Shown: one piece after another, positions 1-64,000 of the stretch
How the letters are laid out: every line of letters starts with the position of its first letter
How positions within the stretch are numbered: position 1 is the first letter of the stretch
Sequence record: NC_047754.1
Length of the DNA stretch: 64,000 nucleotides
Strand: one strand, 5' to 3'
From: Escherichia phage phiAPCEc03
Translations under genes and position numbers: made by a program
Notes under the pieces: generated by a model
The model's database searches: none
The model's input: the letters and a program-made list of their open reading frames with translations, nothing else
What the model was told of the DNA's origin: nothing

Positions 1-74
1 TAAGCCCTGTGTTTCCTGGAGAGCGCAGGGCTTTTCTGTATAATGTATTTATACAACTAACTAGGGGATCAAAT

Positions 75-593
75 ATGACTGTTGATGAACTAACAGAACA
101 TCTCTTATCTAGAGGGTTTGATACAGATAAATATCATTGCTGGTTAAGCCCGGAAGGATGGCTAACAGTCCCATTGTATGATTTCTCTGGGATGTTGAGA
201 GGTTACCAGACTTATAATCCTTCTGCTCCAAAAGGACATGGTAAATCTCCTTTTGAAGCTAAGTATTTTACTTATTCTACTACACAGTGTGTATGGGGGC
301 TGGAAACTCTCAATGGAGATGAAAAAGTAGTATTGGTTGCTGAATCTGTATTTAAGGCAGTTGCGTTACATAATGCTGGTTATACAGCCCTGGCAATGTT
401 GGGTTCTTCTCCAGGAAAAGCGCTATTAAAGCAATTGAAATTACTACCTTTTAAATTGGTAGCTGTCGGGGATAATGATCCTGCGGGTGAAAAATTTGCT
501 AGAAAATTAAACGGCTTTGTTTCTCCTGTAGACGTAGATGAGATGTCTACCGAAAACTTGAAAAATTTTCTTGCTATGAAGCTAAATTTCTAA
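75..593 (+). CDS. Toprim-domain protein (primase-like fold)
   Basis: ORF with GGGG-type RBS before ATG at 75; conserved Glu in VLVAES and DxD motif in VGDNDPAG typical of Toprim domains; ORF frame is open from 9 but 75 has the better RBS. Confidence 0.45.
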   Translation: MTVDELTEHLLSRGFDTDKYHCWLSPEGWLTVPLYDFSGMLRGYQTYNPSAPKGHGKSPFEAKYFTYSTTQCVWGLETLNGDEKVVLVAESVFKAVALHNAGYTALAMLGSSPGKALLKQLKLLPFKLVAVGDNDPAGEKFARKLNGFVSPVDVDEMSTENLKNFLAMKLNF

Positions 594-613
594 TATAATA
601 TATTTATAAATTC

Positions 614-702
614 GGAAGAATAGCATAACGGTATTGCAGCAGATTGCTAATCTGTCGGTTTGAAATATAGCCTTGTGGGTTCGATTCCCACTTCTTCCGC
701 CA
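614..702 (+). tRNA. tRNA-Ser (anticodon GCU), long variable arm, CCA encoded
   Basis: 7-bp acceptor stem GGAAGAA/TTCTTCC, anticodon loop TTGCTAA, T-loop GGTTCGATTCC, 3-prime GCCA. Confidence 0.8.
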
Positions 703-708
703 AATTCT

Positions 709-786
709 GGTTCTCAAGCTCATATGGTATGAGCACCCGGCTCATAACCGGAAGGTACGTAGGTTCGAATCCTCGGGGAGCCACCA
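709..786 (+). tRNA. tRNA-Met/Ile2-type (anticodon CAU)
   Basis: Acceptor GGTTCTC/GGGAGCC pairs with two G-U; D-arm GCTC-ATATGGTAT-GAGC; anticodon loop CTCATAA; T-stem only 3 bp, so moderate confidence. Confidence 0.55.
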
Positions 787-807
787 TCTTGATTAGAGAG
801 GTTACAA

Positions 808-996
808 GTGGAACTATACCTAGTTTGTGTTGTGTTTATTCCAGATAGGGAATACCCGGATGAATATAAAAAAGGATATAGGTTAGCTAGGGCTATCTCT
901 GAAGCTCAGGCTATGGATAAAGTGGCAGATTATATGATTATGGTAGAAAACGTACACTATATCGACTCCCTTGAAGCCTCAAAAGTAATTGAATAA
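808..996 (+). CDS. hypothetical protein (GTG start)
   Basis: 62-aa ORF with AGAGAGG RBS upstream of GTG. Confidence 0.35.
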   Translation: MELYLVCVVFIPDREYPDEYKKGYRLARAISEAQAMDKVADYMIMVENVHYIDSLEASKVIE

Positions 997-1005
997 GGAA
1001 ACTAT

Positions 1006-1191
1006 ATGTCTAAGTTTCAAGAACTCAAGCAAGAGCTAGAAGAATGTGTCTGTCCTGACTGTCTAGGAGTTGGGGAAGCCTCTGATGCAGAAGCAGGAGA
1101 TACTTTTTGCAATATCTGGGTTTGTCCTACATGCAAAGGCACAGGCATTAATCCTACCTGTGGTATTTCTCTAGATATTGAAAGAGGATAA
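1006..1191 (+). CDS. small zinc-ribbon protein
   Basis: 61-aa ORF with two CxxC pairs (CPDC, CPTC). Confidence 0.5.
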   Translation: MSKFQELKQELEECVCPDCLGVGEASDAEAGDTFCNIWVCPTCKGTGINPTCGISLDIERG

Positions 1192-1291
1192 TACCTGTGA
1201 AACTAAAAGATTATTATATTGGTTGGTTTGTGGGACTAGTAGTAGGATTTTCACTAGGCTATAATATGTATCAACTAATAAACTGATTACA

Positions 1292-1369
1292 TGGGGGTGT
1301 AATCGAATTGGCATACATACCGTCCTTAAAATTCAGGTTTTGAGGGTTCGAATCCCTTGTCACGCACCA
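1292..1369 (+). pseudogene. degenerate tRNA-like element (no pairing acceptor stem)
   Basis: Canonical T-arm GAGGG-TTCGAAT-CCCTT and 3-prime ACCA; D-arm segment AATCGAATTGGC shared with the tRNA at 1482; no complementary 5-prime acceptor strand found. Confidence 0.3.
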
Positions 1370-1379
1370 AATTTGATGG

Positions 1380-1445
1380 TCAGAGTAAACTAAACCTACT
1401 ATCTCGGTTGAGCTGTTTTAATGGGTTCGAATCCCAGCGAGGCGT
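1380..1445 (+). pseudogene. degenerate tRNA-like element
   Basis: T-arm TGGG-TTCGAAT-CCCA present but no acceptor stem and no CCA. Confidence 0.25.
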
Positions 1446-1481
1446 AACTGCCTGGTGTGATAGAGGCATCATCTTATTATT

Positions 1482-1572
1482 GGAAGAGCAAATCGAATTG
1501 GCGACGAAAACCGCTTGGAAAGTGGCTGACTGGTAAAACGGCTTGAGAGTTCAAATCTCTCCTCTTCCGCCA
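1482..1572 (+). tRNA. class II tRNA, probably tRNA-Ser (anticodon GGA)
   Basis: Perfect acceptor GGAAGAG/CTCTTCC, perfect T-arm GAGAG-TTCAAAT-CTCTC, CCA encoded; anticodon loop TTGGAAA; D-arm and variable arm parse imperfectly. Confidence 0.55.
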
Positions 1573-1579
1573 AACAAAT

Positions 1580-1669
1580 GGAAGGTAGGGCGTAGTGGTA
1601 CGCAACTAGTCTTGAAAACTAGCCCGCTGTAGTGATACGGTGATGGTTCGACTCCATTACCTTCCTCCA
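1580..1669 (+). tRNA. tRNA-Ser (anticodon UGA), long variable arm
   Basis: Acceptor GGAAGGT/ACCTTCC, anticodon stem CTAGT/ACTAG with loop CTTGAAA, T-loop GGTTCGACTCC, CCA encoded. Confidence 0.85.
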
Positions 1670-1687
1670 ACTTATAAGGAAAACCTT

Positions 1688-1891
1688 ATGAAACATATTG
1701 TTAAGTATACTGAAAGTGAACGTGGGTGGGGCGGTGAAATCTGGTATCGTGGCTTTGATTCTGAAGAAGAAGCTAGAGCTGAGGTTCATGATACTAATAA
1801 AAATCTGCCAAAAGATCATGTACCAGACTACTATATTCAGGCTAAGTATGACGGTGTTAAAGATAAGGTTCCTGAAGGCTATAAGTTTTAA
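1688..1891 (+). CDS. hypothetical protein
   Basis: ORF starting MKHIVKY with AAGGAAA RBS; the upstream part of the listed ORF overlaps the tRNA. Confidence 0.5.
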   Translation: MKHIVKYTESERGWGGEIWYRGFDSEEEARAEVHDTNKNLPKDHVPDYYIQAKYDGVKDKVPEGYKF

Positions 1892-1899
1892 ATAATTCT

Positions 1900-2030
1900 T
1901 GGAATATGCCGGAATTGGTAGACGGGACTGCCGAATAGGTTTACTAGGAACATCCACTCCTAGAAATATACCTTAAAAGCGGTTGAGTTAAATGGTCTAA
2001 CTCATGAAGGTTCAAGTCCTTCTATTCCTT
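1900..2030 (+). ncRNA. tRNA-like structured element (oversized, about 130 nt)
   Basis: D-loop-like AATTGGTAGA near the 5-prime end, perfect T-arm GAAGG-TTCAAGT-CCTTC near the 3-prime end, acceptor-like pairing GGAATA/TATTCC, but 80 nt of extra sequence with two hairpins in between and no CCA. Confidence 0.3.
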
Positions 2031-2259
2031 GATACATCAATGGCTCAAAGTGTAACGGTGCTATTTGATGCTCTTGGAAAGACTTTCCCGACAGGCGTTC
2101 GGGGGTAAGCTTCTGAGGCTAGAATAGAAGAGTTTCTGAGAGCCGCCACAATTGAAAATTCGTACTCGTCTTGAGCTGCGTGCAATAGGGGATAACTTGA
2201 TTAGTATTCTAGAACATGCTAATTGAGGATGGTTTCGCTAACCCTGCGAGTTTTCAATT

Positions 2260-2336
2260 GTGGCTATATCATAATTGGTTAATGATCCTGATTGTGAATC
2301 AGGCCTATGTGGATTCGAATTCCACTAGCCACCCCA
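2260..2336 (+). tRNA. tRNA-His (anticodon GUG)
   Basis: Acceptor GTGGCTA/TAGCCAC, D-arm TCAT-AATTGGTTA-ATGA, anticodon arm CCTGA-TTGTGAA-TCAGG, T-arm GTGGA-TTCGAAT-TCCAC, CCA encoded. Confidence 0.85.
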
Positions 2337-2361
2337 AATTAATTTAAATAGGAAATAAAAT

Positions 2362-2535
2362 ATGGCTGATTTCTGCAAACAATGCTCCATTGATATGTGG
2401 GGCAGAGATACTGGTGACTTAGCTGGTCTGATTACAGAAGCCGAAGTCAAAGAAGGTTATGGTGCAGTTGTGGTTTGCGAAGGATGCGGAGTCATTCGAG
2501 TAGATCATGAAGGTAAGCGCCTTGAAGAAGGTTAG
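2362..2535 (+). CDS. small zinc-ribbon protein (57 aa)
   Basis: ORF MADFCKQCS...CEGCG with two CxxC pairs; below the 60-aa cutoff of the ORF track. Confidence 0.4.
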   Translation: MADFCKQCSIDMWGRDTGDLAGLITEAEVKEGYGAVVVCEGCGVIRVDHEGKRLEEG

Positions 2536-2601
2536 CCAAGTCGGTTAAGGCTGGGGTCTCTGAAATCCTGATCAGTGGTTCAAATCCACTACCTTCTGCC
2601 A
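2526..2601 (+). tRNA. tRNA-Gln (anticodon CUG)
   Basis: Acceptor AGAAGGT/ACCTTCT, anticodon loop CTCTGAA, T-arm AGTGG-TTCAAAT-CCACT, CCA encoded. Confidence 0.7.
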
Positions 2602-2606
2602 AACAA

Positions 2607-2684
2607 TTGGGATTAGCTTAGCTTGGCCTAAAGCTTCGGCCTTTGAAGTCGAGATCATTGGTTCAAATCCAATATCCCCTGCCA
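2607..2684 (+). tRNA. tRNA-Gln (anticodon UUG), imperfect acceptor stem
   Basis: Anticodon arm TCGGC-CTTTGAA-GTCGA, T-arm ATTGG-TTCAAAT-CCAAT, CCA encoded; only 5 of 7 acceptor pairs form. Confidence 0.5.
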
Positions 2685-2691
2685 AATAATC

Positions 2692-2767
2692 GCGGTTAAG
2701 CACACGGGTTGTGTCGCAGGCCTTCCAAGCCTCGCTGAGTAGGGTTCGATTCCCTCTAGCCGCTCCA
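2692..2767 (+). tRNA. tRNA-Gly (anticodon UCC), tentative
   Basis: Acceptor GCGGTTA/TAGCCGC with one G-U, anticodon loop CTTCCAA, T-loop GGGTTCGATTCCC, CCA encoded. Confidence 0.6.
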
Positions 2768-2783
2768 ACTTTAAGGGAACACT

Positions 2784-3035
2784 ATGCACGTTTTTGAGTT
2801 TCGTAATAAAAGTACTGATAAGCGAGTTATCATTATTGGAGAAACATATCGAGCATATGAACAAACTGACGGCTCTGTTATCTTGAATGATGAGAAAGGA
2901 GGTTTTAGCTTTTATCCAGAAGAACCTTATGAAGAGTTTCGAAAACAATTTAACCTAGACTGGAGAAAGCATTTAAACACTGTTGCTCCATCTGTAGTAT
3001 TGCCAACTACCAGTACTGTACCCTCTAATGGCTGA
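2784..3035 (+). CDS. hypothetical protein
   Basis: 83-aa ORF with GGGAAC RBS-like sequence. Confidence 0.5.
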   Translation: MHVFEFRNKSTDKRVIIIGETYRAYEQTDGSVILNDEKGGFSFYPEEPYEEFRKQFNLDWRKHLNTVAPSVVLPTTSTVPSNG

Positions 3036-3192
3036 CAACCTAAAAGTAAAGATTGATAAACAAAAGAAACGTGTAGAAGTAGAGATTGGCGAAGAACGTG
3101 TTGCCTTTACTTTCGAGTTTCTTCAGCAGTTGGCTATGACAGTTATGACTGATAAGTCTCCTGTTATTGAAAAAGAAATCCCGTTGAAATAA
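3028..3192 (+). CDS. hypothetical small protein (54 aa)
   Basis: ATG overlaps the previous stop; ORF MADNLKVKIDKQ ends immediately before the next tRNA. Confidence 0.35.
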   Translation: MADNLKVKIDKQKKRVEVEIGEERVAFTFEFLQQLAMTVMTDKSPVIEKEIPLK

Positions 3193-3200
3193 CGGGTTCT

Positions 3201-3287
3201 GCTGGGTTGGCAGAATGGTTGAATGCACCTGATTTGTAATCAGGAGGAGTAATCCCGTTGCAGGTTCGAATCCTGTGCCCAGCACCA
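3201..3287 (+). tRNA. tRNA with anticodon UGU (Thr by anticodon) and an atypical long variable region
   Basis: Acceptor GCTGGGT/GCCCAGC, perfect anticodon arm CCTGA-TTTGTAA-TCAGG, T-arm GCAGG-TTCGAAT-CCTGT, CCA encoded; 15-nt variable region is unusual for Thr. Confidence 0.55.
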
Positions 3288-3301
3288 ATTTAAGGACTAT
3301 T

Positions 3302-3469
3302 ATGTTTAAACTGTTAGTAGTTATCTGGTATAGTCAATCAAATAGAGCGAATACCTCCCACGTTATAGACTTTAATACTAAAAATGAAGCTGAAAAAGCA
3401 TATGCTAATTTAATAGAACGCAATAAAGAATCTCGTAGTATAGTTTATGAAGTGACTAAACTTTATTAA
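3302..3469 (+). CDS. hypothetical protein
   Basis: ORF MFKLLVVIWY with AAGGA RBS; upstream part of the listed ORF overlaps the tRNA. Confidence 0.45.
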   Translation: MFKLLVVIWYSQSNRANTSHVIDFNTKNEAEKAYANLIERNKESRSIVYEVTKLY

Positions 3470-3477
3470 AAATTCAT

Positions 3478-3530
3478 TTGCTTTCTCTCTTATATTCTTG
3501 TTATAATATTTATATAAATTAATGAGAGGG
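3478..3530 (+). promoter_or_regulatory. T5-type early sigma70 promoter
   Basis: -35 TTGCTT, 18-bp spacer, -10 TATAAT, then conserved TATAAATTAATGAGAGGG box before the ATG at 3538. Confidence 0.6.
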
Positions 3531-3537
3531 AAACCAA

Positions 3538-3831
3538 ATGAAACGTTATCTTTCTGTTGTGTTCCAAACTGGTGGTCAACGCTATACCTATGAATTTCCT
3601 AGCTCTTGGAAGATCAAAGAAGGTGATCAAGTTGTTGTGTTAACACCGCGTGATGGGTACAAGGTAGTAACGGTTAAGCAAGTCTTCACAAAAGATTATG
3701 AACCGTCTAAGTCTATTAACTATAAGATGATTCATGGTGTAGTTCGTCAAGTACCACGAGCGGAAGTCGAAATCAAAGTAGATAAAGATGGTAAACTTAA
3801 ATATACCTCTTGCTTAGACGAGTTGCTATAA
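3538..3831 (+). CDS. hypothetical protein
   Basis: 97-aa ORF downstream of the promoter. Confidence 0.6.
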   Translation: MKRYLSVVFQTGGQRYTYEFPSSWKIKEGDQVVVLTPRDGYKVVTVKQVFTKDYEPSKSINYKMIHGVVRQVPRAEVEIKVDKDGKLKYTSCLDELL

Positions 3832-4037
3832 TGAGGATTACTTTCACAGAAAAGATCATGAGTAACGGTGTTATGATCATTACCGCATGGGATGGTAATC
3901 AGTGGTGTAGTGTTTCAGGTATTAAGCCTGAAGAACAAACACTAGAAAATATCTCAAAGATTAAGCGAAGAATGGCAGAACGTGCACGACTTCCAGGTGC
4001 ACCTAGAAATGGCAAACGTTCTGCTGTAAAATGTTAA
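3831..4037 (+). CDS. hypothetical protein
   Basis: ORF MRITFTEK; start overlaps the upstream stop (TAATG). Confidence 0.45.
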   Translation: MRITFTEKIMSNGVMIITAWDGNQWCSVSGIKPEEQTLENISKIKRRMAERARLPGAPRNGKRSAVKC

Positions 4038-4038
4038 T

Positions 4039-4115
4039 GCTTCGGTAGCTTAGCGATCTAAAGCACTCGGCTGATAACCGAGAGATCGGGGGTTTAAATC
4101 CCTCCCGGAGTACCA
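4039..4115 (+). tRNA. tRNA-Ile (anticodon GAU)
   Basis: Acceptor GCTTCGG/CCGGAGT with G-U pairs, perfect anticodon arm CTCGG-CTGATAA-CCGAG, T-arm GGGGG-TTTAAAT-CCCTC, CCA encoded. Confidence 0.8.
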
Positions 4116-4211
4116 AATTTAGGAATTAAGACTATGCGTCCAGGAAAGTTTAAAAAAGCTAATTGGTCTAAAGAGTATAAAGAATACTTACTTAGTCTAA
4201 TAAAACATAAT

Positions 4212-4287
4212 AGTTAGTTGGCAGAGTGGTTATGCACCTCCTTCATACGGAGCGACTACAGTGGTTCAAATCCACTACTAACTACCA
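4212..4287 (+). tRNA. tRNA-Met/Ile2-type (anticodon CAU)
   Basis: Acceptor AGTTAGT/ACTAACT, anticodon loop TTCATAC, T-arm AGTGG-TTCAAAT-CCACT, CCA encoded. Confidence 0.7.
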
Positions 4288-4324
4288 TTAAAAGAGCTAG
4301 AGATAGCTAAATATAGGAGCAATT

Positions 4325-4519
4325 ATGTTAACAGTTAAAATAATGTCCACTGATGGTGGTGAGCAGATTCATGTTGGTAAAAGCGTAGGGTTTAATCCCA
4401 GAAATAAAAGCATAGCTATTTCTGGAATAGATCAAGCAATCTTCTTAAAAGAAGATGAAGTAGCATACGTTATGAACCAAACTGGTAAGACAGTTTCTGT
4501 ATATCGTGGTAAACTATAA
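4325..4519 (+). CDS. hypothetical protein
   Basis: 64-aa ORF with GGAG RBS. Confidence 0.5.
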   Translation: MLTVKIMSTDGGEQIHVGKSVGFNPRNKSIAISGIDQAIFLKEDEVAYVMNQTGKTVSVYRGKL

Positions 4520-4561
4520 AGAATAAAGAGCTGAGCCAATTTCTAACATCGTGGAGATCTA

Positions 4562-4930
4562 ATGAAAGCATATCAAAATCTTAAATCTGGCGTAATTAAC
4601 CTTGTTCATGAAAATCAGATTATTCAGCTATACTCCGACAACGGCGAACTTAAGCAGAAAGTTCTAGTTGAAGATCTAGAAGGTATCACACCACAATTCG
4701 ATCCCGAAGCCTTCCGTGAGGTCAAAGTGGAAGTCGCCCCTCAAATCGAAGGTGGTCAACACCTAAACGTCAATGTGTTAAGCCGTGATCAGCTTTTGGA
4801 TGCGCAGAAACATCCTGAAAAATACCCTCAGTTGACCATCCGTGTCTCTGGCTACGCTGTTCGATTTAATGCACTGACTCGTGAACAACAGAACGACGTT
4901 ATTAGTCGTACATTTACTCAGGCGATGTAA
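4562..4930 (+). CDS. hypothetical protein
   Basis: 122-aa ORF with GGAGA RBS. Confidence 0.55.
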
Positions 4931-5011
4931 TGGGGTTTGGATACGATTTCTCCCAGCTACGCAAGGTAGTCGAGCAAACTCCGTTTATCTCCCAAGTTTT
5001 AGGAGAAATGT

Positions 5012-5326
5012 GTGGATCGAGCATTAAGACGTCATCACCGGCAACGTGTGAAGAACAACCGCAAGAAGTACTGGACAGCCTTTCCACATGAAGAAAGCCC
5101 TAAGCGGTTAGGTATTATCACTACTACTCCTTGCATCTGTTCTTGTTGGATGTGTGGTAACCCTCGCAAGTACTATAAGAATAGTAAAGCAGGCATGAAG
5201 ACCTCGGAGATCAGGAAAATGGAAGCGATGATTATGGGCATCTCAAATGATGAATTTGATGGCTTTGTAGGGTTCGGAGAAGGAATCAGCTCAGGCTGTT
5301 TCGAAGATGAACGCCCCGATCTGTAA
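5012..5326 (+). CDS. hypothetical basic protein with Cys cluster (GTG start)
   Basis: AGGAG RBS 6 nt before GTG; arginine-rich N-terminus and CxCxC/CxxC cysteines. Confidence 0.45.
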   Translation: MDRALRRHHRQRVKNNRKKYWTAFPHEESPKRLGIITTTPCICSCWMCGNPRKYYKNSKAGMKTSEIRKMEAMIMGISNDEFDGFVGFGEGISSGCFEDERPDL

Positions 5327-5447
5327 TTAATAACAAACCCCAGCTATTGAATAAGTAGTCTGTGGTTTTTCTGTATACAGGAAAATAGTTTATGTATAAT
5401 AAAATTCATCCACATTAGGTTAATTTAAAAGACTTAATGGAGGTAAT

Positions 5448-5795
5448 ATGAGCCGTACTTATCGTAGACAATCTGGTGATCAGTGGTGGAAGTCTAAAGA
5501 ACAATTCTCTCAAGAATATTCTTTCCTCAAAGAAAATGGCTACTGGATTCGTGTTATTTATGCCAAATCCTGGGACGACATCAAAAAAGAAATGAAGGAA
5601 GCAACCATTCGTAATGAGAAAAAGGATGGTTATAACTGGAATTCCATTAGTAAGAATGTTAAGTGGCACTCTAATAAAATGGTTCGTCAAGGGAATCGTC
5701 AAGAACTTCACCGCGTGATGAAAGATCCAGAAAATTACGACTATAATCGCGATCATGACATGCGTAAGCGTGGGTTATGGTGGTGCTATGACTAA
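5448..5795 (+). CDS. hypothetical protein
   Basis: 115-aa ORF with GGAGG RBS. Confidence 0.6.
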   Translation: MSRTYRRQSGDQWWKSKEQFSQEYSFLKENGYWIRVIYAKSWDDIKKEMKEATIRNEKKDGYNWNSISKNVKWHSNKMVRQGNRQELHRVMKDPENYDYNRDHDMRKRGLWWCYD

Positions 5796-5812
5796 ATTCT
5801 GAAATAATTCAT

Positions 5813-5865
5813 TTGCTAAACCTCTCTTTTCTTGCTATAATATATTTATAAATTGATGAGAGAGG
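5813..5865 (+). promoter_or_regulatory. T5-type early sigma70 promoter
   Basis: -35 TTGCTA, 17-bp spacer, -10 TATAAT, then ATAAATTGATGAGAGAGG box. Confidence 0.6.
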
Positions 5866-5871
5866 TTTGAA

Positions 5872-6153
5872 ATGAAAAATCGCCTAGACTGTGCCATTCA
5901 TGTTCTTGAACATGATGTTGCGGGAACCTGTATGTCTTACCACGAAGCAGGTCGTTTAATTAAAGAACGTGTGGCAGATGTGTGCGGATTGAAGATTACT
6001 GCTGAGGAAGCGGATGATCTTTTAGGTCAAGCACTGGAGAAAACCGAAATGTTCCTCTGCGATTCTTGTTCTTGGTGGTGTGAAGCTCACGAACGTTCTT
6101 TCAACGATTATGATGTATGTCGTGATTGTAGTGGGGAGGATGAAGATGAATAA
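5872..6153 (+). CDS. hypothetical Cys-rich protein
   Basis: 93-aa ORF downstream of the promoter; CDSCSWWC and CRDCS motifs. Confidence 0.55.
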   Translation: MKNRLDCAIHVLEHDVAGTCMSYHEAGRLIKERVADVCGLKITAEEADDLLGQALEKTEMFLCDSCSWWCEAHERSFNDYDVCRDCSGEDEDE

Positions 6154-6442
6154 GTTTATTATTGCACTGATGATCTCCGCAGTTAGTTTCGGTTCTCTGG
6201 CGTCTACCAAAGTTTCTATGAAAAATGGTAATGTTAAAGTCCAACAGAGCGGCATTATTACCGAGTATGGTAAAGTTCGTGATGTTAAAGAACGTAATGG
6301 TAAGGTAGAAATCTATACTAATAAAAACTTCTCTACTCCAGCCGTTACTATTAGCAAACGCGGTGAAATAACCACTCAACGTACTAATAGCTCCAGTTCT
6401 TTTACTTGTCGTTATGATTGCGACTTTGAAGGAGAAGAGTAA
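6146..6442 (+). CDS. secreted protein with signal peptide
   Basis: GGAGGA RBS; N-terminus MNKFIIALMISAVSFGSLAS is signal-peptide-like. Confidence 0.5.
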   Translation: MNKFIIALMISAVSFGSLASTKVSMKNGNVKVQQSGIITEYGKVRDVKERNGKVEIYTNKNFSTPAVTISKRGEITTQRTNSSSSFTCRYDCDFEGEE

Positions 6443-6443
6443 C

Positions 6444-6752
6444 ATGGAAAAGAACGTGAAAAGACTAAACATCAATAGCACGGTGCAGATTCCAGCAACT
6501 AAGGATGTTTTAACATTCCTACGAAGTGAAAACGCTCAGTTTTGGCATGATCATGTTGTAAAGAACGGTAGTATTCCAGATGTAGTTGCCTTTGCCAAAA
6601 AACGTATCGAAGAATATAAAGATCCAGAGATTAAAGATGGGATGATCACTATGCAATTGTGGGTAGCCATGAATACGTTTGGACCTACTATGAGTCTAGG
6701 GGTTACTCCACTATTTACTAATATTCTAATTAATGAAAAGGATCTAAAATGA
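6444..6752 (+). CDS. hypothetical protein
   Basis: ORF MEKNVKRL with GGAGAAG RBS. Confidence 0.5.
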   Translation: MEKNVKRLNINSTVQIPATKDVLTFLRSENAQFWHDHVVKNGSIPDVVAFAKKRIEEYKDPEIKDGMITMQLWVAMNTFGPTMSLGVTPLFTNILINEKDLK

Positions 6753-7033
6753 TTATCTCTCCCTTTGCTCTTTGGTTCGTCATTGGATCTATAGTAGCTA
6801 TTTACAGCTTGGTTGATGATCTGTATATTTCTAAGAATAAAGATGTAATATTATACGTTATACATAAAACTCGACCGTTAGATCTGCCTCCTCTTGATGA
6901 TAAAACATTACTCAGATGTGCTAGATCTATGATATTTATTGTGGATATTCTTCTAGGCCCAACATCTGTGTTTTTCTTTTATAGAAAGACTCGTAATATG
7001 AAAAAATTTAAAGCTGAAATGCAGAATACCTAA
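6749..7033 (+). CDS. membrane protein
   Basis: 94-aa ORF with hydrophobic segments; ATGA overlap with the upstream gene. Confidence 0.5.
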   Translation: MIISPFALWFVIGSIVAIYSLVDDLYISKNKDVILYVIHKTRPLDLPPLDDKTLLRCARSMIFIVDILLGPTSVFFFYRKTRNMKKFKAEMQNT

Positions 7034-7142
7034 AGAACTCGCGTAGGACCGAGTTGCGTCACCTGCAACTGTTACGGATAAGGGAGTCGTGCCCCTTAGT
7101 GCGGTAAGTGGTGAGGTGGCTCTAGCCCTAACTGGAGATAAT

Positions 7143-7487
7143 ATGACTATATTACTAATTCTTGTTACAACTTGGTTTTTAATCGGTGCTGTATATGCGA
7201 TAGCTATTATTAGACATTTGGACGAATACTCTGCTGAATGGTTTGTTAAGTATCTACGTATTGATGATCAAGAACATGAGTTTAAAGATGAAAGACAGAA
7301 AAAAGCAGTAAATAATATGACAGCCAAAGAATGCTTGTTCTACATGCGTATTGTAGGGTTCTTTGGACTATTAGTTGCTGGCCCAATTGGTTCTACCATT
7401 GCTCCATATAAAGAAACAGTTGCTGACATCAAATTGTGGAGAAATGCAGGGGTACTACGCAAAGCTAGAGAAACTAGTATTACATAA
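7143..7487 (+). CDS. membrane protein
   Basis: ORF MTILLILVTTWFLIGAVYAIAII with GGAGA RBS. Confidence 0.5.
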   Translation: MTILLILVTTWFLIGAVYAIAIIRHLDEYSAEWFVKYLRIDDQEHEFKDERQKKAVNNMTAKECLFYMRIVGFFGLLVAGPIGSTIAPYKETVADIKLWRNAGVLRKARETSIT

Positions 7488-7532
7488 GATTGACACTAAG
7501 TCAACTTACTAGCAAAAGCAAATAATGACAAA

Positions 7533-7568
7533 GCCCAGCCTGCACTTTTGCGACTGGGCTATTTTTAT
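7533..7568 (+). terminator. rho-independent terminator
   Basis: GC-rich hairpin GCCCAG...CTGGGC followed by a T-tract. Confidence 0.6.
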
Positions 7569-7581
7569 AATAAAATTTTAG

Positions 7582-7634
7582 TTGCTTAGATGCCCAAACT
7601 TTTATATAATATGTTTATAGATTGAGGCAAGAGG
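7582..7634 (+). promoter_or_regulatory. T5-type early sigma70 promoter
   Basis: -35 TTGCTT, 17-bp spacer, -10 TATAAT, downstream GATTGAGGCAAGAGG. Confidence 0.6.
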
Positions 7635-7641
7635 ATTAAAT

Positions 7642-8322
7642 ATGAGAATCATTTCTAAATTCGCCGATGTGTATGATTTGCAGAACAGTTTGTTCGACCC
7701 TGATCGTGTTTGGGAGCGTAAAACTGAAGAGCTAACAATAAAGGCTCCAGATGATGGCAACTACATGATTATGCAAGAACGTATAATTGCTCGTGTTGGT
7801 GAAAAGAACGGCTACTTTAAAATTCTACCGTTTTTCCTAGCAGGAGAGATTTACTGGATGTACCATATTGATGTATTGGATACTCAAGTAAAAACTTTCA
7901 ACCTAGACAAAGCATTAGAAGTTCTGAAAGAGAATGGATGGTCAACGGGGTTTTCTCTGCTAGATATAAATAGGGGGAAGCCAAAAGAATCTATCCTATC
8001 CTGGAAAGAGGAAGTTACCTCTAAAGCTGAAGAAGCCTTAGCTGAGTTAAGAGTACCCTTAGCGGTTCTAGACTCAGTAGTTCCAAATGATAAAGATAGT
8101 AATAAGTATTTCAAGGCTATAACTAACCCACGCCTACATCTATCAGGTATTCCGTGGCAGGAAGTTGAAAGCAACTTATACCGATTACACCAGAGGGTTG
8201 AGCAGTATATCTGGGGGGTGCTTGGAACTGGAGAACCAGATATTATTACCACTTCTGATAAAGACCGCCTAGCAGCACATGGATTTGATACGGTTACATC
8301 ATTTAGGAATATGAAAAGATGA
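7642..8322 (+). CDS. hypothetical protein
   Basis: 226-aa ORF downstream of the promoter. Confidence 0.6.
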   Translation: MRIISKFADVYDLQNSLFDPDRVWERKTEELTIKAPDDGNYMIMQERIIARVGEKNGYFKILPFFLAGEIYWMYHIDVLDTQVKTFNLDKALEVLKENGWSTGFSLLDINRGKPKESILSWKEEVTSKAEEALAELRVPLAVLDSVVPNDKDSNKYFKAITNPRLHLSGIPWQEVESNLYRLHQRVEQYIWGVLGTGEPDIITTSDKDRLAAHGFDTVTSFRNMKR

Positions 8323-8762
8323 TAAAAAACTTTATTAGTTCTCTATGGCACGGTAAGTGGTATATCCTGGGAGCAGGTCTAGCGATAGGCATCTGGTTCG
8401 GTGCTTATCACTTAGTAGATAAAGTGGAGACTTTAGCAGGAGATCTTGCGGTAGCTACTAAAAAGATTTCTTCTCTAGAGACTTCCCTTAATAAGGTGAA
8501 AGCTGAAAGTGAACTTCGTGAGACTAGAATGAATCAGTATTTCACAATGAATAATATTTCGCAAGCAGATCTAGACAAAAAGATTAAGCAGTTAGATAAA
8601 GCTCTTAGTCGCCAAGATATTATAGCTGCAAAACCTGGATTGGTAACATTAATTGCTAAAAAGCAGAGTAAAGAGTTCGAGGAAAGATTAGCGTGTTTAA
8701 CTGGAAGCTTGGAATACTGCTCGCAGCCGCAATCACAATCACAGGCTGCGCACAAGAAATAA
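8319..8762 (+). CDS. membrane-anchored coiled-coil protein
   Basis: N-terminal transmembrane segment then heptad-like region. Confidence 0.5.
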   Translation: MIKNFISSLWHGKWYILGAGLAIGIWFGAYHLVDKVETLAGDLAVATKKISSLETSLNKVKAESELRETRMNQYFTMNNISQADLDKKIKQLDKALSRQDIIAAKPGLVTLIAKKQSKEFEERLACLTGSLEYCSQPQSQSQAAHKK

Positions 8763-9046
8763 AGCCAGAACCTACACATGAACTACCAACAGCTCATGTG
8801 GACTGGCCTAAAGGACTTCAACCTTGTAGCTTTGACTTTAAGTTTGAAAAGAAATTAGCTACAAATGGAGAAGATGGCGTAGTAGTTGTTGTACCATATA
8901 AAGATTGGAATGCAAAAGCAAAATGTGAGGAAGCAGTTTACTCTTACATTTCACGACTGACTGGTATGGTTTGCTTCTACCGCCAAGATTTACAAGAAAA
9001 ACGTTGCTTAGTTTACTATCCACCAATTAACAATAGGAAAGATTAA
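8693..9046 (+). CDS. lipoprotein
   Basis: Signal peptide with lipobox ITGC. Confidence 0.5.
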   Translation: MFNWKLGILLAAAITITGCAQEIKPEPTHELPTAHVDWPKGLQPCSFDFKFEKKLATNGEDGVVVVVPYKDWNAKAKCEEAVYSYISRLTGMVCFYRQDLQEKRCLVYYPPINNRKD

Positions 9047-9798
9047 TGTCAGTATTAGTAGGTTTACATGGTGAAGCTGGTTCGGGAAAAGATACCGTTG
9101 CAAAATTAATTATCGATTGGTGTAATGACACGTATCCAACGTGTTTATCACGTCGTTATAGTTTTGCTAAGCCCGTTTATGAACTTGCATCCGTAATCCT
9201 CGGTGTAACTCCAGAGTTTCTAGGAGAGCGCAGAGGAAAAGAGATTGACCAATGGTTTACGGTCACACAATCTCAATTGGAGCGAGCCAGAGATGTGTGG
9301 TTTAAGTACGGTATCGATAAGTTTGAAGACTTCTCGTACGTTTGGCCTATTTTTGAGGAAAAATATCTTAATCCTCAACAACTTATCTCAGAGAATAAAG
9401 AAGACGGACTTTATAGTTTATTTATTTCTCCGAGAAAAATGTTACAGCTCGTAGGGACAGAGCTAGGAAGGCAGCTGGTGCATGAACGCATTTGGCTCAT
9501 AATTCTGGAGCAATCCATCGCTAAAGACGACCCAGATGTCGCCGTAATAACAGATGTTAGATTCCCCAATGAAGGAGAGTTACTCAGAGAAACAAACCAT
9601 TTAGATATGGATTCTTTGATAGTAAATGTAGTACCCGCTGAGCAGAAGTTCACTATTAAATCAGATCATCCATCTGAAAGTGGTATTCCTGCAAAATATA
9701 TTACTCACGAATTAGTTAATAAATTCGATGGTATCAATAACCTTAAACTAGAAGTTTATAACTTCTGTGACTTAGAGCTAGAACCACTAGTTGGATAA
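9046..9798 (+). CDS. dnk: deoxynucleoside monophosphate kinase
   Basis: P-loop GEAGSGKDT as in T4-type dNMP kinases; 250 aa matches the size I recall for T5 dNMP kinase. Confidence 0.65.
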   Translation: MSVLVGLHGEAGSGKDTVAKLIIDWCNDTYPTCLSRRYSFAKPVYELASVILGVTPEFLGERRGKEIDQWFTVTQSQLERARDVWFKYGIDKFEDFSYVWPIFEEKYLNPQQLISENKEDGLYSLFISPRKMLQLVGTELGRQLVHERIWLIILEQSIAKDDPDVAVITDVRFPNEGELLRETNHLDMDSLIVNVVPAEQKFTIKSDHPSESGIPAKYITHELVNKFDGINNLKLEVYNFCDLELEPLVG

Positions 9799-9810
9799 TC
9801 AAGGATCGCT

Positions 9811-10392
9811 ATGACTAATAAAAAAGAAGAAAAGACTAACCTGTTTCACTCCATTCGCCAATCTAACGAGTATACCTTTTTCTTTGATGAAGAACTCGGT
9901 CCGCCGGATGAATACCGTGATTTAGCAATGGTACTTATGCAGGCAAATGAGGACGATGAAATTAATCTGATGATTAATGGTCCGGGTGGTTATGTTGATA
10001 CTGCTGCACAGTTATCTAACTTAATTGCTAATTGCCGTGGAACAGTTATAGGGCATCTGATTGGTCCTAGTGCTTCTGCTTACTGCACAATTTTCCTATC
10101 TTGTCATGGATGGGTAGTACATCCACATGCTACGCTAATGGGACACACGTTCTCTGGCGGGTTCTGTGAGAAGGGTCAAGAAATTAAGAAAGCCTATGAA
10201 TCTTACAACAAGTTCGTAGAAGATATGATGCTAGATGTCTACTATCCATTCTTCTCAATAGATGAAATAGACGAGATGGTAAAAGACAACAAAAATATCT
10301 ATCTAGATAGCAAGGAAATCCATAAGCGTATTGAAATCTTGGCAAAATATCGATCTGAGCAATATAATAAAGCCCAGTTACCTCAATTCTAG
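9811..10392 (+). CDS. ClpP-like serine peptidase
   Basis: INGPGG motif, Ser in GPSASAY and His in GHTFSGG spaced as in ClpP. Confidence 0.5.
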   Translation: MTNKKEEKTNLFHSIRQSNEYTFFFDEELGPPDEYRDLAMVLMQANEDDEINLMINGPGGYVDTAAQLSNLIANCRGTVIGHLIGPSASAYCTIFLSCHGWVVHPHATLMGHTFSGGFCEKGQEIKKAYESYNKFVEDMMLDVYYPFFSIDEIDEMVKDNKNIYLDSKEIHKRIEILAKYRSEQYNKAQLPQF

Positions 10393-10419
10393 GAGCACAA
10401 CGAAGAGTAAGTAGTTTTA

Positions 10420-10452
10420 AGCCAGGGTTTAACGACCCTGGCTTTTCTTTTA
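10420..10452 (+). terminator. rho-independent terminator
   Basis: Hairpin AGCCAGGG...CCCTGGCT plus T-tract. Confidence 0.65.
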
Positions 10453-10513
10453 TCTAAAATTCTTCTTGACAACGACAAAATTTTATGCTCCAGAAGTGAT
10501 CTTTAAAAACACA

Positions 10514-10550
10514 TTGTAATTTTCCTCCAAAATTAGTATAATGGTACTGG
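10514..10550 (+). promoter_or_regulatory. sigma70-type promoter
   Basis: -35 TTGTAA, 17-bp spacer, -10 TATAAT; upstream TTGACA also present. Confidence 0.5.
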
Positions 10551-10566
10551 TTAGAGGAGGTTACAA

Positions 10567-11223
10567 TTGGAAAAGTTCTTACAATTATTAACGGTACTGC
10601 TCCAAGAAGCGAAAGATCCAGCATCGCTTCTTAAACGTCTGCTAACTATCTTAGTTGCTGTCATTATTTTCTTATTTGTTAGTAATACTAGCGAGGTGAT
10701 GTCATTCTTAAAGACTTTCTCCACGTCTGCGGTCCTACAGGATGTTCAAACTCAAAGGATAGATAACTTTCCTAATGTAGCTAGAGAAAAGAGCATGGTG
10801 CTTTTCTCCCAAACGGGTGCGGATGCTGTTTTTGTCGTCAAGTATAAACCCGATGCCGTTAATGATTATTCTAACATTATTGCATGGGAAAGCAATGCGC
10901 AATTAGATAGGGCTGACTTGGCTGATAAAGCGGTAAATAAAACGTCTGAGCTATTTAGACGTCACTTAGACGGCTTCAACTACGCATCGGATTTAAGTGT
11001 AAAAGTAAATAAATACATGGGGTTAAATATACCTGCGTTTAAGAACGTTACTTTTAATTACATATACACTTGTCCGTATTTCAATCTAAACAATATCTAT
11101 GCTGGATATATTGGTATTGCTTGGAAAGATAATCCTGTAGATGCAGCCAATTCTGAGAAATTTAACGAGTATTTAACAAAGCTCTGTTCCCCACAACAGA
11201 GATCTTTAGGTAGATCAATATGA
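10567..11223 (+). CDS. putative holin (TTG start)
   Basis: AGGAGG RBS; one hydrophobic transmembrane segment; immediately upstream of and overlapping the endolysin gene. Confidence 0.4.
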   Translation: MEKFLQLLTVLLQEAKDPASLLKRLLTILVAVIIFLFVSNTSEVMSFLKTFSTSAVLQDVQTQRIDNFPNVAREKSMVLFSQTGADAVFVVKYKPDAVNDYSNIIAWESNAQLDRADLADKAVNKTSELFRRHLDGFNYASDLSVKVNKYMGLNIPAFKNVTFNYIYTCPYFNLNNIYAGYIGIAWKDNPVDAANSEKFNEYLTKLCSPQQRSLGRSI

Positions 11224-11633
11224 GTTTTAAATTTGGTAAAAATAGCGAAAAACAATTAGCTACCGTTAAGCCAGAGCTACAAAAAGTAGCTCGTAGAGCT
11301 TTAGAATTATCTCCATATGATTTCACGATCGTACAGGGTATTCGTACAGTAGCACAAAGTGCCCAGAATATTGCTAATGGTACTTCATTTTTAAAAGATC
11401 CTAGTAAAAGCAAGCATATTACTGGGGATGCCCTTGATTTTGCTCCATACATTAATGGCAAAATTGATTGGAATGATTTAGAAGCATTTTGGGCAGTTAA
11501 AAAGGCTTTTGAACAAGCGGGTAAAGAACTAGGCATTAAACTTCGTTTTGGTGCTGATTGGAATGCTTCGGGAGATTATCACGACGAAATAAAACGTGGT
11601 ACCTATGATGGCGGTCATGTCGAACTAGTTTAA
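11220..11633 (+). CDS. lys: endolysin, L-alanyl-D-glutamate peptidase (M15-like)
   Basis: 137 aa; metal-ligand pattern HITGDALDF and GGHVE; matches size and features I recall for T5 endolysin. Confidence 0.7.
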   Translation: MSFKFGKNSEKQLATVKPELQKVARRALELSPYDFTIVQGIRTVAQSAQNIANGTSFLKDPSKSKHITGDALDFAPYINGKIDWNDLEAFWAVKKAFEQAGKELGIKLRFGADWNASGDYHDEIKRGTYDGGHVELV

Positions 11634-11644
11634 TTAATAACTAA

Positions 11645-11667
11645 GGCGGGAATATTCCCGCCTTTTT
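11645..11667 (+). terminator. rho-independent terminator
   Basis: Hairpin GGCGGGAATATTCCCGCC plus TTTTT. Confidence 0.7.
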
Positions 11668-11710
11668 AGGCAAAGGGGGCTTTAATAATTTTTGAAGATA
11701 GGAGAAAGCC

Positions 11711-12127
11711 ATGTTTGCAGAACTATTCACTATGATGCTGCTAGGTATCTGGAAAATAAATCTAGTAGTATTCGTTTTAATGATAGTCTTTACTATCCTT
11801 GCATTAACTACCCGAAATAGCTTATTAATAAAGGTTATTCACGGACTAGAGTATATAATTATGGGTTCATTCGGCGTTTGTAAATGCAATTGCCATAGAG
11901 ATACGAAATATTGTTGGTTATGGATGGAACTAGAGAATCCTATATCCATAGCTTTGGCTGTTTCATTCGGTATGATTCTTATGGCTCTTACTCTAGCATT
12001 AATACCTTTGATGTTAGCTGGGGGAGTTACAGCGTATTTCACCCTTTTCTCCCCGATACTTATGTACTCAATTTACCCAATAACTATGTATCTAGTTAGG
12101 AAAAGATTTATACATGTAGTAGATTAA
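11711..12127 (+). CDS. polytopic membrane protein
   Basis: 138-aa ORF with several hydrophobic segments, GGAGAAAG RBS. Confidence 0.5.
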   Translation: MFAELFTMMLLGIWKINLVVFVLMIVFTILALTTRNSLLIKVIHGLEYIIMGSFGVCKCNCHRDTKYCWLWMELENPISIALAVSFGMILMALTLALIPLMLAGGVTAYFTLFSPILMYSIYPITMYLVRKRFIHVVD

Positions 12128-12140
12128 GATAAAAAAGTAG

Positions 12141-12195
12141 TTGACTTTTAGCCCTAGTTATTATATAATATATACATAAATTAGTTAAGAGAGGT
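12141..12195 (+). promoter_or_regulatory. T5-type early sigma70 promoter
   Basis: -35 TTGACT, 17-bp spacer, -10 TATAAT, downstream CATAAATTAGTTAAGAGAGG. Confidence 0.6.
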
Positions 12196-12202
12196 ATATA
12201 TT

Positions 12203-12634
12203 ATGTCTGATCGTTTCTATACTCAAATGGCGGAACATTTTCGTATACCACATTACGAGCTAAACATTGCACTCCGTGATCATGACTCTCCTGAGTACAA
12301 AAAGCTCGAAAAGAAAGCGGAAAAATCTATTGATACAAAGGTAGGTGCATCTATGTCTAAGGGCAAAAAGTTAACTCGTCTTGATCTTAATAAAATTTTA
12401 ACTGAACTTTTGGGTACTGATATTGAAGGTGCTAAATTACCGCTTCTTGTACTAGAGACTATGATTAAAAAGGTCAAAAATAAAGAGTATAAAAAGGTAG
12501 AAGTCCCAGAAGGCAGATTAAAAGCTCCTTATCAGGAAGCATTAACCGAGTGTTTGGGTGTAAATCTTGATCTGAGCACCGCAACCGTAAAAACTATGAG
12601 AAACTTCTTAGAGGCCATTAATAACTATGAGTAA
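12203..12634 (+). CDS. hypothetical protein
   Basis: 143-aa ORF downstream of the promoter. Confidence 0.6.
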   Translation: MSDRFYTQMAEHFRIPHYELNIALRDHDSPEYKKLEKKAEKSIDTKVGASMSKGKKLTRLDLNKILTELLGTDIEGAKLPLLVLETMIKKVKNKEYKKVEVPEGRLKAPYQEALTECLGVNLDLSTATVKTMRNFLEAINNYE

Positions 12635-12917
12635 ATTAGTATATCTATTGAAAGGTTCCACTTGCAATCCTTGCAAAATGTTTGAGCCAGTATTTGATAA
12701 AGTAGTCAGTGACTATAATTTGGAAATCCATAAAGAGACTGATAATACAGAATTAATGCAGAAATTTGGTGTGCGCCAAGTTCCTGTAGTAGTTCTGGCG
12801 GATCGCTTACCTAATGGTCGAGTAGAAGCCAATCATATTCTGATTGGACGTCAGCTTCGTAAAGAAACTATGCACGAAGCTATTAAAAATTTCCTGGATG
12901 ATAATCCAGAGGACTAA
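12627..12917 (+). CDS. thioredoxin/glutaredoxin-fold protein
   Basis: CNPC active-site-like motif near the N-terminus, 96 aa. Confidence 0.5.
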   Translation: MSKLVYLLKGSTCNPCKMFEPVFDKVVSDYNLEIHKETDNTELMQKFGVRQVPVVVLADRLPNGRVEANHILIGRQLRKETMHEAIKNFLDDNPED

Positions 12918-12924
12918 TAAACAA

Positions 12925-12956
12925 AGCCTGATCTTAGCTGATCAGGCTTTTATTTT
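12925..12956 (+). terminator. rho-independent terminator
   Basis: Hairpin AGCCTGATC...GATCAGGCT plus T-tract. Confidence 0.7.
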
Positions 12957-12958
12957 AC

Positions 12959-13010
12959 TTGCTTTTTGCTAAAAATTTTGGTATAATACTTATATAAATT
13001 GATGAGAGAG
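12959..13010 (+). promoter_or_regulatory. T5-type early sigma70 promoter
   Basis: -35 TTGCTT, 17-bp spacer, -10 TATAAT, downstream TATAAATTGATGAGAGAG. Confidence 0.55.
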
Positions 13011-13098
13011 ACATTAATATGATTATGTCACATATCTTTGTATGGATTTTAGTCATATTAATGGCTTTCTTTGCCCTTCAAGAAACAGGAATATTACG

Positions 13099-13476
13099 AT
13101 GAACTATGCATATCTAATTATTAATAACAATGTAGTTTGTGGTACTCGCGCCGTTGAGATGGGTATTACAGAAGAAAAGTATAAGTCACTGCCAGAAAAG
13201 GAACAACAATATTATGTTGAAGAAGCTGCTTGGGAATATGCTGATGTTTATCCCGAACAACGTGAAGATCGCGTTACTATTGTTGTTTCTTTGGGGCTGG
13301 TTGGCTGTGATACCGAAGTTGATACAGACCTAGAGACTTTAGAAGAGTGGGGAGAATTGGACATTTCAGTTAAAAACTCTTTAATCCGTGAGGCTTTTTG
13401 GGAAGCAGTTGACTGCCATGTTGTCTTTGAGCCTAACGATGAGGAAGCTGAGAAGCATACTAACCACTGGAGATAA
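13099..13476 (+). CDS. hypothetical acidic protein
   Basis: ORF MNYAYLIINN with AGGAA RBS; a 27-codon hydrophobic mini-ORF lies upstream at 13019-13102. Confidence 0.5.
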   Translation: MNYAYLIINNNVVCGTRAVEMGITEEKYKSLPEKEQQYYVEEAAWEYADVYPEQREDRVTIVVSLGLVGCDTEVDTDLETLEEWGELDISVKNSLIREAFWEAVDCHVVFEPNDEEAEKHTNHWR

Positions 13477-13480
13477 TTAA

Positions 13481-13726
13481 ATGTTAGCGGAACAAGCAAA
13501 ACGTTTAGCCAGGATAAATAGAGCTACACTCCTTAAGAGTAGAAAGAAACCATATAAATACGTTAAAAAGAGAATAGTTTCTTCTGTGGAGATTGGGGGT
13601 TCTTTTGTACAGTTTAATCGTAATGAAATTAGTTATGAAGCTATAAAAGCTCTATATAAAGAAGGTTATACTCTCCAACTATCTAATGATTATGGCACAA
13701 CTATTTTAACTGTTATTTGGGAATAA
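13481..13726 (+). CDS. hypothetical protein
   Basis: 81-aa ORF. Confidence 0.45.
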   Translation: MLAEQAKRLARINRATLLKSRKKPYKYVKKRIVSSVEIGGSFVQFNRNEISYEAIKALYKEGYTLQLSNDYGTTILTVIWE

Positions 13727-13728
13727 TT

Positions 13729-14592
13729 ATGAAAAAAGAATTTAATGTACATAAAACTCTAGTAGTGCCAGATGACGCCAACCTGTTTTTCGTTGGTGAT
13801 ATTCATGGATGCAACGATTTACTAGAAGATGCGTTGAAATTAGCTGGGTATAATAGCAAAAAAGATTGTGTAGTATGTGTTGGTGACTTAATTGACCGAG
13901 GCACACAAAACTTACAAGTTTTAGCCAAATTCCTGTATAATCCACGTTTTATTAGTGTCCGTGGTAATCATGACCAATTTATGATTGCAGGAGATTGGGC
14001 TAATTGGATGTATAATGGTGGTATGTGGGCTATGAATGAACTAGATGCAGACACCATTAAAAATATTGCCGAAGATATGGCTGAAAAAATGCCAGTATTC
14101 CTAACTGTTAGACATCGTGGTAAGAAATTTGGTGTTGTTCACGGTGGTGTACCTTTTACGTACAAAGAATGTGGTAATGAAGTAGAAACCCCAGTATGGG
14201 ATAATCTTATTGCACAAATAGAAGCAGCTAAGGAAGACCCACATGATCATCCTGGATACCATGTTGAGCCATATTTATGGGATCGAGATGTAATCCAAGA
14301 AATAGGCTTCTACTTGTCCAAAAATGGTGAGGAACACCCGTATTTCCAGCGTTATGCAGGATTTAAAGAAAAATACATGGTAGAAGTGCCAGAAGTTAAA
14401 GGTGTAGATTTCGTGTTTCACGGACATACTGGGGTTCCTTACCCACTTCTTTATAAAAACCGTGTTTATCTTGATACTGGCGGTGTTTTCAACGGGCAGT
14501 TGACGGTTGCGCAAGTTAACGATGAAACAGGTAAAATCACCACATTTACTACACTCCGGGAAGATAGTTGTGGTGTACAGAGGGTTCTTTAA
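13729..14592 (+). CDS. Ser/Thr protein phosphatase (calcineurin-like)
   Basis: Motifs GDIHG, GDLIDRG and RGNHD. Confidence 0.65.
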   Translation: MKKEFNVHKTLVVPDDANLFFVGDIHGCNDLLEDALKLAGYNSKKDCVVCVGDLIDRGTQNLQVLAKFLYNPRFISVRGNHDQFMIAGDWANWMYNGGMWAMNELDADTIKNIAEDMAEKMPVFLTVRHRGKKFGVVHGGVPFTYKECGNEVETPVWDNLIAQIEAAKEDPHDHPGYHVEPYLWDRDVIQEIGFYLSKNGEEHPYFQRYAGFKEKYMVEVPEVKGVDFVFHGHTGVPYPLLYKNRVYLDTGGVFNGQLTVAQVNDETGKITTFTTLREDSCGVQRVL

Positions 14593-14879
14593 TGAATGAT
14601 TGCACAAAAGATACACAAGAACAGTTAGAATCAATGCATATTGATACCCTTCGTTGGAAGGCGTTAGTCAATGCTTTCAGTAAAGGGGATACTGGGGTAT
14701 GGTACTCTGGGATAACAGTTAACTTTTGTTTTCATTCTCCTGCTGAGATAGAGATAGAAACAAGGCTTACTACCTACCTTAATGAGGTAGACCTTAAGGA
14801 AGGAGAGACTCCCGAAGAGTTTAAAACTAGAGTATTAACTTCTTGGGTTGATAATTTAATACAAAAAAGGAGTAAGTGA
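14592..14879 (+). CDS. hypothetical protein
   Basis: ORF MNDCTKDTQ; start overlaps the previous stop. Confidence 0.45.
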   Translation: MNDCTKDTQEQLESMHIDTLRWKALVNAFSKGDTGVWYSGITVNFCFHSPAEIEIETRLTTYLNEVDLKEGETPEEFKTRVLTSWVDNLIQKRSK

Positions 14880-15469
14880 TGAAGGTTAAATTCTGGTCAG
14901 ACTTGCACCTAGACCACCCTGGAGCACTACGTTTTCGTCCGTGGTTTAAGAACATGAAAGAGCACGATGAATATATTCTAGATACTCTTTCGAAGCATAT
15001 TGGTAAACGAACAAAACTTATTTTGCTAGGAGATATTGCAGTAGGTCGTGAAGGTCTGGCCAAATTAAAGTCGGTTATCCACAATGTTCCTAATCAACTG
15101 ATTATGGGCAATCACGATGCGGAACGTCAAGGACTGAGCATCAGGGACTTAGCGGAAGTTTATGACGATATTCAGGCTCTAGGTAAACAGACTGGAGGTG
15201 GCAAAAAGTTTTGGTTATCTCACTGCCCTTTGCACCCCAATGAACTTCGTGGTAAACTAAATATTCACGGACATGTACATACTATTTCTTTACGTGACCC
15301 ACGTTATATTAATGTCTCATTTGAAATGAGTAAAACTCCAGTTCCACTAGAGGATATTGTGTCTGGTAAGTTTACTAGCTATGATAGAGTAGTTAATTGT
15401 ACTACCGGCGAAGTATTACAAATATGGGAAGATGTAGCTGCTGTATTACGTGGTGATATAAATGTCTGA
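14876..15469 (+). CDS. metallophosphoesterase
   Basis: Motifs SDLHLD, GDIAVG, GNHD and GHVH. Confidence 0.6.
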   Translation: MMKVKFWSDLHLDHPGALRFRPWFKNMKEHDEYILDTLSKHIGKRTKLILLGDIAVGREGLAKLKSVIHNVPNQLIMGNHDAERQGLSIRDLAEVYDDIQALGKQTGGGKKFWLSHCPLHPNELRGKLNIHGHVHTISLRDPRYINVSFEMSKTPVPLEDIVSGKFTSYDRVVNCTTGEVLQIWEDVAAVLRGDINV

Positions 15470-15577
15470 GTATATAGCTGAGGCTATTATTAAACGAATC
15501 ATACAAACAGTAGCAATACTTATAATCATTTGTATTGCTATTGGTACAGGATTGGGCATTTTAATTAAAAGTTTTAT

Positions 15578-15630
15578 TTGCTAAAATGCTTAAGTTTCTG
15601 TATAATTACTTTATAAATTGATGAGAAGGA
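15578..15630 (+). promoter_or_regulatory. T5-type early sigma70 promoter
   Basis: -35 TTGCTA, 17-bp spacer, -10 TATAAT, downstream TTATAAATTGATGAGAAGG. Confidence 0.6.
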
Positions 15631-15636
15631 ATCAAA

Positions 15637-16068
15637 ATGAACAAAGTTGATAAAGCTCTAGTTTTCGCAGCAGCAGATAAGTTTGAACAAGTTAAGGCAA
15701 CTTTCCGAACCTTGTTCCAGTCTTACGTTCAAGATAAGTCTAATCCTATCTCTGAACGTTTGATGGTCTGGGAATGTCATGCTTGCAATGCCCTATTAAT
15801 TGCAGATTATCGTAGCGATATAGATAAAGATCTGTGTGAAATTCTTATCGCTGAGGAGGCAGAACGTTATCAGTTAATCTCTTTCCAAGATTTGGCGGAG
15901 CATATCATTCCTGATGATCTTTGGGATAAATACTATGGCGATCCTGAAGATGAAGGAATGACTCCAGAAGCCTGTATTGAGCTAATCTGCAAAAATCATC
16001 CTGAAATTGCAGAGAAATTTGAAAAAGTTTTTGCTTCTGAGTTCTCCGGCGTTGTTAACGATTGGTAA
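15637..16068 (+). CDS. hypothetical acidic protein
   Basis: 143-aa ORF downstream of the promoter. Confidence 0.6.
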   Translation: MNKVDKALVFAAADKFEQVKATFRTLFQSYVQDKSNPISERLMVWECHACNALLIADYRSDIDKDLCEILIAEEAERYQLISFQDLAEHIIPDDLWDKYYGDPEDEGMTPEACIELICKNHPEIAEKFEKVFASEFSGVVNDW

Positions 16069-16085
16069 GTAATTAAAAAATTCAG

Positions 16086-16140
16086 TTGCTTTAAGCCTTA
16101 AAATTCTGTATAATAAGTTCATAAATTAATGAGAGAGGAA
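16086..16140 (+). promoter_or_regulatory. T5-type early sigma70 promoter
   Basis: -35 TTGCTT, 17-bp spacer, -10 TATAAT, downstream CATAAATTAATGAGAGAGG. Confidence 0.6.
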
Positions 16141-16146
16141 ATTATA

Positions 16147-16422
16147 ATGGAAAACATGACTAAAGACTTCGACGCCTCTAACCTTACCAAGACTGAAATG
16201 GCCAATGTATTAGCAATTCTCCTCGACATGCAAGGATTTGAGGGGCAACTGATGAAAATGTCCATCCCAGCAATGAAAAAGATGTACGATTCTCTTAACA
16301 AGAACGCTATGGCCTTTAACTTAGCAAAACAAGAGGCACGCTTTGCTAAGGAGCATCAAGCAGTGGCAGAACGCCGGGCAGCTAGCTTTGAGCGTGAAGT
16401 TAAGCAATTAAAGAAAAAATGA
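16147..16422 (+). CDS. hypothetical protein
   Basis: ORF MENMTKDF with GAGAGG RBS. Confidence 0.55.
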   Translation: MENMTKDFDASNLTKTEMANVLAILLDMQGFEGQLMKMSIPAMKKMYDSLNKNAMAFNLAKQEARFAKEHQAVAERRAASFEREVKQLKKK

Positions 16423-16955
16423 TAACACAAGAAAGATTAAAAGAATTATTGGAATACCGCCCGGAAACGGGCGAGTTTATTAGATTAGTAAGTATAGGTA
16501 ATCAAAAAGCTGGTAGTATTGCTGGCTGTCTAAGAAAGACTGGGTATATAGAGATAAGAGTAGATAAAGTAGGTTACAAAGCACATCGACTAGCCTTCCT
16601 CTATATGGAAGGTTATATTCCCGAAATAATAGACCACGTAAATCATATACGGAGTGATAATAGGTGGGCTAACCTTAGAGAATCTAACAACCAAGAAAAT
16701 TCTAGAAATAGAACAGCAAGGAGCAAATCAGGGTATTTGGGAATCTTTTGGCATAAACAAAAGCAAAAATGGGAAGTAAGGGTTGTAGATTCATACAAAA
16801 AGTTAGTACATGGTGGGTATTTTGATTTCTTAGATCTAGAATTAGCGGTTCAAAGAGCTAATAAACTTCGTTTAGAGCTACATGGGTCTAACGCTGTTGT
16901 AGAAACTTTTGATCATACAAAACTCTTTCCTACTTTAGAGGAACTAAATAAATGA
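16419..16955 (+). CDS. HNH homing endonuclease with AP2-like DNA-binding domain
   Basis: HNH core IDHVNH...N-RWAN; C-terminal region GYLGIFWHKQKQKWEVRV resembles an AP2 domain; paralogous to the minus-strand ORF at 31964-32461. Confidence 0.6.
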   Translation: MITQERLKELLEYRPETGEFIRLVSIGNQKAGSIAGCLRKTGYIEIRVDKVGYKAHRLAFLYMEGYIPEIIDHVNHIRSDNRWANLRESNNQENSRNRTARSKSGYLGIFWHKQKQKWEVRVVDSYKKLVHGGYFDFLDLELAVQRANKLRLELHGSNAVVETFDHTKLFPTLEELNK

Positions 16956-17233
16956 TTATAGAAATTCTTATTGGGTTACTAATTCTTACTACGCTAGTAG
17001 CGATTGGTGGAGTTATTGGGATTATAAACGCACGAAAAAACATGGAAAGTATGCTTATTACTAATGATGGACTACACCACCGTTTGCTAGAGCAAGAGCA
17101 AGATATTGAATTAGCACAAAGACGCTCGGATATTCTTAAGGAAAAATTAAATAATATAGAAGCAATAGTTGGGAATAATAAATTACCTGCTAAAGTAATG
17201 TGTACACAGATAATCACGGAGATTAAAAAATGA
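16952..17233 (+). CDS. membrane-anchored coiled-coil protein
   Basis: N-terminal transmembrane helix, 93 aa. Confidence 0.45.
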   Translation: MIIEILIGLLILTTLVAIGGVIGIINARKNMESMLITNDGLHHRLLEQEQDIELAQRRSDILKEKLNNIEAIVGNNKLPAKVMCTQIITEIKK

Positions 17234-17475
17234 TGATGTTTATTCTAGCATTTTATCTAATCGTGGTAGGGGTTCTAGTTACTAAGTACCACACATGGGC
17301 ACCAAAGAATGTAGCTAAGGTAGCATTATTTGTTATTCCAGTTCCACTTATTATCTTTTCTATGTTACTGGTGATGTTAATCGGTAAAGTAACAAAGACC
17401 GATGTTAAGCGCATTGCTGACGAATTGCAACAGTCCTGTGATATGATTGAGGATATTCTTAAAGATGAAACTTAA
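17230..17475 (+). CDS. small membrane protein
   Basis: Two hydrophobic segments, 81 aa. Confidence 0.45.
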   Translation: MMMFILAFYLIVVGVLVTKYHTWAPKNVAKVALFVIPVPLIIFSMLLVMLIGKVTKTDVKRIADELQQSCDMIEDILKDET

Positions 17476-17791
17476 TTTTAACGAATTAAATACTTTGCAT
17501 GAGCTGTTACAGTTTGTAAATAATAATATTAGTATTCCAGATGACACACTAGAAGTTCTCATGGTAATCGAGAAAAAGGTAGGAATTGAGATTGAGGACT
17601 CCTGGAAACCGCTTTCTGTATTAACACCTCTTAATATGAAAGTGATAGTTAAAAATATCGATACTGGTGAAGAATGTAAGATGATTCGTAAAGAACTAGC
17701 TGATAGTTATTCACCAAAGTCTGTAGTAATGTACCATGATGACACACCTAAGGTTCTACAGACAGCTAATTATGTATGGCGTCTCCCATGA
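17447..17791 (+). CDS. hypothetical protein
   Basis: 114-aa ORF. Confidence 0.45.
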   Translation: MRIFLKMKLNFNELNTLHELLQFVNNNISIPDDTLEVLMVIEKKVGIEIEDSWKPLSVLTPLNMKVIVKNIDTGEECKMIRKELADSYSPKSVVMYHDDTPKVLQTANYVWRLP

Positions 17792-17890
17792 TTGATTTAG
17801 TACCAATTACTGCGGGGCTAATAGCACTATTAGTGCTCGCAGTTTTCATTATTGTGGAGCAGGCCAAAGTAATAAGGAGACTTAAAAACA

Positions 17891-18091
17891 ATGATAAAAC
17901 GTCTTGTTTACCAGGCACCAAAAATTGTAACTGAGTATTTTGTATTACTACCTCAGATTGTATTTCTAACAGCATTATTTAATATACTTTTTCGACATCT
18001 AGGAATAACGGAAAATATATTCTATACTTCTGGGTTACTTCCTTTTATGTATGAAGGCATTATCATGGCAATTAACGGAGTTCGTAAATGA
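17891..18091 (+). CDS. small membrane protein
   Basis: 66-aa hydrophobic ORF. Confidence 0.4.
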   Translation: MIKRLVYQAPKIVTEYFVLLPQIVFLTALFNILFRHLGITENIFYTSGLLPFMYEGIIMAINGVRK

Positions 18092-18549
18092 CAGCACTAC
18101 AACAACTACAGAATTACTGGTTTGATAACCAATTTAACGATCTTTTCATCCAGTTGTTTGTCGAAACGAACGGACGCTTCAACTACCGATTCTTTAACAA
18201 GTTTCACGAAACAAAATTCTCGCATACAGAAATTAATGCAGCGATCCAAGACCTAACTGGTTCTAAAGTAGTTCAATATCGTGAAGTAGACTTTACACCA
18301 GAGTGTTTTGGGTTTGAATTATTTAAGAAAGCATATAAATTTGGTAAGTTTGAGGATGCTCGTCAATGGGTTCACGATTTTTGGTATAACACCGATATTG
18401 TTCCTAGTCGCGTGCTGATTCTTAACTGGATTGCTAAGCAACATCCACCTAAAACGCAATCATCCTTCTTACCGACTGACACAGGAAACCTCTACCATGA
18501 CAGAAAAGAAAAATCCATTATTGGAGCAGATGAAGGAGTGGGAGAGTAA
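18088..18549 (+). CDS. hypothetical protein
   Basis: 153-aa ORF; ATGA overlap with the upstream gene. Confidence 0.55.
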   Translation: MTALQQLQNYWFDNQFNDLFIQLFVETNGRFNYRFFNKFHETKFSHTEINAAIQDLTGSKVVQYREVDFTPECFGFELFKKAYKFGKFEDARQWVHDFWYNTDIVPSRVLILNWIAKQHPPKTQSSFLPTDTGNLYHDRKEKSIIGADEGVGE

Positions 18550-18868
18550 TATTGAAACTGGTCTAATAGACGGTGAAGATATTGTCAACTCCATACTAGA
18601 AGTAACAGTAGATAATATTAATCCTATTTTGGCTGGAGAAACCTCAGATCTTATAGGACTCTCTAGCACATTTGATTCTTTGGCTAAATTATCTTTAGAC
18701 GATGAAGAGATAACCAAAGAAGATCTCGCTACAGCTATGAATATGGCTATTAATGCTTACATCAGTAAACGTACTGATGAACTTGGTAAACAGATCAATA
18801 AGCGTGATGCTACGCTAGGTCTTATGGAAACGGCCACTATGTTAAGAAGTGGTAAACAACTTCATTAA
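18497..18868 (+). CDS. hypothetical acidic protein
   Basis: ORF MTEKKNPLLEQ; internal start chosen for RBS context. Confidence 0.45.
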   Translation: MTEKKNPLLEQMKEWESNIETGLIDGEDIVNSILEVTVDNINPILAGETSDLIGLSSTFDSLAKLSLDDEEITKEDLATAMNMAINAYISKRTDELGKQINKRDATLGLMETATMLRSGKQLH

Positions 18869-18876
18869 TTTTAGGG

Positions 18877-18910
18877 GGCCAGGACTTAATTGTTCTGGCC
18901 TTTTATGTTT
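18877..18910 (+). terminator. rho-independent terminator
   Basis: Hairpin GGCCAGGAC...GTTCTGGCC plus T-tract. Confidence 0.65.
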
Positions 18911-18924
18911 TCAAGGAACTTCAA

Positions 18925-19128
18925 ATGCAAGTATATGTCCTTACTAGAGATATAAATGAGTATAATCAGGATGGTGAGTATTTTGTAAAAGTATTCGCTG
19001 AAAAGCCAAGTAAACAACAATTATTAGATGTTGGAGTACCGGAAGACCAGGCTAAGTGTATACTACAAGATAAAGAGTTTACTGGAGATGCTTACGAATG
19101 TTTCCACCTTAGCTGTGAGACTATTTAG
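18925..19128 (+). CDS. hypothetical protein
   Basis: 67-aa ORF. Confidence 0.45.
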   Translation: MQVYVLTRDINEYNQDGEYFVKVFAEKPSKQQLLDVGVPEDQAKCILQDKEFTGDAYECFHLSCETI

Positions 19129-19129
19129 T

Positions 19130-19576
19130 ATGAGAGAAAAAGTAAATGAATTATTAATCGAGGAAGCTAACAACTTCCCTATAAATAGATTCGTAAAATC
19201 GGATGGGTCTATTAATAGAACTAAAATTAAGCAACTACATCCCGACTTTCAACAAGAAGCACTAAACCTTATATTTATCAAGAAAGCTATTGCAGCTCAC
19301 GGGGCTTTCTTTGGGTATGAGCGTGTAAATTATAAGACAATGCAACAGCAAGTCGAGATCTACTGTCCAGACCATGATGGTTATTACTGGCAAACTGCTA
19401 GATCTCATTTAGAAGGTCATGGTTGTCGACTGTGTGCACACAAGGTTGTGCAGCGTGTCACTGATTATGGAACTTATACCGTACCAGCATGTTACCATAA
19501 ATTTGTGATTGACGATAATCATATAGTTTGGTATAATAAGTTTTCAAAGCTAAGAATGGAGATAAATAGTGAGTAG
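19130..19576 (+). CDS. hypothetical Cys/His-containing protein
   Basis: ORF MREKVNELL; internal start chosen to avoid overlap with the upstream gene. Confidence 0.45.
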   Translation: MREKVNELLIEEANNFPINRFVKSDGSINRTKIKQLHPDFQQEALNLIFIKKAIAAHGAFFGYERVNYKTMQQQVEIYCPDHDGYYWQTARSHLEGHGCRLCAHKVVQRVTDYGTYTVPACYHKFVIDDNHIVWYNKFSKLRMEINSE

Positions 19577-19859
19577 CTATATTGTATGGTCAAACCCACT
19601 AGCAGCACTTAGTAACAAACTATTTAAAACAACGTGGGGATATAATGAGATAGACTTAGGTAGTCGCCCAATACCAAACAAACACCCATTAGTTCCAGAG
19701 CTGTATAGGGTAGTAATAAATGGCGCAGAGTATTTGGTTGATAAATTTGACAGAAAACGTTTATTAGAGGGTATCTACGATAATTCTACATCAATAAATG
19801 AATTAGTAGAACATGCCCAAATATATGATAAAAGCTGGATGTTAATATGGAGATCATAG
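19569..19859 (+). CDS. hypothetical protein
   Basis: 96-aa ORF. Confidence 0.45.
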   Translation: MSSYIVWSNPLAALSNKLFKTTWGYNEIDLGSRPIPNKHPLVPELYRVVINGAEYLVDKFDRKRLLEGIYDNSTSINELVEHAQIYDKSWMLIWRS

Positions 19860-20080
19860 TAATTATTTTAGCAGTTATGTTATTTATTGTAACATTTGTA
19901 TCATTTGCTATTATGCGCAGAGCTAGAGAACTAGCGGAAGATATAACAAAATTACGTGGTGAGTTGGCTGCTCTTAAATTACAGCGTGAGGCTTTAAAGT
20001 TGTTTGTGATTCAGGGTAGCGTAGAACATACAACAGAAGACTTCATCACGTATCTCAAACGTTACATGGGAATTAAATAA
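19847..20080 (+). CDS. membrane-anchored coiled-coil protein
   Basis: N-terminal transmembrane helix, 77 aa. Confidence 0.45.
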   Translation: MEIIVIILAVMLFIVTFVSFAIMRRARELAEDITKLRGELAALKLQREALKLFVIQGSVEHTTEDFITYLKRYMGIK

Positions 20081-20265
20081 TGGAAACTCTTTTTCTTTTA
20101 ATGCTCGTAGGTTCCCTGCTAGTTATACTAGCACTTCTACTAATCTGTAATATTCTTAATAATAAGAATTTAGAGTTAAAGTGTGAGAACCAAATCCTTA
20201 ACCGTGAACTTAAACAATATAACCTAGCAGCTCATAAGCTGTTAGACAAACTGGAGAATAAATAA
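20080..20265 (+). CDS. small membrane protein
   Basis: 61 aa, hydrophobic N-terminus; ATGG overlap with upstream stop. Confidence 0.4.
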   Translation: METLFLLMLVGSLLVILALLLICNILNNKNLELKCENQILNRELKQYNLAAHKLLDKLENK

Positions 20266-20825
20266 TGACTTTATATGCACAACAATCTATTCAAGTAGTA
20301 CCAGAGCATGAACTGAATACATGGGATTATAGCTTTAAAGATTTAACTGCTACTGTACAATTCAAATCTATGAAGCTAACCTTTGCACACACTAGTATTA
20401 AAGCATGTAAAGATCTTGAAGGTAAGCTCGAAGATGCTCGTAAGATTTTTGGCACGGCTCGCATCCCAGCTGATAATCTAATTAACGCATTAATCGATGC
20501 AGGGTACAAACTTGTGAAGACTGAGGTAAATCGTCCCAGTACCCCAGTGACTATTAGAGATCCCTGGCAATCAGGGACAATCTCAATGCTGAATAACTCC
20601 GATAAAAGATTAATGTCGGATATGCACAATGTTCCTTGTGGGGGTGTGATACGTAGTACGCAGTCATATAAGTTTGGGGAAGATTACGGCCCTTCTGTAC
20701 AGCTGAAACATACTCAAGAAGCTTTTGAATCTGATATGCGAAGCGTAGCACCTGCGGATGCTGGAGCTTTTAATAAGTCTGTTTATACTATTCCTATGAA
20801 CAATCCTGTAAGAGCGGAAGTCTAG
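20265..20825 (+). CDS. hypothetical protein
   Basis: 186-aa ORF. Confidence 0.55.
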   Translation: MTLYAQQSIQVVPEHELNTWDYSFKDLTATVQFKSMKLTFAHTSIKACKDLEGKLEDARKIFGTARIPADNLINALIDAGYKLVKTEVNRPSTPVTIRDPWQSGTISMLNNSDKRLMSDMHNVPCGGVIRSTQSYKFGEDYGPSVQLKHTQEAFESDMRSVAPADAGAFNKSVYTIPMNNPVRAEV

Positions 20826-20960
20826 AAGATGCAATTATGGAAGCACTAGGGGCTGTTATTAACGAAAGTAAAAAGGATTAATAATTCCTAATATATGAGC
20901 CTCTACGGAGGCTATAAAATAAAAAGAAGGTCATCCAGACCTTAAAAATGGGAGATAATA

Positions 20961-21845
20961 ATGTATAACTTTAAAGATAAACTAAGACAAAATGCTGGCA
21001 AAACAAAACCTAAAGAGAACAATAATGTTCCTAATGCCAAAGTATTACCATTTCCAGAACTATCTCAAGAAGAAAAAGATAAGTTAGCATTTATGTTTGA
21101 TGCCCTTCTAGGGCTAAATGGACGTTTATACTCCTCACTCAATATTAATGAGAAACGTCTAGTAGAGATGTTCTGTAAGCGTTATCAAGTTACTTCAAAG
21201 GGTAATTCTTATAAAGAAGGTGAGAAAGCATTTACAGTCTTAAAGATTAGCGCATATGCACATCGTTTCTTAGTTTATGGGTTACAGATGGAATACTTCA
21301 CCATCCCATCATTTAGCTCTTTCCATATCTTTGAAGATGAACGAATGAATATTGATGATCTCTATGGGGATACGTACAAATACTCAGGAAGTCCATTCCA
21401 TGATGCATTAAGGAGCTACCCAACTAACTACTTACCAGTTAGGGCATCACAAGGTAAAGCTAGCATCTTCGCTGTTTACTCAGGATCTAAAGCATCGGAT
21501 CTAGAAACTTATATATTTAAAGAGCGTAAATCTGTACTTCCAGATGAAGCATTGTATAATAATCCATTGCTTCCAGAAAAAGAACCAGAGAAGATTGATG
21601 TAACCCCACCAATCCCATCTGATTCCCAGTATTTAATTTATGAGAAACAAGTTAAGTTATCCCTAGAAATTGGGTTAGTTACACCGCTTGCTGCAGCATT
21701 CATCAATAGGTATCTAGAAATTCCTGACGAGTTCCACACACGTTATAATACGAATATTCAGATAACGGATGAACTAATAGCTATTGCAAAAAGTACGCCT
21801 ACAGATACTGAGGCGTATCAAAAAGCATACCAAGAGTTACTATAA
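20961..21845 (+). CDS. hypothetical protein
   Basis: 294-aa ORF with GGAGA RBS; last gene before the repeat-rich noncoding region. Confidence 0.6.
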   Translation: MYNFKDKLRQNAGKTKPKENNNVPNAKVLPFPELSQEEKDKLAFMFDALLGLNGRLYSSLNINEKRLVEMFCKRYQVTSKGNSYKEGEKAFTVLKISAYAHRFLVYGLQMEYFTIPSFSSFHIFEDERMNIDDLYGDTYKYSGSPFHDALRSYPTNYLPVRASQGKASIFAVYSGSKASDLETYIFKERKSVLPDEALYNNPLLPEKEPEKIDVTPPIPSDSQYLIYEKQVKLSLEIGLVTPLAAAFINRYLEIPDEFHTRYNTNIQITDELIAIAKSTPTDTEAYQKAYQELL

Positions 21846-22382
21846 TATTCTGCAAGTCTCGGTGCACAATACCTGTACCGAGACAATAATACAAACTCTC
21901 GTTGACAGATAGCTAAATGTATGTTATCATAACTCTATGAGTTAATAGAATTAACCATTTAGAGTTGCCACACAGAAGGTGTGGTGGTTCAGTAATTTAA
22001 AATTACTAACTTGTAGCGGAGGATACGGAGCGACAGGACAAGTTAATAAGTAATTTAATATAAATTGCTAGAAACATCACGAGACCTTCTGGCGGGGGCA
22101 AAGCTCTATATGAGAACCCTGGGGGATCTTATATTTAAAATAAAAGTAAAACTTTTGACCACATAATTTACATTCAAGATGATACACCTGTTGCCGCTCA
22201 TCTGCTAGGATGGCACAACACTTTCTTCTAGACTCCTAAGTTTTTATGAAAACTCTAGTCAACTCAGGCGGTTTTCATTGTTCCTAGAAACTCTAGCAAT
22301 AGGCGGTTAATACAGGGCGGTTATAGGGAGGGCGGTTATTTCTAGGAGACATTTTTTGAAAACACATTTCCAGAAATTACTA

Positions 22383-22981
22383 TCGGATTTGCACATTGTG
22401 TTTCTAGAAATTTATGGTCGGATTTGCACAAACGCCTAAGTTTTCAGGAACTCTTACTCTCCTGAAAATGGCAGCATTATTTCGGGCCGAAGGCCCGTGA
22501 TTGCCTGAGTTTTTAGAGTCACAATAATTTTCACTTGTCAAGCTATTTTGCCCCATTTAGCTAATAAAATTTTACTTTATCTGCACTTATCTCAAATTAA
22601 CCCAAATCTTCTCAACTCTTCCCCAAAATCCCCGCAAATCAGGTGCTCCGCACCAAACATGCACCTCTCCCACAGTTCCCCCAAGTTTCTCTCGCTCTCT
22701 CAACTTCTCCCCAAACTCATACAATCACACACCCTCCAATCGAAGTCACAAAAATCTTGTCGGATTCGCACAAATAAACCCCTGTCGGATTTGCACATAT
22801 TCTAGCTAATTCCACAGGATTGATGCGCAGCATCGGATTGCTGTAGTTTTTAGGAAAATTCATTGTCGGATTTGCACACTATAAAAATTTTTCGGGTCGG
22901 ATTTGCACACTACTAAAAATTGTCGGATTCGCACATACACGCCCACGCGTAACACCCGTGGAGCAATGTCGGATTTGCACA
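22383..22981 (+). repeat. iteron-like array: 8 direct copies of 13-bp TCGGATTYGCACA
   Basis: Copies start at 22383, 22428, 22759, 22785, 22866, 22897, 22923 and 22969, all in the same orientation within a noncoding region. Confidence 0.85.
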
Positions 22982-23033
22982 AAAGCGCAGGGCAATTGCC
23001 CTGCCCGCCTGAATGCAAATACAAATGAGAATC

Positions 23034-23165
23034 ATTCGCATTTAAAAAGCGGAATGAGAATGATAATGATTCGCATTTAAAAAGTGAAATGAAAATTATT
23101 CAGGAAGTGAAACGATTCTCATTTAAAAAGTGGAATGCAAATGATAGTGATTCGCATTTAAGAAC
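23034..23165 (+). repeat. 4 direct copies of ATTCGCATTTAAAAAG-containing unit
   Basis: Units at about 23034, 23069, 23115 and 23150, period about 35-45 bp. Confidence 0.75.
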
Positions 23166-23191
23166 GGAAGTGAGAAACACTGTTATTTAAG

Positions 23192-23273
23192 TTATCCACA
23201 GACTTATTAACCGCATAATTTGACTTGACAGAATCCTAGCCATTTTGAGGCGTTATTAACAGACTTATCCACA
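23192..23273 (+). promoter_or_regulatory. DnaA-box-like 9-mers (TTATCCACA), two copies
   Basis: Exact TTATCCACA at 23192-23200 and 23265-23273. Confidence 0.55.
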
Positions 23274-23442
23274 GCTTATCCTACTGTATAAATATACAGT
23301 ATTCCTACGCAGTGAATAATTCTAATATAGTCCTAAAACGTCCTAGATCGCATTCTAACGCGTTTAATTTTGGTGGGGATACTAAAACAAGGGGTTATCC
23401 GGTTGCAGGCGTGAAAAACGGGGATCTGCTCCCCGCTTGTTG

Positions 23443-23637
23443 TCAGTCCGGTAATTGATGCGTGATCTTCTCCTCCTCCCCGTAGGAATCGACCAAATGT
23501 TGATAGTAACCATCGGCATCATAAATAACGCTATCATACTCGCCACGCTCGACCGCTTGCCGGTTTTCCGGCGTATCGGGCACGTAAAAAACATCAACCA
23601 TTGTACTGGTTTTAGTCACAATAATTTTATTGCTCAT
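23443..23637 (-). CDS. hypothetical small protein (pre-early-like block)
   Basis: 64-aa ORF with AGGGG RBS-like sequence. Confidence 0.5.
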   Translation of the reverse strand: MSNKIIVTKTSTMVDVFYVPDTPENRQAVERGEYDSVIYDADGYYQHLVDSYGEEEKITHQLPD

Positions 23638-23662
23638 AATAACCCCTAGTAAATATATAATT

Positions 23663-24007
23663 TCATTGTGCTACCTTTCGAAAAGCTGTTTCAATACTTT
23701 CCGCAGTTGATTGAATATACGCGCCTTTCATGATCAGGCGCTCAGTGCATATCTTACGGAAAATATTAATAAAATCATCTTCATTTTCTGCAATTAATGC
23801 TTCACCCATAACCTGAACGTCGCAAGATGCAAAGGTCAAAAATTGAAACGCTAGTTCACGGGCAACGACCGCATTGATTTTATAATGCGCCTTGCCCTCA
23901 TAAATATTAATAACGCCCTTGTAAGCTGGGGAAAGCTGGTTTAAATAGTTTGCTAGTAATGCCGGACGGCAATTAGCAACAAAGCGGTTGCCCTCATAAA
24001 TAACCAT
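23663..24007 (-). CDS. hypothetical protein
   Basis: ORF with GGGAGG RBS before internal ATG at 24007 (MVIYEGNRF); the listed ORF extends to 24022. Confidence 0.5.
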   Translation of the reverse strand: MVIYEGNRFVANCRPALLANYLNQLSPAYKGVINIYEGKAHYKINAVVARELAFQFLTFASCDVQVMGEALIAENEDDFINIFRKICTERLIMKGAYIQSTAESIETAFRKVAQ

Positions 24008-24130
24008 TTTATAACCTCCCAATCAGGTAACCAGATAAAAGCATAAAAATCCCCAGTAAAAGGGGATCATTCTTAAATAAGGTGGCGGTAAAACCGCCAA
24101 CCATTGCAAGGAGAATAACAATAGCGCTTT

Positions 24131-24343
24131 TCATAGTACCCCACGAAACGCAGCGTAAAAGGTGGCAAAGTGTTTAACTGTTTCAGCGATCACGTTGCCG
24201 CGCTTGTCAAATTTTTTCTCGGTAACACGAAAGGCATTTTTGTTACGTGCTACATATTCGATTTTACAATCTTCCCGCTCGAACGTGTTAACATCCACCA
24301 GCTTAAAGCCTTTCGAACGTGCAAGAGAAACGTTGCGGATCAT
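24131..24343 (-). CDS. hypothetical basic protein
   Basis: 70-aa ORF. Confidence 0.5.
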   Translation of the reverse strand: MIRNVSLARSKGFKLVDVNTFEREDCKIEYVARNKNAFRVTEKKFDKRGNVIAETVKHFATFYAAFRGVL

Positions 24344-24345
24344 TT

Positions 24346-24501
24346 TTATTCTCCTTTACTAGTCATGCAGCCCAGCAGATAAGAAAATACAGCGATACCC
24401 GCGCCAATAATAACCGCGTGAACGCCGAAAGCTATGGCAAAAAGTGATAAAATAGCGCCCAAGATACCTGCCAGAATAGCTCGAAAAATAACCATTTTCA
24501 T
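24346..24501 (-). CDS. small hydrophobic membrane peptide (51 aa)
   Basis: ORF MKMVIFRAILAGILGAILSLFAIAFGVHAVIIGAGIAVF, GGAG RBS; below the ORF-track cutoff. Confidence 0.4.
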   Translation of the reverse strand: MKMVIFRAILAGILGAILSLFAIAFGVHAVIIGAGIAVFSYLLGCMTSKGE

Positions 24502-24541
24502 TCTCCTAGTTAGCGGGGCGAAAATAACGCCCCGTTATTAC

Positions 24542-24772
24542 TTACATTAAAACAATTTTAGCGGCTTGTTTTTTGGTGCAATGTTCCGCCTTCAGGGTAT
24601 CCAGCAAAAAGCCAGCCGTTTGCTGGTCAATCTTATCAGCGTTATACAATTCTTGGATGGTGTTATAAGTTTTAGCAATGCCATATTCTTGCACCATTTC
24701 GTGAATAATAACGCGGTTAGATACCCAGCCTTGAGCGGTGAACAGATGACTAGCAGAAGAATAAGCAACCAT
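24542..24772 (-). CDS. hypothetical protein
   Basis: GGAGG RBS before internal ATG (MVAYSSASH); the listed ORF extends to 24829. Confidence 0.5.
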   Translation of the reverse strand: MVAYSSASHLFTAQGWVSNRVIIHEMVQEYGIAKTYNTIQELYNADKIDQQTAGFLLDTLKAEHCTKKQAAKIVLM

Positions 24773-24889
24773 TTTAAGCCTCCAATTTTTGGGAAAATTT
24801 TCAACCGTCCTCGAACGGTGTAAGGGCATTATAACAAAAAAGGCCGCCGATTATGGCGACCTTTACAAAACTTTACATTAGATTATTTA

Positions 24890-25123
24890 TTACTCGCTTT
24901 CGGTGCTAGTGGTAAAAGTAGAAATATCAATACCTTTCACCATTTCATCAATCATCTCAGCAATGTTAAAAGATTGCACCATTTCTAACATAGCCGCTTC
25001 CATAGCTGCACCTGCTACCGCTTTCGCCTTTTGGTTACTCGGGGCGTACTGGTCAACCGCTACACTCAGCAGGTTAGCGATCACTACCCGACCAATCGGC
25101 GTATCAATATAGCCTTTAATCAT
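24890..25123 (-). CDS. hypothetical protein
   Basis: 77-aa ORF; start overlaps the upstream stop (ATGA), suggesting coupling. Confidence 0.5.
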   Translation of the reverse strand: MIKGYIDTPIGRVVIANLLSVAVDQYAPSNQKAKAVAGAAMEAAMLEMVQSFNIAEMIDEMVKGIDISTFTTSTESE

Positions 25124-25866
25124 GAAGGGCGCTTTTTAGCCGCTACTTTCGTAATTTGAGTCAGTGCAATTTTACCCGCTTCCAGTTTTGCAGCGTTTAC
25201 AACAGCGGATTTATTAGCGGCAACGATGTTAGCAATCTTGGTCATAGTATTTTTTCCTTTATTTTCAGTAGTTTGAGCGTTAGAATTTACAGCATGTTTT
25301 TCCGTGTTGTCAATAGGCTGATCTTCATCTTTCCAGAAAGAAAAACCAGCACTTTCGATGTCGCCATCATATACATATGGGTATAGCTCCCGTGGTAGCA
25401 AAAAATTGCCATCGTCATCAAAAGCCATTACAGCCGCCAGACGATACCCGTCACCAATTGACCGATTCCAGCCAACTGATAAATAACGCCAAAATGAATC
25501 GAGAAAATTTTCAACGTCATAAAGATCATTGGGGTTGGCCCCATAGTTTTCTATTGAAAAAACTTCTAAGCCCGCCCCAGTATCATAGGCTTTTACTATA
25601 CTACCTTTTACAATTATGAAATCGGTATCCGGCCCCCTGCTAGTAAGCAGGTGATTATCTCGATTATATAAAACAAGCGTTGCCCCTTGCTTATACAGTT
25701 GCAAAAAACTACTCATATCATAGGCATCGAAATCATCAAAAAAATTTTGGTGAATATCTTCGGACTTGTTAACAAAGTGTTTAATGCTGGTTGTTCTGCT
25801 ACCATCCAGCAGGTTACGCAGCGCACCTTTTAAGACGGTTGCGTTATCTGGTTTATATAGCCTCAT
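25120..25866 (-). CDS. hypothetical protein with Ala/Lys-rich C-terminal tail
   Basis: 248-aa ORF, first gene of the minus-strand block. Confidence 0.6.
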   Translation of the reverse strand: MRLYKPDNATVLKGALRNLLDGSRTTSIKHFVNKSEDIHQNFFDDFDAYDMSSFLQLYKQGATLVLYNRDNHLLTSRGPDTDFIIVKGSIVKAYDTGAGLEVFSIENYGANPNDLYDVENFLDSFWRYLSVGWNRSIGDGYRLAAVMAFDDDGNFLLPRELYPYVYDGDIESAGFSFWKDEDQPIDNTEKHAVNSNAQTTENKGKNTMTKIANIVAANKSAVVNAAKLEAGKIALTQITKVAAKKRPS

Positions 25867-26158
25867 TTGTTCGGCCCCCTCGTTAATCGGTGAGTGAATG
25901 ATAAGGGTAATTTTCTAGCATAGGCAAAGATTATTTTACTTTTTTATTTTCCTTGCCTAACGCCTATTTTTATGCTAACCGCGCAGCGGTGTACTAAAGA
26001 GCAAAACACGGCGAAGCCACCAGGCCGTCGCATTGAGGCTTTACTTTAATATTACCTTGTAGCGTTCAGCTCGTTAGAAAGCGTTTTAGGCCGCTTAAAA
26101 TTGATTGCAGTCGTTAACACTACCTTTTTACCCTGTGTATTTATACAGTAGAATAACC

Positions 26159-26540
26159 TGTGGATAAGTCTGTGCAAAAGTCCCTATATCGCCGCCTATC
26201 GTGTCAAATTATTTTGTGCTGTGGATAACGTTGTGGATAACTTAAATGATAGTGGTTCTCACTTAGGCCGATAGTTTCTTATAGTTATTATTTCTTATAA
26301 TTATTATTTCTCATTAATTTATAAGTATATTATATATCATGAAATAGTTAGTTGGCTAATGAGATTTTCCGTGATTAATAGTCTGCTAATAATTTAAGCC
26401 GTTACAATCCACCAGCATGATTATCATCCTAGCAATTATTAGTCTGCTATCTTTCCGATGCATACTAACAGATAAAAGTCAATTAATTTATTTTATAAAA
26501 TAAGTAGTTATCCACTGGAAAATAGAAGTCAAGTGGATAA
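26159..26540 (+). promoter_or_regulatory. DnaA-box-like 9-mer cluster, mostly in reverse orientation
   Basis: TGTGGATAA at 26159-26167, 26220-26228 and 26232-26240; TTATCCACT at 26507-26515 and AGTGGATAA at 26531-26539. Confidence 0.55.
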
Positions 26541-26987
26541 CTAGGAAAATTTCATTTTTGCTTCTGGGGATAAGTTATCAACAAGGCTAGAATGCGCCTA
26601 AAACGCCCTAGAACGCGATGAAGTTTTTAGCCATCTCATCATAAAGGGATAAGCCGTTTATCGCTGTCACGAGCTTTTTAGGTTTTGTCAAGTAGGGCAA
26701 AGTAAATATAAATGAAAAAATTACTTGCCTATTTGCTATGTTTTGTGGTATTCGCGCGCCCGTTTCTTTCAATTTTAGGCCGTCGCCGCACGCCGTCCGG
26801 TGGATCGTGTCTTTACGTTTCTTTACAAAAATAAGGTTGCGCCATTTTCGGGAATCCCCTATTATTTATCTCGTAGGGCGGCAATGACGAACTACACGGC
26901 GGGAAGTTTACCACCACGCTCTTTAAAAATTGGGTACATCTTAAAGCCTATCGGCGGTAAACTTATTCATTATAAGGAATCGACGAT

Positions 26988-27191
26988 ATGAAACAAACGC
27001 TTTTGATCACTGGCAAGCCTATTAAGGCACTAGATATCAAAACAAAAAACTTGTTGACAGTAGCACAAAGATCAGTAAAATATAGATTCACGCAGTACAA
27101 GAAAGGTCGCCAGCAAGGTTTAGAAATGATCTGGCGAAATATTATGATTGACTTGAAAGAAAATCATAAAAAACTGCAAAAAACCGCTTGA
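26988..27191 (+). CDS. hypothetical basic protein
   Basis: 67-aa ORF with AAGGA RBS. Confidence 0.4.
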   Translation: MKQTLLITGKPIKALDIKTKNLLTVAQRSVKYRFTQYKKGRQQGLEMIWRNIMIDLKENHKKLQKTA

Positions 27192-27216
27192 CAACCTAGC
27201 CGATAGGTTTTAAGAT
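27188..27216 (+). promoter_or_regulatory. sigma70-like promoter
   Basis: -35 TTGACA, 17-bp spacer, -10 TAAGAT. Confidence 0.4.
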
Positions 27217-27420
27217 GTACCCAGTTCGATAAGAGCGATAACTTGATAAAATTTGACGGTCGGTGCTTACCATAATGCATCCCGCCCCCCTAACTGGGAT
27301 ATAGCGGCCTACGTGGAGTTCTTTAAATCGATTATACTGGCGAGCGGATTGTTACTTATTACCTGCTACTTTCTAGCAGGTAATGCGGAACAATCCACCA
27401 AATAACTCGGAGTTTATATT

Positions 27421-27672
27421 ATGCAAAACGTTATTACCGCGCCTAAAATTGGTCAATCCGTCTTCATTCCTTTCGTTACTAAAACGGATGAATTAACCGG
27501 AAAGGCTGAACGCATTAAAGGTGCGGCGCTTATGCCGTTCGATACAATCGACGCGGTATATGCTGAAAATGAACGTAGTAACAACGGCAAACCTGTTTTT
27601 AACGTTCGCGTTAAATCCGGCGACGTTGTAAAGGTTGTTCAACGTAACGAAAAATGGGAAGCTGTTCTGTAA
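27421..27672 (+). CDS. hypothetical protein
   Basis: 83-aa ORF with GGAG RBS. Confidence 0.6.
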   Translation: MQNVITAPKIGQSVFIPFVTKTDELTGKAERIKGAALMPFDTIDAVYAENERSNNGKPVFNVRVKSGDVVKVVQRNEKWEAVL

Positions 27673-27770
27673 TTTAGTGTTAACTTTATATCCCCCTTAT
27701 TTCAGGGGGATATAACGATTAACATTAAGTTAATCTAATCCCTTAAATTAAACTAATAGGAGTTTATATC

Positions 27771-28178
27771 ATGACTAACGTTAAAACCGCAAAATTCGCA
27801 TGGAATGAAGAAAACACTCAGAAAGCTGTTTCCATGTATCAGCAGTTAATTAATGAAAACGGTTTAGATTTCGCAAATAGAGACGGTTTAAAAGAGATTG
27901 CAAAAGCAGTTGGCGCGGCTTCCCCTGTATCCGTTCGCTCAAAATTGACCAGTGCAAAAGCCTATCAAAAAAGCGATAAGCCGCGTAAAGTTGGTGGCGG
28001 TAGCTCTGTGCGTAAAGCTCACTATGTGCGCGTTATCGCTAAACATGCTATTGATTCCGGCATTATCAAAGACGCCGACGATCTGGCAAGTCTGGAAAGT
28101 GCAAAACTTGAAACGCTGGACGCAGTAGCGCAACTGTTAGGCGTTGCCGATGAAGTAAAACAAGCCGCAGGCGAATAA
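27771..28178 (+). CDS. A2: A2-like pre-early protein (tentative)
   Basis: 135-aa ORF next to the A1-like gene; size matches what I recall for T5 A2; assignment rests on size and synteny only. Confidence 0.4.
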   Translation: MTNVKTAKFAWNEENTQKAVSMYQQLINENGLDFANRDGLKEIAKAVGAASPVSVRSKLTSAKAYQKSDKPRKVGGGSSVRKAHYVRVIAKHAIDSGIIKDADDLASLESAKLETLDAVAQLLGVADEVKQAAGE

Positions 28179-28269
28179 TAGTTATACCTTGCCCCCTTTT
28201 AGTGAGGGGGCAATAATATAACTGTTTAGCGATAGTTATTTTCTTCCCTTAAATCAGGAGTTTTAAAAA

Positions 28270-28467
28270 ATGATTTTCTTTCCTACTGAATCATTAATTC
28301 TAGGCTTGTTTATTATGGCGGCCTCATTATTATTTGCTTATTTTCAAAATGATTTAGATTCATATTATTTTAAACGTAAATCTAAGTTAGCAAAACGTTT
28401 GGGCTTGCTTTGTTTTATCGCTGCCGTTGCTTGTGGTGTTAGTTCTAGCCTAATGCCTTTAAATTAA
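28270..28467 (+). CDS. small membrane protein
   Basis: 65-aa ORF with two hydrophobic segments. Confidence 0.5.
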   Translation: MIFFPTESLILGLFIMAASLLFAYFQNDLDSYYFKRKSKLAKRLGLLCFIAAVACGVSSSLMPLN

Positions 28468-28557
28468 TGTTGCAAATTATAACGCCTATTATTCGAGGCG
28501 TTATATTTGGCAATATTGCCGTTATTAATCTAATCCCTTTAATGGAGTTTTATTACT

Positions 28558-30228
28558 ATGATTATTTCCGCAGAAAAACAAACCGTTATCCTGAAAATGG
28601 CCGCTGACTTTAATTTCTATGGTAAACGTCTGCGCGCTACTAAACTGGAAGTCTGCGACGATATATCAAAAGCGGTCTACGATACAACGAAGCATTCAAC
28701 CGCTATCTGCGACTGGCTGGAAGCAAATAAACCAGCTAAACCGAAAGCGGCAAAAGTAGCAAAAGCCATTAAAAACGATGAGCGCCCAGAAGCGGCGGGG
28801 ATTGTTTCTAGTACGGTTGAGCAATGGGAAGTAAAACAGGGTAAACGCTTTATTATTACGTCGATTCAGAATAATACTTTCCCACATAAAAACTTTTTAG
28901 CAAGTCTGGAAAAATTCGCTGAATATATCGGTGCTGATTTGCTTGTTTCTAAGTATATTTATAATAAAAACGGCTTCCAGAATGGAGAAGGTGCAGACGG
29001 TATCAAATACGATCCCGCATTTGATAAATATATTTGCAGCAAAAACGTGTTTTTAAATAACCGCCGTTTTGCTTTCATGGCTGAAATTAATGTTTTGCCT
29101 ACCGCAGACTATCCGCTTTCAGGATTTGCAGAAACTGCAACGGCTTTAAATATTGAAGGGCTGGCAATTGGTCACGCTAAAATTACCGCTGAAAGCGTGC
29201 CAGCTTTAAAAGGTGAAGTAGTGCGCCGTATGTATTCAACCGGAACGGCAACGCTCAAAAACTACATTCAGCAGAAAGCAGGACAAAAAGCCGAGGCGCT
29301 GCATAACTTCGGTGCGCTTATAGTTGAGTTCGACGACGACGGGGAATTTTTTGTTCGCCAGCTTGAAACAATGGACGAAAGCGGGGTGTTTTATGATCTG
29401 AACGTTTGCGCTACTCCTGCCGGATGCTATGAGACATCGGGGCATGTTTTAGGCTTGCAGTATGGCGATATTCACGCCGAAAAATTAGATGAGGAGTGCG
29501 CCGCCGCATCTTGGGGGCATGGTGATACTTATGGGCTAGTAGATATTCTTAAACCAAAATATCAGTTTGTGCATGACGTTCACGATTTTACATCCCGCAA
29601 TCATCATAACCGCGCATCCGGTGTATTCCTAGCTAAACAATACGCCGCCGGACGTGATAAAGTTCTGGATGATCTTATCGATACGGGGCGCGTGCTGGAA
29701 TCAATGGAACGTGATTTTAGTCAAACAATCATTGTTGAATCTAATCACGATTTGGCGCTATCCCGTTGGCTTGATGATCGTAATGCTAACATCAAAGACG
29801 ATCCAGCAAACGCCGAGTTATATCACCGCCTGAATGCTGCAATTTACGCGGCAATCGGTGAACACGACGAAACGTTTAACGTGCTAGATTATGCGTTGCG
29901 CAAGGTTGCAGGTTGTGAATTTAACGCCATTTTCCTGACCACTGATCAATCTTTCAAGATTGCAGGCATTGAATGCGGCGTACACGGTCACAATGGCATT
30001 AACGGCAGTCGTGGCAATCCTAAACAATTTAAAAAATTGGGCAAGTTAAACACGGGGCATACCCATACCGCCAGCATTTATGGCGGCGTATATACCGCTG
30101 GCGTTGCTGGTAGTCTGGATATGGGTTACAACGTTGGCGCGTCAAGCTGGACGCAAACGCATTTAATTACCTATGCAAATGGTCAACGCACTTTGATTGA
30201 CTTTAAAAACGGTAAATTCTTTGCATAA
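28558..30228 (+). CDS. A1: A1-like pre-early protein, metallophosphoesterase-family nuclease
   Basis: 556 aa; calcineurin-like motifs GDIH, SNHD, GVHGHNG and GHTHT in canonical order; size matches T5 A1. Confidence 0.7.
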   Translation: MIISAEKQTVILKMAADFNFYGKRLRATKLEVCDDISKAVYDTTKHSTAICDWLEANKPAKPKAAKVAKAIKNDERPEAAGIVSSTVEQWEVKQGKRFIITSIQNNTFPHKNFLASLEKFAEYIGADLLVSKYIYNKNGFQNGEGADGIKYDPAFDKYICSKNVFLNNRRFAFMAEINVLPTADYPLSGFAETATALNIEGLAIGHAKITAESVPALKGEVVRRMYSTGTATLKNYIQQKAGQKAEALHNFGALIVEFDDDGEFFVRQLETMDESGVFYDLNVCATPAGCYETSGHVLGLQYGDIHAEKLDEECAAASWGHGDTYGLVDILKPKYQFVHDVHDFTSRNHHNRASGVFLAKQYAAGRDKVLDDLIDTGRVLESMERDFSQTIIVESNHDLALSRWLDDRNANIKDDPANAELYHRLNAAIYAAIGEHDETFNVLDYALRKVAGCEFNAIFLTTDQSFKIAGIECGVHGHNGINGSRGNPKQFKKLGKLNTGHTHTASIYGGVYTAGVAGSLDMGYNVGASSWTQTHLITYANGQRTLIDFKNGKFFA

Positions 30229-30284
30229 TTAAATTATTCCCCTAGCGGCTTGAAATATAGTCGCTATTACAGGAGTCACAAAAA

Positions 30285-30542
30285 ATGAAAGTTACATTAC
30301 CCAAAACATTGGACGAAAAAGTATTCATTTCACCGGATGAAATGGAATCCGATAAAGTTTACAGCTTCGGGCCTATCCTAGCCGCCAAAACTAATACTGA
30401 TGGTATTATTTCCGTCGATTCCCGTGATAATGATGTTGTTCCTTTTGATGACTATGGCGCTTTTTATGAATGGCTAAGTGATAATAATCTACCCGTAAAC
30501 GGTGAATTAACGCCGTACCAAATGCAGATTATTATCAAATAA
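30285..30542 (+). CDS. hypothetical acidic protein
   Basis: 85-aa ORF with AGGAG RBS. Confidence 0.55.
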   Translation: MKVTLPKTLDEKVFISPDEMESDKVYSFGPILAAKTNTDGIISVDSRDNDVVPFDDYGAFYEWLSDNNLPVNGELTPYQMQIIIK

Positions 30543-30580
30543 ATTAAATTCCTTATTAAACTAACTGGAGTTTTATAAAT

Positions 30581-30973
30581 ATGAAAAAGCAAAATATTCC
30601 ATTTGATCGCGCTCAGTCTTCCATTGTTCTGGTTTATTCTAATGGCGAACGTTACCACGTCGAGGCGGGGCACGTTATTGATGATCTATTAGATTTCAAT
30701 GACGCTTTACAGGTTACAACATTCGCATATACGCAGGGCAAACTAACCAGCCATATTAAAGCAAAAGGCGTTTATGTTGATACGGTGAAGCAAGAAACGA
30801 TTATCATCGACGCCGTAAAATCCGGCCTTGCCTTTGCAGTTGTCGCGCCTTGCCCCGCTTGCCTTGATGATCAATTGATTTCTGCAAAAGTATATACTTG
30901 TGCTGGTATTCGTTCCAGCGTATCAGGTGAGGATGTTAGTTTTATTGCCGATGCGTTGGCTTATGGTCTTTAA
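30581..30973 (+). CDS. hypothetical protein
   Basis: 130-aa ORF with GGAG RBS. Confidence 0.6.
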   Translation: MKKQNIPFDRAQSSIVLVYSNGERYHVEAGHVIDDLLDFNDALQVTTFAYTQGKLTSHIKAKGVYVDTVKQETIIIDAVKSGLAFAVVAPCPACLDDQLISAKVYTCAGIRSSVSGEDVSFIADALAYGL

Positions 30974-31053
30974 TAGTTAATTTATTATTACCCGCTTATA
31001 AATAGCGGGTAATGCTGAAATAACTAAATCCCTTTAATGGAGAACGTAACAAA

Positions 31054-31788
31054 ATGAATCAAGTTAAAACGAATATTACCCGTAATTTCCCGCATATTTC
31101 CCGCGTCATGATTTGGGATCTGGACGGCACTATCATTAATTCTTTCCATCGTGTAGCGCTTTGCTTTGATAGTGAGGGCAATTTAGATTTAAATAAGTAT
31201 AAAAATGAAGCCTGCAAACATCATTTAATAATGCAAGATACTTTATTGCCATTAGTTGAATACATGCGCCAGTGCATGAATGACGCAAATACTTTAAACA
31301 TTATTTGCACCGCTCGACTAATGAGCAAGTCGGACTATTATTATTTGCGCAAACAAGGCTTGCGCGGTCGTGGTAATAGTAATATCCGCGTGTTTTCCCG
31401 TGATACACTGCATAAATATTTTGAGGCTGATAAAGTTAGCGAAATATACCACAGCAAGGACGCAGTATATAAATCTTATTATTTTGAATTATTCAAACAA
31501 CTATACCCAAACGCTGATTTTACAATGATTGACGATCATAAAGGCGTACTATCAGCGGCGGCATCATACGGATTTAAAACGCTGGACGCGCAAGCCGTTA
31601 ACGATATTCTATCAATCGGCGTGACATTGATAGGTGAAACCTTTATTGATGAATCCCTCGATGATGATAATGATTATCAATTCCTAGCTGACCGTTTAAA
31701 ATTATGCTGGGAAGGTATGACCGAGGAAGAACGCGCAGAATATAGTTGCAGCCCGCAACAATATATTGAGAAATTAAAAGTTGCGTAA
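31054..31788 (+). CDS. dmp: HAD-family 5-prime-deoxyribonucleotidase
   Basis: 244 aa with HAD motif I (WDLDGTI) near the N-terminus; size and position match T5 dmp. Confidence 0.6.
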   Translation: MNQVKTNITRNFPHISRVMIWDLDGTIINSFHRVALCFDSEGNLDLNKYKNEACKHHLIMQDTLLPLVEYMRQCMNDANTLNIICTARLMSKSDYYYLRKQGLRGRGNSNIRVFSRDTLHKYFEADKVSEIYHSKDAVYKSYYFELFKQLYPNADFTMIDDHKGVLSAAASYGFKTLDAQAVNDILSIGVTLIGETFIDESLDDDNDYQFLADRLKLCWEGMTEEERAEYSCSPQQYIEKLKVA

Positions 31789-31963
31789 TAATTAAAGTTG
31801 AAATAGTTTCATCCTGCAATTAAAATGGTTGCAGGATGAAACAGTTACCCTGCTAATAGTAACGGGGGTGGCGGTTAGCAGACTAAGTATTTCCGCCGGA
31901 GGCAGTGAGCACATCTTCATGTGTAATCTTAGGAAATTTGGCAAAAAGGTTAATTAGCGCTAA

Positions 31964-32461
31964 TTAATTATGGTTTGCAAACTCACCGTGGTAATGCTCC
32001 CTGGCTTTTCTAAGTTCTTTTTCAGCCTGCTCAAGAGTTTTAAAAGTTCCTATGGTAATTCTATTACCATTTACACGTAGTTTTGCTTCGAACTTTCCCT
32101 CCCCGCGTTTATATACTCCCTTAACCCCTGTAGACTCATTCTTCCATCCCGAAGAGTTTTTTCCATTCTCTGCATTTGTTGCTTTACGTAAGTTATTCCA
32201 CCTATTGTTGAAGGGGTCTTGATCTTTGTGATCAATGAGAAATTCACCTGGGTCTTCTCCTGTCATGTATAGATACGCTACCCGATGGGCCTTATATAAC
32301 CCATTATTACCCATTGATAGGGATATTCCTGAACTATTTCTACTACCTGCTGGTTTACCTTTACGACTCCCTGAATTCCAAGTAAATATACCTGCCTCTG
32401 GATCATAGTCATATTTTTTCTTATATTCTTCTAATGATAGAAGAGGTTTATGATTTGCCAT
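31964..32461 (-). CDS. HNH homing endonuclease with AP2-like domain
   Basis: Core AHRVAYLY...IDHKD...NNRWNNL, C-terminal GVYKRGEGKFEAKLRV; paralog of 16419-16955. Confidence 0.6.
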   Translation of the reverse strand: MANHKPLLSLEEYKKKYDYDPEAGIFTWNSGSRKGKPAGSRNSSGISLSMGNNGLYKAHRVAYLYMTGEDPGEFLIDHKDQDPFNNRWNNLRKATNAENGKNSSGWKNESTGVKGVYKRGEGKFEAKLRVNGNRITIGTFKTLEQAEKELRKAREHYHGEFANHN

Positions 32462-32666
32462 TTATCTTGAATCTCCTCCGAGAACTTCTTGAGCCATCAT
32501 TCCACTCCCGCTCAAACTCCGCACGTTTCTCTTCAAACTTCCGCTCCCTTTCCGCAATCTCCCGCGATACTTCCGCAATATATTTACGATGGCTGTCGAT
32601 AGCCGCAGTCATTCCGAAAATTCCCGCAAGTATCCCGATAATAAAAGCAATTATAATACTAAACAT
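32448..32666 (-). CDS. small membrane protein
   Basis: 72 aa, N-terminal transmembrane helix then charged tail. Confidence 0.45.
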   Translation of the reverse strand: MFSIIIAFIIGILAGIFGMTAAIDSHRKYIAEVSREIAERERKFEEKRAEFEREWNDGSRSSRRRFKINGKS

Positions 32667-32853
32667 CTAATTCCCTCTCAATTTGCAGAATACGGGTACT
32701 ATCACAACGTTGCAGTTCTACTAATTTTTCTATAGCAAATTGTTGCTGCTTTACCTGGGCCTCTAGAGTTTTTAGGCGAACATACGCGTTATAAGAAACA
32801 ATGAAAGTTGCCCAGACTAGTATTACTATTAGTGTAGCTACTACTTCCATCAT
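32659..32853 (-). CDS. small membrane protein
   Basis: 64 aa, N-terminal transmembrane helix. Confidence 0.45.
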   Translation of the reverse strand: MMEVVATLIVILVWATFIVSYNAYVRLKTLEAQVKQQQFAIEKLVELQRCDSTRILQIERELDV

Positions 32854-33261
32854 TTACGTTTCTCCAGTAATAAAATTTCAACTCTAGCCAAGTGATTATC
32901 TAAAATACATTGTCCGATAATAACAACCCCTAGTAATGCAATAATTACCCATTCCATTAAATCCACCCCGCCATAGCTGCTAACCAAAAACCTACGAAAA
33001 TAAAGAATAGGATAGTTCCGAACCCAAAACTATTTATCCAACTCTCATACACCTCTCCGCGTCTATTCTTTCTTTTGTTTGACATATCTTTCGTGCTCCC
33101 ATAAATGTGATATTTAAAATATTTTATAGTTTGTGTATAACCGACCGTGCTTGTGAACTCCTAGAAGGACTCCTATTTTTCTTACCTAGTGGTTTCTGCC
33201 AATATACCATCCAAGAAATAAAAAATTTAGTTTACTTGGATGTCTTTTTGTTTTATACTAA

Positions 33262-33528
33262 TTACAGGTAATTAGATTGCTCTAGTTTAAATTTACAATC
33301 ACCATATTTAAGGTCAAACTGACTGAGATCCCACCACCCAAATTTAGTACGGAGCTGTACTACTGGAAAGCGATCTCCCTTAATACGAACTTTTTGAACC
33401 TTGAGACCGTAATGTTCTTCTCCCGCACCACCAAAAGATTTTACAAATCCCGTACAAAATGGTTTGGGAGCAGGTGCACAACCAGATAACATAACTACGG
33501 CAACTAGTGCAATTACAAACTTTTTCAT
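33262..33528 (-). CDS. llp: lipoprotein, Llp-like (receptor-blocking lytic conversion lipoprotein)
   Basis: Signal peptide with lipobox LSGC; divergent from the adjacent receptor-binding protein gene as in T5 llp/oad. Confidence 0.6.
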   Translation of the reverse strand: MKKFVIALVAVVMLSGCAPAPKPFCTGFVKSFGGAGEEHYGLKVQKVRIKGDRFPVVQLRTKFGWWDLSQFDLKYGDCKFKLEQSNYL

Positions 33529-33613
33529 ATTTATCTCTCCATTTCTAATTTATGAATCTATTATAGCAAAATAGAGGGATGAAAGCAAATACATTTTTAT
33601 AATAGGAGATTAT

Positions 33614-35371
33614 ATGGGTTTTTTCGCTGGAAAGTATAGCGATGGTAAGACCGTACTATCTTTAAATACTGAATCTGGGGGTGACATTAATCGTCACTAT
33701 AGTCCAAATAATAATAGTATTTTTCATAGTGATATGCCATTTGTCCTAGTTGATGGTACTTACGAGGCTGGGTTAGGTGATGCCGGAAATGGGTTTTTCG
33801 TATGTCAGATGCCTCCTGATATAGTAAATATTAAATCTAATGATCCTGGTAGAGTTATACTAACTGCTATTGAAATTAACGGCACTCACAGAGCTTTTCT
33901 TAATGGTACTCAGAGTAAGGTTGGTCAAACTATAGTTGCCACTCAAGCTGATCCCTTTAGATCTTTTGCTAGTGTTTCTCAAACTAGTGGATTTGCATTT
34001 GGTAATAGTCTAGCATCTGGAACTTATAATTATAATTCATCGATAGGGCACGAAGAATCTATCTCTAGGAGTGGCACAGGGGGTACTACATTACATAGTA
34101 CCTACCATGGGATAGTTAGGCCCGGTGCGGGAGCTCCTGTAGGTGTTACTGTTGCAGAAGCTTTTGCACAATTAGGGTTTCCTACTAACAGTAGCACAGT
34201 ACCTGTAGATGGGAATAACCCGTACTATTGGGATCCTGGATGGATGTCGCCTCTAGGAGCAGCACATAGAGGGCATGATTGGTTTTATGTTTGCAATTCT
34301 AATATACGTGGGTACGGTGGGGTTAGGCAAGGGCTCCCAGGTAATGTAAATACTATGTACCACGACGGCGGGAACAGATTTGTTTGTAGGGGATCTACTA
34401 CTAATCTAGCTAACCAGTCGGGTGACTCTACAATACTACAGGATTGGTATAATATAACTCCTACTAAGGTTATTTGGTATGTTCTTAACTTAAGGTACTC
34501 AAATGGCGGTATGAGTATTTCCGGCAATCCCTTTACTGGTTCTGATATTCTTATATCTCCTTCTAATTTCATAATTAAAGGGGTAAGTCTCCCGAATACT
34601 GGATATAAATTTATAAATCAGAATGCTTTTGGTAACCTAGGTTACCGTCCTGATATGGAGTATATAGGGAATAACGCAGCGTATACTGGGGTTTTTGGGG
34701 ATACCACGGCAAGGTGTGAACTTGTAGGGTCTAGTAATGGAGGATTATGGTCTCCTGTAGACTATGGTGGAGCTAAATCACAGATTAGCATTTATAGGTT
34801 CGGAGTAGGTAAACAGTGGTATGTAAACTCTAACGATAATACTATTGGTAACGAGCATGGAGTTGTTTGGGGACCATCAGCAGTTCCACTGCGACTTTTT
34901 GGTGGAAATGTAGGTAGTTCTTATATGGGAGATGATATTACTCCTAGCTACCCAGGAACGGGTGATAGATACGTTGGTTTATCAACTATTGGGCTAGGTA
35001 TACCAGGCGGAAATGCTACAGTAATTCTTACTACTGAAGTTATATCAGGTAATCTTAATTGTGCGGGTGTTCCAGCTAATACATGGAATAACGGTGTGTT
35101 TCAAGTGCAAGGAAGAAGAGCATATAGCTATAGCGGCGGGGATGCAATATTCCACCAGATTTTAACGCTACCTGTGGGCTATCTAGTACCTTTTCATACT
35201 ACATCTGCTTTTAGATATACACCTAACAATGCTCTAAGTAGAAACAGTTTTATATATACAGTTAAAAATCTAGGAAATGGAAATGTGGAGTTAGGGGTAG
35301 TTATGCACGTGAGTTTGGGTAGTGCAGTTTTCCTACCTAGATTAAGAGTAACAGTTCAACGCCTTACCTAA
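33614..35371 (+). CDS. receptor-binding tail protein (pb5/Hrs-like)
   Basis: 585-aa Gly/Asn-rich protein adjacent and divergent to llp; call by synteny. Confidence 0.55.
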
Positions 35372-35381
35372 AGGAGGAAAT

Positions 35382-35864
35382 ATGGCAAATGATGTATTAG
35401 TACCAGATCTTATGTCCCCTGAAGGGATGGATGTGATTGAAGCTTATTTACAGTGCGGCAGCGATGTGCCTTCTGCCGCACGTAGTCTTGGAATGTCCGA
35501 AATTGCTTTCCGAGATATTATGAATCGTAGTGAAGTTAAGAACTACTTAAATGATATTTTTATGGAAAGTGGATTCCGTAACAGGGATCGTTTGTTTGGT
35601 GTTCTAGATGAAGTTATTAAACGTAAACTAGAGGAACTGGAAGAAACTGGCATGGGTTCTGACCAGGATATTATGGATATTCTCTGGAAAGCACACAAGA
35701 TGAAGATGGAAGAGATGAAAATGATGGTAGAGTTAGAAAAAGCTAAAGCTGCCGTTCGAGCTCCTGCTAATCAGACCAATATCCAGAATAACATTATTGC
35801 TGGAGCTGGGGATCAAAACTACATGGACTTAATTACTTCCCTGGCTACTGGAGGTAAGAAATAA
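35382..35864 (+). CDS. putative terminase small subunit
   Basis: 160 aa, immediately upstream of and abutting the large terminase gene. Confidence 0.4.
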
Positions 35865-37180
35865 TGGAAGTATCAAGACCCTACGTTAACACAGTAGATG
35901 TTATTGATTTCGGAATAGACAAACGTTTCTTTCGTTTACCTGTTTCAGGAATACTAGCACAAGAAGGTATTACACCTAATGGTCCTCAAATAGCGATTAT
36001 CAATGCGCTAGAAGACCCTAGACATCGTTTTGTAACGGCGTGTGTATCGCGCCGTGTGGGCAAGTCCTTTATAGCATATACACTTGGATTCCTAAAATTG
36101 CTGGAACCCAATGTGAAGGTACTAGTAGTTGCTCCTAACTACTCACTGGCCAACATCGGATGGTCTCAGATTCGTGGTCTTATTAAGAAGTATGGCCTAC
36201 AAACTGAACGTGAGAACGCTAAAGATAAAGAGATTGAGTTAGCTAATGGTTCTCTGTTTAAACTAGCTTCCGCGGCTCAGGCTGACTCCGCAGTTGGACG
36301 TTCATATGATTTTATCATTTTCGATGAGGCGGCAATTTCCGATGTGGGTGGTGATGCCTTTAGGGTTCAGTTACGTCCTACTCTAGATAAACCTAATTCT
36401 AAAGCTCTATTTATTTCCACCCCTCGTGGAGGTAACTGGTTTAAAGAGTTTTACGCCTATGGATTTGATGATACGTTACCTAACTGGGTGTCTATTCATG
36501 GTACATACCGTGATAACCCTCGTGCTGACCTGAATGACATTGAGGAAGCACGTCGTACAGTTAGTAAAAACTACTTCCGCCAGGAATACGAGGCCGACTT
36601 CTCTGTATTCGAAGGCCAGATCTTTGATACCTTTAATGCTATCGATCATGTTAAAGACCTCAAAGGTATGCGTCACTTCTTTAAAGATGATGAAGCATTC
36701 GAAACATTGCTTGGTATTGACGTTGGTTATCGTGATCCTACAGCAGTTCTTACTATTAAGTACCACTATGATACAGATACCTACTATGTATTAGAAGAGT
36801 ACCAGCAGGCAGAGAAAACTACAGCGCAACATGCTGCGTATATTCAGCACTGTATAGATCGTTATAACGTAGATCGTATCTTCGTTGACTCCGCGGCTGC
36901 CCAGTTCCGTCAGGACTTAGCTTATGAACATGAAATTGCATCAGCTCCAGCTAAAAAATCTGTCCTAGACGGTCTAGCATGCTTGCAAGCGCTATTCCAG
37001 CAAGGCAAGATTATTGTAGATGCTTCATGTTCCTCATTAATCCATGCGTTGCAGAACTATAAATGGGACTTCCAAGAAGGTGAAGAAAAATTATCACGTG
37101 AAAAACCACGTCATGATGCTAACTCTCACCTCTGTGATGCGCTGCGCTATGGAATTTACTCTATTTCCCGTGGTAAATAA
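35864..37180 (+). CDS. terminase large subunit
   Basis: 438 aa; Walker A VSRRVGKS and Walker B DFIIFDEAA. Confidence 0.8.
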   Translation: MEVSRPYVNTVDVIDFGIDKRFFRLPVSGILAQEGITPNGPQIAIINALEDPRHRFVTACVSRRVGKSFIAYTLGFLKLLEPNVKVLVVAPNYSLANIGWSQIRGLIKKYGLQTERENAKDKEIELANGSLFKLASAAQADSAVGRSYDFIIFDEAAISDVGGDAFRVQLRPTLDKPNSKALFISTPRGGNWFKEFYAYGFDDTLPNWVSIHGTYRDNPRADLNDIEEARRTVSKNYFRQEYEADFSVFEGQIFDTFNAIDHVKDLKGMRHFFKDDEAFETLLGIDVGYRDPTAVLTIKYHYDTDTYYVLEEYQQAEKTTAQHAAYIQHCIDRYNVDRIFVDSAAAQFRQDLAYEHEIASAPAKKSVLDGLACLQALFQQGKIIVDASCSSLIHALQNYKWDFQEGEEKLSREKPRHDANSHLCDALRYGIYSISRGK

Positions 37181-37294
37181 ATAAATATAGGAAGGGATAC
37201 TACTCAGTTGGTATCCCATTCCTGCATTTTAAAATCCCCTTTACAAATTCGATACGATTATGTATACTATATTCATACAGTTGAGGAGAACACT

Positions 37295-37732
37295 ATGGCA
37301 AGCAATATAAAATATAAACGCGATGCTATATCCCTTATGAGAGACGGAATAAAAAGTCAATATAAAAAAGACTCTCAATGTGCTATCTGCGGTTGTGCTG
37401 AAGAATTAGAGCTTCATCATTACCATACGGTGTCTCTACTAGTTAAAAAATTTGCTAAAGAACTCCAATTGGATTTCACTGACGAAGAAACAGTCCTTTC
37501 AAATAGGACGGCATTCTATGATCGATATAGGCATGAGCTAGTAGAAGACACTGTTACCCTTTGTGTACACCATCACCAATTATTACATAAGGTTTACACA
37601 AAAGAACCTCCTTTATTTTCTGCTAATAAGCAAAAAGTGTGGGTTCAAAAGCAGAAAGACAAATTACAGAATCCTCAAGAAAAGACACAAGTCAAGACTG
37701 AAACAAAATCAGGATTCGCAAGGTTCTTATAA
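37295..37732 (+). CDS. HNH endonuclease (terminase-associated type)
   Basis: CAICGC...HHYH...CVHHHQLLH motifs; GAGGAG RBS before ATG at 37295. Confidence 0.6.
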   Translation: MASNIKYKRDAISLMRDGIKSQYKKDSQCAICGCAEELELHHYHTVSLLVKKFAKELQLDFTDEETVLSNRTAFYDRYRHELVEDTVTLCVHHHQLLHKVYTKEPPLFSANKQKVWVQKQKDKLQNPQEKTQVKTETKSGFARFL

Positions 37733-38949
37733 TGGGTTTTAAAAGCTGGATTACTGAAAAGCTAAATCCGGGTCAACGTATTATAAGAGACATGGAACCA
37801 GTTAGTCATCGCACTAACCGTAAGCCTTTTACCACTGGACAAGCCTACAGTAAAATTGAGATTCTCAATAGAACTGCTAATATGGTTATAGATAGTGCGG
37901 CGGAGTGTTCTTATACTGTCGGAGATAAATATAATATTGTCACGTATGCCAATGGTATCAAGACAAAGACTCTAGACACTCTCTTAAATGTACGACCTAA
38001 TCCATTCATGGATATAAGCACATTCCGTAGACTTGTAGTCACTGACCTACTTTTTGAAGGTTGTGCATACATCTATTGGGATGGCACAGCACTTTACCAT
38101 GTCCCTGCTGCACTAATGCAAGTAGAGGCAGATGCCAATAAGTTTATCAAAAAATTTATATTTAATAATCAGATAGACTATCGCGTAGATGAGATTATCT
38201 TTATAAAGGATAACAGTTACATGCGCGGCACAAATTCTCAAATTTCTGGACAATCTCGTGTTGCTACTGTTATTGATTCTCTTGAGAAGCGTTCTAAGAT
38301 GCTTAACTTTAAAGAGAAATTCCTCGATAACGGAACCGTGATTGGTCTTATTCTTGAGACGGATGAAATCCTGAACAAGAAATTGCGTGAGCGTAAACAA
38401 GAAGAATTACAACTAGATTATAATCCTAGTACTGGTCAGTCCTCTGTCCTGATTCTAGATGGTGGTATGAAAGCTAAACCGTACTCCCAAATATCCTCTT
38501 TTAAAGATCTAGACTTTAAGGAAGACATTGAAGGATTTAATAAATCTATCTGTCTAGCCTTTGGTGTTCCGCAAGTACTGATTGATGGTGGTAATAATGC
38601 GAACATTCGACCAAACATCGAATTGTTCTACTATATGACTATCATCCCTATGCTGAACAAACTGACTAGTTCTCTTACTTTCTTTTTTGGTTATAAGATT
38701 ACTCCTAATACTAAGGAAGTAGCTGCATTAACACCAGATAAAGAATCTGAGGCTAAACATTTAACCTCATTGGTTAATAATGGTATTATAACTGGTAACG
38801 AAGCTCGTTTAGAGCTGAACCTTGAACCTTTAGATGATGAGCAGATGAATAAGATTCGTATTCCTGCTAACGTTGCTGGTTCTGCAACAGGCGTATCTGG
38901 TCAAGAAGGTGGTAGACCTCAAGGTTCCACCGAGGGAGATAAAGAATGA
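37732..38949 (+). CDS. portal protein
   Basis: 405-aa ORF between terminase and protease/capsid genes; call by synteny and size. Confidence 0.7.
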   Translation: MGFKSWITEKLNPGQRIIRDMEPVSHRTNRKPFTTGQAYSKIEILNRTANMVIDSAAECSYTVGDKYNIVTYANGIKTKTLDTLLNVRPNPFMDISTFRRLVVTDLLFEGCAYIYWDGTALYHVPAALMQVEADANKFIKKFIFNNQIDYRVDEIIFIKDNSYMRGTNSQISGQSRVATVIDSLEKRSKMLNFKEKFLDNGTVIGLILETDEILNKKLRERKQEELQLDYNPSTGQSSVLILDGGMKAKPYSQISSFKDLDFKEDIEGFNKSICLAFGVPQVLIDGGNNANIRPNIELFYYMTIIPMLNKLTSSLTFFFGYKITPNTKEVAALTPDKESEAKHLTSLVNNGIITGNEARLELNLEPLDDEQMNKIRIPANVAGSATGVSGQEGGRPQGSTEGDKE

Positions 38950-39431
38950 TTGATTATAGTGGTCTAAAGACCATTTTTGGTGAAAAACTGCCAGAATCTC
39001 ATATCTTCTTTGCTACGGTTGCTGCGCATAAATATGTTCCTAGCTACGCTTTTCTGCGTAGAGAACTAGGACTTTCATCTGCGCATACTAACCGTAAAGT
39101 ATGGAAGAAATTTGTAGAGACCTATGGTAAAGCAGTTCCTCCTGCTCCACCATTAACTCTTTCTAAGGATTTAACTGCTAGCATGTCCGTTGAAGAGGGA
39201 GCAGCGTTAACCCTTTCTGTTACTGCAACCGGTGGTATTGGTCCATATACTTATGCATGGACTAAAGATGGTTCTCCTATTCATGGTGCTTCAGGAGCTA
39301 CCTATACTAAGCCTGCAGCAGCTACAAAGTATTCTGGAGCCTATAAAGTAACTGTAACAGATAGTAAGCAAGTAAGCAAGGACTCTGCTACATGTGCTGT
39401 GACAGTTAATCCTACTGTTCCTGGAGGCTAA
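38946..39431 (+). CDS. Ig-like domain capsid decoration protein (pb10-like)
   Basis: 161 aa; C-terminal Ig-like segment TATGGIGPYTYAWTKDGSPI...TVTD. Confidence 0.55.
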   Translation: MIDYSGLKTIFGEKLPESHIFFATVAAHKYVPSYAFLRRELGLSSAHTNRKVWKKFVETYGKAVPPAPPLTLSKDLTASMSVEEGAALTLSVTATGGIGPYTYAWTKDGSPIHGASGATYTKPAAATKYSGAYKVTVTDSKQVSKDSATCAVTVNPTVPGG

Positions 39432-39434
39432 TAA

Positions 39435-40067
39435 ATGACACAAGCTGCTATTGACTATAACAAGTTAAAATCAGCACACGTTCATTTAGATGCCTATATT
39501 AAATCTATTGATAGCGAATCCAAAGAGGGCGTTGTAAAAATCCGTGGATTCGCTAATACAATTAGTAAAGATCGCGCTGGTGATGTAATTCCTGCTTCTG
39601 CGTGGAAAACATCTAATGCACTTACTAACTATATGAAAAACCCGATTATTCTTTTCGGACACGATCATCGTCGTCCAATCGGTAAGTGTATTGATCTTAA
39701 CCCTACTGAAATGGGTCTCGAAATCGAATGCGAGATCTATGAAAGTTCTGACCCGGCTATCTTTTCACTAATTAAAAACGGTGTACTGAAAACTTTTAGT
39801 ATCGGATTCCGCTGCCTAGATGCAGAGTGGGATGAAGCTACTGATATATTTATTATTAAAGATTTAGAACTATACGAAGTTTCGGTAGTTTCTGTACCTT
39901 GTAATCAGGACTCAACGTTCAATCTCGCTAAGAGCATGAATGGTCATGATTATACTGAATGGCGTAAATCTTTTACTGCAATAAGTTCTAAAGCTGTCCC
40001 AGCTCAAGAACGTAATCTTTCTGAACTAGAAAAACTTGCGATAGCTTTAGGCTACGTTAAAGAATAA
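39435..40067 (+). CDS. prohead protease (HK97-type)
   Basis: 210 aa, immediately upstream of the major capsid gene. Confidence 0.7.
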   Translation: MTQAAIDYNKLKSAHVHLDAYIKSIDSESKEGVVKIRGFANTISKDRAGDVIPASAWKTSNALTNYMKNPIILFGHDHRRPIGKCIDLNPTEMGLEIECEIYESSDPAIFSLIKNGVLKTFSIGFRCLDAEWDEATDIFIIKDLELYEVSVVSVPCNQDSTFNLAKSMNGHDYTEWRKSFTAISSKAVPAQERNLSELEKLAIALGYVKE

Positions 40068-40084
40068 CGGAGAATTATTTAAAA

Positions 40085-41458
40085 ATGACTATTGATATTA
40101 ATAAGCTGAAAGAAGAACTTGGTCTGGGTGATCTGGCTAAATCTCTGGAAGGTCTGACCGCTGCTCAGAAAGCTCAGGAAGCTGAACGTATGCGTAAAGA
40201 GCAGGAAGAAAAAGAACTGGCTCGTATGAATGACCTGGTTTCTAAAGCTGTTGGTGAAGACCGTAAGCGTCTGGAAGAGGCTCTGGATCTGGTTAAGTCT
40301 CTGGATGAGAAATCTAAGAAGAGCGCAGAACTGTTTGCACAAACTGTAGAAAAACAACAGGAAACTATTGTTGGTCTTCAGGACGAAATTAAATCTCTGC
40401 TAACAGCTCGTGAAGGTCGTTCCTTTGTTGGTGATAGTGTTGCTAAAGCACTGTACGGTACTCAGGAAAACTTTGAAGACGAAGTAGAAAAACTGGTTCT
40501 GTTGTCTTATGTAATGGAAAAAGGTGTATTCGAAACCGAACACGGTCAAAAACACCTGAAAGCAGTGAATCAGTCCTATTCTGTAGAAGTTTCTAGTGAA
40601 AGCTATGAAACTATTTTCTCCCAGCGTATTATCCGTGACCTGCAGAAAGAGCTGGTAGTTGGCGCACTGTTCGAAGAACTGCCGATGTCTAGTAAAATTC
40701 TTACTATGTTGGTTGAGCCAGACGCTGGTAAAGCTACTTGGGTTGCTGCTTCTACTTATGGTACTGATGCAACTACTGGTAATGAAGTTAAAGGTGCTCT
40801 TAAAGAAATCCACTTCAGTACTTACAAACTGGCTGCTAAGTCCTTCATTACTGATGAAACTGAAGAAGATGCAATCTTCTCTCTGCTGCCTCTGCTGCGT
40901 AAACGCCTGATTGAAGCACACGCTGTTTCTATCGAAGAAGCGTTTATGACTGGTGATGGTTCTGGTAAGCCGAAAGGCCTGTTGACTCTTGCTAGAGAAG
41001 ATGATGCTAAAGTTGCTACTGAAGCTAAAGCTGATGGTACTGTTCTGGTAACTGCTAAAACTATCTCTAAACTGCGTCGTAAACTGGGTCGTCATGGTCT
41101 GAAACTGAGCAAACTGGTACTTATCGTATCTATGGATGCTTACTACGATCTTCTGGAAGATGAAGAATGGCAGGATGTTGCACAGGTTGGTAACGATGCT
41201 GTTAAACTGCAAGGTCAGGTTGGTCGTATTTACGGTCTGCCGGTTGTAGTTTCTGAGTACTTCCCAGCTAAAGCTGCTTCCGCAGAGTTCGCAGTTATTG
41301 TTTATAAAGATAACTTCGTAATGCCGCGTCAGCGTGCTGTTACTGTTGAGCGTGAGCGCCAAGCTGGTAAACAGCGTGACGCATACTACGTTACCCAGCG
41401 TGTTAACCTGCAACGTTACTTTGCAAATGGCGTTGTATCTGGTACTTACGATGCTTAA
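40085..41458 (+). CDS. major capsid protein precursor with N-terminal scaffold-like delta domain
   Basis: 457 aa; N-terminal about 150 aa is a charged coiled coil; size matches T5 pb8 precursor. Confidence 0.8.
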   Translation: MTIDINKLKEELGLGDLAKSLEGLTAAQKAQEAERMRKEQEEKELARMNDLVSKAVGEDRKRLEEALDLVKSLDEKSKKSAELFAQTVEKQQETIVGLQDEIKSLLTAREGRSFVGDSVAKALYGTQENFEDEVEKLVLLSYVMEKGVFETEHGQKHLKAVNQSYSVEVSSESYETIFSQRIIRDLQKELVVGALFEELPMSSKILTMLVEPDAGKATWVAASTYGTDATTGNEVKGALKEIHFSTYKLAAKSFITDETEEDAIFSLLPLLRKRLIEAHAVSIEEAFMTGDGSGKPKGLLTLAREDDAKVATEAKADGTVLVTAKTISKLRRKLGRHGLKLSKLVLIVSMDAYYDLLEDEEWQDVAQVGNDAVKLQGQVGRIYGLPVVVSEYFPAKAASAEFAVIVYKDNFVMPRQRAVTVERERQAGKQRDAYYVTQRVNLQRYFANGVVSGTYDA

Positions 41459-41477
41459 TACAGGCTTTTCAGCCGAT

Positions 41478-41504
41478 AAGGAGAGCTTCGGCTCTCCTTT
41501 TTTA
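41478..41504 (+). terminator. rho-independent terminator
   Basis: Hairpin GGAGAGC-TTCG-GCTCTCC plus T-tract. Confidence 0.75.
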
Positions 41505-41517
41505 TTGGGAAAAATAA

Positions 41518-42030
41518 ATGCAAATAATCACAGCTGAAGATTATAGATTATATGGCGGGTTAAAACGACCTGAACTAGAATCTGGAGTAGAGATGATGAT
41601 TACTGCTGCCAATGCGCTGATTACTAGCCTTTTAGGTATGGATGATGCTGATGCGGTAGACCAGTTAATCAATACAAAACCTACTCGTAAAAAATACTTT
41701 TTAAGTTCTCCCTCAGCTACTTCAGTAACCAAAATGACTATTAATGATAAGGAGATAGATCCCGAACAGTATAAGTTGTACTCTGATGGGGTTATACTTC
41801 TTAAATTTAATCCTCCGGAAGGTTATATGGATGTAGAGTACACACAAGGTGGATTTAATCCAATACCTGAGGATCTCAAACTTGCAGCATGTATGCTAGT
41901 AGATCATTGGCATAAACAGGATTACCGTCAAGCTAAAACAATTGGTGGAGAAACAGTTACTTTTAATAATACTAAGTCTGGTATTCCAGAGCATATTCGT
42001 ACTATTATTGAAGTTTACAGGAGAGTATAA
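41518..42030 (+). CDS. head completion / connector protein (putative)
   Basis: 170-aa ORF after the capsid gene. Confidence 0.45.
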   Translation: MQIITAEDYRLYGGLKRPELESGVEMMITAANALITSLLGMDDADAVDQLINTKPTRKKYFLSSPSATSVTKMTINDKEIDPEQYKLYSDGVILLKFNPPEGYMDVEYTQGGFNPIPEDLKLAACMLVDHWHKQDYRQAKTIGGETVTFNNTKSGIPEHIRTIIEVYRRV

Positions 42031-42797
42031 TGTCTCTTTCTGATTTAGCTACACAAATTATTAAGGAGCAACTAGATACTGTCGGACGTTCCGAGAACAA
42101 TAAAAATACTGTTGTATACTCTGTTGAAACAGGATTAAAAGATCCTACTAGGGACGGTACTGTTGCTCAAGTATCTTTTAAGTTTTCAAAACCTGTATCA
42201 CAAGATCTTCTTAATATTAGAACCGCTTCTATATTAAAAGCTGTATCCTCTAGTTTAGATCTTTCTGGAGATTTAGGTGCTCTAGAGAACTTAATACAAG
42301 CAACCGCTGGTAAAAAATCCTCAGTAGGTAAAAAACGTTCTACTGGTAGAGTGCAGGTAAATTTTGGGGATCCTAGAGACGTAGAAGATGGATATTCTGG
42401 TGCAGTAACAGGTGCTTCAGGACGTTTTGTATCAAATAGCAATATGAAGGTTATTCTGGAGTTGGTTGCTAAAGAATACTTAATAAAGGATATGAAAAAA
42501 GCAGGAGCGCCATTAAAATTTAGAACTGGTCGCTTTGCAAACTCTTTAAAAATTAAAGATGTTATGCTTAGAGACGCAGAGACTAGTAAAGGTGCCCCAG
42601 AACTAAACGTAACATATAACTATATGACTCGTCCATATTCTGTATTCAACCCCGCAGTATCTACATACAGAAGATTATCTCTACGACCTTATCCTGGCGC
42701 TAGAAACCCACAAAAACTTATTGGTGAGGCTATAGCAAAAGCTGCAAGAGACCTGATTCACTCCAGATATAAAATTAAGGTTAATCAAGGAACCTAA
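42030..42797 (+). CDS. structural protein (putative head-tail joining)
   Basis: 255-aa ORF in the head-tail junction block. Confidence 0.45.
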   Translation: MSLSDLATQIIKEQLDTVGRSENNKNTVVYSVETGLKDPTRDGTVAQVSFKFSKPVSQDLLNIRTASILKAVSSSLDLSGDLGALENLIQATAGKKSSVGKKRSTGRVQVNFGDPRDVEDGYSGAVTGASGRFVSNSNMKVILELVAKEYLIKDMKKAGAPLKFRTGRFANSLKIKDVMLRDAETSKGAPELNVTYNYMTRPYSVFNPAVSTYRRLSLRPYPGARNPQKLIGEAIAKAARDLIHSRYKIKVNQGT

Positions 42798-42800
42798 TAA

Positions 42801-43286
42801 ATGGACCATAGAACAAGTATTGCACAAGCTATGGTTGACCGAATCTCTAAACAAATGGATGGTTCTCAACCTGACGAATATTTTAATAACCTATACGGAA
42901 ACGTTTCTCGTCAAACTTATAAATTTGAGGAAATACGAGAGTTTCCTTATGTGGCAGTTCATATCGGAACTGAAACTGGGCAGTATCTTCCTTCGGGCCA
43001 ACAGTGGATGTTTTTAGAACTTCCAATCCTGGTGTACGATAAAGAGAAAACAGACATTCAAGAGCAACTTGAAAAACTCGTAGCGGATATAAAAACCGTT
43101 ATTGACACAGGTGGAAATTTAGAATATACTGTTAGTAAACCTAATGGATCGACCTTCCCATGTGAGGCAACTGATATGATCATTACATCAGTTAGTACAG
43201 ATGAGGGTCTACTGGCCCCATATGGTTTAGCAGAAATAAATGTAACAGTGAGGTATCAGCCTCCACGTAGGTCACTTCGCAGATAA
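42801..43286 (+). CDS. tail terminator protein (p142-like, putative)
   Basis: 161 aa, immediately upstream of the tail tube gene. Confidence 0.45.
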   Translation: MDHRTSIAQAMVDRISKQMDGSQPDEYFNNLYGNVSRQTYKFEEIREFPYVAVHIGTETGQYLPSGQQWMFLELPILVYDKEKTDIQEQLEKLVADIKTVIDTGGNLEYTVSKPNGSTFPCEATDMIITSVSTDEGLLAPYGLAEINVTVRYQPPRRSLRR

Positions 43287-43312
43287 GTTACAGATTAGGA
43301 GAAAATAATTAA

Positions 43313-44707
43313 ATGTCTTTACAACTATTACGTAATACTCGAATCTTCGTGTCTACGGTTAAGACCGGTCACAATAAGACCAACACGCAAGAGATTCTAG
43401 TTCAGGATGATATTTCTTGGGGTCAGGACAGTAACTCAACAGATATTACTGTTAATGAAGCTGGTCCGCGTCCAACTCGTGGTTCTAAACGTTTTAATGA
43501 CTCTTTAAACGCAGCTGAGTGGAGTTTCTCTACTTATATCCTGCCGTATAAAGATAAAAATACTAACAAACAAATTGTTCCTGACTATATGTTATGGCAT
43601 GCACTTTCTAGTGGTAAAGCCCTTAACCTGGAAGGTGATACAGGGGCACACAATAACGAAGCTAACTTTATGGTTAACTTCAAAGATAACTCCTATCATG
43701 AGTTAGCAATGTTACATATTTATATTCTGACTGATAAAGCATGGAGTTATATCGATTCCTGTCAGATTAATCAGGCAGAAGTTAACGTTGATATCGAAGA
43801 TATTGGCCGTGTAACTTGGTCTGGTAATGGTAATCAGCTTATTCCTCTGGATAAGCAACCATTTGACCCAGATAAATTAGGTATTGATGATGAAACTTAT
43901 ATGACTATCCAGAGTTCTTATATTAAGAACAAACTTACTATCCTGAAAATTAAGGATATGGATTCTGGTAAAGCATATGATATTCCTATTACTGGTGGTA
44001 CTTTCACTATTAATAACAACATCACGTACCTAACCCCGAATATTATGTCCCGTGTAAATATTCCGATCGGTTCATTTACTGGTGCATTTGAACTAACTGG
44101 TTCATTAACTGCTTATCTGAATGATAAATTTCTTGGTTCTATGGAGCTGTACAAAGATCTTATCAAAACTCTGAAGGTAGTTAACCGCTTCGAAATTGCT
44201 CTAGTACTTGGTGGTGAATACAAGGAAGAACGTCCTGCGGCTATTCTGGTAGCTAAACAAGCACACGTTAATATTCCTACTATTGAAACTGATGATGTAC
44301 TTGGTACTTCAGTAGAGTTTAAAGCTATTCCATCTGATCTGGATGCTGGTGATGAAGGTTACTTAGGCTTCTCTAGTAAATATACCAAAACAACTATTAA
44401 TAACTTGATTGTTAATGGTGATGGTGCTACTAATGCTGTAACCGCAATTACTGTTAAATCTGCTGGTGATGCTACTACAGTAAACAACTCGGCTACTCTT
44501 CAAATGAGTGTTGAAGTTACTCCTTCTCCCGCAAAGAATAAGGAAGTTACTTGGGCTATCACTGCCGGTGATGCAGCTACTATCAGTGCAACCGGACTGT
44601 TGACAGCAGATGCTAGTAAAACTGGTGCAGTTACTGTGAAAGCTACTGCTAAAGATGGTTCTGGAGTTAAAGGTACTAAACAGATTACTGTAACAGCAGG
44701 TGGCTAA
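43313..44707 (+). CDS. tail tube protein (pb6-like) with C-terminal Ig-like domain
   Basis: 464 aa, same as T5 pb6; C-terminal Ig-like segment. Confidence 0.75.
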   Translation: MSLQLLRNTRIFVSTVKTGHNKTNTQEILVQDDISWGQDSNSTDITVNEAGPRPTRGSKRFNDSLNAAEWSFSTYILPYKDKNTNKQIVPDYMLWHALSSGKALNLEGDTGAHNNEANFMVNFKDNSYHELAMLHIYILTDKAWSYIDSCQINQAEVNVDIEDIGRVTWSGNGNQLIPLDKQPFDPDKLGIDDETYMTIQSSYIKNKLTILKIKDMDSGKAYDIPITGGTFTINNNITYLTPNIMSRVNIPIGSFTGAFELTGSLTAYLNDKFLGSMELYKDLIKTLKVVNRFEIALVLGGEYKEERPAAILVAKQAHVNIPTIETDDVLGTSVEFKAIPSDLDAGDEGYLGFSSKYTKTTINNLIVNGDGATNAVTAITVKSAGDATTVNNSATLQMSVEVTPSPAKNKEVTWAITAGDAATISATGLLTADASKTGAVTVKATAKDGSGVKGTKQITVTAGG

Positions 44708-44711
44708 TTAA

Positions 44712-45611
44712 ATGTACTACTCTCTAATGAGAGAGTCAAAAGTTATAGTTGAGTATGATGGTAGGGCATTTCATTTTGATGCCCTATCAAACTATGATAT
44801 ACAGACTTCCTACGAGGAATTCAAGACTCTTCGTAGGACTGTTCATCGTAGAACTAACTATGCAGACTCTATTATAAATGCTCAAACTCCCTCTTCTATC
44901 TCTCTAGCAGTAAATTTCAGCAATACTCTTACTGAGGCTAACTTCTTTGAATGGTTAGGTTTTGATAGAAAAGGTAATACTTTCTTACTCCCACTATATA
45001 GTAATAATATTGAACCTATTATGTTCAATATCTATATAGTAAACAAAGATAATAACTGTGTATATTTTGAAAACTGCTATGTATCTACAGTAGATTTTTC
45101 TTTAGATAAGAATATACCAATTCTTAATGTTGGTATTGAGTCTGGGAAATTCTCAGAAGTATCTACCTATAGAGAAGCCGCTTCTATTATACAGGGTGAA
45201 GTAATGTCTTACAGCCCAGTAATAGCTTCTACTAATGGCAGCATCTTACCCGGTCTTATTTCTGCCTCTTTATCTTTCCAACAGCAGTGCTCCTGGAGAG
45301 AGGATAAGAGTGTTTTTGATATAAATAAAATTTATAATAATAAAAGAGCCTATGTAACTGAAATGAATGCTTCGGCAACCCTTTCTCTGTATTACTTAAA
45401 ACGTTTTGCAGGAGATATGGTTTATAATATAGAACCGGAGATAGATGTACCTTTAACGATAAGAAATAATAATATTTCTATAGATTTTCCTTCAGCACGT
45501 ATTACAAAACGCCTAGATTTCTCAGATGTGTATAGAGTTGAGTGGGATATTATACCTACTGCCTCCTCAGACCCAGTGAGAATAGATTTCTTTGGAGAAA
45601 TTAAAAAATGA
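44712..45611 (+). CDS. tail protein (p140-like, putative)
   Basis: 299-aa ORF between tail tube and chaperone genes. Confidence 0.4.
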   Translation: MYYSLMRESKVIVEYDGRAFHFDALSNYDIQTSYEEFKTLRRTVHRRTNYADSIINAQTPSSISLAVNFSNTLTEANFFEWLGFDRKGNTFLLPLYSNNIEPIMFNIYIVNKDNNCVYFENCYVSTVDFSLDKNIPILNVGIESGKFSEVSTYREAASIIQGEVMSYSPVIASTNGSILPGLISASLSFQQQCSWREDKSVFDINKIYNNKRAYVTEMNASATLSLYYLKRFAGDMVYNIEPEIDVPLTIRNNNISIDFPSARITKRLDFSDVYRVEWDIIPTASSDPVRIDFFGEIKK

Positions 45612-46012
45612 TTAATTTAAAAGATATTACTCTTGATACTCGTACTATTACTCTTTCCTACCCAGGTATGCCGAACTTTAAACTAGAACTTAACTATATG
45701 TCTCGTGCTACCTCTAAACGTGTTATTTCTTCTGCTAAACGCGATGAATGGGTTAACGGTACTTTGGTTCAGGTACAGGATGATGATAAGTTCATTGAAG
45801 CCTTCGTTGATGCTGCGATTAAAGGTTGGACTGGTTTGACTGTTGGTGACGTTGAAAAACTGATGCTGATTGAAACAGATGCTGATCCTGAGACTGAAGT
45901 TCCTTTTAGTCGCGATAATGCTGTAATGCTTATGCAGAACTCTTCTGCGTTTGATTCCTGGATCAACCAGACAGTGTTCCACTTAGACACTTTTCGTAGC
46001 TCAAAAGCGTAA
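45608..46012 (+). CDS. tail assembly chaperone (putative)
   Basis: 134-aa acidic protein upstream of the tape measure gene. Confidence 0.45.
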   Translation: MINLKDITLDTRTITLSYPGMPNFKLELNYMSRATSKRVISSAKRDEWVNGTLVQVQDDDKFIEAFVDAAIKGWTGLTVGDVEKLMLIETDADPETEVPFSRDNAVMLMQNSSAFDSWINQTVFHLDTFRSSKA

Positions 46013-46073
46013 AGAGTTACTAGATGCTGTTGCTGATTTTGCAGACAAATGTATTAAAAGCTCAGCATCTAAA

Positions 46074-46442
46074 ATGACTAAACAACAATATTTAATACTT
46101 TGCGAGTCAATGGGTATAGAGCCTGATCCTAAGGCTATGCCCGTTGAACTTGAGGATTTTCCACCTATTGTAGCTATTAGTATGAATATTTATAATAGTC
46201 TAGTTGACTGTTTCATACCTGGTGACTTCCCTATCTTTATAGGTAAAGACAAAGCTGCTTTAGGTGTTTTATTTGATATTTATGGGATTACTGATCCTAT
46301 AGAAAAAGAATTTGTTCTACACATTATCAATATATTTGATGCTAAAGCTGTAGACGCTGCACGTAAACGTGCTGAGAAGCATAAGCCGCAAAACGGTAGA
46401 ATACCTAACGTTAAGCCGCACGCCAGATCTCGAGCACGGTAA
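46074..46442 (+). CDS. tail assembly chaperone second ORF (possible frameshift product)
   Basis: 122-aa ORF with no obvious RBS; its frame is open back to 45987 and overlaps the end of the upstream ORF. Confidence 0.4.
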   Translation: MTKQQYLILCESMGIEPDPKAMPVELEDFPPIVAISMNIYNSLVDCFIPGDFPIFIGKDKAALGVLFDIYGITDPIEKEFVLHIINIFDAKAVDAARKRAEKHKPQNGRIPNVKPHARSRAR

Positions 46443-46477
46443 AAGTTTCCTCCAATGGGCGTTCCACGATGAGGCTT

Positions 46478-46509
46478 GGCTCTGGGTGATTTGCCCAGAG
46501 CCTTTTTTA
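46478..46509 (+). terminator. rho-independent terminator
   Basis: Hairpin GGCTCTGGG...CCCAGAGCC plus TTTTTT. Confidence 0.75.
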
Positions 46510-46525
46510 TTGGGAAAAATAAAAT

Positions 46526-49500
46526 ATGACTGATAAGCTAATACGAGAATTACTAATAGACGTTAAACAGAAGGGGGCAACCCGTACTGCAAAGTCTATT
46601 GAAAACGTATCTGATGCATTAGAAAATGCTGCTGCTGCTTCCGAACTGACAAATGAACAGTTAGGTAAAATGCCCAAAACTCTATATTCCATTGAGAGGG
46701 CAGCAGATAGAGCAGCGAAAAGTCTTACTAAAATGCAAGCTAGCAGAGGTATGCTTAGTATTACTAAATCTATTAATGATATAGGAGCTAAGTTAGATGA
46801 TCTCGCTATTACAATGATTGAAGTAGCAGATAAATTAGAAGTCGGATTTGATGGAGTTTCTAGATCTGTTAAAACAATGGGCAATGATGTTGCAGCTGCA
46901 ACAGAGAAGGTTCAAGATAGGTTATATGATACTAATAGGGCTTTAGGAGGTACGGCTAAAGGCTTTAATGATACTACTGGTGCTGCTGGTAGAGCTTCTA
47001 GAGCTATTGGTAATACTTCTGGTTCAGCACGTGGTGCAACTCGTGATTTTGCAGCAATGGCTAAAATTGGTGGTAGTTTACCTATTATGTACGCAGCTCT
47101 TGCTTCCAATATCTTCGTTCTGCAATCCGCGTTCGAACAACTTAAACTAGGTGATCAGTTAAATCGTCTAGAAAAATTTGGTGTTATAGTAGGTACTCAG
47201 ACTGGTACTCCTGTTCAGTCTCTTGCTAGATCACTACAAGAAGCTGCCGGGTATGCTATCTCCTTTGAAGAAGCAATGAGACAAGCATCCTCAGCGTCCG
47301 CTTATGGCTTTGATGCCGAACAACTTAATAAATTTGGTTTAGTAGCTCGTCGTGCTGCTGCTGTTCTTGGTGTTGATATGACTGATGCACTTAACCGTGT
47401 AATTAGGGGCGTATCTAAACAAGAAATCGAACTTCTGGATGAACTTGGTGTCACCATCCGTCTTAATGACGCATACGCTGATTATGTTAAACAGTTAAAT
47501 GCTGCAAACACAGGTATAACATATAATGTTAATAGTCTTACCACTTTCCAGAAACAACAAGCATACGCTAACGCGGTAATTGCTGAATCTACTAAGCGGT
47601 TTGGCTACCTAGATGAAGTACTACGTGCAACTCCATGGGAGCAATTTGCTGCTAATGCAGATGCTGCACTAAGAAAAATACAACAAGCTGCTGCTAAGTA
47701 TTTAGGGCCAGTAATTGATGCTATCAACACAGTATTTTATACATCTCAGGCTTCTATATCTGCTGAGGCAGCTAGAGCTCAAGAAAAAACTAATAGACAG
47801 ATAGACCCTACCAACGTTGGTGCTGTTGCTTTAAGTTTAGCTGCTTCTGAAGAAGGCTATAATAAAGCTCTAGATATGTATAAGGAATCTCTTGATAAGC
47901 GTAATAAGCTAAAATCTGAGTTCGATAAACGAATGGAACAAGCAGATTTCTATACAAAACTAGCTATACGTCAAGTTGGTGAAGGTATTCCTGTTGGTCT
48001 TGCAGCAGCAGGTGCTTCGGAGGCCAATAAGCAATTTGTAGCAGAAACTGCAGCTATGGGTTTACAAGTAACTAGACTTGGTAAAGAAGTAGAGGATTCT
48101 ACTGAAAACCTCAATGCTTGGAAATCAGCGTATCAAGCTGCTGGAGCTGCTGCTGCAAAAGCTAACCCCGAGTTTCAGAAGCAAATTAATCTACAGAGAG
48201 ATACTACTGATCCTGATGCTGTATACGATTTTAACTCTACTGTATTAAAAGGACTAACTGAGCAGCAGAAAGCGTACAATCAGACTAAGAAAACTGCTAG
48301 TGACTTAGCTAATGATATACAGAACGTTGCTCAGAATACAGATACTGCTGCTAAAACTAGTACTACGTTAGCAGATGCTATAAAAAACATAGAATCTCTA
48401 TCTCTAGGTACGGGTAAAAGTGCAGATGAGTATGTTAAAAATCTTAATTTAGGCTATAATACGTTATCTGAGATGAAAACTGCTTCTCAGGCCTTGTCCG
48501 AGTATGTTAAACTAACTGGTAATGAAACTAAAAATCAGTTAGCAGTTCAACAGAAAATAGCCGATGTGTATAATCAAACTAAGGATAAGGAAAAGGCTCA
48601 GGAAGCTGGTAGACGTTTAGAGTTGCAACAGTTAGAAGAGCAAGAAGCTGCTTTACGCCGTGTTCTTCAAACAAACCAGGGAAATAAAGCTGTTGAGAAA
48701 GAAATTGAAAAAATTCAGCTGGAGAAACTTAAACTTACCAATCAGGGTATGGAGGCCCAGAAGAAGATTAAGGATTATACAGATAAAATCCTGGGTGTAG
48801 ATCGTGAGATAGCTCTTCTGAATGACCGCACTATGACTACTACTCAATATAGATTAGCTCAGCTAAAACTAGAACTAACTATAGAGAAAGAGAAGTACGA
48901 ATGGTATACAAAACAAGCGGACAAACAGAAAGAGGCAGAACAGTCTAGACGTGCTCAAGCACAAATAAGCAGAGAAATATGGGAAGCGGAGAAACAGGCA
49001 ACTGCCTCACATGTATCAGCTCTCATGGATGCGCTAGAGGTCAGCCAAACGCAGAGGAATGTTACTGGTCAATCTCAAATTCTTACTGAAAGATTATCCA
49101 TTCTGCAGCAACAGCTGGAGCTGTCTAAGGGCAATACTGAGGAAGAAATTAAATATCGTAATGAGATTTATAAAACTTCGGCGGCCTTAGAGCAGCTTAG
49201 AAAACAGAGAGATATCCAGATGCAGCAACAGGTGGGATCTTCTGTAGGTGCTGTATATACTCCTACAACTGGACTATCTGGGGAGGATAAAGATTTTGCT
49301 GATATGCAAAATAGAATGGCTTCTTATGATCAGGCAATCTCTAAACTATCTGAATTAAATTCTGAAGCAACCGCTGTGGCTCAAAGTATGGGTAACTTAA
49401 CTAACGCTATGATTCAGTTCTCTCAGGGATCCCTAGATACTACCTCCTTGATTGCTTCTGGCATGCAAACTGTATCTTCTATGATTCAGTATAGTACTAG

Positions 49501-50206
49501 TCAACAGGTTAGTGCAATTGATCAGGCTATTGCAGCAGAACAGAAACGTGATGGTAAATCAGAAGCATCTAAAGCTAAGTTGAAGAAGTTGGAAGCTGAA
49601 AAGCTGAAGATTCAACAAGACGCAGCTAAGAAGCAGATTATCATCCAAACTGCAGTAGCTGTAATGCAAGCGGCAACAGCTGTACCATACCCGTTCTCTA
49701 TTCCTTTAATGGTTGCGGCAGGTTTAGCGGGTGCATTGGCGTTAGCACAAGCATCTTCTGCATCTGGTATGTCAAGTATTGCTGATTCTGGGGCGGATAC
49801 AACTAGTTACTTAACCTTAGGAGAGCGTCAGAAGAATATAGATGTGTCCATGTCTGCTAATGCAGGTGAACTATCTTATATTCGTGGCGATCAAGGTATA
49901 GGTAGTGCCAACTCTTTCGTTCCTCGTGCTGAGGGTGGTAATATGTATCCAGGGGTTAGCTATCAAATGGGTGAGCATGGTACAGAAGTAGTTACCCCTA
50001 TGGTTCCTATGAAAGCTACACCTAATGATGAGCTAAAAACCTCGTCTAACTCAACTTCAGGAAGACCTATCATCCTGAATATTAGTGCTATGGATGCTGC
50101 AAGTTTTAGAGAGTTTGCTTCTAGTAATAGTGGTGCTCTAAGAGACGCGGTAGAATTAGCTCTGAATGAGAACGGTGCTAGTCTGAAAACATTAGGAAAT
50201 TCTTAA
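46526..50206 (+). CDS. tape measure protein (pb2-like)
   Basis: 1226-aa Ala/Gln-rich coiled-coil protein with hydrophobic segment near the C-terminus. Confidence 0.85.
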   Translation: MTDKLIRELLIDVKQKGATRTAKSIENVSDALENAAAASELTNEQLGKMPKTLYSIERAADRAAKSLTKMQASRGMLSITKSINDIGAKLDDLAITMIEVADKLEVGFDGVSRSVKTMGNDVAAATEKVQDRLYDTNRALGGTAKGFNDTTGAAGRASRAIGNTSGSARGATRDFAAMAKIGGSLPIMYAALASNIFVLQSAFEQLKLGDQLNRLEKFGVIVGTQTGTPVQSLARSLQEAAGYAISFEEAMRQASSASAYGFDAEQLNKFGLVARRAAAVLGVDMTDALNRVIRGVSKQEIELLDELGVTIRLNDAYADYVKQLNAANTGITYNVNSLTTFQKQQAYANAVIAESTKRFGYLDEVLRATPWEQFAANADAALRKIQQAAAKYLGPVIDAINTVFYTSQASISAEAARAQEKTNRQIDPTNVGAVALSLAASEEGYNKALDMYKESLDKRNKLKSEFDKRMEQADFYTKLAIRQVGEGIPVGLAAAGASEANKQFVAETAAMGLQVTRLGKEVEDSTENLNAWKSAYQAAGAAAAKANPEFQKQINLQRDTTDPDAVYDFNSTVLKGLTEQQKAYNQTKKTASDLANDIQNVAQNTDTAAKTSTTLADAIKNIESLSLGTGKSADEYVKNLNLGYNTLSEMKTASQALSEYVKLTGNETKNQLAVQQKIADVYNQTKDKEKAQEAGRRLELQQLEEQEAALRRVLQTNQGNKAVEKEIEKIQLEKLKLTNQGMEAQKKIKDYTDKILGVDREIALLNDRTMTTTQYRLAQLKLELTIEKEKYEWYTKQADKQKEAEQSRRAQAQISREIWEAEKQATASHVSALMDALEVSQTQRNVTGQSQILTERLSILQQQLELSKGNTEEEIKYRNEIYKTSAALEQLRKQRDIQMQQQVGSSVGAVYTPTTGLSGEDKDFADMQNRMASYDQAISKLSELNSEATAVAQSMGNLTNAMIQFSQGSLDTTSLIASGMQTVSSMIQYSTSQQVSAIDQAIAAEQKRDGKSEASKAKLKKLEAEKLKIQQDAAKKQIIIQTAVAVMQAATAVPYPFSIPLMVAAGLAGALALAQASSASGMSSIADSGADTTSYLTLGERQKNIDVSMSANAGELSYIRGDQGIGSANSFVPRAEGGNMYPGVSYQMGEHGTEVVTPMVPMKATPNDELKTSSNSTSGRPIILNISAMDAASFREFASSNSGALRDAVELALNENGASLKTLGNS

Positions 50207-50210
50207 AACT

Positions 50211-50240
50211 GGAGGAGGACTTTGAGTCCTCCTTTTCTTT
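50211..50240 (+). terminator. rho-independent terminator
   Basis: Hairpin GGAGGAGGAC...GTCCTCC plus T-tract. Confidence 0.7.
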
Positions 50241-50259
50241 ATGGAAAAATAAAAATTTC

Positions 50260-50300
50260 TTGATAAAATTTTCTAATACTATTATAATAATTGTATCTAA
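50260..50300 (+). promoter_or_regulatory. sigma70-type promoter upstream of distal tail genes
   Basis: -35 TTGATA, 17-bp spacer, -10 TATAAT, followed by strong RBS AAGAGGAGAAATTAACTATG. Confidence 0.5.
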
Positions 50301-50315
50301 GAGGAGAAATTAACT

Positions 50316-50930
50316 ATGAGATTACCAGACCCATACACGAATCCAGAACTTTCAGGATTAGGATTCGAAAGTGTTAACCTGATTGATAATGACCCAGTAA
50401 TTCGTGATGAGTTACCAAATGGTAAAGTTAACGAAGTTAAGGTATCTGCTCAATACTGGGGTATAAATATTTCTTATCCAGAATTATTTCCAGATGAATA
50501 TAATGTTCTAGATGCTTTTATTCTAGAATACAAAAGGACTGGTAGTTATATAGATGTTATATTACCCCAATACGAAGCTTTTAGAGTTAGAGGTAATACT
50601 AACTTAGTAAATATACCAGCAGGACAAAAAGGTTCCAATATTACTATGGATACAAAAGGTGTTCTTACCGGTATCCCTAAACCAGGTGATTTATTTAAAT
50701 TATCCAATCACCCAAAAGTTTATAAAATAACATCATTTAATAGATCTGGTAATTCATGGTCTATTAACGTATACCCTGATTTATTTGTAACGACTACTGG
50801 AGCTGAAAAACCAGTATTTAATGGGATACTGTTTAGAACAAAACTCATGAATGGTGATGCTTTCGGATCTACATTAAATAATAACGGAACGTATTCCGGC
50901 ATCTCATTAAATTTACGGGAAAGTTTATGA
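50316..50930 (+). CDS. distal tail protein (pb9-like)
   Basis: 204 aa, same as T5 pb9; follows the tape measure gene. Confidence 0.7.
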   Translation: MRLPDPYTNPELSGLGFESVNLIDNDPVIRDELPNGKVNEVKVSAQYWGINISYPELFPDEYNVLDAFILEYKRTGSYIDVILPQYEAFRVRGNTNLVNIPAGQKGSNITMDTKGVLTGIPKPGDLFKLSNHPKVYKITSFNRSGNSWSINVYPDLFVTTTGAEKPVFNGILFRTKLMNGDAFGSTLNNNGTYSGISLNLRESL

Positions 50931-53776
50931 AAAAAATACTAGATAGTGCTAGAAACTACTTAAAAAATAATAGCAGAATAAAAACTGCTAGTCTAATTTC
51001 CCTAGAATTACCTGGCTCTACTGGTACTAGTACTGCTTTTATTTATTTAACTGATTATTTTAGAGATGTACTATATAATGGTATTTTGTACCAGGCCGGT
51101 AAGGTTAAGTCCATTAGCACACATAAACAAAATAGAGATTTATCTATTGGCAGTCTATCTTTTACTATTACAGGTACAGCGCAGGATGAAGTACTAAAAC
51201 TAGTGCAAAATGGTGTATCCTTCTTAGATAGAACCGTATCAATTCATCAAGCAATTATTACTGAAGATGGTTCTATTCTACCAGTAGACCCCGATACAAA
51301 TGGTCCTTTACTATATTTTAGAGGGAGGATTACTGGAGGGGGTATTAAAGATAACATTAGTACCTCTGGAGTAGGAACCTCTACAATTACCTGGAATTGT
51401 TCTAACCAATTCTATGACTTTGATAGAGTTAATGGTAGATATACTGATGACGCTTCCCATAGGGGGCTTGAAGTTGTAGCTGGACAGTTAGTACCATCTA
51501 ATGGTGCTAAAAGACCAGAGTATCAAGAAGACTACGGCTTCTTCCACTCTAATAAAAGTATCTCTATCCTAGCAAAATATCAGGTTCAAGAAGAAAGATA
51601 CAAGCTAAAATCAAAGAAAAAATTATTTGGTTTATCTAGAAGCTACAGCCTTAAAAAATACTATGAAACTGTCACTAAGGAAGTGGATATAGATTTTAAC
51701 CTTGCTGCTAAATACATACCGGTGGTTTATGGAGTTCAAAAAATTCCTGGAATACCCATTTTTGCTGATACAGAACTACACAATCCCAACATAGTTTATG
51801 TCGTATACGCCTTTGCTGAGGGGGAGATTGATGGTTTTCTTGATTTCTCCTTTGGTGATAACCCTATGATCTGCGTAGATGCTAATGACAGCTCCGCTAG
51901 AACCTGCTTTGGTACTAAAAAAATAGCAGGAGATACAATGCAGAGGATAGCATCTGGAACCTCTTCTAGTAGTCCATCCGTCCATGGTCAAGAGTATAAG
52001 TATAATGATGGAAATGGTGACATAAGGATTTGGACTTATCACGGAAAATCTGATCAAACAGCCTCTGAAGTACTAGTAGATATAGCTAAAGAACGTGGAT
52101 TCTACCTTCAGAATATGAATGGCAATGGGCCGGAGTACTGGGATGCTAGATATAAGCTACTAGATACTGCATACGCAGTGGTGCGCTTCACTATTAATGA
52201 AAATAGGACTGAGATTCCAGAAGTTAGTGCTGAAATTCAAGGTAAAAAAGTAAAAGTCTATCATTCTGATGGTAGAGTAACTGCTAATAGTACTAGTTTA
52301 AATGGTATTTGGCAAACACTTGATTACTTAACCTCTGATAGATATGGCGCTAATATTACCATTGATCAGTTCCCCCTTCAGCAATTAATACAGGAAGCAT
52401 CTATTTTAGATATTATAGATGAATCCTATCAGGTATCTTGGCAGCCATATTGGAGATACGTTGGGTGGACTGATCCACTAGCAGAAAATAGACAAATAGT
52501 ACAAATGAATACTATTCTGGATACATCTGAATCAGTATTTAAAAATGTGCAAGGTTTGTTAGAGTCCTATGGTGGGGCTATTAACAATTTATCTGGCCAG
52601 TATAGGGTTACTGTAGAAAAATACTCTAATACTCCCTTAGAGATTAATTTTCTAGATACTTACGGTGATTTGGAGCTATCAGATACTACTGGTAGAAATA
52701 AATTCAACTCAGTTCAAGCATCTATCGTAGATCCCGCCCTTAGCTGGAAAACTAATTCTATTACATTCTATAATTCCAAGTATAAGGAACAGGACAAGAA
52801 CCTAGATAAAAAATTACAACTATCTTTTGCTAATATTACTAACTACTATACTGCAAGAAGTTTTGCGGATAGAGAACTTAAGAAATCCAGATACTCAAGA
52901 ACACTTTCTTTCTCATTACCATACCAGTTCATAGGGATTGAACCCAATGATGCTATTGCATTCACGTATGACCGTTACGGGTGGAACAGAAAGTATTTCC
53001 TAGTTGATGAGGTTGAAAACTCTAGAGAGGGTAAGATAAATGTTACCTTACAGGAGTATGGAGAGGATGTATTCATCAACTCTGAGCAGGTTGATAATAG
53101 CGGTAATGATATTCCTGATATTAGTAACAATGTCCTTCCTCCTAGAGACTTTAAATATACTCCTACTCCTGGCGGTTTAGTAGGCTCTATAGGTAAAAAT
53201 GGTGAGTTATCCTGGCTTCCGAGTCTAACCAATAATGTAGTTTACTACTCTATTGTGCACTCAGGCCATGCCGAACCTTACATAATACAACAGTTAGAGA
53301 CCAATCCTAACGAACGTATGATCCAAGAAATAATTGGGGAACCAGCAGGTCTGGCTATATTTGAGATAAGGGCAGTAGATATTAATGGTAGAAGAAGTTC
53401 CCCGGTGACTCTGTCTATAGAACTTAACTCTGCTAAAAACCTTAGTGTAGTATCTAATTTTAGGGTAACTAATACGGCCTCTGGGGATGTAACTGAGTTT
53501 GTCGGCCCAGATGTAAAACTAGCTTGGGATAGGATACCGGAAGAAGATATAATAGAGAGTATATTTTATACCCTTGAAATACACGATTCACAAAATAGGA
53601 TGTTAAGAAGTGTACGTATTGAAAATCAGTATACTTATGACTATTTATTAACGTATAATAAGGCAGATTTTGCTCTCCAGAACAGCGGTGCTCTAGGTAT
53701 AAATAGAAAATTGTATTTTCGTATTAGGGCTGAGGGGAATGATGGAGAACAGTCTGTGGAGTGGGCATCCATTTAA
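50927..53776 (+). CDS. baseplate hub protein (pb3-like)
   Basis: 949 aa, same as T5 pb3. Confidence 0.75.
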   Translation: MKKILDSARNYLKNNSRIKTASLISLELPGSTGTSTAFIYLTDYFRDVLYNGILYQAGKVKSISTHKQNRDLSIGSLSFTITGTAQDEVLKLVQNGVSFLDRTVSIHQAIITEDGSILPVDPDTNGPLLYFRGRITGGGIKDNISTSGVGTSTITWNCSNQFYDFDRVNGRYTDDASHRGLEVVAGQLVPSNGAKRPEYQEDYGFFHSNKSISILAKYQVQEERYKLKSKKKLFGLSRSYSLKKYYETVTKEVDIDFNLAAKYIPVVYGVQKIPGIPIFADTELHNPNIVYVVYAFAEGEIDGFLDFSFGDNPMICVDANDSSARTCFGTKKIAGDTMQRIASGTSSSSPSVHGQEYKYNDGNGDIRIWTYHGKSDQTASEVLVDIAKERGFYLQNMNGNGPEYWDARYKLLDTAYAVVRFTINENRTEIPEVSAEIQGKKVKVYHSDGRVTANSTSLNGIWQTLDYLTSDRYGANITIDQFPLQQLIQEASILDIIDESYQVSWQPYWRYVGWTDPLAENRQIVQMNTILDTSESVFKNVQGLLESYGGAINNLSGQYRVTVEKYSNTPLEINFLDTYGDLELSDTTGRNKFNSVQASIVDPALSWKTNSITFYNSKYKEQDKNLDKKLQLSFANITNYYTARSFADRELKKSRYSRTLSFSLPYQFIGIEPNDAIAFTYDRYGWNRKYFLVDEVENSREGKINVTLQEYGEDVFINSEQVDNSGNDIPDISNNVLPPRDFKYTPTPGGLVGSIGKNGELSWLPSLTNNVVYYSIVHSGHAEPYIIQQLETNPNERMIQEIIGEPAGLAIFEIRAVDINGRRSSPVTLSIELNSAKNLSVVSNFRVTNTASGDVTEFVGPDVKLAWDRIPEEDIIESIFYTLEIHDSQNRMLRSVRIENQYTYDYLLTYNKADFALQNSGALGINRKLYFRIRAEGNDGEQSVEWASI

Positions 53777-55833
53777 TGATTTCAAATAATGCACCAGCCA
53801 AAATGGTCTTAAATAGTATAATGACTGGATATACTTTGGCTTATGTCCAGCACTCCATTTATACTGATTATGATGTTATTGGTAGATCTTTTTGGTTAAA
53901 AATAGGAGAAAGTATAGATAGACGTGATTACACCGGTATAGATACTTTCTTCGTAATGATTAATAATCTAACCCCCTCTACCTCCTATGAGATTCAGGGG
54001 GCTTTCTATGACTCAATTATTGACTCAGAGTTACTGGAAGCTAAGATTGGTATCAACCTCTCTAATGAAACTAATTTTAGAACAAAGGAAAAGCCAATAA
54101 TTGTTGCAGCAAGATCTGAATCAGAACCCGTCGACGTTGGTGTTGGTGCTCCAATAGTTGTTGTAGAGACTGCTGGTGAAGCTAGTTACTGCACTATTGA
54201 ATTAAAAAGTACTGCATCAGAAGACAGTGAATGGGTTAAGTATTATATAGGTGCGCTGGGACCTACTATCAAATTTGGTGGTGTTCCTGTTGGAGACTAT
54301 AAGATCAGAATATCTGGTCAAGTTACGATGCCAGATGGTGTTACAGTTGACTCATCTGGCTATTATGAATATCCTAGCGTTTTCACTGTAGCTTATAATT
54401 TCGTACCACCTACTGCACCTACTAACATTGCCTTTAAAACTGCACGAATCGCAGACGGTAAGGAACGATATGATGTTAGAATAGAATGGGACTGGGAACG
54501 TGGTGCTGGTGCTAATGTCCGTGAATTTCTGGTTACTTATATAAACTCTGAAGAATACGCTAAGACTGGTTGGGCTAAAGCTCAAAAGATAAACGTTGGG
54601 GCTGCTAGAGCTGCAACAATTATATCATTCCCATGGAAAGTTGAGCATACTTTTAAGGTATCATCAATTGCCTGGGGACCAAATAAGCAAGATATAACAG
54701 AATCAGCTCCTGTAACATTTATATTGAATGAAGATACTCCTCTAGACAACAGCTTTGTCAATGAGACGGGTATTGATGTTAATTATGCCTTTATTAAGGG
54801 CAGCATGAAAGATGGAGAAATCTGGAGACAGACATTCTTAATCGATGCAGCTACTGGTGCTATTAACATTGGTCTGCTAGATGAAGAAGGAAAAGCACCT
54901 ATTTCTTTTGACCCTATAAACCGTGTTGTTAACGTTGATGGTAAAGTAATTACTAGAGATATTAATGCTGCGAACTTTATCATGACTAACTTATCTGGTA
55001 AGGATAACCCAGCAATTTACACTCAAGGTAAATCTTGGGGGGATAATAACTCCGGTATTTGGATGGGTATGGATAATACCTCTGCCAAAGCTAAGTTAGA
55101 CATTGGTAATGCCACACAGTGGATTCGTTATGATGGTGATGTGCTACGTATTTCTAGTGGAGTAGTTATTGGAACTCCTAATGGCGATGTAGATCTTGGT
55201 ACTGGTATGCAAGGTAAGCAAACAGTATTTGTTTATAAGTTAGCAACATCTCTACCTGCTAAACCACTAGAACAAGATTATCCGCCTCCTGGTTGGTCAA
55301 AAACTCCACCTAACCGTACAGATATGACACAAAATATCTATGCCACTACAGGTACACTTGATCCCGTTACTAACAAACTTCTTGAAGGTACTAGCTGGTC
55401 TGATGTAGTTCAGTGGAGTGGTACTGAGGGTACTATAGGACATGATGGACAACGTGGTCCTGGGATGTACTCCTTAGGTATTCCTGGTCTTGGAGGCTGG
55501 GATGATGGACAAGCTAATGCCTTCTTCCAGAATAACTTTGGTAGTCCTCCTGTTAGATATGATGTATTAACCGAATTTAATAGTAATGCTCCACAATCAG
55601 CATTTACCAGACAATGGAATGGATCTGGGTGGGTGAACCCTGCAATGGTTCTTCATGGGAACATGATTGTTAATGGAACAGTGACGGCAGATAAAATTGT
55701 AGCAGGAAATGCTTTCTTGTCTCAAATTGGTGTTAATATCATTTATGATAGAAATGCTGCGTTATCCTGGAATCCTGAGGCATACTACAAGATGAAGATA
55801 GACCTAAATAGTGGGTATATCCATATAAGGTAA
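53761..55833 (+). CDS. central tail fiber / baseplate protein (pb4-like)
   Basis: 690 aa, about T5 pb4 size. Confidence 0.7.
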   Translation: MGIHLMISNNAPAKMVLNSIMTGYTLAYVQHSIYTDYDVIGRSFWLKIGESIDRRDYTGIDTFFVMINNLTPSTSYEIQGAFYDSIIDSELLEAKIGINLSNETNFRTKEKPIIVAARSESEPVDVGVGAPIVVVETAGEASYCTIELKSTASEDSEWVKYYIGALGPTIKFGGVPVGDYKIRISGQVTMPDGVTVDSSGYYEYPSVFTVAYNFVPPTAPTNIAFKTARIADGKERYDVRIEWDWERGAGANVREFLVTYINSEEYAKTGWAKAQKINVGAARAATIISFPWKVEHTFKVSSIAWGPNKQDITESAPVTFILNEDTPLDNSFVNETGIDVNYAFIKGSMKDGEIWRQTFLIDAATGAINIGLLDEEGKAPISFDPINRVVNVDGKVITRDINAANFIMTNLSGKDNPAIYTQGKSWGDNNSGIWMGMDNTSAKAKLDIGNATQWIRYDGDVLRISSGVVIGTPNGDVDLGTGMQGKQTVFVYKLATSLPAKPLEQDYPPPGWSKTPPNRTDMTQNIYATTGTLDPVTNKLLEGTSWSDVVQWSGTEGTIGHDGQRGPGMYSLGIPGLGGWDDGQANAFFQNNFGSPPVRYDVLTEFNSNAPQSAFTRQWNGSGWVNPAMVLHGNMIVNGTVTADKIVAGNAFLSQIGVNIIYDRNAALSWNPEAYYKMKIDLNSGYIHIR

Positions 55834-55839
55834 TAAATA

Positions 55840-56262
55840 ATGAGTACTGAAAATAGAGTTATAGACTTAGTAATAGATGAGAAAGTACCTTATGGTCTAA
55901 TGATGCAATTCTTAGATGTTGATGATAGTACTTATCCCCCTACAAACACCCCTGTTAACTTAACAGGGTATTCTCTAAAGGGTACTATAAAGAATAGCCT
56001 TGATGAGAATGCGGAAACTTTGGCATCTTTTACTACTAAAATTATTGATGCTGCTCAAGGTGCTATAGCTATAAGTTTACCTGTAGAGGCGGTAGATAAT
56101 ATTGGTGAAAAAGCCACCAAAGAGAGAGATAAGTATAACCCTCGCCAACGTTTTGCAGGATACTATGATATAATTATGACACGAGATGTCATAGGATCAG
56201 CTATTAGCTCTTTTCGTATAATGGAGGGTAAAGTATTTATCAGTGATGGGGTAACTAGATAA
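55840..56262 (+). CDS. collar protein (p132-like)
   Basis: 140 aa, immediately upstream of the tail fiber genes. Confidence 0.55.
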
Positions 56263-58709
56263 TGGCAATAACTACTAAGATTATTGTACAACAAATATTA
56301 AATATTGATGATACTAAAGCTACTGCTAGTAAATTTCCTAGATACACAGTAACTCTTGGAAACTCTATTAGCTCTATTACTGCTATAGAGTTAGTATCCT
56401 CTATAGAGGCCGCTGCTAAATCTGCTGCGGCTGCAAAAGATTCTGAAATAGCTGCTAAAACCTCAGAACTTAATGCTAAGAACTCTGAACAGGAAGCTGC
56501 TATTTCTGCTGGAGCTTCAGAAGCTTCTGCTAATCAGTCTGCTACCTCTGCTACTCAGTCCGCAGCGTCAGCCAATAAGTCTGCAGAATCCGCTGCCGCA
56601 GCTAAAATATCCGAGACTAATGCGAAGACTAGTGAAACTAATGCGAAGACTAGTGAAACTAACGCGAAGACTAGTGAAACTAATGCTGACGCATCAGCTG
56701 CTGCTGCAAAAATTAGTGAGACTAATGCAAAGGCAAGTGAGACTAATGCAGCTCAATCAGCTGCTGATGCAAAACTTAGCGAGGGTAACGCAAAGGTCAG
56801 TGAGACTAATGCAGCTCAATCAGCAGCTGATTCTAGCGGTTTTAGGAATGAGGCGGAAATATTTTCTGGGCAAGCTGCTGCATCGGCATCTGCGGCAAAA
56901 ATCTCTGAAACCAATGCAAAAACCTCGGAAACAAAAGCTAAGGCTAGTGAAACTAATGCTGCGGGATCTGCAACTTCTGCTAGCCAATCTGTAGCTACTA
57001 TTCAAGGACTTAAATCAGATGTCGAACAGTTAAAATCTGATACCCAGGACATTAAAAATAGTGCTATAACAGAGACAACAGCTTTAAAAGCGGATGTCGA
57101 ACAGTTAAAATCTGATACCCAGGCCATTAAAAATAGCGCTATAACAGAGACAACAGCTTTAAAAGCGGATGTTGAGCAACTAAAAACAGATACACAAGGT
57201 ATTAAGGATAGCGCGGTATCTGAGACAACAACTTTAAAAGATCAAGCTGCTGCTTCTGCTGCACAAGCAGGTAATAGTGCTGTTGAGGCCGGGCAACAAG
57301 CTAGCAATGCTGCTGGTAGTGCAAATAGCTCTAAAGTAGAAGCAGACCGTGCAAAGGCAGAAGCAGACCGTGCGGAAGTTGCAGCTAATAGGGATCCTGA
57401 TCTTCAACCATTCCCTGACGTATGGATTCCATTTAATGACTCGCTTGATATGCTCGCAGGTTATTCACCCGGCTATAAGAAAATAACAGTTGGTGAAGAT
57501 GTTATTACAATGCCTTCTGATAAGGTTGTTAGTTTCACGCGTGCGTCAAATGCAACATACATAAATAAGCATGGTGAATTTTGTATTGCTAATATCGATG
57601 AACCCAGATTTGAAAAGCAAGGACTCTTGATTGAAGGCCAGAGGACAAATCACATTACTTTCAGTAATGACCCCGCTTCACTAAATACAGATAAGCACCG
57701 TAGTGATGTTACTTATAATGTTGATAAGTATGGTTTTGCATATGCAACGGCTACAGCTAACGAAAATTCACATGGTGAGTACCCTTCATTATTTTATTGT
57801 AAAACCGTGAATGCAATCAACTGTCAGCAAAATGAATATGTTTCTTTATCTATACGAGTAAAGGCAAACTCGGATATCTATATCACCCCACAATTTTATT
57901 TAGTAGGTAAGGATGGAGGTCTTATTCTCGGTGCTAGATCTTTCATAAGTTGCGAAACCGGCGAAGTTTCTTCTGTAGTAGAAGGGAGGGGGACTATAGC
58001 ACATAGAATATATAGAGAAGACAACGGATGGTTGAAAGTTGAAGCTATGTGTAAATTTGTAGAACGTGGAGGTAGTTCTATTGGATCTGTAAATTATTGT
58101 CGGAATAATGATCAACCTTCGCAAGTTGGGGATACAATATCATTTTGTACTCCGCAATTTGAAAAGGGTTTTTGTGCATCCTCCTTCATTATTACGGGAA
58201 GCACTCCTGCAACAAGGGCTCTGGATTATGTTACTATACCTGCAAGAAATAATTTCTCAGGGACGAATATTTCATTCCTTGCTGAGGTAAGTATCAACTG
58301 GAATAGCTTTCAATTAGATAATATATACCCAATGATAGTGGATAACAACCACTACTTCGTAAGAGGAAAAGCATTTGTTGCGGAATTTGACAGAACCTCC
58401 GTTACACCTTACACGTATGTGGTAACTGAGGATGGATCAACTATTCTGTCCAGAGGTTATTCATTTGAAAAACAATTTTCTCCACATGTATTTGGTTTTA
58501 TTCTCAGTGGCGATGTAGAGGTCACCTCGTTTGTTAATGGTAATAGTGGTGAGACCTCACACGGTTCTACCTGGAAAGGAACGGACTCGGACGCACTAGT
58601 AGAAATAGGCGGTAGACTTTCAGATTCAACTAAATTGTATGGTCATATTCGTAACCTTAGAATATGGAATAGAGTATTAACAGATAGTCAAATGCGGGAG
58701 AAAGTTTAA
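56262..58709 (+). CDS. L-shaped tail fiber proximal subunit (LtfA-like) with tandem coding repeats
   Basis: 815 aa; Ala-rich SETNAKT-type repeats and three 27-aa repeats (DVEQLKSDTQ.IKNSAITETTALKA). Confidence 0.6.
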   Translation: MAITTKIIVQQILNIDDTKATASKFPRYTVTLGNSISSITAIELVSSIEAAAKSAAAAKDSEIAAKTSELNAKNSEQEAAISAGASEASANQSATSATQSAASANKSAESAAAAKISETNAKTSETNAKTSETNAKTSETNADASAAAAKISETNAKASETNAAQSAADAKLSEGNAKVSETNAAQSAADSSGFRNEAEIFSGQAAASASAAKISETNAKTSETKAKASETNAAGSATSASQSVATIQGLKSDVEQLKSDTQDIKNSAITETTALKADVEQLKSDTQAIKNSAITETTALKADVEQLKTDTQGIKDSAVSETTTLKDQAAASAAQAGNSAVEAGQQASNAAGSANSSKVEADRAKAEADRAEVAANRDPDLQPFPDVWIPFNDSLDMLAGYSPGYKKITVGEDVITMPSDKVVSFTRASNATYINKHGEFCIANIDEPRFEKQGLLIEGQRTNHITFSNDPASLNTDKHRSDVTYNVDKYGFAYATATANENSHGEYPSLFYCKTVNAINCQQNEYVSLSIRVKANSDIYITPQFYLVGKDGGLILGARSFISCETGEVSSVVEGRGTIAHRIYREDNGWLKVEAMCKFVERGGSSIGSVNYCRNNDQPSQVGDTISFCTPQFEKGFCASSFIITGSTPATRALDYVTIPARNNFSGTNISFLAEVSINWNSFQLDNIYPMIVDNNHYFVRGKAFVAEFDRTSVTPYTYVVTEDGSTILSRGYSFEKQFSPHVFGFILSGDVEVTSFVNGNSGETSHGSTWKGTDSDALVEIGGRLSDSTKLYGHIRNLRIWNRVLTDSQMREKV

Positions 58710-58973
58710 GTGAAAGATATTAATTTACAATTCAAGGATGAAAAACATTATCTGGATGTTGTCGTTGATAGTGGGTGGCTTAAGACAAACTACGGTAACG
58801 TGTTTATAGATGAAATTGGTTTTATCCCTGTGGTAGACGACCCTAAAAGTAAAACCCCTGCTATTATTGGTAAAGAAGGTTATTACATAAATATAAGGGT
58901 AGGAGATAATATAGACTTGTCAGACATCGAACAATTCATTATTAAGAATCCCGATGTACGCAAATGGGCATAA
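58710..58973 (+). CDS. hypothetical small protein between tail fiber genes (GTG start)
   Basis: 87-aa ORF starting right after the LtfA stop. Confidence 0.35.
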   Translation: MKDINLQFKDEKHYLDVVVDSGWLKTNYGNVFIDEIGFIPVVDDPKSKTPAIIGKEGYYINIRVGDNIDLSDIEQFIIKNPDVRKWA

Positions 58974-58983
58974 GAGGTGATCA

Positions 58984-60726
58984 ATGACTACTTATACTAA
59001 TATCCCCCAGGATATTACAAAACTTAAAGACGAAAAGATGGATAAAAACAACAATTTATCCGATCTTGCAGACCGTGCAGCAGCATGGTTAAATGTGCGT
59101 CCTATTGGGTCCACCCCTCTTGCGGGGGATCCTGTTGGGGACTATGATGCCGCAACTAAACGTTGGGTAGAGAATAAGATTAACACCGGTACAGTCGGTC
59201 CCACTATGAATGGTGTTATGAATTACGGTGTTGGTGATTTCCACCTTCGAGATAGTCGTGCGTATATCCAGCCGTACGAGGTGGTTTCTGATGGTCAGCT
59301 TCTTAACAGGGCTGACTGGCCGGAGCTTTGGGCATACGCTCAAAGGGTTGGTGTTATAGAGGATTCGGTATGGTTAGCTTATAAATTCCAGCGTGGAAAA
59401 TACTCTAATGGTGACGGAGCAACAACTTTTCGTGTTCCAGATAAGAATGGGGTGCAGGAGGGATCAATACGTGCTCTTTATGGCCGTGGAGATGGCGGGA
59501 ATAGTGGTGCAAATGGGCAACTGTTCGAATCCGCTGCGCCTAATATTACAGGCTTTTTCACCACATATTCCGCTCAAACTTACGGCCAGGTATTAGGTAT
59601 GACAGGTGGTTCTTTTACCACAAGTAATAAAATATTTCCGGAAGGAAAAGGAGACGGTATACCCCCAGGCACAGCGCCGCTCGCTGGGCGTTATAATACC
59701 TGCGACTTCAATGCCTCAATGTCAAGTCCGATTTACGGGGCATCAACTGATGAGATTCTTACACGAAACTTTGTCGGCGTGTGGGTAATACGGGCGTCCG
59801 GTGGTTTCGTTGCGGCAAATACATCATGGAGTGTAATAAACGCTGATGCTGCCAAACCTCCTACTGGTACAGTTGTAAGGGGTGGTAGTGTGAAGTCAGA
59901 ATACAAGATTGGCACAACTACTACGCATCAAGCATATCTGCAATCTTACGGAAAGATTGATGGATTGACGTCTGAACAAGGTGCAGTTATATCAAACGGG
60001 GTTCAAGAGTGGTCATTTAATCAAGCTGGGACTTTGTACTTCCCAAGCGCAGAAACTCAAATTGGCACGCTAAGGTCTGATGGCGCGCTACAGGTTAACG
60101 CATACGTACGAGCAAAAGACTTCGTTGCACAGCCATTAAACTCTGTTGGAGTTGCCGCTATAGAAAGAAACGCCATCAGAATGATTAACTACGCGAATGT
60201 GTCAGAAGGGTATTATGTAAACACTATAAGCGGCGATTGGTACGATGGAAGCTGGATATTTGGTGGTATTCGCTCCGGTAATAGGTTGTTAGATAGGGTA
60301 CAGCTTAATGTCTATAACGGAATCGGAGGAGCTGCATCTTATATTTTTGGGACGGATGGTATAGCAAAAGGTCAAGAATGGAGAAACTTATCCGACAAAC
60401 GCATTAAAAGTAATATTGAGCGTATAAACGATCCACTATCTAAGATGCGAAACATTAAAGGGGTTAAATGGGTACTAGAAACAAACGGCTCAGTTGGGTA
60501 TGGATTTATTGCTCAGGATGTAGAGAAAGACTTTCCTGAAGCAGTATCTGAAACTCAGTCATCACCTGTTACTCTGCGCGACGGTTCGACGTTGGATAAC
60601 ATAAAATCTGTTAATATGCCAGGTGTAGCAGCTGCACTGCACCACGAGGCGATACTTGCTTTGATGGAAAAGGTGGAGAACCTAGAAGCAGAATTAGCTG
60701 CATTAAAAGAAGCGAATGGTTCCTAA
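58984..60726 (+). CDS. tail fiber distal subunit (LtfB-like) with C-terminal intramolecular chaperone domain
   Basis: 580 aa; C-terminal segment SDKRIKSNIERI...GYGFIAQDVEKDFPEAV resembles the autoproteolytic chaperone domain of phage fibers. Confidence 0.6.
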   Translation: MTTYTNIPQDITKLKDEKMDKNNNLSDLADRAAAWLNVRPIGSTPLAGDPVGDYDAATKRWVENKINTGTVGPTMNGVMNYGVGDFHLRDSRAYIQPYEVVSDGQLLNRADWPELWAYAQRVGVIEDSVWLAYKFQRGKYSNGDGATTFRVPDKNGVQEGSIRALYGRGDGGNSGANGQLFESAAPNITGFFTTYSAQTYGQVLGMTGGSFTTSNKIFPEGKGDGIPPGTAPLAGRYNTCDFNASMSSPIYGASTDEILTRNFVGVWVIRASGGFVAANTSWSVINADAAKPPTGTVVRGGSVKSEYKIGTTTTHQAYLQSYGKIDGLTSEQGAVISNGVQEWSFNQAGTLYFPSAETQIGTLRSDGALQVNAYVRAKDFVAQPLNSVGVAAIERNAIRMINYANVSEGYYVNTISGDWYDGSWIFGGIRSGNRLLDRVQLNVYNGIGGAASYIFGTDGIAKGQEWRNLSDKRIKSNIERINDPLSKMRNIKGVKWVLETNGSVGYGFIAQDVEKDFPEAVSETQSSPVTLRDGSTLDNIKSVNMPGVAAALHHEAILALMEKVENLEAELAALKEANGS

Positions 60727-60810
60727 CAAATTTGAGCAAGAATTAATCGAACTGAAAAACTTGTGAACCAGCTCAATAATCCAGATAGATAATTATATAC
60801 GCATAGTAAA

Positions 60811-60846
60811 AAGAAACCCCAGTGGACAAAATCCGCTGGGGTTTTT
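60811..60846. terminator. bidirectional rho-independent terminator
   Basis: Hairpin CCCCAG...CTGGGG flanked by A-run upstream and T-run downstream, between convergent gene blocks. Confidence 0.7.
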
Positions 60847-60849
60847 ATA

Positions 60850-61113
60850 TTACTTGCTTCTACAACCTTCTATAATACCAAGATTATAGATAGTTAATAG
60901 TATTTTTAAATGCTCATTATCAGTATTAGTACAAAATTCTACAAAACCTTCAGGATCCCAGAAAGTAACATTACCTTCTTTATCTGTTTTTAGCACAAAC
61001 GTTTCTGGTTTAGTAGTTTTAATCTGATAAGCTGACATACTAGTATCAATACCTACCATATTAGGATCACTAAAATTATTTGCTTCCTGAGCTTCCAAAC
61101 CCGCCTTCCCCAC
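60850..61113 (-). CDS. hypothetical protein
   Basis: 87-aa ORF. Confidence 0.45.
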   Translation of the reverse strand: MGKAGLEAQEANNFSDPNMVGIDTSMSAYQIKTTKPETFVLKTDKEGNVTFWDPEGFVEFCTNTDNEHLKILLTIYNLGIIEGCRSK

Positions 61114-61522
61114 GATCAGTTTCCCCTAGTTCATCAACAATTTCAAAATTATGTGTTGAGTAGTGTGGTACTACTACCAACTGGCAAAGTCTTTCAAAAT
61201 TTTCCAGAGTTTGAATTTCAGAACCGTAGTTATAAAGGTTCATCTTAATAGTTCCACGATAGTCTGAGTCGATCACTCCTGCGGTATTTGCGATCATCAG
61301 ATGACGCTTACCTAAAGAGCTGCGAGGAACTACCAAACCGAACCAACCTCGCGGAATTTCCACCGCGACACCGGTGTCAATCATTAGGGATTTGCCTGGT
61401 GCAATAGCGCGTAAATCTGCAGCAGGGTTAGTACCAAAGAATGCTCGCAGGTCCATACCTGCGGCATCTTTGGAACCAATCTTAGGCATACAATCTGGAT
61501 GAGTTAATTTAATTTTAATCAT
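61076..61522 (-). CDS. dut: dUTPase
   Basis: 148 aa; dUTPase motifs PRSS and GVIDSDYRG. Confidence 0.85.
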   Translation of the reverse strand: MIKIKLTHPDCMPKIGSKDAAGMDLRAFFGTNPAADLRAIAPGKSLMIDTGVAVEIPRGWFGLVVPRSSLGKRHLMIANTAGVIDSDYRGTIKMNLYNYGSEIQTLENFERLCQLVVVPHYSTHNFEIVDELGETDRGEGGFGSSGSK

Positions 61523-62394
61523 TGTTCTGCAATCTCCAAAATATCTTTTGTAAACTTATCTAATACATCTTGACCTACAGCAGCAATAGCATCCACACAG
61601 TAGGTAGGTAAATCAACCAGAATTAGGTTTCGATAAAGCAATTCTTCCGAAGCGTTTAAATTCTGTATATATTTCTGTTTTCCAGGTAGTGGAAGCTGAT
61701 CAATAATATCCAGAACATTACCAAATTCACGAATAATGTTATATCCTCGTTTCGCTCCAATACCTTCAACGCCACGGATATTATCCCCTAAATCACCCAT
61801 AATTGCTTTCAGAGAGATAAACTGCTCTACATCGTCAACATTATGGTGCTCATACATATCACGAAGATGATATTCACGACGTGTTGTGAAAGAGAAGCGA
61901 GAAACTTTATCAGTTAATAAAGTATCCCAGTCACCGTCAGTAGAAATCAACCAAACGTGGTCATATAGATGCCCGATGAGCTTAACAATATAAGCTGCCA
62001 TATCATCTGCTTCTACACCACGAATAGTGAAAGTTGGAAATGTAGTTTCGCATAACTCGAAAGCATCTCTCAGATATTCGAAGAATTGTTCATCTAATGC
62101 TTTCTCCTCTTCCGTACGCTGTGAGTATTTCTCATCTCGATTCCCTTTATACTCGGGGAGATGCTCTAAGCGGAATGCAGACTTCCCTTTATCTCCTAAA
62201 ACTATTGTAGTTCTAGCGGAATAAGATTTTGCTAGAGACTGAATAGTGGAAACATAACTTGAGGCAAAGGGTTTTTTACTGTTATTATGTTTGAAGCGAA
62301 AGCCTAAGTTAGTTCCATCGACAATCATTAGGTTACGACGGGAAGCCATTTCAGCTTCCTCTTCTTCAATAAATTTTCCCCAGGATTTACTCAT
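61519..62394 (-). CDS. D15: flap endonuclease / 5-prime to 3-prime exonuclease (D15)
   Basis: 291 aa; N-terminus MSKSWGKFIEEEEAEMASRRNLMIVDGTNLGFR and acidic clusters match the T5 D15 exonuclease I recall. Confidence 0.9.
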   Translation of the reverse strand: MSKSWGKFIEEEEAEMASRRNLMIVDGTNLGFRFKHNNSKKPFASSYVSTIQSLAKSYSARTTIVLGDKGKSAFRLEHLPEYKGNRDEKYSQRTEEEKALDEQFFEYLRDAFELCETTFPTFTIRGVEADDMAAYIVKLIGHLYDHVWLISTDGDWDTLLTDKVSRFSFTTRREYHLRDMYEHHNVDDVEQFISLKAIMGDLGDNIRGVEGIGAKRGYNIIREFGNVLDIIDQLPLPGKQKYIQNLNASEELLYRNLILVDLPTYCVDAIAAVGQDVLDKFTKDILEIAEQ

Positions 62395-62876
62395 TATTTA
62401 ATTAAGTCCTCAACAGATGCATGATGTAGCCACGGCTCAAATAAACCAATTACGATTTCCATGTCTTTCTTATTTAACACCATATGGGTACGACTCATTA
62501 AGTTGTCAACCATCGGGTCTGAGCTATCCAAAGCTATTAACCACTGTCCTCTGTCTTTTTTGAATATTAATGCAGGTTTGGAGTTCATCTGCTCACCTTC
62601 ACGTGAGCACTGCTGCCACCACTTCTCTAGAGTGGATTCACCAACATTAAATAAATTACTTGATATATTATCATCTTTATACCACTTAACTTCGAAGCAG
62701 TATTTACTAATGTGTCCGCTTTGTGGTGGAAGGTAGATGTCACCTTTCAGTCCGTGGCTCTGGCCAAAAGCACCAGAGCCAGGAACACGTTCCCACTCAA
62801 GACCTGTACGCTCACGTAGAATATCTCTTACCTGATATTCACCACGTTTACCTTTCTCTCTACTATCTACAGCCAT
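62394..62876 (-). CDS. hypothetical protein (D14 position)
   Basis: 160-aa ORF between SbcC-like and D15 genes. Confidence 0.5.
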   Translation of the reverse strand: MAVDSREKGKRGEYQVRDILRERTGLEWERVPGSGAFGQSHGLKGDIYLPPQSGHISKYCFEVKWYKDDNISSNLFNVGESTLEKWWQQCSREGEQMNSKPALIFKKDRGQWLIALDSSDPMVDNLMSRTHMVLNKKDMEIVIGLFEPWLHHASVEDLIK

Positions 62877-62879
62877 GTT

Positions 62880-64000
62880 TTATTCTAAGTAGGAAAATCC
62901 TTCTGCATCTTTTTTGACAGTAATCTTATGAGCTAATGGATGCGTATGCCCATGAGAAACAATGATAGAATTTAGACTTTCTTCCCCATTTAATAGTTCA
63001 ACGAGAGTATCAAGTCCTTTCGTATCAATAAAGCTAATTACTTCATCAAGGAATAGAAGATTAATATTAACTTTACTAATAGATGTTAACAGCATCCGAA
63101 TAGCTAACAGGGTTGCTAGATTAATTCGACTTTGCTGACCAGTAGAGCAGTTCTCCATACTGGTACGATTTCCATCATTGAAGATTACTACTTGTAATTT
63201 TGTTTCATCAAGTTCAAATCCAAGTGCGAATTTACCTCCAGTCATAATAGAAAGGTATTTATTAATTAATTCTTCGAATACTTTCACACTATGCTCTAGT
63301 TTATATCCTACTAGATTCTTCAATGCAGCAATCAGAATATCGAGATCAGCAACAGCTTCAGATACTCCATCCAGTTTGGAAGTAATCTCAGTCATTTCTG
63401 CTTCTGCTTTCTCAATCTGTTCTAACTTTGCTTTATATTTTGCATTGGCTAATTCGACATTTGCATTATGCTCTTTGGCAATTGCAACCTTAGAGCGGCC
63501 ATCAGCGATTTCCTGTTCTAATTGTCGGATTTGCACCTGTAGGATTTGCACATTGAGTTCTTCAAAAGAAGCATCACTCATTGAATTTTTGAACTCGTCT
63601 CTAGCTACCACTGCTTTATCCAAAGCATCCTTTGCTTTAGTATACGCAACGTACTCAAGTTGTTCTTTCTTCAACTGTTCTAGCTTAGCTTCAAGAGATT
63701 GCTTCTCTTTGAACAGAGGATCATATTCTATTCTAGCCATATCCATTGCTTTTTGAGCAGCAGTTGTATCCAGATGAGTACCACAAGTAGGGCATTCAGT
63801 ATTTGAAGCCTCTTGCTTAAACTTCTGATAACGTTTCTTAACTTCGCTCGCACGTGAGGTCACAATCGTTAGGTCACGCGTAACACTCGAGATCTCTTCA
63901 TTTTGGTCGGTGGGCGCGGGCAGATTTTTGAAAGGTTCGAAAGATTGTTCGGCAACTTGTACAGCTTTGTCCAAATTACGCAACTTAGTAATATTAGCCT
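62880..64000 (-). CDS. SbcC/Rad50-like ATPase, C-terminal part (partial; N-terminus beyond window end)
   Basis: Zinc hook CPTCG, coiled coil, ABC signature STGQQSRINLA, Walker B LLFLDE and H-loop VSHGH; frame stays open to the window edge. Confidence 0.7.
   Translation of the reverse strand, partial: ANITKLRNLDKAVQVAEQSFEPFKNLPAPTDQNEEISSVTRDLTIVTSRASEVKKRYQKFKQEASNTECPTCGTHLDTTAAQKAMDMARIEYDPLFKEKQSLEAKLEQLKKEQLEYVAYTKAKDALDKAVVARDEFKNSMSDASFEELNVQILQVQIRQLEQEIADGRSKVAIAKEHNANVELANAKYKAKLEQIEKAEAEMTEITSKLDGVSEAVADLDILIAALKNLVGYKLEHSVKVFEELINKYLSIMTGGKFALGFELDETKLQVVIFNDGNRTSMENCSTGQQSRINLATLLAIRMLLTSISKVNINLLFLDEVISFIDTKGLDTLVELLNGEESLNSIIVSHGHTHPLAHKITVKKDAEGFSYLE

Follow-up and report, generated by a model that had tools for sequence, protein, structure and literature searches.

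N25, an early promoter of phage T5, is exceptionally efficient and is limited by the rate of promoter escape (PMC12464699). Its transcribed sequence, rich in purines and lacking C until +30, has been characterised as a promoter-escape element (Kammerer et al. 1986; Hsu laboratory, PMC12464699); replacement by an anti-sequence gave ~10-fold less productive RNA (PMC12464699). The T5 early promoters have a distinct discriminator in common (PMC7472727). Slower escape has been reported for other promoters whose transcribed sequence starts T-rich and has a T-G step near +6/+7 (PMC5961368). For phage AKFV33, a consensus from 32 promoters consists of TTGCTw, a spacer of 17-18 bp, TATAATA, AAAAATT at ~-43 and TAAATT at +1 (Niu et al. 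2012, PMC3326045).

The repeated motif analysed here, in a stretch of 64,000 nt from Escherichia phage phiAPCEc03 (NC_047754.1; hereafter the window), is the early-gene promoter well known from T5 and its relatives, which has been under study for decades in the form of N25. The window displays 89-96% identity with T5-like phages and is, by its sequence, DNA of a T5-like phage. An earlier note had reported at least seven sites between 3478 and 16140 with a -35 element, a 17-18 bp spacer, TATAAT, a conserved box and an ATG, and these elements are present at all seven coordinates. Their positional orthologs in T5 (AY587007) are T5P16, T5P14, T5P13, T5P11, T5P10, T5P9 and T5P8, nearly identical to the window sites and labelled 'putative early promoter'; the T5 early promoters as a set (T5P8-T5P38, T5P41; AY587007, AY543070, NC_005859) share their register and elements. 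N25 corresponds to T5P33 at 100% identity. It lies outside the window and is a paralog of the seven sites, with a matching register (TTGCTT, 17 bp, TATAAT, 6 nt, then ATAAATTTGAGAGAGGAG), in agreement with the N25-type architecture proposed in that note. Its initial transcribed sequence, like those of the window, begins AUAAAUU and is purine-rich and C-poor after a near-consensus promoter. However, ahead of its purine run the N25 box is 2 nt shorter, and the N25 discriminator reads AGATTC, whose G at -5 is found in none of the seven sites. Very probably, the seven sites are early-class promoters of a T5-like phage, read by the host RNA polymerase (sigma-70) and carrying a two-part box. Each would be a strong promoter that acts early in infection and starts transcription at the predicted A; the 'very strong' quality is documented in the literature for N25.

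The observation itself is already known, its consensus having been in print since AKFV33 (2012) in the form noticed again here. That paper (PMC3326045) describes the +1 region just as 'AT-rich', does not split +1 to +7 from the Shine-Dalgarno (SD) part and, unlike the present analysis, makes no mention of class specificity or of occurrence at tRNA promoters. We document the anatomy of the cassette, its orthology to annotated T5 promoters, its restriction to the early class in T5 and its position-specific constraint, as well as the independence of +1 to +7 from translation and recurrence in two other family lineages. The sites are as follows.

557..613, plus strand: early-type promoter outside the span reported earlier; A-tract; -35 TTGCTA 571-576; 17 bp spacer; -10 TATAAT 594-599; predicted +1 606 (ATAAATTC); leads directly into tRNA-Ser(GCT) 614-702, with no SD and no ATG.
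3464..3540, plus strand: T5P16 ortholog cassette; -35 TTGCTT 3478-3483; 18 bp spacer with TGT extended -10; -10 3502-3507; predicted +1 3514 (ATAAATTAATGAGAGGG); ATG 3538.
5799..5874, plus strand: T5P14 ortholog cassette; -35 TTGCTA 5813-5818; 17 bp spacer with TGC extended -10; -10 5836-5841; predicted +1 5848 (ATAAATTGATGAGAGAGG); ATG 5872.
7568..7644, plus strand: T5P13 ortholog cassette; -35 TTGCTT 7582-7587; 17 bp spacer; -10 7605-7610; predicted +1 7617 (ATAGATTGAGGCAAGAGG); ATG 7642.
12127..12205, plus strand: T5P11 ortholog cassette; -35 TTGACT 12141-12146; 17 bp spacer; -10 12164-12169; predicted +1 12176 (ATAAATTAGTTAAGAGAGG); ATG 12203.
12923..13021, plus strand: terminator hairpin (12923-12950) abutting the T5P10 ortholog cassette; -35 TTGCTT 12959-12964; 17 bp spacer with TGG extended -10; -10 12982-12987; predicted +1 12994 (ATAAATTGATGAGAGAGA); ATG 13019 opens a 27-codon ORF.
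15564..15639, plus strand: T5P9 ortholog cassette; -35 TTGCTA 15578-15583; 17 bp spacer; -10 15601-15606; predicted +1 15613 (ATAAATTGATGAGAAGG); ATG 15637 (DUF7020 protein).
16072..16149, plus strand: T5P8 ortholog cassette; -35 TTGCTT 16086-16091; 17 bp spacer; -10 16109-16114; predicted +1 16121 (ATAAATTAATGAGAGAGG); true ATG 16147 (DUF7179 protein).
26290..26365, minus strand: orphan box member in the pre-early (terminal repeat) region; exact TATAAT 26334-26329, ATACTT, then ATAAATTAATGAGAA; poor -35 (TAGCCA), no SD or ORF downstream.
33526..33602, minus strand: T5P41 (llp promoter) ortholog cassette outside the span reported earlier; -35 TTGCTT 33588-33583; 17 bp spacer; -10 33565-33560; discriminator AGATTC as in N25; predicted +1 33553 (ATAAATTAGAAATGGAGAG); ATG 33528 opens an ORF with a lipoprotein signal (Llp-like lipoprotein gene).

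The cassettes are compact (~90 bp). An A-tract at -45 to -37 occupies the position of the UP-element proximal subsite, the alpha-CTD contact, and is followed by a -35 element with the consensus TTGCTw. The earlier description of this element as TTGCTT or TTGACT fits four sites (3478, 7582, 12959 and 16086) and one site (12141), respectively, while 5813 and 15578 read TTGCTA. Site 3478 has an 18 bp spacer and the other six have one of 17 bp; some sites carry an extended -10 TG. The -10 is an exact TATAAT at all seven, and the next base in the cassette is an A. A 6-nt A/T-rich discriminator separates this hexamer from ATAAATT(G/A)ATGAGAGAGG, with ATAGATT replacing ATAAATT at 7582. The ATAAATT box of the conserved initial transcribed sequence described before was thus recovered, but the base ahead of it is C in two of the seven sites and T elsewhere. 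Within the purine run, GATGAGAGAGG, which is C-poor and holds the SD sequence, every site has a GAGG 5-9 nt ahead of the ATG, itself at +25 to +28 (24-27 nt past the predicted +1). The C content is 2.5% over +1 to +20.

A search of the window with the pattern TATAATN3TN2ATAAATTRATGAGAG (≤3 mismatches, expectation from shuffles) returned 6 matches versus 0.02 expected, far above chance, and the 18-mer box gave 5 versus 0.14. Using a position matrix trained on the seven sites, these scored 25.6-38.7 bits, where the highest score in 50 shuffles was 18.4 bits; the scan also added three members at 594(+), 26334(-) and 33565(-), so that the set is larger than the span first reported. The 594 site is identical to T5 site 37200(-), upstream of T5 tRNA-Ser, and the orphan at 26334(-) has a T5 ortholog inside the terminal repeat (~LTR coordinate 5999). 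A generic sigma-70 hexamer scan alone was not above chance (55 found versus 60.7 expected), indicating that the signal resides in the extended architecture. In a non-circular test, sites were picked solely as TTG[AC][CT]N-17/18-TATAAT in the window plus T5 (n = 46); ATAAATT (≤1 mismatch) stood exactly 6 nt past the -10 hexamer in 30 of them, against a background of ~0.004 per position. Among T5 promoters, the box is confined to the early class: 19 of the 34 annotated early promoters score ≥15 bits, 16 of these above the shuffle maximum, while the best pre-early and late promoters reach 13.4 and 7.6 bits, respectively.

The box is composed of two overlapping signals, ATAAATT (+1 to +7) as a promoter module and a purine run (+8 to +18) with the SD. 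ATAAATT lies ahead of 5 of 6 promoter-proximal starts versus 0 of 43 internal starts, and GAGAG ahead of 4 of 6 versus 1 of 43, with C contents of 4% and 16%, respectively. Identity among paralogs is 1.00 for the -10 hexamer, 0.96 for +1 to +7 and 0.80 for the -35 hexamer, and drops to 0.60 for +8 to +18, 0.52 for the discriminator, 0.40 for the spacer and 0.27 for the flanks. Substitutions among orthologs numbered 0/231 in the A-tract, 1/126 in each of the -35 and -10 hexamers and 1/147 in +1 to +7, compared to 13/357 in the spacer, 6/126 in the discriminator and 11/231 in +8 to +18. The difference between core elements and neutral segments has p = 4e-6, and +1 to +7 taken alone is borderline (p = 0.058), both from relatives that are not independent of each other. 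ATAAATT at +1 to +7 is about as conserved as the -10 hexamer, while +8 to +18 drifts like spacer DNA. The pattern recurs at sites picked on hexamers only in other phages, ATA occupying +1 to +3 in 14 of 17 sites of Vibrio phage Athena (subfamily Ermolyevavirinae) and 5 of 10 sites of Providencia phage PR1 (genus Priunavirus), over a background of 0.02-0.03. These comparisons point to selection rather than recent duplication behind the shared architecture.

That the sites are alike only because one promoter cassette was recently copied around the genome, with no selection on the box, is barely credible. In its favour, the T5 annotators entered these strings as dispersed repeats a, b and c; in AY587007, 'repeat b' (TATAATATTTATATAAATTGATGAG) and 'repeat c' (TGTATAATA.ATT.ATAAATTTGAGAGAG) are exactly the -10 hexamer plus box. 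The slot 3' of the 12959 promoter is also variable, holding different genes in T5, JLBYU40, HildyBeyeler and phiAPCEc03. However, conservation is mosaic, as seen in the paralog identities above, the same pattern occurs with unrelated flanks in a Vibrio phage of another subfamily, and only 1 of ~12-14 distinct indel breakpoints versus three relatives falls at a cassette. The early promoters and PeSL mobile promoter cassettes of phage T4, reported by Arbiol and co-workers in 2010, are likewise early promoters for the host sigma-70 polymerase, A-rich upstream and conserved outside the -35 and -10 hexamers as well, and they occur in many copies, often beside terminators. They have no sequence relationship to the window cassettes, and gene shuffling associated with cassettes was tested here with a negative outcome, the 12959 slot excepted. 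It is also highly improbable that the box is mainly a translation signal, with its A/U-rich 5' end as an S1-binding enhancer and GAGAGG as the SD, conserved for the strong ribosome loading needed by the first genes of operons rather than for transcription. A role as ribosome-binding context had been put forward in the earlier note as a secondary one, and the GAGG spacing at all seven sites and the short, C-poor leader agree with it. This applies to the 3' half, but not to ATAAATT. Internal genes have ordinary GGAG/AGGA SDs and lack the box, ATAAATT included, whereas promoters running straight into tRNA genes keep ATAAATT with no SD or ATG (window 594; T5 37200, 31953 and 41506; Athena L007:15953). 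In addition, ATAAATT keeps a constant 6 nt from the -10 hexamer but a variable distance from the ATG. The SD half changes as fast as the spacer, unlike +1 to +7, and no difference in predicted folding energy separates these leaders from internal starts (p = 0.26).

On the preferred reading of a sigma-70 early promoter with a two-part box, transcripts would begin with A, their first seven bases being set as ATAAATT; by analogy with N25, this module may determine start-site choice and the kinetics of initial transcription and promoter escape. The purine run at +8 to +18 would prolong the escape-favouring purine-rich transcribed sequence and, in a minimal and unstructured leader, double as the ribosome-binding site. 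The role of +1 to +7 is extrapolated from N25, whose box differs (ATAAATTTGAG versus ATAAATTGATGAG); functional data cover N25 and artificial variants, whereas the window version is read from sequence. To call these promoters 'optimised for escape' may be too simple, given the slow escape reported for other promoters that are T-rich at the start and have a T-G step near +6/+7. A more speculative and decidedly unlikely proposal is that RNA polymerase is deliberately paused by the conserved ATAAATTG, during initiation or close to the promoter, which would make the early promoters escape-limited checkpoints. TAAATT (+2 to +7) matches the -10 hexamer at T1, A2, A4 and T6, so that sigma-70 region 2 could re-bind, and the U7-G8 step is a Y-G pause motif. 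The proposal would agree with the escape-limited behaviour of N25 (PMC12464699), with the correlation of T-rich first 7 nt and TG near +6/+7 with slow escape via initiation pausing (PMC5961368) and with the paused, unproductive complex associated with the C7-G8 step of N25anti. However, native N25 showed no pause in the same study, the sigma-dependent pause paper examined uses the artificial N25anti sequence only, and the Y-G step of N25 lies one base further downstream, so its register is not conserved. Rather unlikely, too, is that the discriminator plus +1 to +7 marks the early class for a phage factor, such as the RNA polymerase-binding gpT5.026, or a DNA-binding repressor; this is compatible with, and not exclusive of, the sigma-70 promoter explanation, and if true would allow joint shut-off of early promoters at the onset of late transcription. 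Restriction of the T5 box to early promoters, conservation beyond known sigma-70 recognition needs and recurrence in two other lineages favour it, as do the reports that the discriminator is the main difference between early and late promoters and that gpT5.026 weakens the interaction of RNA polymerase with this element, loss of gpT5.026 raising early transcripts ~5-fold (Klimuk et al., PMC7472727). A gpT5.026 ortholog is encoded in the window (18088-18549). Nevertheless, pure E. coli holoenzyme suffices for full activity of N25, which is also fully active in uninfected cells (PMC12464699), so the box needs no phage factor to work. Moreover, the in vitro effect of gpT5.026 was not strong and its binding site is remote from the DNA (PMC7472727), the discriminator is among the least conserved segments and no operator-like dyad symmetry is present.

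Two minor observations concern the surroundings of the cassettes. A hairpin at ~7537-7565 lies immediately upstream of the T5P13 ortholog cassette, and the T5P8 ortholog is the final box promoter ahead of ~6 kb of early genes, the gpT5.026 ortholog among them.

Bases 3000-17000 of the window share 89-96% identity with many T5-like phages (Demerecviridae, Tequintavirus), and bases 17000-41000 carry the A1 DNA-transfer gene followed by genes for receptor-binding, terminase and portal proteins, a gene content which indicates that the assembly is ordered as early region, terminal-repeat (pre-early) region and late region. The window + strand is the conventional - strand of T5-like phages, and the terminal-repeat region lies roughly at 22.2-32.3 kb, as estimated from where a single T5 ortholog falls. 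The seven early promoter sites proposed in the earlier note (3478, 5813, 7582, 12141, 12959, 15578 and 16086, named by the start of the -35 hexamer) are situated in the second-step-transfer early region of this T5-like (Demerecviridae) genome. Reading of the sequence at these coordinates gave the -35-like hexamers TTGCTT (four sites), TTGCTA (two) and TTGACT (one), a spacer of 17 bp at every site except 3478, where it is 18 bp, and an exact TATAAT in all seven, as had been claimed. The conserved box described after the -10 element is likewise present, consisting of a 6-nt A/T-rich stretch, ATAAATT (ATAGATT at 7582) and a purine run such as GATGAGAGAGG, and it leads into an ATG 24-27 nt past the predicted start. 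The finding is real and was correctly interpreted. All eight early-region sites lie on the coding (+) strand directly upstream of an ORF or tRNA, co-oriented with the early genes.

A plain generic sigma-70 -35/-10 scan gave no discrimination, returning 55 sites against 60.7 expected, suggesting that the signal is carried by the extended architecture. Indeed, the combined pattern matched six times in the window against 0.02 expected from dinucleotide shuffles, and the 18-mer box five times against 0.14. A matrix derived from the seven sites scored these at 25.6-38.7 bits, compared to a maximum of 18.4 bits in 50 shuffled windows, and found three further members, 594(+), 26334(-) and 33565(-), named by the start of the -10 hexamer. 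A non-circular test was performed on sites picked by TTG[AC][CT]N-17/18-TATAAT only in the window and T5 (n=46), in 30 of which ATAAATT (at most one mismatch) stood exactly 6 nt past the -10 hexamer, over a background of ~0.004 per position.

Among the T5 early promoters, N25 is the basis of common expression vectors and of much of the abortive-initiation literature. The N25 sequence has 100% identity to a T5 feature annotated 'promoter', of which the label in the T5 record AY587007 is 'putative early promoter T5P33'. No N25 ortholog occurs in the window within 3 mismatches, this part of the genome lying beyond it. The T5 early promoter (N25-type) match put forward in the earlier note was borne out by orthology, as 16086, 15578, 12959, 12141, 7582, 5813 and 3478 are the orthologs of T5P8, 9, 10, 11, 13, 14 and 16, respectively, with few substitutions in most against the extracted AY587007 features. 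The early promoters annotated in that record are T5P6-T5P38 and T5P41; the last of these drives llp and is orthologous to 33565(-). The T5 annotations 'repeat b' (TATAATATTTATATAAATTGATGAG) and 'repeat c' (TGTATAATA.ATT.ATAAATTTGAGAGAG) are precisely the -10 hexamer plus box. For the T5-like phage AKFV33, Niu et al. 2012 reported 32 promoters with the consensus TTGCTw, 17-18 bp, TATAATA, together with AAAAATT near -43 and TAAATT at +1 (PMC3326045). Given this consensus and the T5 annotation, the observation is already on record and in print, and the seven sites are classic T5 early promoters re-described. What the present analysis adds is small: a two-part box, three extra members (one tRNA-driving, one orphan) and recurrence in two other Demerecviridae lineages.

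The window-derived matrix was then scored on all 42 annotated T5 promoters (34 early, 5 pre-early and 3 late). Early promoters reached at least 15 bits in 19/34 cases and exceeded the 18.4-bit shuffle maximum in 16/34, whereas the best score was 13.4 bits among the five pre-early promoters and 7.6 bits among the three late ones; in T5, the architecture is specific to the early class. Two hexamer-selected sites of the window, 19509(+) and 50260(+), are devoid of the box, and three promoters without ATAAATT are described as follows.

50260-50330, + strand: box-less sigma-70-type promoter, ortholog of the late promoter T5P39, TTGATA, 17 bp, TATAAT, AATTGT, then ATCTAAGAGGAGAAATTAACTATG
10514-10570, + strand: plausible sigma-70 promoter of holin/endolysin (T5P12 ortholog) without ATAAATT, TTGTAA, 17 bp, TATAAT, GGTACT
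19509-19570, + strand: box-less plausible sigma-70 promoter, TTGACG, 17 bp, TGGTATAAT, followed by an ORF with a GTG start

The leader at 50260 resembles the synthetic RBSII of pQE/pDS expression vectors. The box-less early-region promoters 10514 and 19509 could represent another kinetic class.

The anatomy of the cassette (A-tract, -35, spacer, -10, 6-nt discriminator, box and ATG) was evident in an alignment of 31 window and T5 sites selected on columns -12..+19 only, where 87-94% of sites have A at -45..-42 and 84-97% have TTGCT at -35..-31, columns that were not used in selection. A run of at least 4 A is present in the upstream block of 6/8 window sites; the block is least pronounced at 12959, its place there being taken by the T-run of a terminator. 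By its position beside the -35 hexamer, we take this block to be the UP-element proximal subsite. N25 has a UP element, according to Hsu & Han (PMC12464699).

Conservation was compared segment by segment, both among the seven reported sites and between the eight sites and their orthologs in T5, JLBYU40 and HildyBeyeler (S131 left out).

Table. Conservation of cassette segments (segment; mean pairwise identity among paralogs; differences among orthologs)
A-tract; 0.58; 0/231
-35 hexamer; 0.80; 1/126
Spacer; 0.40; 13/357
-10 hexamer; 1.00; 1/126
Discriminator; 0.52; 6/126
+1..+7; 0.96; 1/147
+8..+18; 0.60; 11/231
+19..+27; –; 15/189
Flanks; 0.27-0.28; –

The mosaic of paralog identities favours selection on particular positions over recent copying, and the ortholog differences agree with it. 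The relatives are not independent, so that the following values are indicative only: p = 4e-6 for the core elements against neutral non-coding segments, p = 0.058 for +1..+7 alone against neutral, and p = 0.033 for +1..+7 against +8..+18. The box is a strongly constrained, translation-independent +1..+7 module plus a drifting Shine-Dalgarno (SD) module, a modest addition beyond what we found in print.

The independence of the first module from translation is displayed by the extra member at 594, TTGCTA, 17 bp, TATAAT, ATATTT, ATAAATTC, which leads directly to a tRNA-Ser with its 5' end at ~+9 and carries neither SD nor ATG. An identical site is present in T5, together with other T5 sites leading into tRNA regions, and a tRNA-driving copy also occurs in Vibrio phage Athena (L007:15953). 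The presence of ATAAATT at tRNA promoters without SD or ATG shows that it is a feature of the promoter or transcript start, not of translation. The starts of a crude gene set from window 1-26000 were also compared.

Table. Promoter-proximal (n=6) and internal (n=43) starts
ATAAATT upstream of start; 5/6; 0/43
GAGAG upstream of start; 4/6; 1/43
GGAG/GAGG/AGGA core 5-10 nt before the start codon; 6/6; 86%
C content, 30 nt upstream of start; 4%; 16%

The GAGAG form of the purine run belongs to the promoter cassette. Predicted folding energy near the start did not differ between promoter-proximal and internal starts (p = 0.26), and an Rfam search of window 1-36000 for a structured RNA leader returned only tRNAs at the gathering threshold. 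The suggestion that the box also provides ribosome-binding context therefore holds in part: the purine run doubles as SD, its core being missing at 594 and 26334(-), both without an ORF, but ATAAATT is independent of translation, as the tRNA-driving copies demonstrate. A purely translational role of the box is contradicted by these copies and by the constraint pattern.

The cassette is useful for annotation, as it marks the starts of early transcription units and gives correct start codons. An ATG lies inside the box (ATT[G/A]ATGAGAG) at +9..+11 of sites 3478, 5813, 12959, 15578 and 16086. The one of site 16086, at 16129, shares the reading frame of the downstream gene, and mechanical ORF calling starts there 18 nt too early (window 16129-16149); T5 annotation and SD spacing indicate that this gene truly begins at 16147, not 16129.

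A BLAST search with the 80-bp cassette 5796-5875 matched 614 phage records, including Klebsiella, Vibrio, Aeromonas and Providencia phages. Two relatives, Vibrio phage Athena (Ermolyevavirinae) and Providencia phage PR1 (Priunavirus), were sampled over 40 kb each with sites picked on hexamers alone. ATA at +1..+3 was present in 14/17 sites of Athena and 5/10 of PR1 (background 0.02-0.03), the +1..+20 consensus being ATAAAtTgAAgAaA and ATaaAtTga, respectively. Sites of both phages are 75-84% purine over +8..+20, low in C and preceded by A-tracts. The early-class architecture, tRNA-driving copies included, recurs in two other lineages with Vibrio and Providencia hosts, again a modest addition beyond print found. 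The two-part box and the family recurrence leave the overall picture of classic T5 early promoters unchanged.

N25 has been characterised as a near-consensus, UP-containing, escape-rate-limited promoter with a purine-rich native transcribed sequence, of which the first C is at +30; swapping +3..+20 for an 'anti' sequence lowered productive RNA ~10-fold, with escape at +11 (PMC12464699). In the mechanism we propose, each cassette would recruit the host holoenzyme via the UP element, the -35 and the perfect -10 hexamers, and transcription would begin at an A, the seventh nucleotide past the -10 hexamer. The initial-transcription behaviour would be set by ATAAATT together with the purine-rich stretch, and the product is likely to be an unstructured leader of ~25 nt with a built-in SD. 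Each site would thereby be served by E. coli sigma-70 holoenzyme and fire strongly and early during infection. Experimental literature covers N25 and a few other T5 promoters (PMC12464699, PMC7472727), and no genome-wide TSS mapping of T5 was found in the literature searched.

The box might serve as a class-specific regulatory mark. The chief difference between T5 early and late promoters has been reported to be the discriminator, and gpT5.026, a protein that binds RNAP, weakens the interaction between RNAP and the discriminator, tuning the early/late balance (PMC7472727). The data are consistent with such a mark, although the low conservation of the discriminator in these sites weakens the case for it. 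On other promoters, high-throughput data linked slower escape to initial bases rich in T and to a T-G step near +6/+7 (PMC5961368), so that the conserved U6-U7-G8 could signify a checkpoint and not an optimum. TAAATT at +2..+7 matches TATAAT at 4/6 positions, including A2 and T6, as read from the sequence, and is thus a candidate -10-like hexamer of a sigma-70-dependent promoter-proximal pause element, at which pausing would be expected ~10-12 nt downstream. No pause on native N25, sigma-dependent or 7-nt, was found in print, the papers found treating only the artificial variant N25anti. It might be speculated, as a long shot, that the invariant +1..+7 ATAAATT(G) is, beyond an efficient start, an early-class checkpoint (an initiation or promoter-proximal pause, or an escape-limited step) that gpT5.026-like RNAP-binding proteins exploit to switch off the early promoters together. 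This reading spans Demerecviridae lineages of Escherichia/Salmonella, Providencia and Vibrio phages and, if true, would explain in concrete mechanistic terms how T5 switches from early to late transcription, which has had no explanation so far. The corresponding gene of phiAPCEc03 is the following.

18088-18549, + strand: gpT5.026 ortholog (RNAP beta-subunit-binding), within the long operon that follows promoter 16086

Its calculated mass and pI (18178.1 Da, 5.95) agree with the published values (18178.3 Da, 5.93), and the T5 protein has been reported to modulate the early/late switch (PMC7472727).

An origin of the repeated sites as a mobile promoter cassette, similar to the PeSLs of T4, is not supported: although one collinearity break against the three relatives falls at a cassette (12959 slot, +13..+32), it is the only such one of ~12-14 distinct breaks. 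Breakpoint clustering at cassettes, considered with T5, JLBYU40 and HildyBeyeler (S131 left out), was rejected as a general explanation, ~12 other breaks lying inside operons. The slot itself (13019-13476), directly downstream of the 12959 promoter, varies between relatives with breakpoints at +13 to +32 of the transcript. It holds a 27-codon hydrophobic ORF and a 125-aa DUF7167 protein in phiAPCEc03, two ORFs in JLBYU40 and a putative homing endonuclease in HildyBeyeler, and is empty in T5, where the promoter abuts ORF032.

Two further elements resemble the cassette only in part.

26150-26365, - strand: orphan -10-plus-box element, TATAATATACTTATAAATTAATGAGAA, in the pre-early (terminal repeat) region, with a poor -35 (TAGCCA) and no ORF
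1-75, + strand: diverged member-like element cut by the window edge, terminator hairpin 2-33, TATAAT 39-44, GTATTT, ATACAACTAACTAGGGG, ATG at 75

The orphan 26334(-) is followed by an AATAA/TATAAGAAA-rich stretch and three TTATCCACA motifs, which we take to be DnaA-box-like. Its T5 ortholog lies inside the T5 terminal repeat at ~coordinate 5999, the left repeat having been analysed through the identical right copy. The orphan might represent a non-coding transcript or be related to an origin. The element at 1-75 looks like a diverged cassette member in which a terminator stem would occupy the -35 region. The tRNA region (594-4290) is much shorter than that of T5, promoters 594 and 3478 being ~2.9 kb apart compared to ~8.7 kb for their T5 orthologs, and a tRNA at 709-783 was called by Rfam and not reported by ARAGORN.

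Follow-up and report, generated by a model that had tools for sequence, protein, structure and literature searches.

In the assembly of Escherichia phage phiAPCEc03, a long direct terminal repeat of the T5 type is very probably collapsed to one copy

The window analysed here is the whole stretch of 64,000 nucleotides from Escherichia phage phiAPCEc03 (NC_047754.1), and the coordinates of its features are collected in Table 1. Two divergent sets of pre-early genes were located in the same order as in T5, with dmp, T5.002, A1, T5.005, A2 and T5.007 to T5.009 on one strand and T5.011 to T5.017 on the other, and dmp, A1 and A2, the genes of the first-step-transfer module, show 96-98% amino acid identity to their T5 counterparts. 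Pfam gave no matches for A1, A2, dmp or pb5 and detected only DUF7566, HNH_3 and a lipoprotein signal. The sequence-only reading had placed A1, A2, dmp and repeat-rich non-coding DNA together in one segment, and this was borne out by tblastn, by PHROGs and by repeats far above chance. The flanks that it had named were also found, with the T5.018 homolog, beyond which early genes continue leftward, on one side and the lipoprotein, pb5, terS and terL of the llp/receptor-binding/terminase end on the other. In contrast to T5, hegG (T5.010), T5.003 and T5.016 are missing, hegG being absent from the central non-coding region, and an A6/A7 run divides T5.011 in two. Just beyond the predicted left terminus there is an additional HNH gene, the pb5 homolog shares no more than 30% identity with that of T5, and the gene at the llp position is unrelated.

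Table 1. Features of the window in and around the pre-early segment; a slash marks a junction or nick position.
Feature	Position	Strand	Basis or remark
T5.018 homolog, first gene past the left repeat in T5	20961..21845	+	98% aa identity; T5 annotation
Unique non-coding DNA between T5.018 homolog and repeat	21846..22515		Aligns to T5 10220-10935, outside the annotated T5 repeat
Array of eight TCGGATTYGCACA repeats (T5 DRD repeats)	22383..22981	+	Exact copies counted
Inner junction 22515/22516	22506..22525		Inner end of left repeat and physical right genome end, predicted by homology
Predicted direct terminal repeat (first-step-transfer/pre-early region), present once	22516..31911		9,396 bp; T5 1..10219 reversed; BLAST and boundary alignments with T5, BF23, MM-1, Sepoy
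T5 '7.9%' nick-site sequence, conserved	22977..23004	+	Match to T5
Two 62-nt direct repeats (T5 DRE)	23034..23176	+	84% identity; copies at 23034/23115
Inverted-repeat arm IRD'-spacer-IRC'	23168..23299		Two DnaA/DnaA-like box pairs 3 nt apart
Leftward pre-early gene set	23443..25866	-	T5.017,.015,.014,.013,.012,.011 homologs
T5.017 homolog	23443..23637	-	tblastn with T5 proteins
T5.015 homolog	23663..24022	-	tblastn with T5 proteins
T5.014 homolog, Ung-related endonuclease	24131..24343	-	100% aa identity
T5.013 homolog	24346..24501	-	tblastn with T5 proteins
T5.012 homolog	24542..24829	-	tblastn with T5 proteins
T5.011/DUF7566 homolog, split in two	24890..25123 + 25120..25866	-	DUF7566 by Pfam
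Central non-coding region between divergent pre-early sets (T5 repeat regions 1/2)	25867..26883		Davison, bioRxiv 10.1101/866236, section 3.3
Partner arm IRC-spacer-IRD	26133..26264		Four consensus DnaA boxes, two pairs
Rightward pre-early gene set, T5.009 to dmp	26884..31788	+	tblastn, PHROGs
T5.009 homolog	within 26884..31788	+	tblastn with T5 proteins
T5.008 homolog	26988..27191	+	tblastn with T5 proteins
T5.007 homolog	27421..27672	+	tblastn with T5 proteins
A2	27771..28178	+	98% aa identity to T5; PHROGs 'DNA binding protein'
T5.005 membrane protein homolog	28270..28467	+	tblastn with T5 proteins
A1	28558..30228	+	96% aa identity to T5; PHROGs 'DNA transfer protein'
85-aa ORF	30285..30542	+	Rightward pre-early set
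T5.002 homolog	30581..30973	+	tblastn with T5 proteins
dmp	31054..31788	+	97% aa identity to T5
Outer junction 31911/31912	31902..31921		Physical left genome end and start of right repeat, predicted by homology
HNH homing endonuclease, outside repeat	31964..32461	-	PF13392 at 1.7e-13; phrog_99
T5.162,.161,.160,.159 homologs (small membrane proteins)	32448..33085	-	Unique DNA preceding the right repeat in T5
Lipoprotein at llp position	33262..33528	-	PF08139
Receptor-binding protein pb5 homolog	33614..35371	+	tblastn with T5 proteins
terS	35382..35864	+	98% aa identity to T5
terL	35864..37180	+	99.8% aa identity to T5

The non-coding DNA at the inner end of the segment has the injection-stop architecture known from T5, with an IRD'-spacer-IRC' arm, an inverted partner arm, about eight DnaA boxes arranged in pairs, and repeats of the DRD and DRE types. 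The DRD sequence TCGGATTYGCACA occurs in eight exact copies, compared with 0.09 expected at up to one mismatch in the whole window, and six of these copies lie inside and two outside the repeat end located below; the DRD array of T5 likewise overruns its repeat end (Davison, bioRxiv 10.1101/866236, section 3.3.1). In the unique stretch adjoining the T5.018 homolog, the TCGGATTTGCACA motif occurs twice, and a GC hairpin is present at 22484-22499. Each arm of the inverted repeat is 132 nt long (23168-23299 and 26133-26264), and the two arms contain six of the ten consensus DnaA boxes of the window and two variant boxes, arranged in pairs 3 nt apart. The anatomy described for T5 agrees, as it also includes paired DnaA or DnaA-like boxes, inverted arms, DRD and DRE repeats and an overrunning array (Davison, bioRxiv 10.1101/866236, section 3.3), and following the same account (section 3.3.3) the arm at 23168-23299 is a candidate injection stop signal. 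The sequence of the T5 '7.9%' nick site, GCACAAAA/GCGCAGGGCAATTGCCCTGC, is conserved, as its first 16 nt match T5 exactly around the annotated major single-chain interruption (9748/9749) and the 28 nt match with the exception of one nucleotide. The stretch GCACAAAA/GCGCAGGG at 22977-22992, identical to T5 in sequence, displays the Pu/GCGC consensus of this site, and a nick would be expected between 22984 and 22985 on the + strand of the window, which corresponds to the minus strand of T5. No Rfam matches were obtained at gathering thresholds between 21000 and 34000. A scan for promoters and terminators indicated a modest excess (54 versus 34 promoter-like and 22 versus 10 terminator-like sites), which is too unspecific to identify pre-early promoters.

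The whole window is a Tequintavirus (T5-like) genome in reverse T5 orientation. Nucleotide identity to T5 across the window is 76-97% in colinear blocks and reaches 92-94% to several Tequintavirus records, and genome-wide similarity and gene order, compared with T5 and related phages, place the phage in Tequintavirus (Demerecviridae). In a BLAST comparison with the reverse complement of T5, the window runs parallel to T5 from 37,840 to base 5 and then from T5 111,504 to 78,487; from this jump it follows that the neighbour of the inner left repeat and the neighbour of the right repeat start flank one and the same repeat copy. In T5 (NC_005859) the repeats are annotated at 1..10219 and 111532..121750, and both copies map onto the same interval of the window, in which the repeat is written once. 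Self-BLAST of the 64-kb window revealed no second copy of the block; apart from the inverted 132-nt arms and the 62-nt direct repeats described above, it detected only a tandem repeat of 75 nt at 57012-57240. The terminase is of the T5 type, TerL and TerS being 99.8% and 98% identical in amino acids to those of T5. As read from gene identities, synteny, repeat anatomy and boundary positions carried over by homology, the order of the window is exactly the one that T5 would show if its two terminal repeats were fused into one, and the interval 22516-31911 is very probably a long direct terminal repeat of the T5 type, of which a self-closed assembly has kept a single copy. The T5 synteny, the absence of a second copy in the window and the T5-like terminase thus support the earlier proposal of a circularly permuted assembly with the repeat collapsed to one copy, and the comparison with T5 and relatives that had been suggested as a check fits a collapsed repeat.

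To set the limits of the repeat, the window was aligned with genomes whose ends have been mapped or annotated, among them T5, BF23, Sepoy, MM-1 and Shivani, and the boundaries were carried over by homology at 85-92% nucleotide identity. The inner repeat ends of T5 (10219), BF23 (9743, PhageTerm), MM-1 (10407) and Sepoy (10295, PhageTerm) fall in one alignment column, which corresponds to the junction 22515/22516 (..GAGTTTTTA/GAGTCACAAT..), and the records NBSal002, NBSal003 and NBSal005 open exactly at the equivalent position. At the outer junction 31911/31912 (..GGCAGTGAGCA/CATCTTCATG..), which lies 123 nt beyond the dmp stop codon, T5 base 1 aligned to window position 31911 and the first bases of BF23 and MM-1 to 31910; the Shivani repeat starts 121 nt beyond its dmp stop, the BF23 dmp stop lies 122 nt from the left end of BF23, and the records 8sent1748 and 3sent1 terminate at the equivalent of 31912. 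Read as reverse complement, the sequence ending at 31911 starts with TGCTCACTGCC and the sequence starting at 22516 ends with ATTATTGTGACTC. T5-like sequence continues over both junctions into unique flanks, and both repeat/unique junctions are in register with those of T5, BF23, MM-1, Sepoy and Shivani, as expected for a long direct terminal repeat. Deposited boundaries vary, those of pork29 and chee158 corresponding to about 22722 and about 31796-31818 and that of Kenya-K18 to about 31878, so that either some annotations are imprecise or the ends vary by 30-200 nt between lineages. These three sets of limits, which are 30-200 nt off the consensus of T5, BF23, Sepoy, MM-1 and Shivani, were taken as less reliable because the records state no method for them, and they were set aside. 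When T5, the window, BF23, MM-1 and Sepoy were compared, no recognition motif common to both cut sites was found, and the ends therefore carry no mark in the sequence. The pattern NNN(C/T)CAC, seen at both 5' ends in T5 and in the window, was discarded as a chance 4-mer that is not kept in BF23, MM-1 and Sepoy.

The sequence-only reading had taken 21846-33261 as a likely collapsed repeat, with termini probably at or near these positions. These limits are too wide, since by homology the ends map 670 nt (left) and 1,350 nt (right) inside, and 21846-33261 is instead a block reaching from one intergenic region to another. What it contains in excess of the repeat is unique non-coding DNA, the gene for the HNH homing endonuclease and four genes for small membrane proteins, all of them absent from the T5 repeat. 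That the terminal repeat nevertheless covers all of 21846-33261, or at least passes 31911 to take in the HNH and small membrane-protein genes, is highly improbable. The repeat is indeed not equally long in all relatives (chee158, 8.7 kb; BF23, 9.7 kb; T5, 10.2 kb; MM-1, 10.4 kb), and the TCGGATTTGCACA array runs 130 nt past 22516. However, the reference genomes differ in repeat length through internal indels and share their boundary columns, the T5 array overruns its repeat end as well, 8sent1748 and 3sent1 end right at 31912, and the HNH insertion, which is shared by Shivani and Kenya-K18, is annotated outside the repeat in both. The HNH gene itself has no counterpart in T5, and BLAST gave no T5 match for the block 31940-32468. 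HNH proteins assist some cos terminases, and the gene lies 53 nt from the predicted left cut site. Still, it is exceedingly doubtful that it goes beyond the role of a selfish homing element and, for example, shifts or assists terminus formation, in which case HNH-carrying T5-like phages would have repeat ends off the T5 positions and another repeat length.

Other readings of the single copy concern the nature of the DNA. A contig obtained from intracellular replicative circles or concatemers, in which a single repeat between unit genomes would be real and not a collapse, would have an identical topology, and electron microscopy has shown T5 circles that correspond to the genome less one repeat (Davison, bioRxiv 10.1101/866236, section 3.4). 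As virion DNA is the template from which phage genomes are mostly sequenced, such an origin is very unlikely, and it would alter neither the position of the termini nor the nature of the segment. A true rearrangement, or a headful-packaged, circularly permuted genome lacking fixed ends or terminal duplication of the block, has nothing specific in its favour and is barely conceivable, since both junctions reproduce the two repeat/unique junctions of T5 to the base, the terminase is essentially that of T5, and relatives with about 90% identity have PhageTerm termini at homologous positions (PMC10644984).

With a collapsed terminal repeat as the preferred reading, the genome in the virion would be linear, running from the base equivalent to 31911 leftward in the window to the base equivalent to 22516, with the 9.4 kb repeat at both ends. 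Because the two copies would be identical, an assembler would connect the path from the late genes into the repeat with the path from the repeat into the early genes and report a circle opened at an arbitrary point, and the pre-early module would therefore appear with early genes on one side and late genes on the other. Such a circular topology also occurs naturally, in the T5 replicative circles reported to contain one genome less one repeat. The presence of the repeat at both ends of virion DNA, entry in two steps, nicking and the terminase route to two copies are deduced from T5 biology. According to this model, the segment would be the first-step-transfer DNA and the dmp end would lead into the cell, with entry halting at a repeat-rich injection stop region that would comprise the TCGGATTTGCACA array, the 62-nt repeats, the DnaA-box arm at 23168-23299 and probably the partner arm at 26133-26264. 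The pre-early genes, in their two divergent sets, would be transcribed by host RNA polymerase; A1 and A2 would then let the remaining genome in, and dmp would dispose of host-derived nucleotides.

Comparison with deposited genomes shows how common this arrangement is. The junction sequences, injection-stop repeats, DnaA-box arms and 7.9% nick-site sequence match those of T5, whereas the repeat is 9,396 bp long here and 10,219 bp in T5. In BF23 (OR083247) and Sepoy (MK728825), whose termini come from PhageTerm, the repeats end in the same columns as in T5 and the window, but differ in length (9,743 and 10,295 bp, respectively) through internal gene content; both records give two copies, and the left terminal 110 nt of Sepoy are diverged. 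vB_Eco_mar004NP2 (LR027384), slur09, KS_S14 and BB1, on the other hand, show at 89-93% identity the same unbroken order of early genes, pre-early block and llp/pb5/terminase, with one repeat copy per record of about 105-113 kb; they are not different in kind from the window, and only the opening point and the mosaic gene content vary. Searching with A1 retrieved 441 records but only 517 places, and therefore the repeat is present as a single copy in at least 83% of the T5-like records in GenBank. Such records with dmp, A1 and A2 'in the late region' have been remarked on (Davison, bioRxiv 10.1101/866236, section 2.3), and assemblers are known to choose the first base of these phages arbitrarily, repeat coverage being twice the average (PhageTerm, PMC5557969). 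The T5-identical terminase and the fixed, conserved boundaries, taken over by homology, point to probable membership in the long direct-terminal-repeat class of T5 and SPO1, which is defined by read-start statistics (PhageTerm, PMC5557969).

The 'internal' look of the repeat is an effect of assemblers folding two identical ends into one, which is ordinary and well documented. Collapse of a T5-like terminal repeat is an already known phenomenon and the established picture of T5 biology is unchanged; the value of the result is practical rather than conceptual. In the virion, the genome would exceed the collapsed contig by about 9.4 kb and each pre-early gene would occur twice, and genes should be numbered from the dmp end. 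With the boundaries corrected to 22516 and 31911, the record could be re-opened and completed properly, and the HNH gene and the four genes for small membrane proteins fall outside the DNA predicted to enter the cell first.

When the complete genome of T5 (NC_005859) is reverse-complemented, the window aligns to it colinearly: window 32-23446 pairs with T5 37,840 down to 9,264, the alignment goes on until base 5 of T5 is reached at window 31907, and homology restarts with T5 111,504 at window 31939 and extends to T5 78,487 at window 64000, as for merged repeats. Both terminal repeats of T5 (1-10,219 and 111,532-121,750), which are identical copies, map by alignment to a single window interval, and T5-like sequence persists across the inner junction (22380-22515 matches T5 10,220-10,369) and the outer junction (31912-31939 matches T5 111,504-111,531) into the unique flanks. 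At the sequence level, this is the signature of a merged repeat pair, and together with the synteny with T5 and relatives it supports the sequence-only reading, which had taken 21846-33261 for what is likely a terminal repeat collapsed to one copy. Segment and flanks are matched at 80-95% nucleotide identity by several hundred T5-like records (Demerecviridae, mostly Tequintavirus and Epseptimavirus).

The window was aligned to four genomes with annotated repeat ends (T5, BF23, Sepoy, and MM-1); the ends of BF23 come from PhageTerm (PMC10644984) and those of Sepoy are given as 'predicted by PhageTerm'. In all four, the inner boundary (the inner end of the left repeat and physical right genome end) fell in the same alignment column, between ...GCCTGAGTTTTTA and GAG(C/T)CACA..., equivalent to the step from window 22515 to 22516, and the counterpart of 22516 is the very first base of the NBSal002, NBSal003, and NBSal005 records. 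At 22484-22499, 17 nt outside this boundary, there is a perfect GC hairpin, GGGCCGAAGGCCC, which is kept in T5, BF23, MM-1, and Sepoy. At the outer boundary (the physical left genome end and start of the right repeat), base 1 of T5 aligned with window 31911 and base 1 of BF23 and MM-1 with 31910. From the dmp stop to the genome end there are 122-123 nt in these three phages, and in the window 31788 + 123 gives 31911. The annotated right repeat of Shivani, which has the same HNH gene downstream as the window, begins 121 nt beyond the dmp stop and leaves the HNH gene outside, and the 8sent1748 and 3sent1 records terminate exactly at the equivalent of 31912. Because both boundaries coincide with repeat ends and record ends of relatives, we infer that the repeat spans window 22516-31911 (9,396 bp). 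The limits 21846 and 33261 do enclose this repeat, but they run from the stop codon of one gene to the end of another and are not repeat ends. A search for a motif present at both cut sites found none, and the pork29, chee158, and Kenya-K18 records annotate ends 30-200 nt off the consensus. Both boundaries are accordingly transferred by homology and may be off by a few nucleotides or, in the worst case, by some 200 nt.

That the repeat truly spans all of 21846-33261 is contradicted by the coinciding boundary columns of the relatives and by HNH-carrying relatives, which annotate this gene outside the repeat. On the left, 21846-22515 is unique non-coding DNA that includes two TCGGATTTGCACA motif copies; in T5, the DRD repeat region likewise extends past the repeat end (Davison, bioRxiv 10.1101/866236, section 3.3.1). 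On the right, 31912-33261 is likewise unique DNA, with the HNH gene and counterparts of four T5 genes for small membrane proteins (T5.159-.162), which lie upstream of the right repeat in T5. The HNH insertion sits 53 nt beyond the inferred left end of the genome; it is missing from T5 and pork29 and present at the same site in about two dozen relatives, including Shivani, Kenya-K18, 8sent1748, ESCO40, VAH1, NBSal003, and SSP1. The conservation of both T5 junctions at base level and a T5-identical terminase (TerL 99.8%, TerS 98%) contradict both a true rearrangement and headful permutation. Assembly of the contig from replicative DNA would yield the same sequence as collapse; we regard it as very improbable, and such an origin would leave the position of the ends as concluded.

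Collapse would arise because two identical 9.4-kb ends are not resolvable with short reads, so that reads running from the late genes into the repeat start and from the repeat end into the early genes would join as a circle, opened arbitrarily. Assemblers give such phages a random starting base, and the repeat has twice the average coverage (PhageTerm, PMC5557969); the same cause is named for the position of dmp, A1, and A2 'in the late region' of GenBank entries for T5-like phages (Davison, bioRxiv 10.1101/866236, section 2.3). An A1 query against the phage collection matched 441 records at only 517 places, and therefore at least 83% of T5-like records hold the repeat once. A collapsed T5-type terminal repeat is a known phenomenon, routinely met.

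Coordinates of features in the segment and its flanks
Feature	Position	Strand	Remark
T5.018 homolog	20961..21845		left flank; first gene beyond T5's left repeat
62-nt direct repeats (DRE), n=2	starting 23034 and 23115		
132-nt inverted repeat	23168-23299 vs 26133-26264		
A2	27771..28178	+	98% aa identity to T5
A1	28558..30228	+	96% aa identity to T5
dmp	31054..31788	+	97% aa identity to T5
T5.002,.005,.007,.008,.009 homologs	in segment	+	
T5.011-.015,.017 homologs	in segment	-	
HNH homing endonuclease (HNH_3)	31964..32461	-	PF13392 at 1.7e-13
Lipoprotein at llp position	33262..33528		right flank
pb5 homolog	33614..35371		right flank

The dmp, A1, and A2 homologs named beforehand were all found in the segment (96-98% amino acid identity to T5), and the predicted flanks were recovered too: the T5.018 homolog with early genes further left, and the lipoprotein, the pb5 homolog, terS, and terL on the right. 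By sequence comparison, the segment is the first-step-transfer/terminal-repeat region of T5 in every respect tested, and the differences are ordinary mosaic ones. The repeat lacks hegG (T5.010), T5.003, and T5.016 (at 25867-26883 and 30285..30542), T5.003 being replaced by an 85-aa ORF (30285..30542) as in MM-1 and pork29. The T5.011/DUF7566 homolog (24890..25866, -) is split into two ORFs (248 aa and 77 aa) by a frameshift near 25120-25130, a run of A6 where T5 and BF23 carry A7; MM-1 carries the same A6 allele. The shorter run may reflect an error in sequencing the homopolymer, a genuine mutation, or slippage. Despite the close identity of the neighboring terS and terL, the receptor-binding protein (585 aa) is just 30% identical to T5 pb5 and the lipoprotein next to it shows none to T5 Llp; judged by its genes, 33262..35371 is a swapped receptor module, a non-T5 receptor-binding/llp pair whose receptor is probably not FhuA. 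Elsewhere, a tandem duplication (75-nt period, 86% identity) lies at 57012-57240, in a region matching the L-shaped tail fibre gene where T5 identity falls.

The repeat-rich non-coding DNA noticed earlier is real and comprises a DRD array, 62-nt direct repeats, a 132-nt inverted repeat, and DnaA boxes. Eight exact copies of the injection-stop motif TCGGATTYGCACA lie at 22383-22981; by chance, 0.09 copies with up to one mismatch would be expected across the entire window. Of the ten consensus DnaA boxes in the window, six fall inside the two 132-nt arms and form, with two variant boxes, four pairs with 3-nt spacing. Two adjacent near-copies of the DRD motif, TCGGATTTGCACC and TAGGATTTGCACA, were seen far from the repeat at 63525-63552 (+), in a region colinear with T5 D13 (about T5 79.0 kb). 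Window 22977-23004 (+), which corresponds in strand to the nicked strand of T5, preserves the sequence of the major 7.9% nick site of T5, GCACAAAA followed across the nick by GCGCAGGG..., and is a candidate nick site; also written with GCGCAGGGCAATTGCCCTGC after GCACAAAA, the stretch equals T5 in its first 16 nt and differs at 1 of 28 nt overall. It contains a GC-rich palindrome that a terminator scan also flags on the - strand.

By analogy with T5, the DNA would enter with the dmp end leading and come to a halt where the injection stop lies, host polymerase would express the pre-early genes in their two divergent sets, and A1 and A2 would enable second-step transfer. Replicative circles of T5, consisting of the genome minus one repeat, have been seen by electron microscopy (Davison, bioRxiv 10.1101/866236, section 3.4), and extension synthesis from staggered nicks is described for the long-repeat class (PhageTerm introduction, PMC5557969). 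Circle formation and nicking may proceed likewise in phiAPCEc03, and the duplicated ends would be remade by terminase from fixed positions.

Follow-up and report, generated by a model that had tools for sequence, protein, structure and literature searches.

The question raised by this locus is what a series of short direct repeats does in a 1.5-kb non-coding stretch of the genome of Escherichia phage phiAPCEc03, and whether it is a new element. The window, that is, the whole stretch of DNA that was analysed, comprises 64,000 nt of sequence record NC_047754.1. Regarding the repeats themselves, a pattern search of the whole window with TCGGATTYGCACA gave eight matches with zero mismatches, all on the + strand, starting at 22383, 22418, 22760, 22785, 22866, 22897, 22923 and 22969; when up to two mismatches were allowed, the window contained 12 matches against 1.92 expected, a count reached in none of 100 dinucleotide-preserving shuffles. 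Seven of the eight copies are preceded by G, which extends the unit to GTCGGATT. An earlier note on this DNA had described eight copies of a 13-mer in the same orientation at 22383-22981, and the exact matches together with the shuffles bear this out; its extent of about 600 bp also stands. Within this extent the copies are grouped in two clusters, 22383-22430 and 22760-22981, instead of being evenly spread; a gap of about 330-340 bp lies between the clusters, and the start-to-start spacings are 35, 342, 25, 81, 31, 26 and 46. The same note took the region to be non-coding, and this agrees with the reading frames: no ORF longer than 85 aa occurs in 21846-23380 (1.5 kb), and the longest one there (22548-22805) is broken in frame by a 2-base indel relative to T5 (alignment columns 867-868), so that the array region has no credible coding capacity.

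As for its identity, sequence comparison shows that the array is the annotated and named "direct repeat D" (DRD) set of phage T5. The region shares 89-91% identity with the opposite strand of T5 9275-10931, and a pairwise alignment with T5 gave 93% identity with all landmarks in order. TCGGATTYGCACA reads on the strand complementary to the T5 record + strand, and both the alignment and the motif scan place the eight copies in register with T5 DRD copies 8 to 1. The elements, with the coordinates of the window, are as follows.

20616-20628, + strand: degenerate copy TCGGATATGCACA, one mismatch, inside an ORF; homologous to T5 DRD copy 10
22383-22395, + strand: DRD copy 8, outer cluster, outside the terminal repeat; exact match, aligned to T5 copy 8
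22418-22430, + strand: DRD copy 7, outer cluster; starts 98 nt before the presumed repeat boundary
22590-22745, + strand: tract rich in pyrimidines that fills the inter-cluster gap and contains two 21-nt repeats, T5 "direct repeat A" copies 2 and 3
22760-22772, + strand: DRD copy 6, inner cluster, inside the terminal repeat; exact match, aligned to T5
22785-22797, + strand: DRD copy 5; exact match, aligned to T5
22866-22878, + strand: DRD copy 4; exact match, aligned to T5
22897-22909, + strand: DRD copy 3; exact match, aligned to T5
22923-22935, + strand: DRD copy 2; exact match, aligned to T5
22969-22981, + strand: DRD copy 1; exact match, aligned to T5, with the nick motif directly after it
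22985-22988, + strand: GCGC, homologous to T5 major nick 1 (7.9%) according to the T5 annotation

The spacings are 35/342/25/81/31/26/46 here and 35/344/25/81/31/26/46 in T5. T5 has nine non-coding copies and one in ORF019, and phiAPCEc03 has eight plus the degenerate one; T5 copy 9 falls in a 46-bp stretch that is absent from phiAPCEc03 owing to an indel. On one side of the array is T5.018, with which the early genes of the left arm end, and on the other are nick 1, direct repeat C and the DnaA-box inverted repeats; as in T5, the array spans the end of the left terminal repeat. The kilobase that holds the pyrimidine-rich tract has a GC skew of -0.135. Elsewhere in the window, two adjacent DRD-like copies, TCGGATTTGCAC and TAGGATTTGCAC, start at 63525 and 63540 (63525-63552) inside a coiled-coil ORF that is the coding region of D13 (SbcC-like), and correspond to T5 78936-78962.

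The array is thus not new, being orthologous copy for copy to DRD 1-8 of AY587007 and of Davison 2020; the sources for DRD are Heusterspreute 1987, Wang 2005 (GenBank AY587007, where "direct repeat D copies 1-10" are annotated) and the preprint Davison 2020 (10.1101/866236). The preprint lists DRD, describes a region that overruns the terminal repeat by 270 bp, and gives DRD no function; the stop signal that it prefers consists of the DnaA-box inverted repeats and the DRE repeats (10.1101/866236). In AY543070 the T5 counterpart carries the end of the left terminal repeat, the "injection stop signal" and the major nick. The earlier note had recognised the DNA as T5-like, and the 89-91% identity confirms it; it had also placed the array in the first-step-transfer or injection-stop region near the terminal-repeat boundary, and this is where the T5 annotations put it, overlapping the stop signal, the left-repeat end and major nick 1. 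What it missed is that the array had already been named (AY587007) and that two of the eight copies lie outside the terminal repeat. Its interpretation was sound but non-committal, for a feature already present in the literature and in GenBank.

Regarding the genome end, T5 position 5 corresponds to window position 31907, with the right-hand late region beyond it, which indicates that the window is a junction-type assembly with a collapsed repeat. The terminal repeat extends from about 22516 to 31911, and is followed by the receptor-binding protein, TerS and TerL. Its right-hand boundary is marked by two elements.

22481-22515, + strand: GC hairpin GGGCCGAAGGCCC with a T-run, ending at the presumed right terminal-repeat boundary, 22515/22516
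22516-22545, + strand: first bases of the terminal repeat, GAGTCACAATAATTTTCACTTGTCAAGC, a conserved end-proximal sequence

The boundary at the hairpin and T-run is assigned from its T5 homologue, the boundary at 10139. The same TTTTTA/GAGCCACA junction is the genome end in T5 (by Sanger sequencing) and in KpGranit and Slocum (by PhageTerm), that is, in three independent mappings, and by homology to it the right end of phiAPCEc03 should lie at 22515/22516. The sequence GAGCCACA...TTGTCAA is kept in T5, EscoHU1, phiR2-01, KpGranit and Slocum, while in My1 the TTGTCAA part alone is found. The full junction, a GC hairpin and T-run followed by GAGCCACA...TTGTCAA, is shared by three genera (positions 2213, 1615 and 2522 of the compared segments).

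In every lineage with both clusters and a mapped end (nine phages of six lineages, several of whose deposited boundaries may copy that of T5 by homology and are not all independent), the boundary falls inside the inter-cluster gap. Its offsets, given as the outer copy and the inner copy relative to the boundary, are listed below.

T5: -98 / +246
EscoHU1: -98 / +246
MM-1: -98 / +244
phiR2-01: -132 / +280
KpGranit: -130 / +137
IME260: -110 / +157
Slocum: 124 / 259
Javier: -77 / +71
My1: boundary inside a 611-nt gap

Seven IMG/VR contigs with both repeats end 245-247 nt from DRD6, and the deposited ends of pork27 and saus176N, 36-38 nt before DRD6, are still within the gap. The PhageTerm boundaries of Seabear (1947), Kenya-K20 (1829) and Stubb (2398) are on the GCGC nick next to copy 1 or no more than about 30 nt away, not at the junction mapped in T5, KpGranit and Slocum; that of Stubb, the only annotated boundary in Novosibvirus, is exactly on GCGC, and the three are probably read-start artefacts induced by the nick. 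At the other end of the repeat, the pattern search of the window found no DRD near the left-end junction at 31911, and no sequence common to the cut sites at 22516 and 31911 was seen. Two further elements, both unannotated in T5, were observed in the surroundings: four copies of GGCGGTT within 71 bp (22267-22337), between a candidate RNA described below and DRD copy 8, and a single GGCGGTTA in the terminal repeat, about 35 nt from its left end (about 31870).

Outside the close relatives of T5, the 12-base core TCGGATTTGCAC is kept in six Demerecviridae lineages, in the same orientation and between flanks that cannot be aligned. It is exact or nearly exact in Tequintavirus/Epseptimavirus, Sugarlandvirus, Slocum, the My1-type phages, Vibrio Thalassavirus and a metagenomic T5-like contig; the carriers include the Sugarlandvirus phages KpGranit and IME260, Serratia phage Slocum, Yersinia phage phiR2-01, the Pectobacterium My1-type phages and Vibrio phage Javier. 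The last of these keeps the core with A2 and TerS proteins only 42-46% identical to those of phiAPCEc03 (42% for A2 in the Vibrio phages that have the core). The thirteenth base of the repeat is lineage-specific (A, T or C), and the spacings, almost fixed within Tequintavirus and Epseptimavirus, vary among lineages from about 15 to 81 nt within clusters; the metagenomic contig has seven copies of the core spaced by 14-31 nt, mostly 15 nt. Across 31 distinct Tequintavirus/Epseptimavirus segments the DRD columns are 97.8% conserved versus 86.3% for the other columns, a comparison in which copies 1-4 are biased by the choice of segments and copies 5 and 6 are not. The earlier note had offered the loss of the repeats in related phages as grounds for giving up its interpretation, and they are kept; within this comparison no non-coding element of the region is conserved more deeply than the DRD motif, DnaA and LexA boxes aside.

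Two lineages depart from this pattern. Vibrio phage D441 has the inner cluster only, modified to TAGRTTTCGCACA, and the Proteus phages of Novosibvirus have lost the array, with one or two degenerate copies left. Novosibvirus retains A1, A2, the nick motif, the DnaA boxes and the LexA boxes, and the array can therefore be separated from the other parts of the injection-stop module. In Proteus phage 2 (Novosibvirus; segment 4913-5100) the corresponding non-coding stretch has about ten copies of CCATTCTATTAYTC at 15-18 nt spacing, and they may be a replacement for the DRD array. As for a bacterial counterpart, 185,579 genomes were scanned for a pattern of two copies, and no host site family was recognised among the 14 hits; they consisted of coding repeats in tandem, a 22-bp tandem of no relation to DRD, and T5 sequence contaminating metagenome-assembled genomes. 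Short contigs binned as "Spirochaetia" and "Clostridia" (INTA.CYC isolates) were also seen to carry sequence of the T5-like injection-stop region, which is phage contamination. Rfam found no family in 21000-24500, its sole match being at chance level (E 0.5, 18.6 bits versus 33), and an informal comparison with consensus sites for CRP, IHF, NtrC, sigma-54, CytR, marbox and dif gave no convincing match to DRD.

The surroundings of the array hold other regulatory signals. A near-perfect LexA (SOS) box, TACTGTATAAATATACAGTA, with one mismatch to the 20-mer consensus and a chance expectation of 0.1 in the window, coincides with the T5 "palindrome D" (sites at 23282-23301 and 26131-26150), and a weaker LexA box lies beside each cluster of DnaA boxes. 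Boxes of the form CTGT-N8-ACAG are again found next to DnaA boxes in T5-like phages of Vibrio, of Proteus and of metagenomic origin (segment positions 502-525 and 572-595; 6337 and 9875 in Proteus phage 2; 6366, 9463, 10140 and about 1240 in others). LexA is absent from the text of Davison 2020, and a literature search for it found no relevant report.

A near-consensus sigma-70 promoter with an extended -10 (TTGACA-17-TATCAT) is present at window position 21902, and in the same place in 10 lineages; the ~150-230 nt downstream of it differ wholly even between close relatives. The transcripts fold far better than shuffled sequences, with z of -5.5 here and of -2.5 to -6.9 in eight of nine other lineages (KpGranit, -1.4), and a conserved motif of the GGGGGAnnTTATAnnTAAAATAAA type ends them in eight of 10 lineages. 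The 21902-22150 transcript, which has no Rfam entry, is a candidate non-coding RNA or RNA-primed initiation element, and the hairpin and T-run at 22481-22515 look like an intrinsic terminator for the 21902 transcripts, which would then stop exactly at the genome end. Fur boxes in direct repeat C were considered and rejected: the best site has 4-5 mismatches and is no better than in shuffles (6.35 expected). The sequence GATGATGATAATGATTATC at 31660-31684 is two mismatches from the Fur-box consensus, lies within the dmp coding region and is probably a coding coincidence. Finally, matches of the GGTTCGAATCC type at 763-4273, an off-target of a relaxed motif search, mark the T5 tRNA gene cluster.

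The earlier note regarded the array as a protein-binding platform whose binder cannot be named from the sequence, and this is supported, the array being a candidate platform. The data fit a compact protein that would read an asymmetric site of 12-13 bp as a monomer, or with one subunit per site, because the sites lie as close as 15 nt and their helical phases are scattered. The function tentatively preferred here is that of a docking platform that would mark the concatemer junction for end cutting and packaging. The outer cluster would stand just outside the terminal repeat and the inner cluster just inside it, with the right end of the virion DNA between them; a protein bound to both would organise the DNA so that terminase cuts at 22515/22516, and the shared orientation of the sites would give packaging into the repeat its polarity. 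The right end (by the T5 convention), inside the array, would be the one packaged first, since the left end enters the cell first and a last-in, first-out rule is taken to apply.

The concatemer-junction reading is favoured because the array flanks the cut on both sides even in deeply diverged lineages, can be separated from the injection genes and has a layout like that of cosB or pac. By homology, the array lies directly beside the genome-end cut, and the window encodes a candidate TerS (35382-35864; phrog_3802; homologue of T5.156) and the large terminase subunit (35864-37180). Several observations count against it, however. The putative recognition helix of TerS differs among lineages with an identical core (PVESVAAMLKK in Slocum, PVAEVEAQLKK in Javier, and a different one in T5), the array is absent at 31911, several boundaries may derive from that of T5 by homology, and in D441 the inner cluster stands alone.

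An injection-stop element, too, would be expected close to the repeat end, the first-step DNA and the repeat being of about equal length. A possible though doubtful alternative is built on the inner cluster, just distal to the first-step halt: A2 (27771-28178), with or without A1, would bind the repeats and restart transfer or, in a variant, a host or virion factor on the repeats would cause the pause. A2 held on the DNA at the point of cell entry would release the remaining genome or pull it in. In the T5 annotation the array lies within or adjoins the "injection stop signal", and DRD1 (9672) stands just right of the 7.9% shear point (about 9618 in T5 coordinates); Davison, however, favours the DnaA-box inverted repeats and the DRE repeats as the stop signal. 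A2 is an essential pre-early DNA-binding protein for second-step transfer whose site is not known, and its motif [VIL]RK[AE]HYVR is kept in all five array-carrying lineages and altered where the array is changed or lost, at equal overall divergence (VPKISYIR in D441, IRKAHVVF in Proteus). This co-variation, however, comes from two lineages, and when the state of the DRD motif was compared with TerS and A2 across six lineages the fractions of changed columns were about equal (19/49 and 13/30), which does not favour TerS either. Novosibvirus has both A1 and A2 and lacks the array, and an injection role accounts neither for the outer cluster nor for a genome end located in the gap. The presence or absence of A2, T5.108 or TerS was dismissed as a discriminator because each is present in the array-less Novosibvirus; T5.018 was dismissed because its homologues do not reach the Vibrio or Proteus phages. 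An unlikely alternative makes the repeats boxes for the initiator D2 (T5.108), which, with the promoter at 21902 and the DnaA boxes, would form an origin; forks would run into the terminal repeat and might duplicate it during concatemer maturation. D2 was proposed as an initiator, with no known site, by Wong et al. 2013, who named UL9 as its closest characterised relative. T5.108, encoded outside the window (segment 1546-4332), has N-terminal motifs like those of AEP primase-polymerases (AMDVDG and ASSSAG...H) followed by a UL9-like SF2 core, and exceeds the Pfam Herpes_ori_bp threshold (30.5 bits versus 20); UL9 is the closest solved structure to its whole-protein model (pLDDT 88.4), and its C-terminal domain alone gave a single-sequence model of too low confidence to be used (pLDDT 36.6). 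The C variant of DRD, ATTCGCAC, matches seven of the eight bases of HSV-1 UL9 box 1, GTTCGCAC (PMC12543377); however, most copies are the T variant (ATTTGCAC) with six of eight bases, and a seven-base match is weak evidence, given the many known sites with which the motif was compared. The layout is iteron-like with DnaA boxes 210-300 nt away, and the near-consensus promoter reads toward the array in 10 lineages. The term "iteron-like" of the earlier note holds for the repeat array itself, while an iteron of the origin type is one among several live readings. The copies, moreover, are all direct, whereas oriS boxes are inverted; RVKNL, the sequence-reading motif of UL9, is absent from T5.108; Novosibvirus has T5.108 without the array; and origins mapped by electron microscopy, as cited in the literature, are internal or central. 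A fuller form, in which DRD copies are HSV-related D2 boxes with the core TTYGCAC and, together with the promoter and the structured transcript 21902-22150, make up an origin outside the repeat whose forks copy the repeat, is decidedly improbable. If it were true, each packaged genome would receive both repeat copies through origin forks, and replication initiation, end formation and "injection stop" would be one module, shared in principle by tailed phages and herpesviruses.

Host proteins and the nicks give the remaining alternatives. In one of them, a very unlikely one, the DRD copies are weak DnaA boxes, and host DnaA bound at the strong boxes (23192 and 23265) would spread over them as an oligomer, an extension of Davison's membrane-anchoring model. 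The 3' nine bases of the repeat, ATTTGCACA, match eight of nine positions of the relaxed TT(A/T)TNCACA, one D441 copy is a full match (TTTTGCACA), TTYGCAC is the part of the repeat most conserved in the family, and true DnaA boxes are adjacent in all lineages. Position 1, however, is invariably A instead of T, so that no DRD copy is among the TTWTNCACA matches and the C variant has two mismatches; across the six lineages the conservation of the 5' TCGG(A), dispensable for DnaA, equals that of the 3' half; spacings of 15-81 nt with scattered helical phases contrast with the regular close packing of sites for DnaA oligomers; and the consensus boxes that coexist nearby are a clearly distinct motif. 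The probability is slighter still that DRD recruits or positions the phage nicking endonuclease for major nick 1, next to DRD1. GCGC follows the last copy by about 3-14 nt in all lineages examined (T5-like phages, Slocum, Proteus, Javier, D441 and the metagenomic contig), and the only other DRD-like pair (63525, 63540) is about 50 bp from the mapped 64.8% nick and precedes the annotated nick motif (63914) on the same strand by 362-377 nt. By contrast, the counterpart of the 18.5% nick region is free of DRD-like sequence, the two nick sites share an extended motif of their own, GCGC(A)GGGCAA, and 8-10 copies over 600 bp, some of them outside the repeat, exceed what one nick needs. Nickless T5 mutants are viable, which fits poorly with so strong a conservation.

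The importance of the concatemer-junction reading and its alternatives lies in two questions that date from the 1960s, namely how T5 injection halts and restarts, and how the 10-kb terminal repeats are made. Papers of 2020-2026 still call the injection-stop region unexplained, and a 2026 PNAS paper states that the mechanism of second-step transfer "still remains poorly understood". What is added here is the conservation of the 12-base core throughout the family, the position of the genome end between the two clusters, and the loss of the array in one genus. The comparison leads to a short list of candidate binders (TerS, A2, D2 and DnaA), and an unexplained repeat becomes a small set of testable hypotheses; the division into outer and inner clusters offers clean mutant designs to laboratories with T5 engineering tools.

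In conclusion, the array can be set beside several known systems. It agrees with T5 DRD (Repeat Region 3, the injection-stop-signal region) in sequence, strand, order and spacing, and in its neighbours (nick 1, palindrome J, direct repeat C, the DnaA-box inverted repeats and the left-terminal-repeat end), and differs from it in that two copies carry the swapped C/T variant. With origin iterons of plasmids and phages it shares repeats in one orientation and consensus DnaA boxes within 300 bp, but it has no adjacent initiator gene, its spacing is irregular with a gap that holds the genome end, and any origin activity is putative. The DRD C variant has TTCGCAC in common with the UL9 boxes of HSV-1 oriS, and the phage encodes a UL9-like helicase; unlike those boxes, DRD is direct instead of inverted and has a core of 12-13 bp with a conserved TCGG that UL9 boxes lack, and RVKNL is missing. 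Like SRL/SRR and phiOR of T7, the array abuts a terminal-repeat boundary and has a promoter outside it (21902-21930) that reads inward, although sequences, repeat length and polymerase are unrelated, and the likeness is one of layout only. As for the packaging sites, in lambda (cosB) and SPP1 (pacL-pacC-pacR) the small terminase recognises arrays of sites that adjoin or surround the cut. DRD differs from them in that T5 has direct terminal repeats of 9-10 kb with a second cut site that has no array, and in that T5 TerS is only a putative binder, with a helix that is not conserved across the lineages sharing the motif. Like the R sites of lambda cosB and like SPP1 pac, however, DRD consists of several short asymmetric sites on both sides of the position where the end is formed, and their common orientation could set the polarity of packaging.

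Follow-up and report, generated by a model that had tools for sequence, protein, structure and literature searches.

The stretch of DNA analysed here (hereafter the window) comprises 64,000 nucleotides of Escherichia phage phiAPCEc03 (NC_047754.1). The phage is T5-like (Tequintavirus), and the window is reversed in orientation relative to T5; its + strand is the T5 minus strand, which is the strand that carries the nicks. By homology to T5, a noncoding region at 21846-23440 corresponds to Repeat Region 3, also annotated as the injection stop signal; no ORF reaching 100 aa lies between 21846 and 23442. A similarity search with this region returned matches in 454 phage records, nearly all of them T5-like phages of Escherichia and Salmonella. 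Compared with T5, the region is 91 per cent identical over 99 per cent of its 1595 nt, on the opposite strand, and a pairwise alignment of the two is collinear with 93 per cent column identity. The T5 annotations that fall on the matching DNA are the injection stop signal, the left terminal repeat comprising the first-step-transfer DNA, a major DNA single-chain interruption, direct repeats A to D, and palindromes C to J.

The order of elements in Repeat Region 3 is matched throughout: palindrome C, the DnaA-box inverted repeats, direct repeat C (DRC), palindrome J, six copies of direct repeat D (DRD), DRA, the end of the terminal repeat, and three further DRD copies, except that outside the repeat the window is one DRD copy short of T5, which leaves a gap of 46 nt in the alignment. 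Eight same-strand copies of DRD (TCGGATTYGCACA) lie at 22383..22983 on the + strand and nowhere else in the window, and the final copy ends 3 nt 5′ of the predicted nick described below. Four copies of DRC (ATTCKCATTTAARAA) occupy 23034..23273 (+), together with two consensus DnaA boxes (23192 and 23265); this part is the commonest proposal for the injection stop signal proper. The region is also rich in GGCGGTT repeats. At 23419..23435 on the − strand, a terminator hairpin followed by UUUUU corresponds to T5 palindrome C, which is annotated in T5 as a rho-independent terminator, and it stands directly after the last pre-early ORF (these ORFs are homologs of T5p010-016, read in the − strand direction). 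An Rfam scan of 21700-23700 with E values up to 1 gave only two sub-threshold chance hits.

We compared the region with loci from IMG/VR and GenBank belonging to the genera Tequintavirus, Epseptimavirus, and Sugarlandvirus. DNA-similarity searches found Demerecviridae matches confined to these three genera, and an IMG/VR pattern scan with GAGCCACANNAATTTT for remoter relatives gave mostly chance hits among the matches listed. Because the whole noncoding region is highly conserved among close relatives, conservation alone is weak evidence for the function of any one element.

The terminal repeat is present in the window as a single collapsed copy at 22516..31911, which we placed by aligning it with the left end of T5 and with the junction of unique sequence and right repeat. 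Its outer end, equivalent to T5 position 1, is at 31911 and adjoins the right end of the unique region. The inner end, which would be the right end of the virion DNA, is predicted by homology to fall between A22515 and G22516. In both complete T5 records the left repeat ends at ...GAGTTTTTA/GAGCCACAG (slashes in sequences mark the repeat end or the nick), and in eight IMG/VR loci whose records include both repeats the end is exactly at /GAGCCACAG. The same end position is given by the LTR annotation of phage MM-2 and by PhageTerm for Sw2 (Epseptimavirus) and KpGranit (Sugarlandvirus). Phage IME260 has its own repeat annotation (1..10277), which ends inside the hairpin discussed below, but a comparison of its two repeat copies and the PhageTerm result for KpGranit put the boundary 20 nt further in, as in T5. 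Judged by these homologies, the window holds the junction of the unique early region with the long terminal repeat of a T5-like phage. In both T5 and the window, the two termini share YCAC at positions +4 to +7 (CCAC at both ends of T5 and TCAC at both ends of the window), a single case of co-variation.

Within this region, a perfect 18-bp palindrome with an AATT centre, GCAGGGCAATTGCCCTGC, lies at 22987..23004. It corresponds to T5 palindrome J, found at 9650-9666 in AY587007. The preliminary description had reported a perfect palindrome of 16 bp at 22989-23004; that sequence, CAGGGCAATTGCCCTG, is indeed present, though at 22988-23003, one base away. The window contains six perfect palindromes of at least 16 bp in 64 kb (1.4 expected) and three of at least 18 bp (0.36 expected), and since 30 per cent of Markov-1 simulations hold at least one of the latter length, a single palindrome of this size is not decisive. 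The perfect dyad recurs in AY543070, whereas the right arm in AY587007 lacks one C.

A nicking site was among the functions suggested for the palindrome from its sequence alone, and in substance this guess was right: the core of T5 major nick site 1, annotated in both AY587007 and AY543070, forms the left arm. AY587007 places major single-stranded nick 1 (7.9%) at 9661-9668, overlapping palindrome J, and AY543070 places the interruption between 9748 and 9749, reading AAAA/GCGCAGGGCAATTGCCCTGC on the minus strand. The corresponding core in the window, A/GCGCAGGG at 22984..22992 on the + strand, matches R/GCGCRGG and aligns base for base with both annotated sites. By homology, we predict a + strand nick between A22984 and G22985 that would leave 5′-pGCGCAGGGC. 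Among the relatives the nick core is invariant, and an RCGTAA upstream of it is also conserved. The likeness to T5 palindrome J and major interruption 1 (7.9% and 99.5%) extends to the orthologous position, the sequence AAAA/GCGCAGGGCAATTGCCCTGC, the first copy of DRD before the dyad, and the DRC array and DnaA-box inverted repeats after it; the differences are CCGCC rather than TCGCC immediately after the dyad and flanks that are about 9 per cent diverged. A palindrome might in principle create a second nick site on the opposite strand and so a staggered double-strand cut. We ruled this out, as the − strand reads GGCGGGCAGGG and not GCGCAGGG.

The consensus of the four T5 major nicks, R/GCGCRGG (Ksenzenko, cited in PMC3517423), is present on the nick-less strand too, so that further determinants must exist, according to the same article. 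In T5, nicks 1 to 3 share the core GCGCAGGG, and nick 4 has GCGCGGG. Palindromic symmetry is not the determinant, judging from the sequences at these sites, because nicks 2 and 4, both intragenic, show no inverted repeat, and at nick 3 the partner arm is on the other side: there the CAGGGC of the nicked strand is the 3′ arm of a terminator, the reverse of the layout at nick 1.

A better candidate for the second half of the signal is the pentamer YGTAA, which is found on the nicked strand 35-37 nt 5′ of all four T5 major nicks. This feature is one that we propose here, and it is not an established nick criterion. The T5 st0 genome (113,238 bp) contains eight R/GCGCRGG sites; YGTAA accompanies all three of the known nicks among them and none of the five others, against a background probability of 0.011. 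The combined pattern YGTAA-N29-32-R/GCGC occurs in T5 st0 only at nicks 1, 2, and 4, each time on the nicked strand, and not once on the other strand (0.8-0.95 expected per strand). Four sites in the window fit this pattern, at 9228, 22985, 31957, and 63914, all on the + strand. Three are orthologs of T5 nicks, namely nick 2 (9228, with the core GCGCAGAG), nick 1 (22985), and nick 4 (63914), and the remaining one, 31957, is just outside the left end of the repeat. Nick 3 has its ortholog at position 23 (+), where the upstream part of the signal would extend beyond the window edge. At the palindrome itself, the candidate second half is the CGTAA at 22948..22952 (+), 37 nt 5′ of the nick. Recognition would thus most likely use a bipartite signal consisting of CGTAA (22948-22952), a gap of about 31 nt, and A/GCGCAGGG. 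T5 major nicks 2, 3, and 4 agree with the site in the window in core, strand, and YGTAA placement, although the window's own ortholog of nick 2 reads GCGCAGAG. Nicks at specific sequences, all on one strand of the virion DNA, are also known from the Pseudomonas phage tf and from phiKMV-like phages, but their consensus sequences (TACTRTGAC; CGACxxxxxCCTACTCCGG) are unrelated to the T5 type and the phage families are unrelated as well.

A gene that may act on these sites is present in the window. By tblastn, 35382..35861 (+) encodes a homolog, 98 per cent identical, of the T5 'probable sciB protein', sci genes being needed for nicking; the T5 st0 record describes probable sciB as involved in the formation of single-chain interruptions, and the gene adjoins that of the terminase large subunit. 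The homolog in the window matches PHROG 3802, terminase small subunit (E = 1e-90), and a Pfam search with it gave no hit. It is likely to be the trans-acting partner of the nick site. The sciB annotation, the neighbouring gene, and the PHROG match together suggest that nicks may be terminase-mediated half-cuts, with the qualification that this link to terminase is a matter of a 'probable' GenBank annotation and a PHROG name. The probable source of the cut is the terminase nuclease, which would act while the DNA is packaged and under the guidance of the small-terminase-like SciB protein.

The right arm of palindrome J repeats the GC-rich nick core in inverted orientation and lets it fold as a 7-bp hairpin, whose pairing is under selection. 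The form kept across relatives is a 7-bp stem with a variable loop. In 13 distinct variants, 98.9 per cent of cells are paired, and two of the seven pairs show compensatory change, a degree of covariation equalled by only 2 of 500 shuffles. The compensatory variants come from two lineages, one with GCAGAGC opposite GCTCTGC and the other with GGGGGC opposite GCCCCC. Most relatives have the 4-nt AATT loop, and Epseptimavirus phages have four different loops of 11-12 nt with the arms unchanged. A conservation analysis had been proposed in the preliminary description. The nick core is invariant and the arms remain complementary among relatives that have them; Sugarlandvirus (Klebsiella phages) lacks palindrome J while keeping the nick core and the other architecture.

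On the − strand, the hairpin has seven pairs (six of them GC), a loop of 4, and the tail GCTTTTGTGC. Our terminator scan accepted as intrinsic terminators a GC-rich stem with a short loop and a U-tract no more than 2 nt from the stem; palindrome J, on the − strand, is among the sites that it listed (three, against 1.2 expected in shuffles), with a weak tail. Like known intrinsic terminators, it is a GC-rich stem-loop followed by T residues. It lies about 430 nt downstream of palindrome C on the same strand, in the direction of pre-early transcription. We conclude that palindrome J is most likely a back-up intrinsic terminator that would close the first-step-transfer DNA on the − strand. Several observations count against this assignment. 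The U-tract, GCUUUUGUGC, is short, with only four consecutive T, and it is weaker still in some relatives (GCTTATGTGC, degraded to TTAT); a good terminator, palindrome C, is already present 430 nt upstream; and the palindrome is missing from Sugarlandvirus.

Three other roles for the palindrome have to be weighed against this one. The preliminary description had also named it as a candidate operator, and perfect dyad symmetry over 18 bp around an AATT centre, in a regulatory setting, does resemble the site of a dimeric regulator, such as the pre-early DNA-binding protein A2. We now think this very improbable. The spacing of the half-sites changes from 4 nt in Tequintavirus to 11-12 nt in Epseptimavirus while the arms remain complementary, and the joint change of both arms in two lineages fits base pairing better than it fits a fixed dimer. 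Since compensation keeps the stem and the Epseptimavirus loop has widened from 4 to 11-12 nt, the comparison favours conservation of palindrome J as a hairpin in a single strand over a dimeric operator. Moreover, the left arm is already explained by a nick consensus that non-palindromic sites share, and no promoter is placed such that the palindrome could control it.

That the palindrome, the GC hairpin, or both form a mechanical or protein-bound part of the injection stop, halting DNA transfer after the first 8 per cent, has more to commend it but is still unlikely. The palindrome sits at the classical 7.9% boundary of first-step transfer and inside the annotated stop signal, its stem is conserved with compensation, and in the literature the region's repeats and palindromes still count as candidates without an explanation. 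Against this, the Sugarlandvirus phages without palindrome J retain the rest of the architecture, the GC hairpin is outside the terminal repeat and thus past the stop point, and a hairpin of 7 bp in duplex DNA would be a weak obstacle. A replication origin or partition site might also be read from the iterons, DnaA boxes, and AT-rich palindrome, as the region combines two consensus DnaA boxes with eight direct repeats, and the DRD copies themselves match TTWTNCACA at 8 of 9 positions. We rejected this extremely improbable reading on the literature: according to Davison's review of mapping studies, the T5 origins are near the genome centre, and the same review has the replication genes silent while only first-step DNA is in the cell. 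In addition, the nick site and the repeat boundary explain the palindrome and the hairpin.

The second signal, the GC hairpin, was reported in the preliminary description and is present at 22483..22497 on the + strand (CGGGCC-GAA-GGCCCG, a 6-bp stem with a 3-nt loop). It is not a nick site. With a stem of at least 6 bp, at least five GC pairs, and a loop of 3-8 as the criteria, the window contains 19 hits to GC-rich perfect hairpins (about 13 distinct) compared with 1.3 expected, so that the GC hairpin, like the palindrome, belongs to a strongly enriched class and neither is unique in the window. Its fold ends 18 nt outside the terminal repeat, and the suggestion that DNA termini be sought at these positions turned out to be apt here too, given that the predicted right end of the virion DNA is 18 nt away. 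Between the hairpin and the repeat end is a spacer with a T-run, TGATTGCCTGAGTTTTTA/G (22498..22516, +). Outside the left terminal-repeat end we found no matching GC hairpin or shared motif. An unrelated palindrome that T5 does not have lies outside the left repeat end of the window.

The hairpin core kept in relatives is GGGCC and GGCCC, and the hairpin is invariant in all Tequintavirus and Epseptimavirus loci examined. The block CTGAAAATRGCAGCATTATTTCGGGCCGAAGGCCCRTGATTGCCTGAGTTTTTA is nearly invariant in 36 of 36 locus copies examined and is present in 444 phage records. In Sugarlandvirus (IME260 and KpGranit), a different stem, CACGGTG-TGT-CACCGTG, stands 17 nt before TTTTTTA/GAGCCACAG. 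It has no sequence similarity to the GC hairpin, so structure and distance are kept and sequence is not. An outer stem in these phages (CAAGC with GCTTG) abuts TTTTTT, which is the canonical layout of a terminator. In the window, the T-run starts 12 nt past the stem, for which reason the terminator scan did not list the GC hairpin; in this respect it is unlike the known intrinsic terminators. A longer version of the fold closes 4 nt short of the T-run, and the ortholog in phage Sw2 is annotated as a terminator.

A strong, near-consensus sigma-70-type promoter (TTGACA-17-TATCAT with TG, 11 of 12 matches) at 21902..21930 on the + strand points to the GC hairpin. It is essentially invariant in close relatives, and Klebsiella phage IME260 has TTGACA-17-TAGAAT. 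Behind it, 21937..22240 (+) is a candidate structured noncoding RNA: this stretch is almost invariant (conservation of 0.86-1.00 per 20 nt, mostly at least 0.95), poor in ORFs, and about 99 per cent identical to T5, and it folds far better than shuffles (z = −4.4). No + strand ORF longer than 33 aa was found downstream of the promoter, where the first stem-loop with a T-run on this strand is the GC hairpin, after about 580 nt without a long ORF. Most likely, the GC hairpin would end or pause a promoter-driven noncoding transcript at the repeat boundary, and it may also help to mark the right-end cleavage site.

This last role raises the question of whether the GC hairpin and the adjacent CCTGAGTTTTTA/GAG motif are instead a right-end signal at the DNA level, read by terminase or an end-processing nuclease and not by transcription, which would specify the cut in the concatemer or the starting point for duplication of the terminal repeat. 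The distance of 17-18 nt to the physical end persists in three genera despite replacement of the stem, and the flanks are invariant beyond the stem, which suits a DNA site recognised by a protein as well as it does a terminator. Furthermore, the cut-site motif, GATTGC..AGTTTTTAG and AAGTTTTYAGGAA, has paralogs at 22234, 22434, and 22836 that lack a GC hairpin, which means that the true cut site must be distinguished by some further feature, and the literature still has no explanation for how T5 ends are formed. We nevertheless consider a primarily DNA-level signal improbable. No comparable hairpin stands outside the left end, the unrelated replacement stem argues for a structure in single strands (RNA or ssDNA) over recognition of the duplex, and the conserved upstream promoter, along with the canonical stem and U-tract of Sugarlandvirus, speaks for transcription.

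A broader proposal, which we think unlikely, is that nicking and end formation are two outputs of one terminase-based recognition system, with the right end marked by RNA polymerase pausing or termination linked to the hairpin. Under such a scheme, the nicks would be half-cleavages by a SciB-guided terminase at YGTAA-N30-R/GCGC sites, and the right end would be set by the structure-conserved hairpin and T-run 17-18 nt outside the repeat. The hairpin would end the conserved noncoding transcript, and the pausing or terminating polymerase would mark the site for cleavage or repeat duplication, as at the concatemer junction (CJ) of T7. That junction reportedly carries a pause and termination signal. 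T7 CJ is a hairpin-less class II signal for T7 RNA polymerase and lies inside a 160-bp repeat. What the two systems have in common, by analogy only, is a signal for transcription to pause or stop at the place where genome ends form; the signal in the window has a GC hairpin, would be read by the host polymerase (if it is read at all), and is outside a repeat of about 9.4 kb.

Our preferred reading of the two elements together is that the palindrome is a nick core combined with a − strand back-up terminator and that the GC hairpin is a terminator or pause site at the repeat boundary. On the comparisons above, we think that this is probably correct.

T5 GenBank annotations and literature spanning 1987 to 2020 already cover the palindrome, the nick, and the repeats around them. 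The locus is the ortholog of a known element in another T5-like phage, and the analysis is for the most part a rediscovery of T5 anatomy. In the small part of the T5 literature that we covered, we found no description of the YGTAA half of the nick signal, of the compensatory evidence for the palindrome J hairpin, or of the boundary hairpin 17-18 nt outside the repeat in three genera; earlier reports of the first and the last are possible. These three additions are modest and come from sequence comparison only. What the T5 nicks are for, what the injection stop consists of, and how the 10-kb terminal repeats arise have been questions since the 1960s and 1970s and are still called unexplained. 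To these questions the analysis brings no new element, but it places both signals precisely, one on the 7.9% nick and the other 18 nt from the predicted genome end. It also yields three statements that can be tested cheaply: that the nick needs the upstream YGTAA and not the palindrome, that the palindrome is kept as a hairpin, and that a structure-conserved hairpin marks the repeat boundary in three genera.

The window holds four paralogous copies of a CCTRAGTTTTYAGRA / GATTGC..AGTTTTTAG-type motif (22234-22256, 22434-22452, 22499-22516, and 22836-22856). The inner boundary of the terminal repeat (22515|22516) lies inside the third copy (22499-22516), and this copy is the only one of the four preceded by the GC hairpin (22483-22497). 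Just inside the repeat, both ends (22516-22523 and 31904-31911) share YCAC at positions +4 to +7. The repeat-end bases are GAGCCACA / TGTCCACT in T5 and GAGTCACA / TGCTCACT in the window, both ends departing from T5 alike. It is possible from this one instance that the two termini co-vary. The T5 records themselves differ at the boundary, with the third base past it varying across the three (GAG, GAT, and GAA). Annotated repeat lengths are 10,139 and 10,219 in the wild-type records, AY543070 among them, whereas the repeat of T5 st0 (AY692264) is annotated as 1..9749 and ends exactly at nick 1, whose counterpart in the window is predicted at A22984|G22985.

A second perfect 18-bp palindrome, TTAATTAGCGCTAATTAA, centred on GCGC, lies at 31950-31967, beyond the outer (left) end of the terminal repeat and 40-57 nt away from it. 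On the nicked strand it matches the bipartite nick pattern as TGTAAT-N29-A|GCGC, with the nick predicted at 31956|31957 (+ strand). The homologous T5 site has no palindrome, and the spacing there falls one base short of that in the window. This end of the repeat also carries an insertion of ~529 nt relative to T5 (31940-32468), placed just outside the repeat, between it and T5.162-side sequence.

Orthologs of the other T5 major nicks were located on the + strand at 9228 (nick 2), 23 (nick 3), and 63914 (nick 4). At the nick 2 ortholog the sequence is GCGCAGAG, as against GCGCAGGG. The first base of the window is 22 nt 5' of nick 3, and its last base is 86 nt past nick 4.

Eight copies of DRD (T5 direct repeat D; core GATTTGCACA) occupy 22383-22983, all on the + strand, and match the DnaA-box consensus TTWTNCACA at eight of nine positions. 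Elsewhere in the 64 kb, the only further copy we found was a relaxed one at 20617. No perfect palindrome in the window is longer than the 22-bp AAGGCGGGAATATTCCCGCCTT at 11643-11664, which is probably a bidirectional terminator.

At 21902-22240 (+ strand), a near-consensus sigma-70 promoter (TTGACA-17-TATCAT, with an extended -10) is followed by a conserved stretch of ~300 nt with ~99% identity to T5. Klebsiella phage IME260 conserves the promoter. The longest ORF in the stretch is at most 33 aa, and its predicted fold has z = -4.4. The stretch is without annotation in the T5 records and had no match in Rfam, and it is therefore a candidate structured noncoding RNA.

The homolog of the T5 gene annotated as 'probable sciB', a function required for making nicks, is found at 35382-35861 (+ strand). 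This gene matches the PHROG for the terminase small subunit, and its T5 counterpart adjoins the gene of the terminase large subunit. Together, the annotation, the small-subunit match, and the large-subunit neighbour suggest that the nicks are made by the packaging enzyme.
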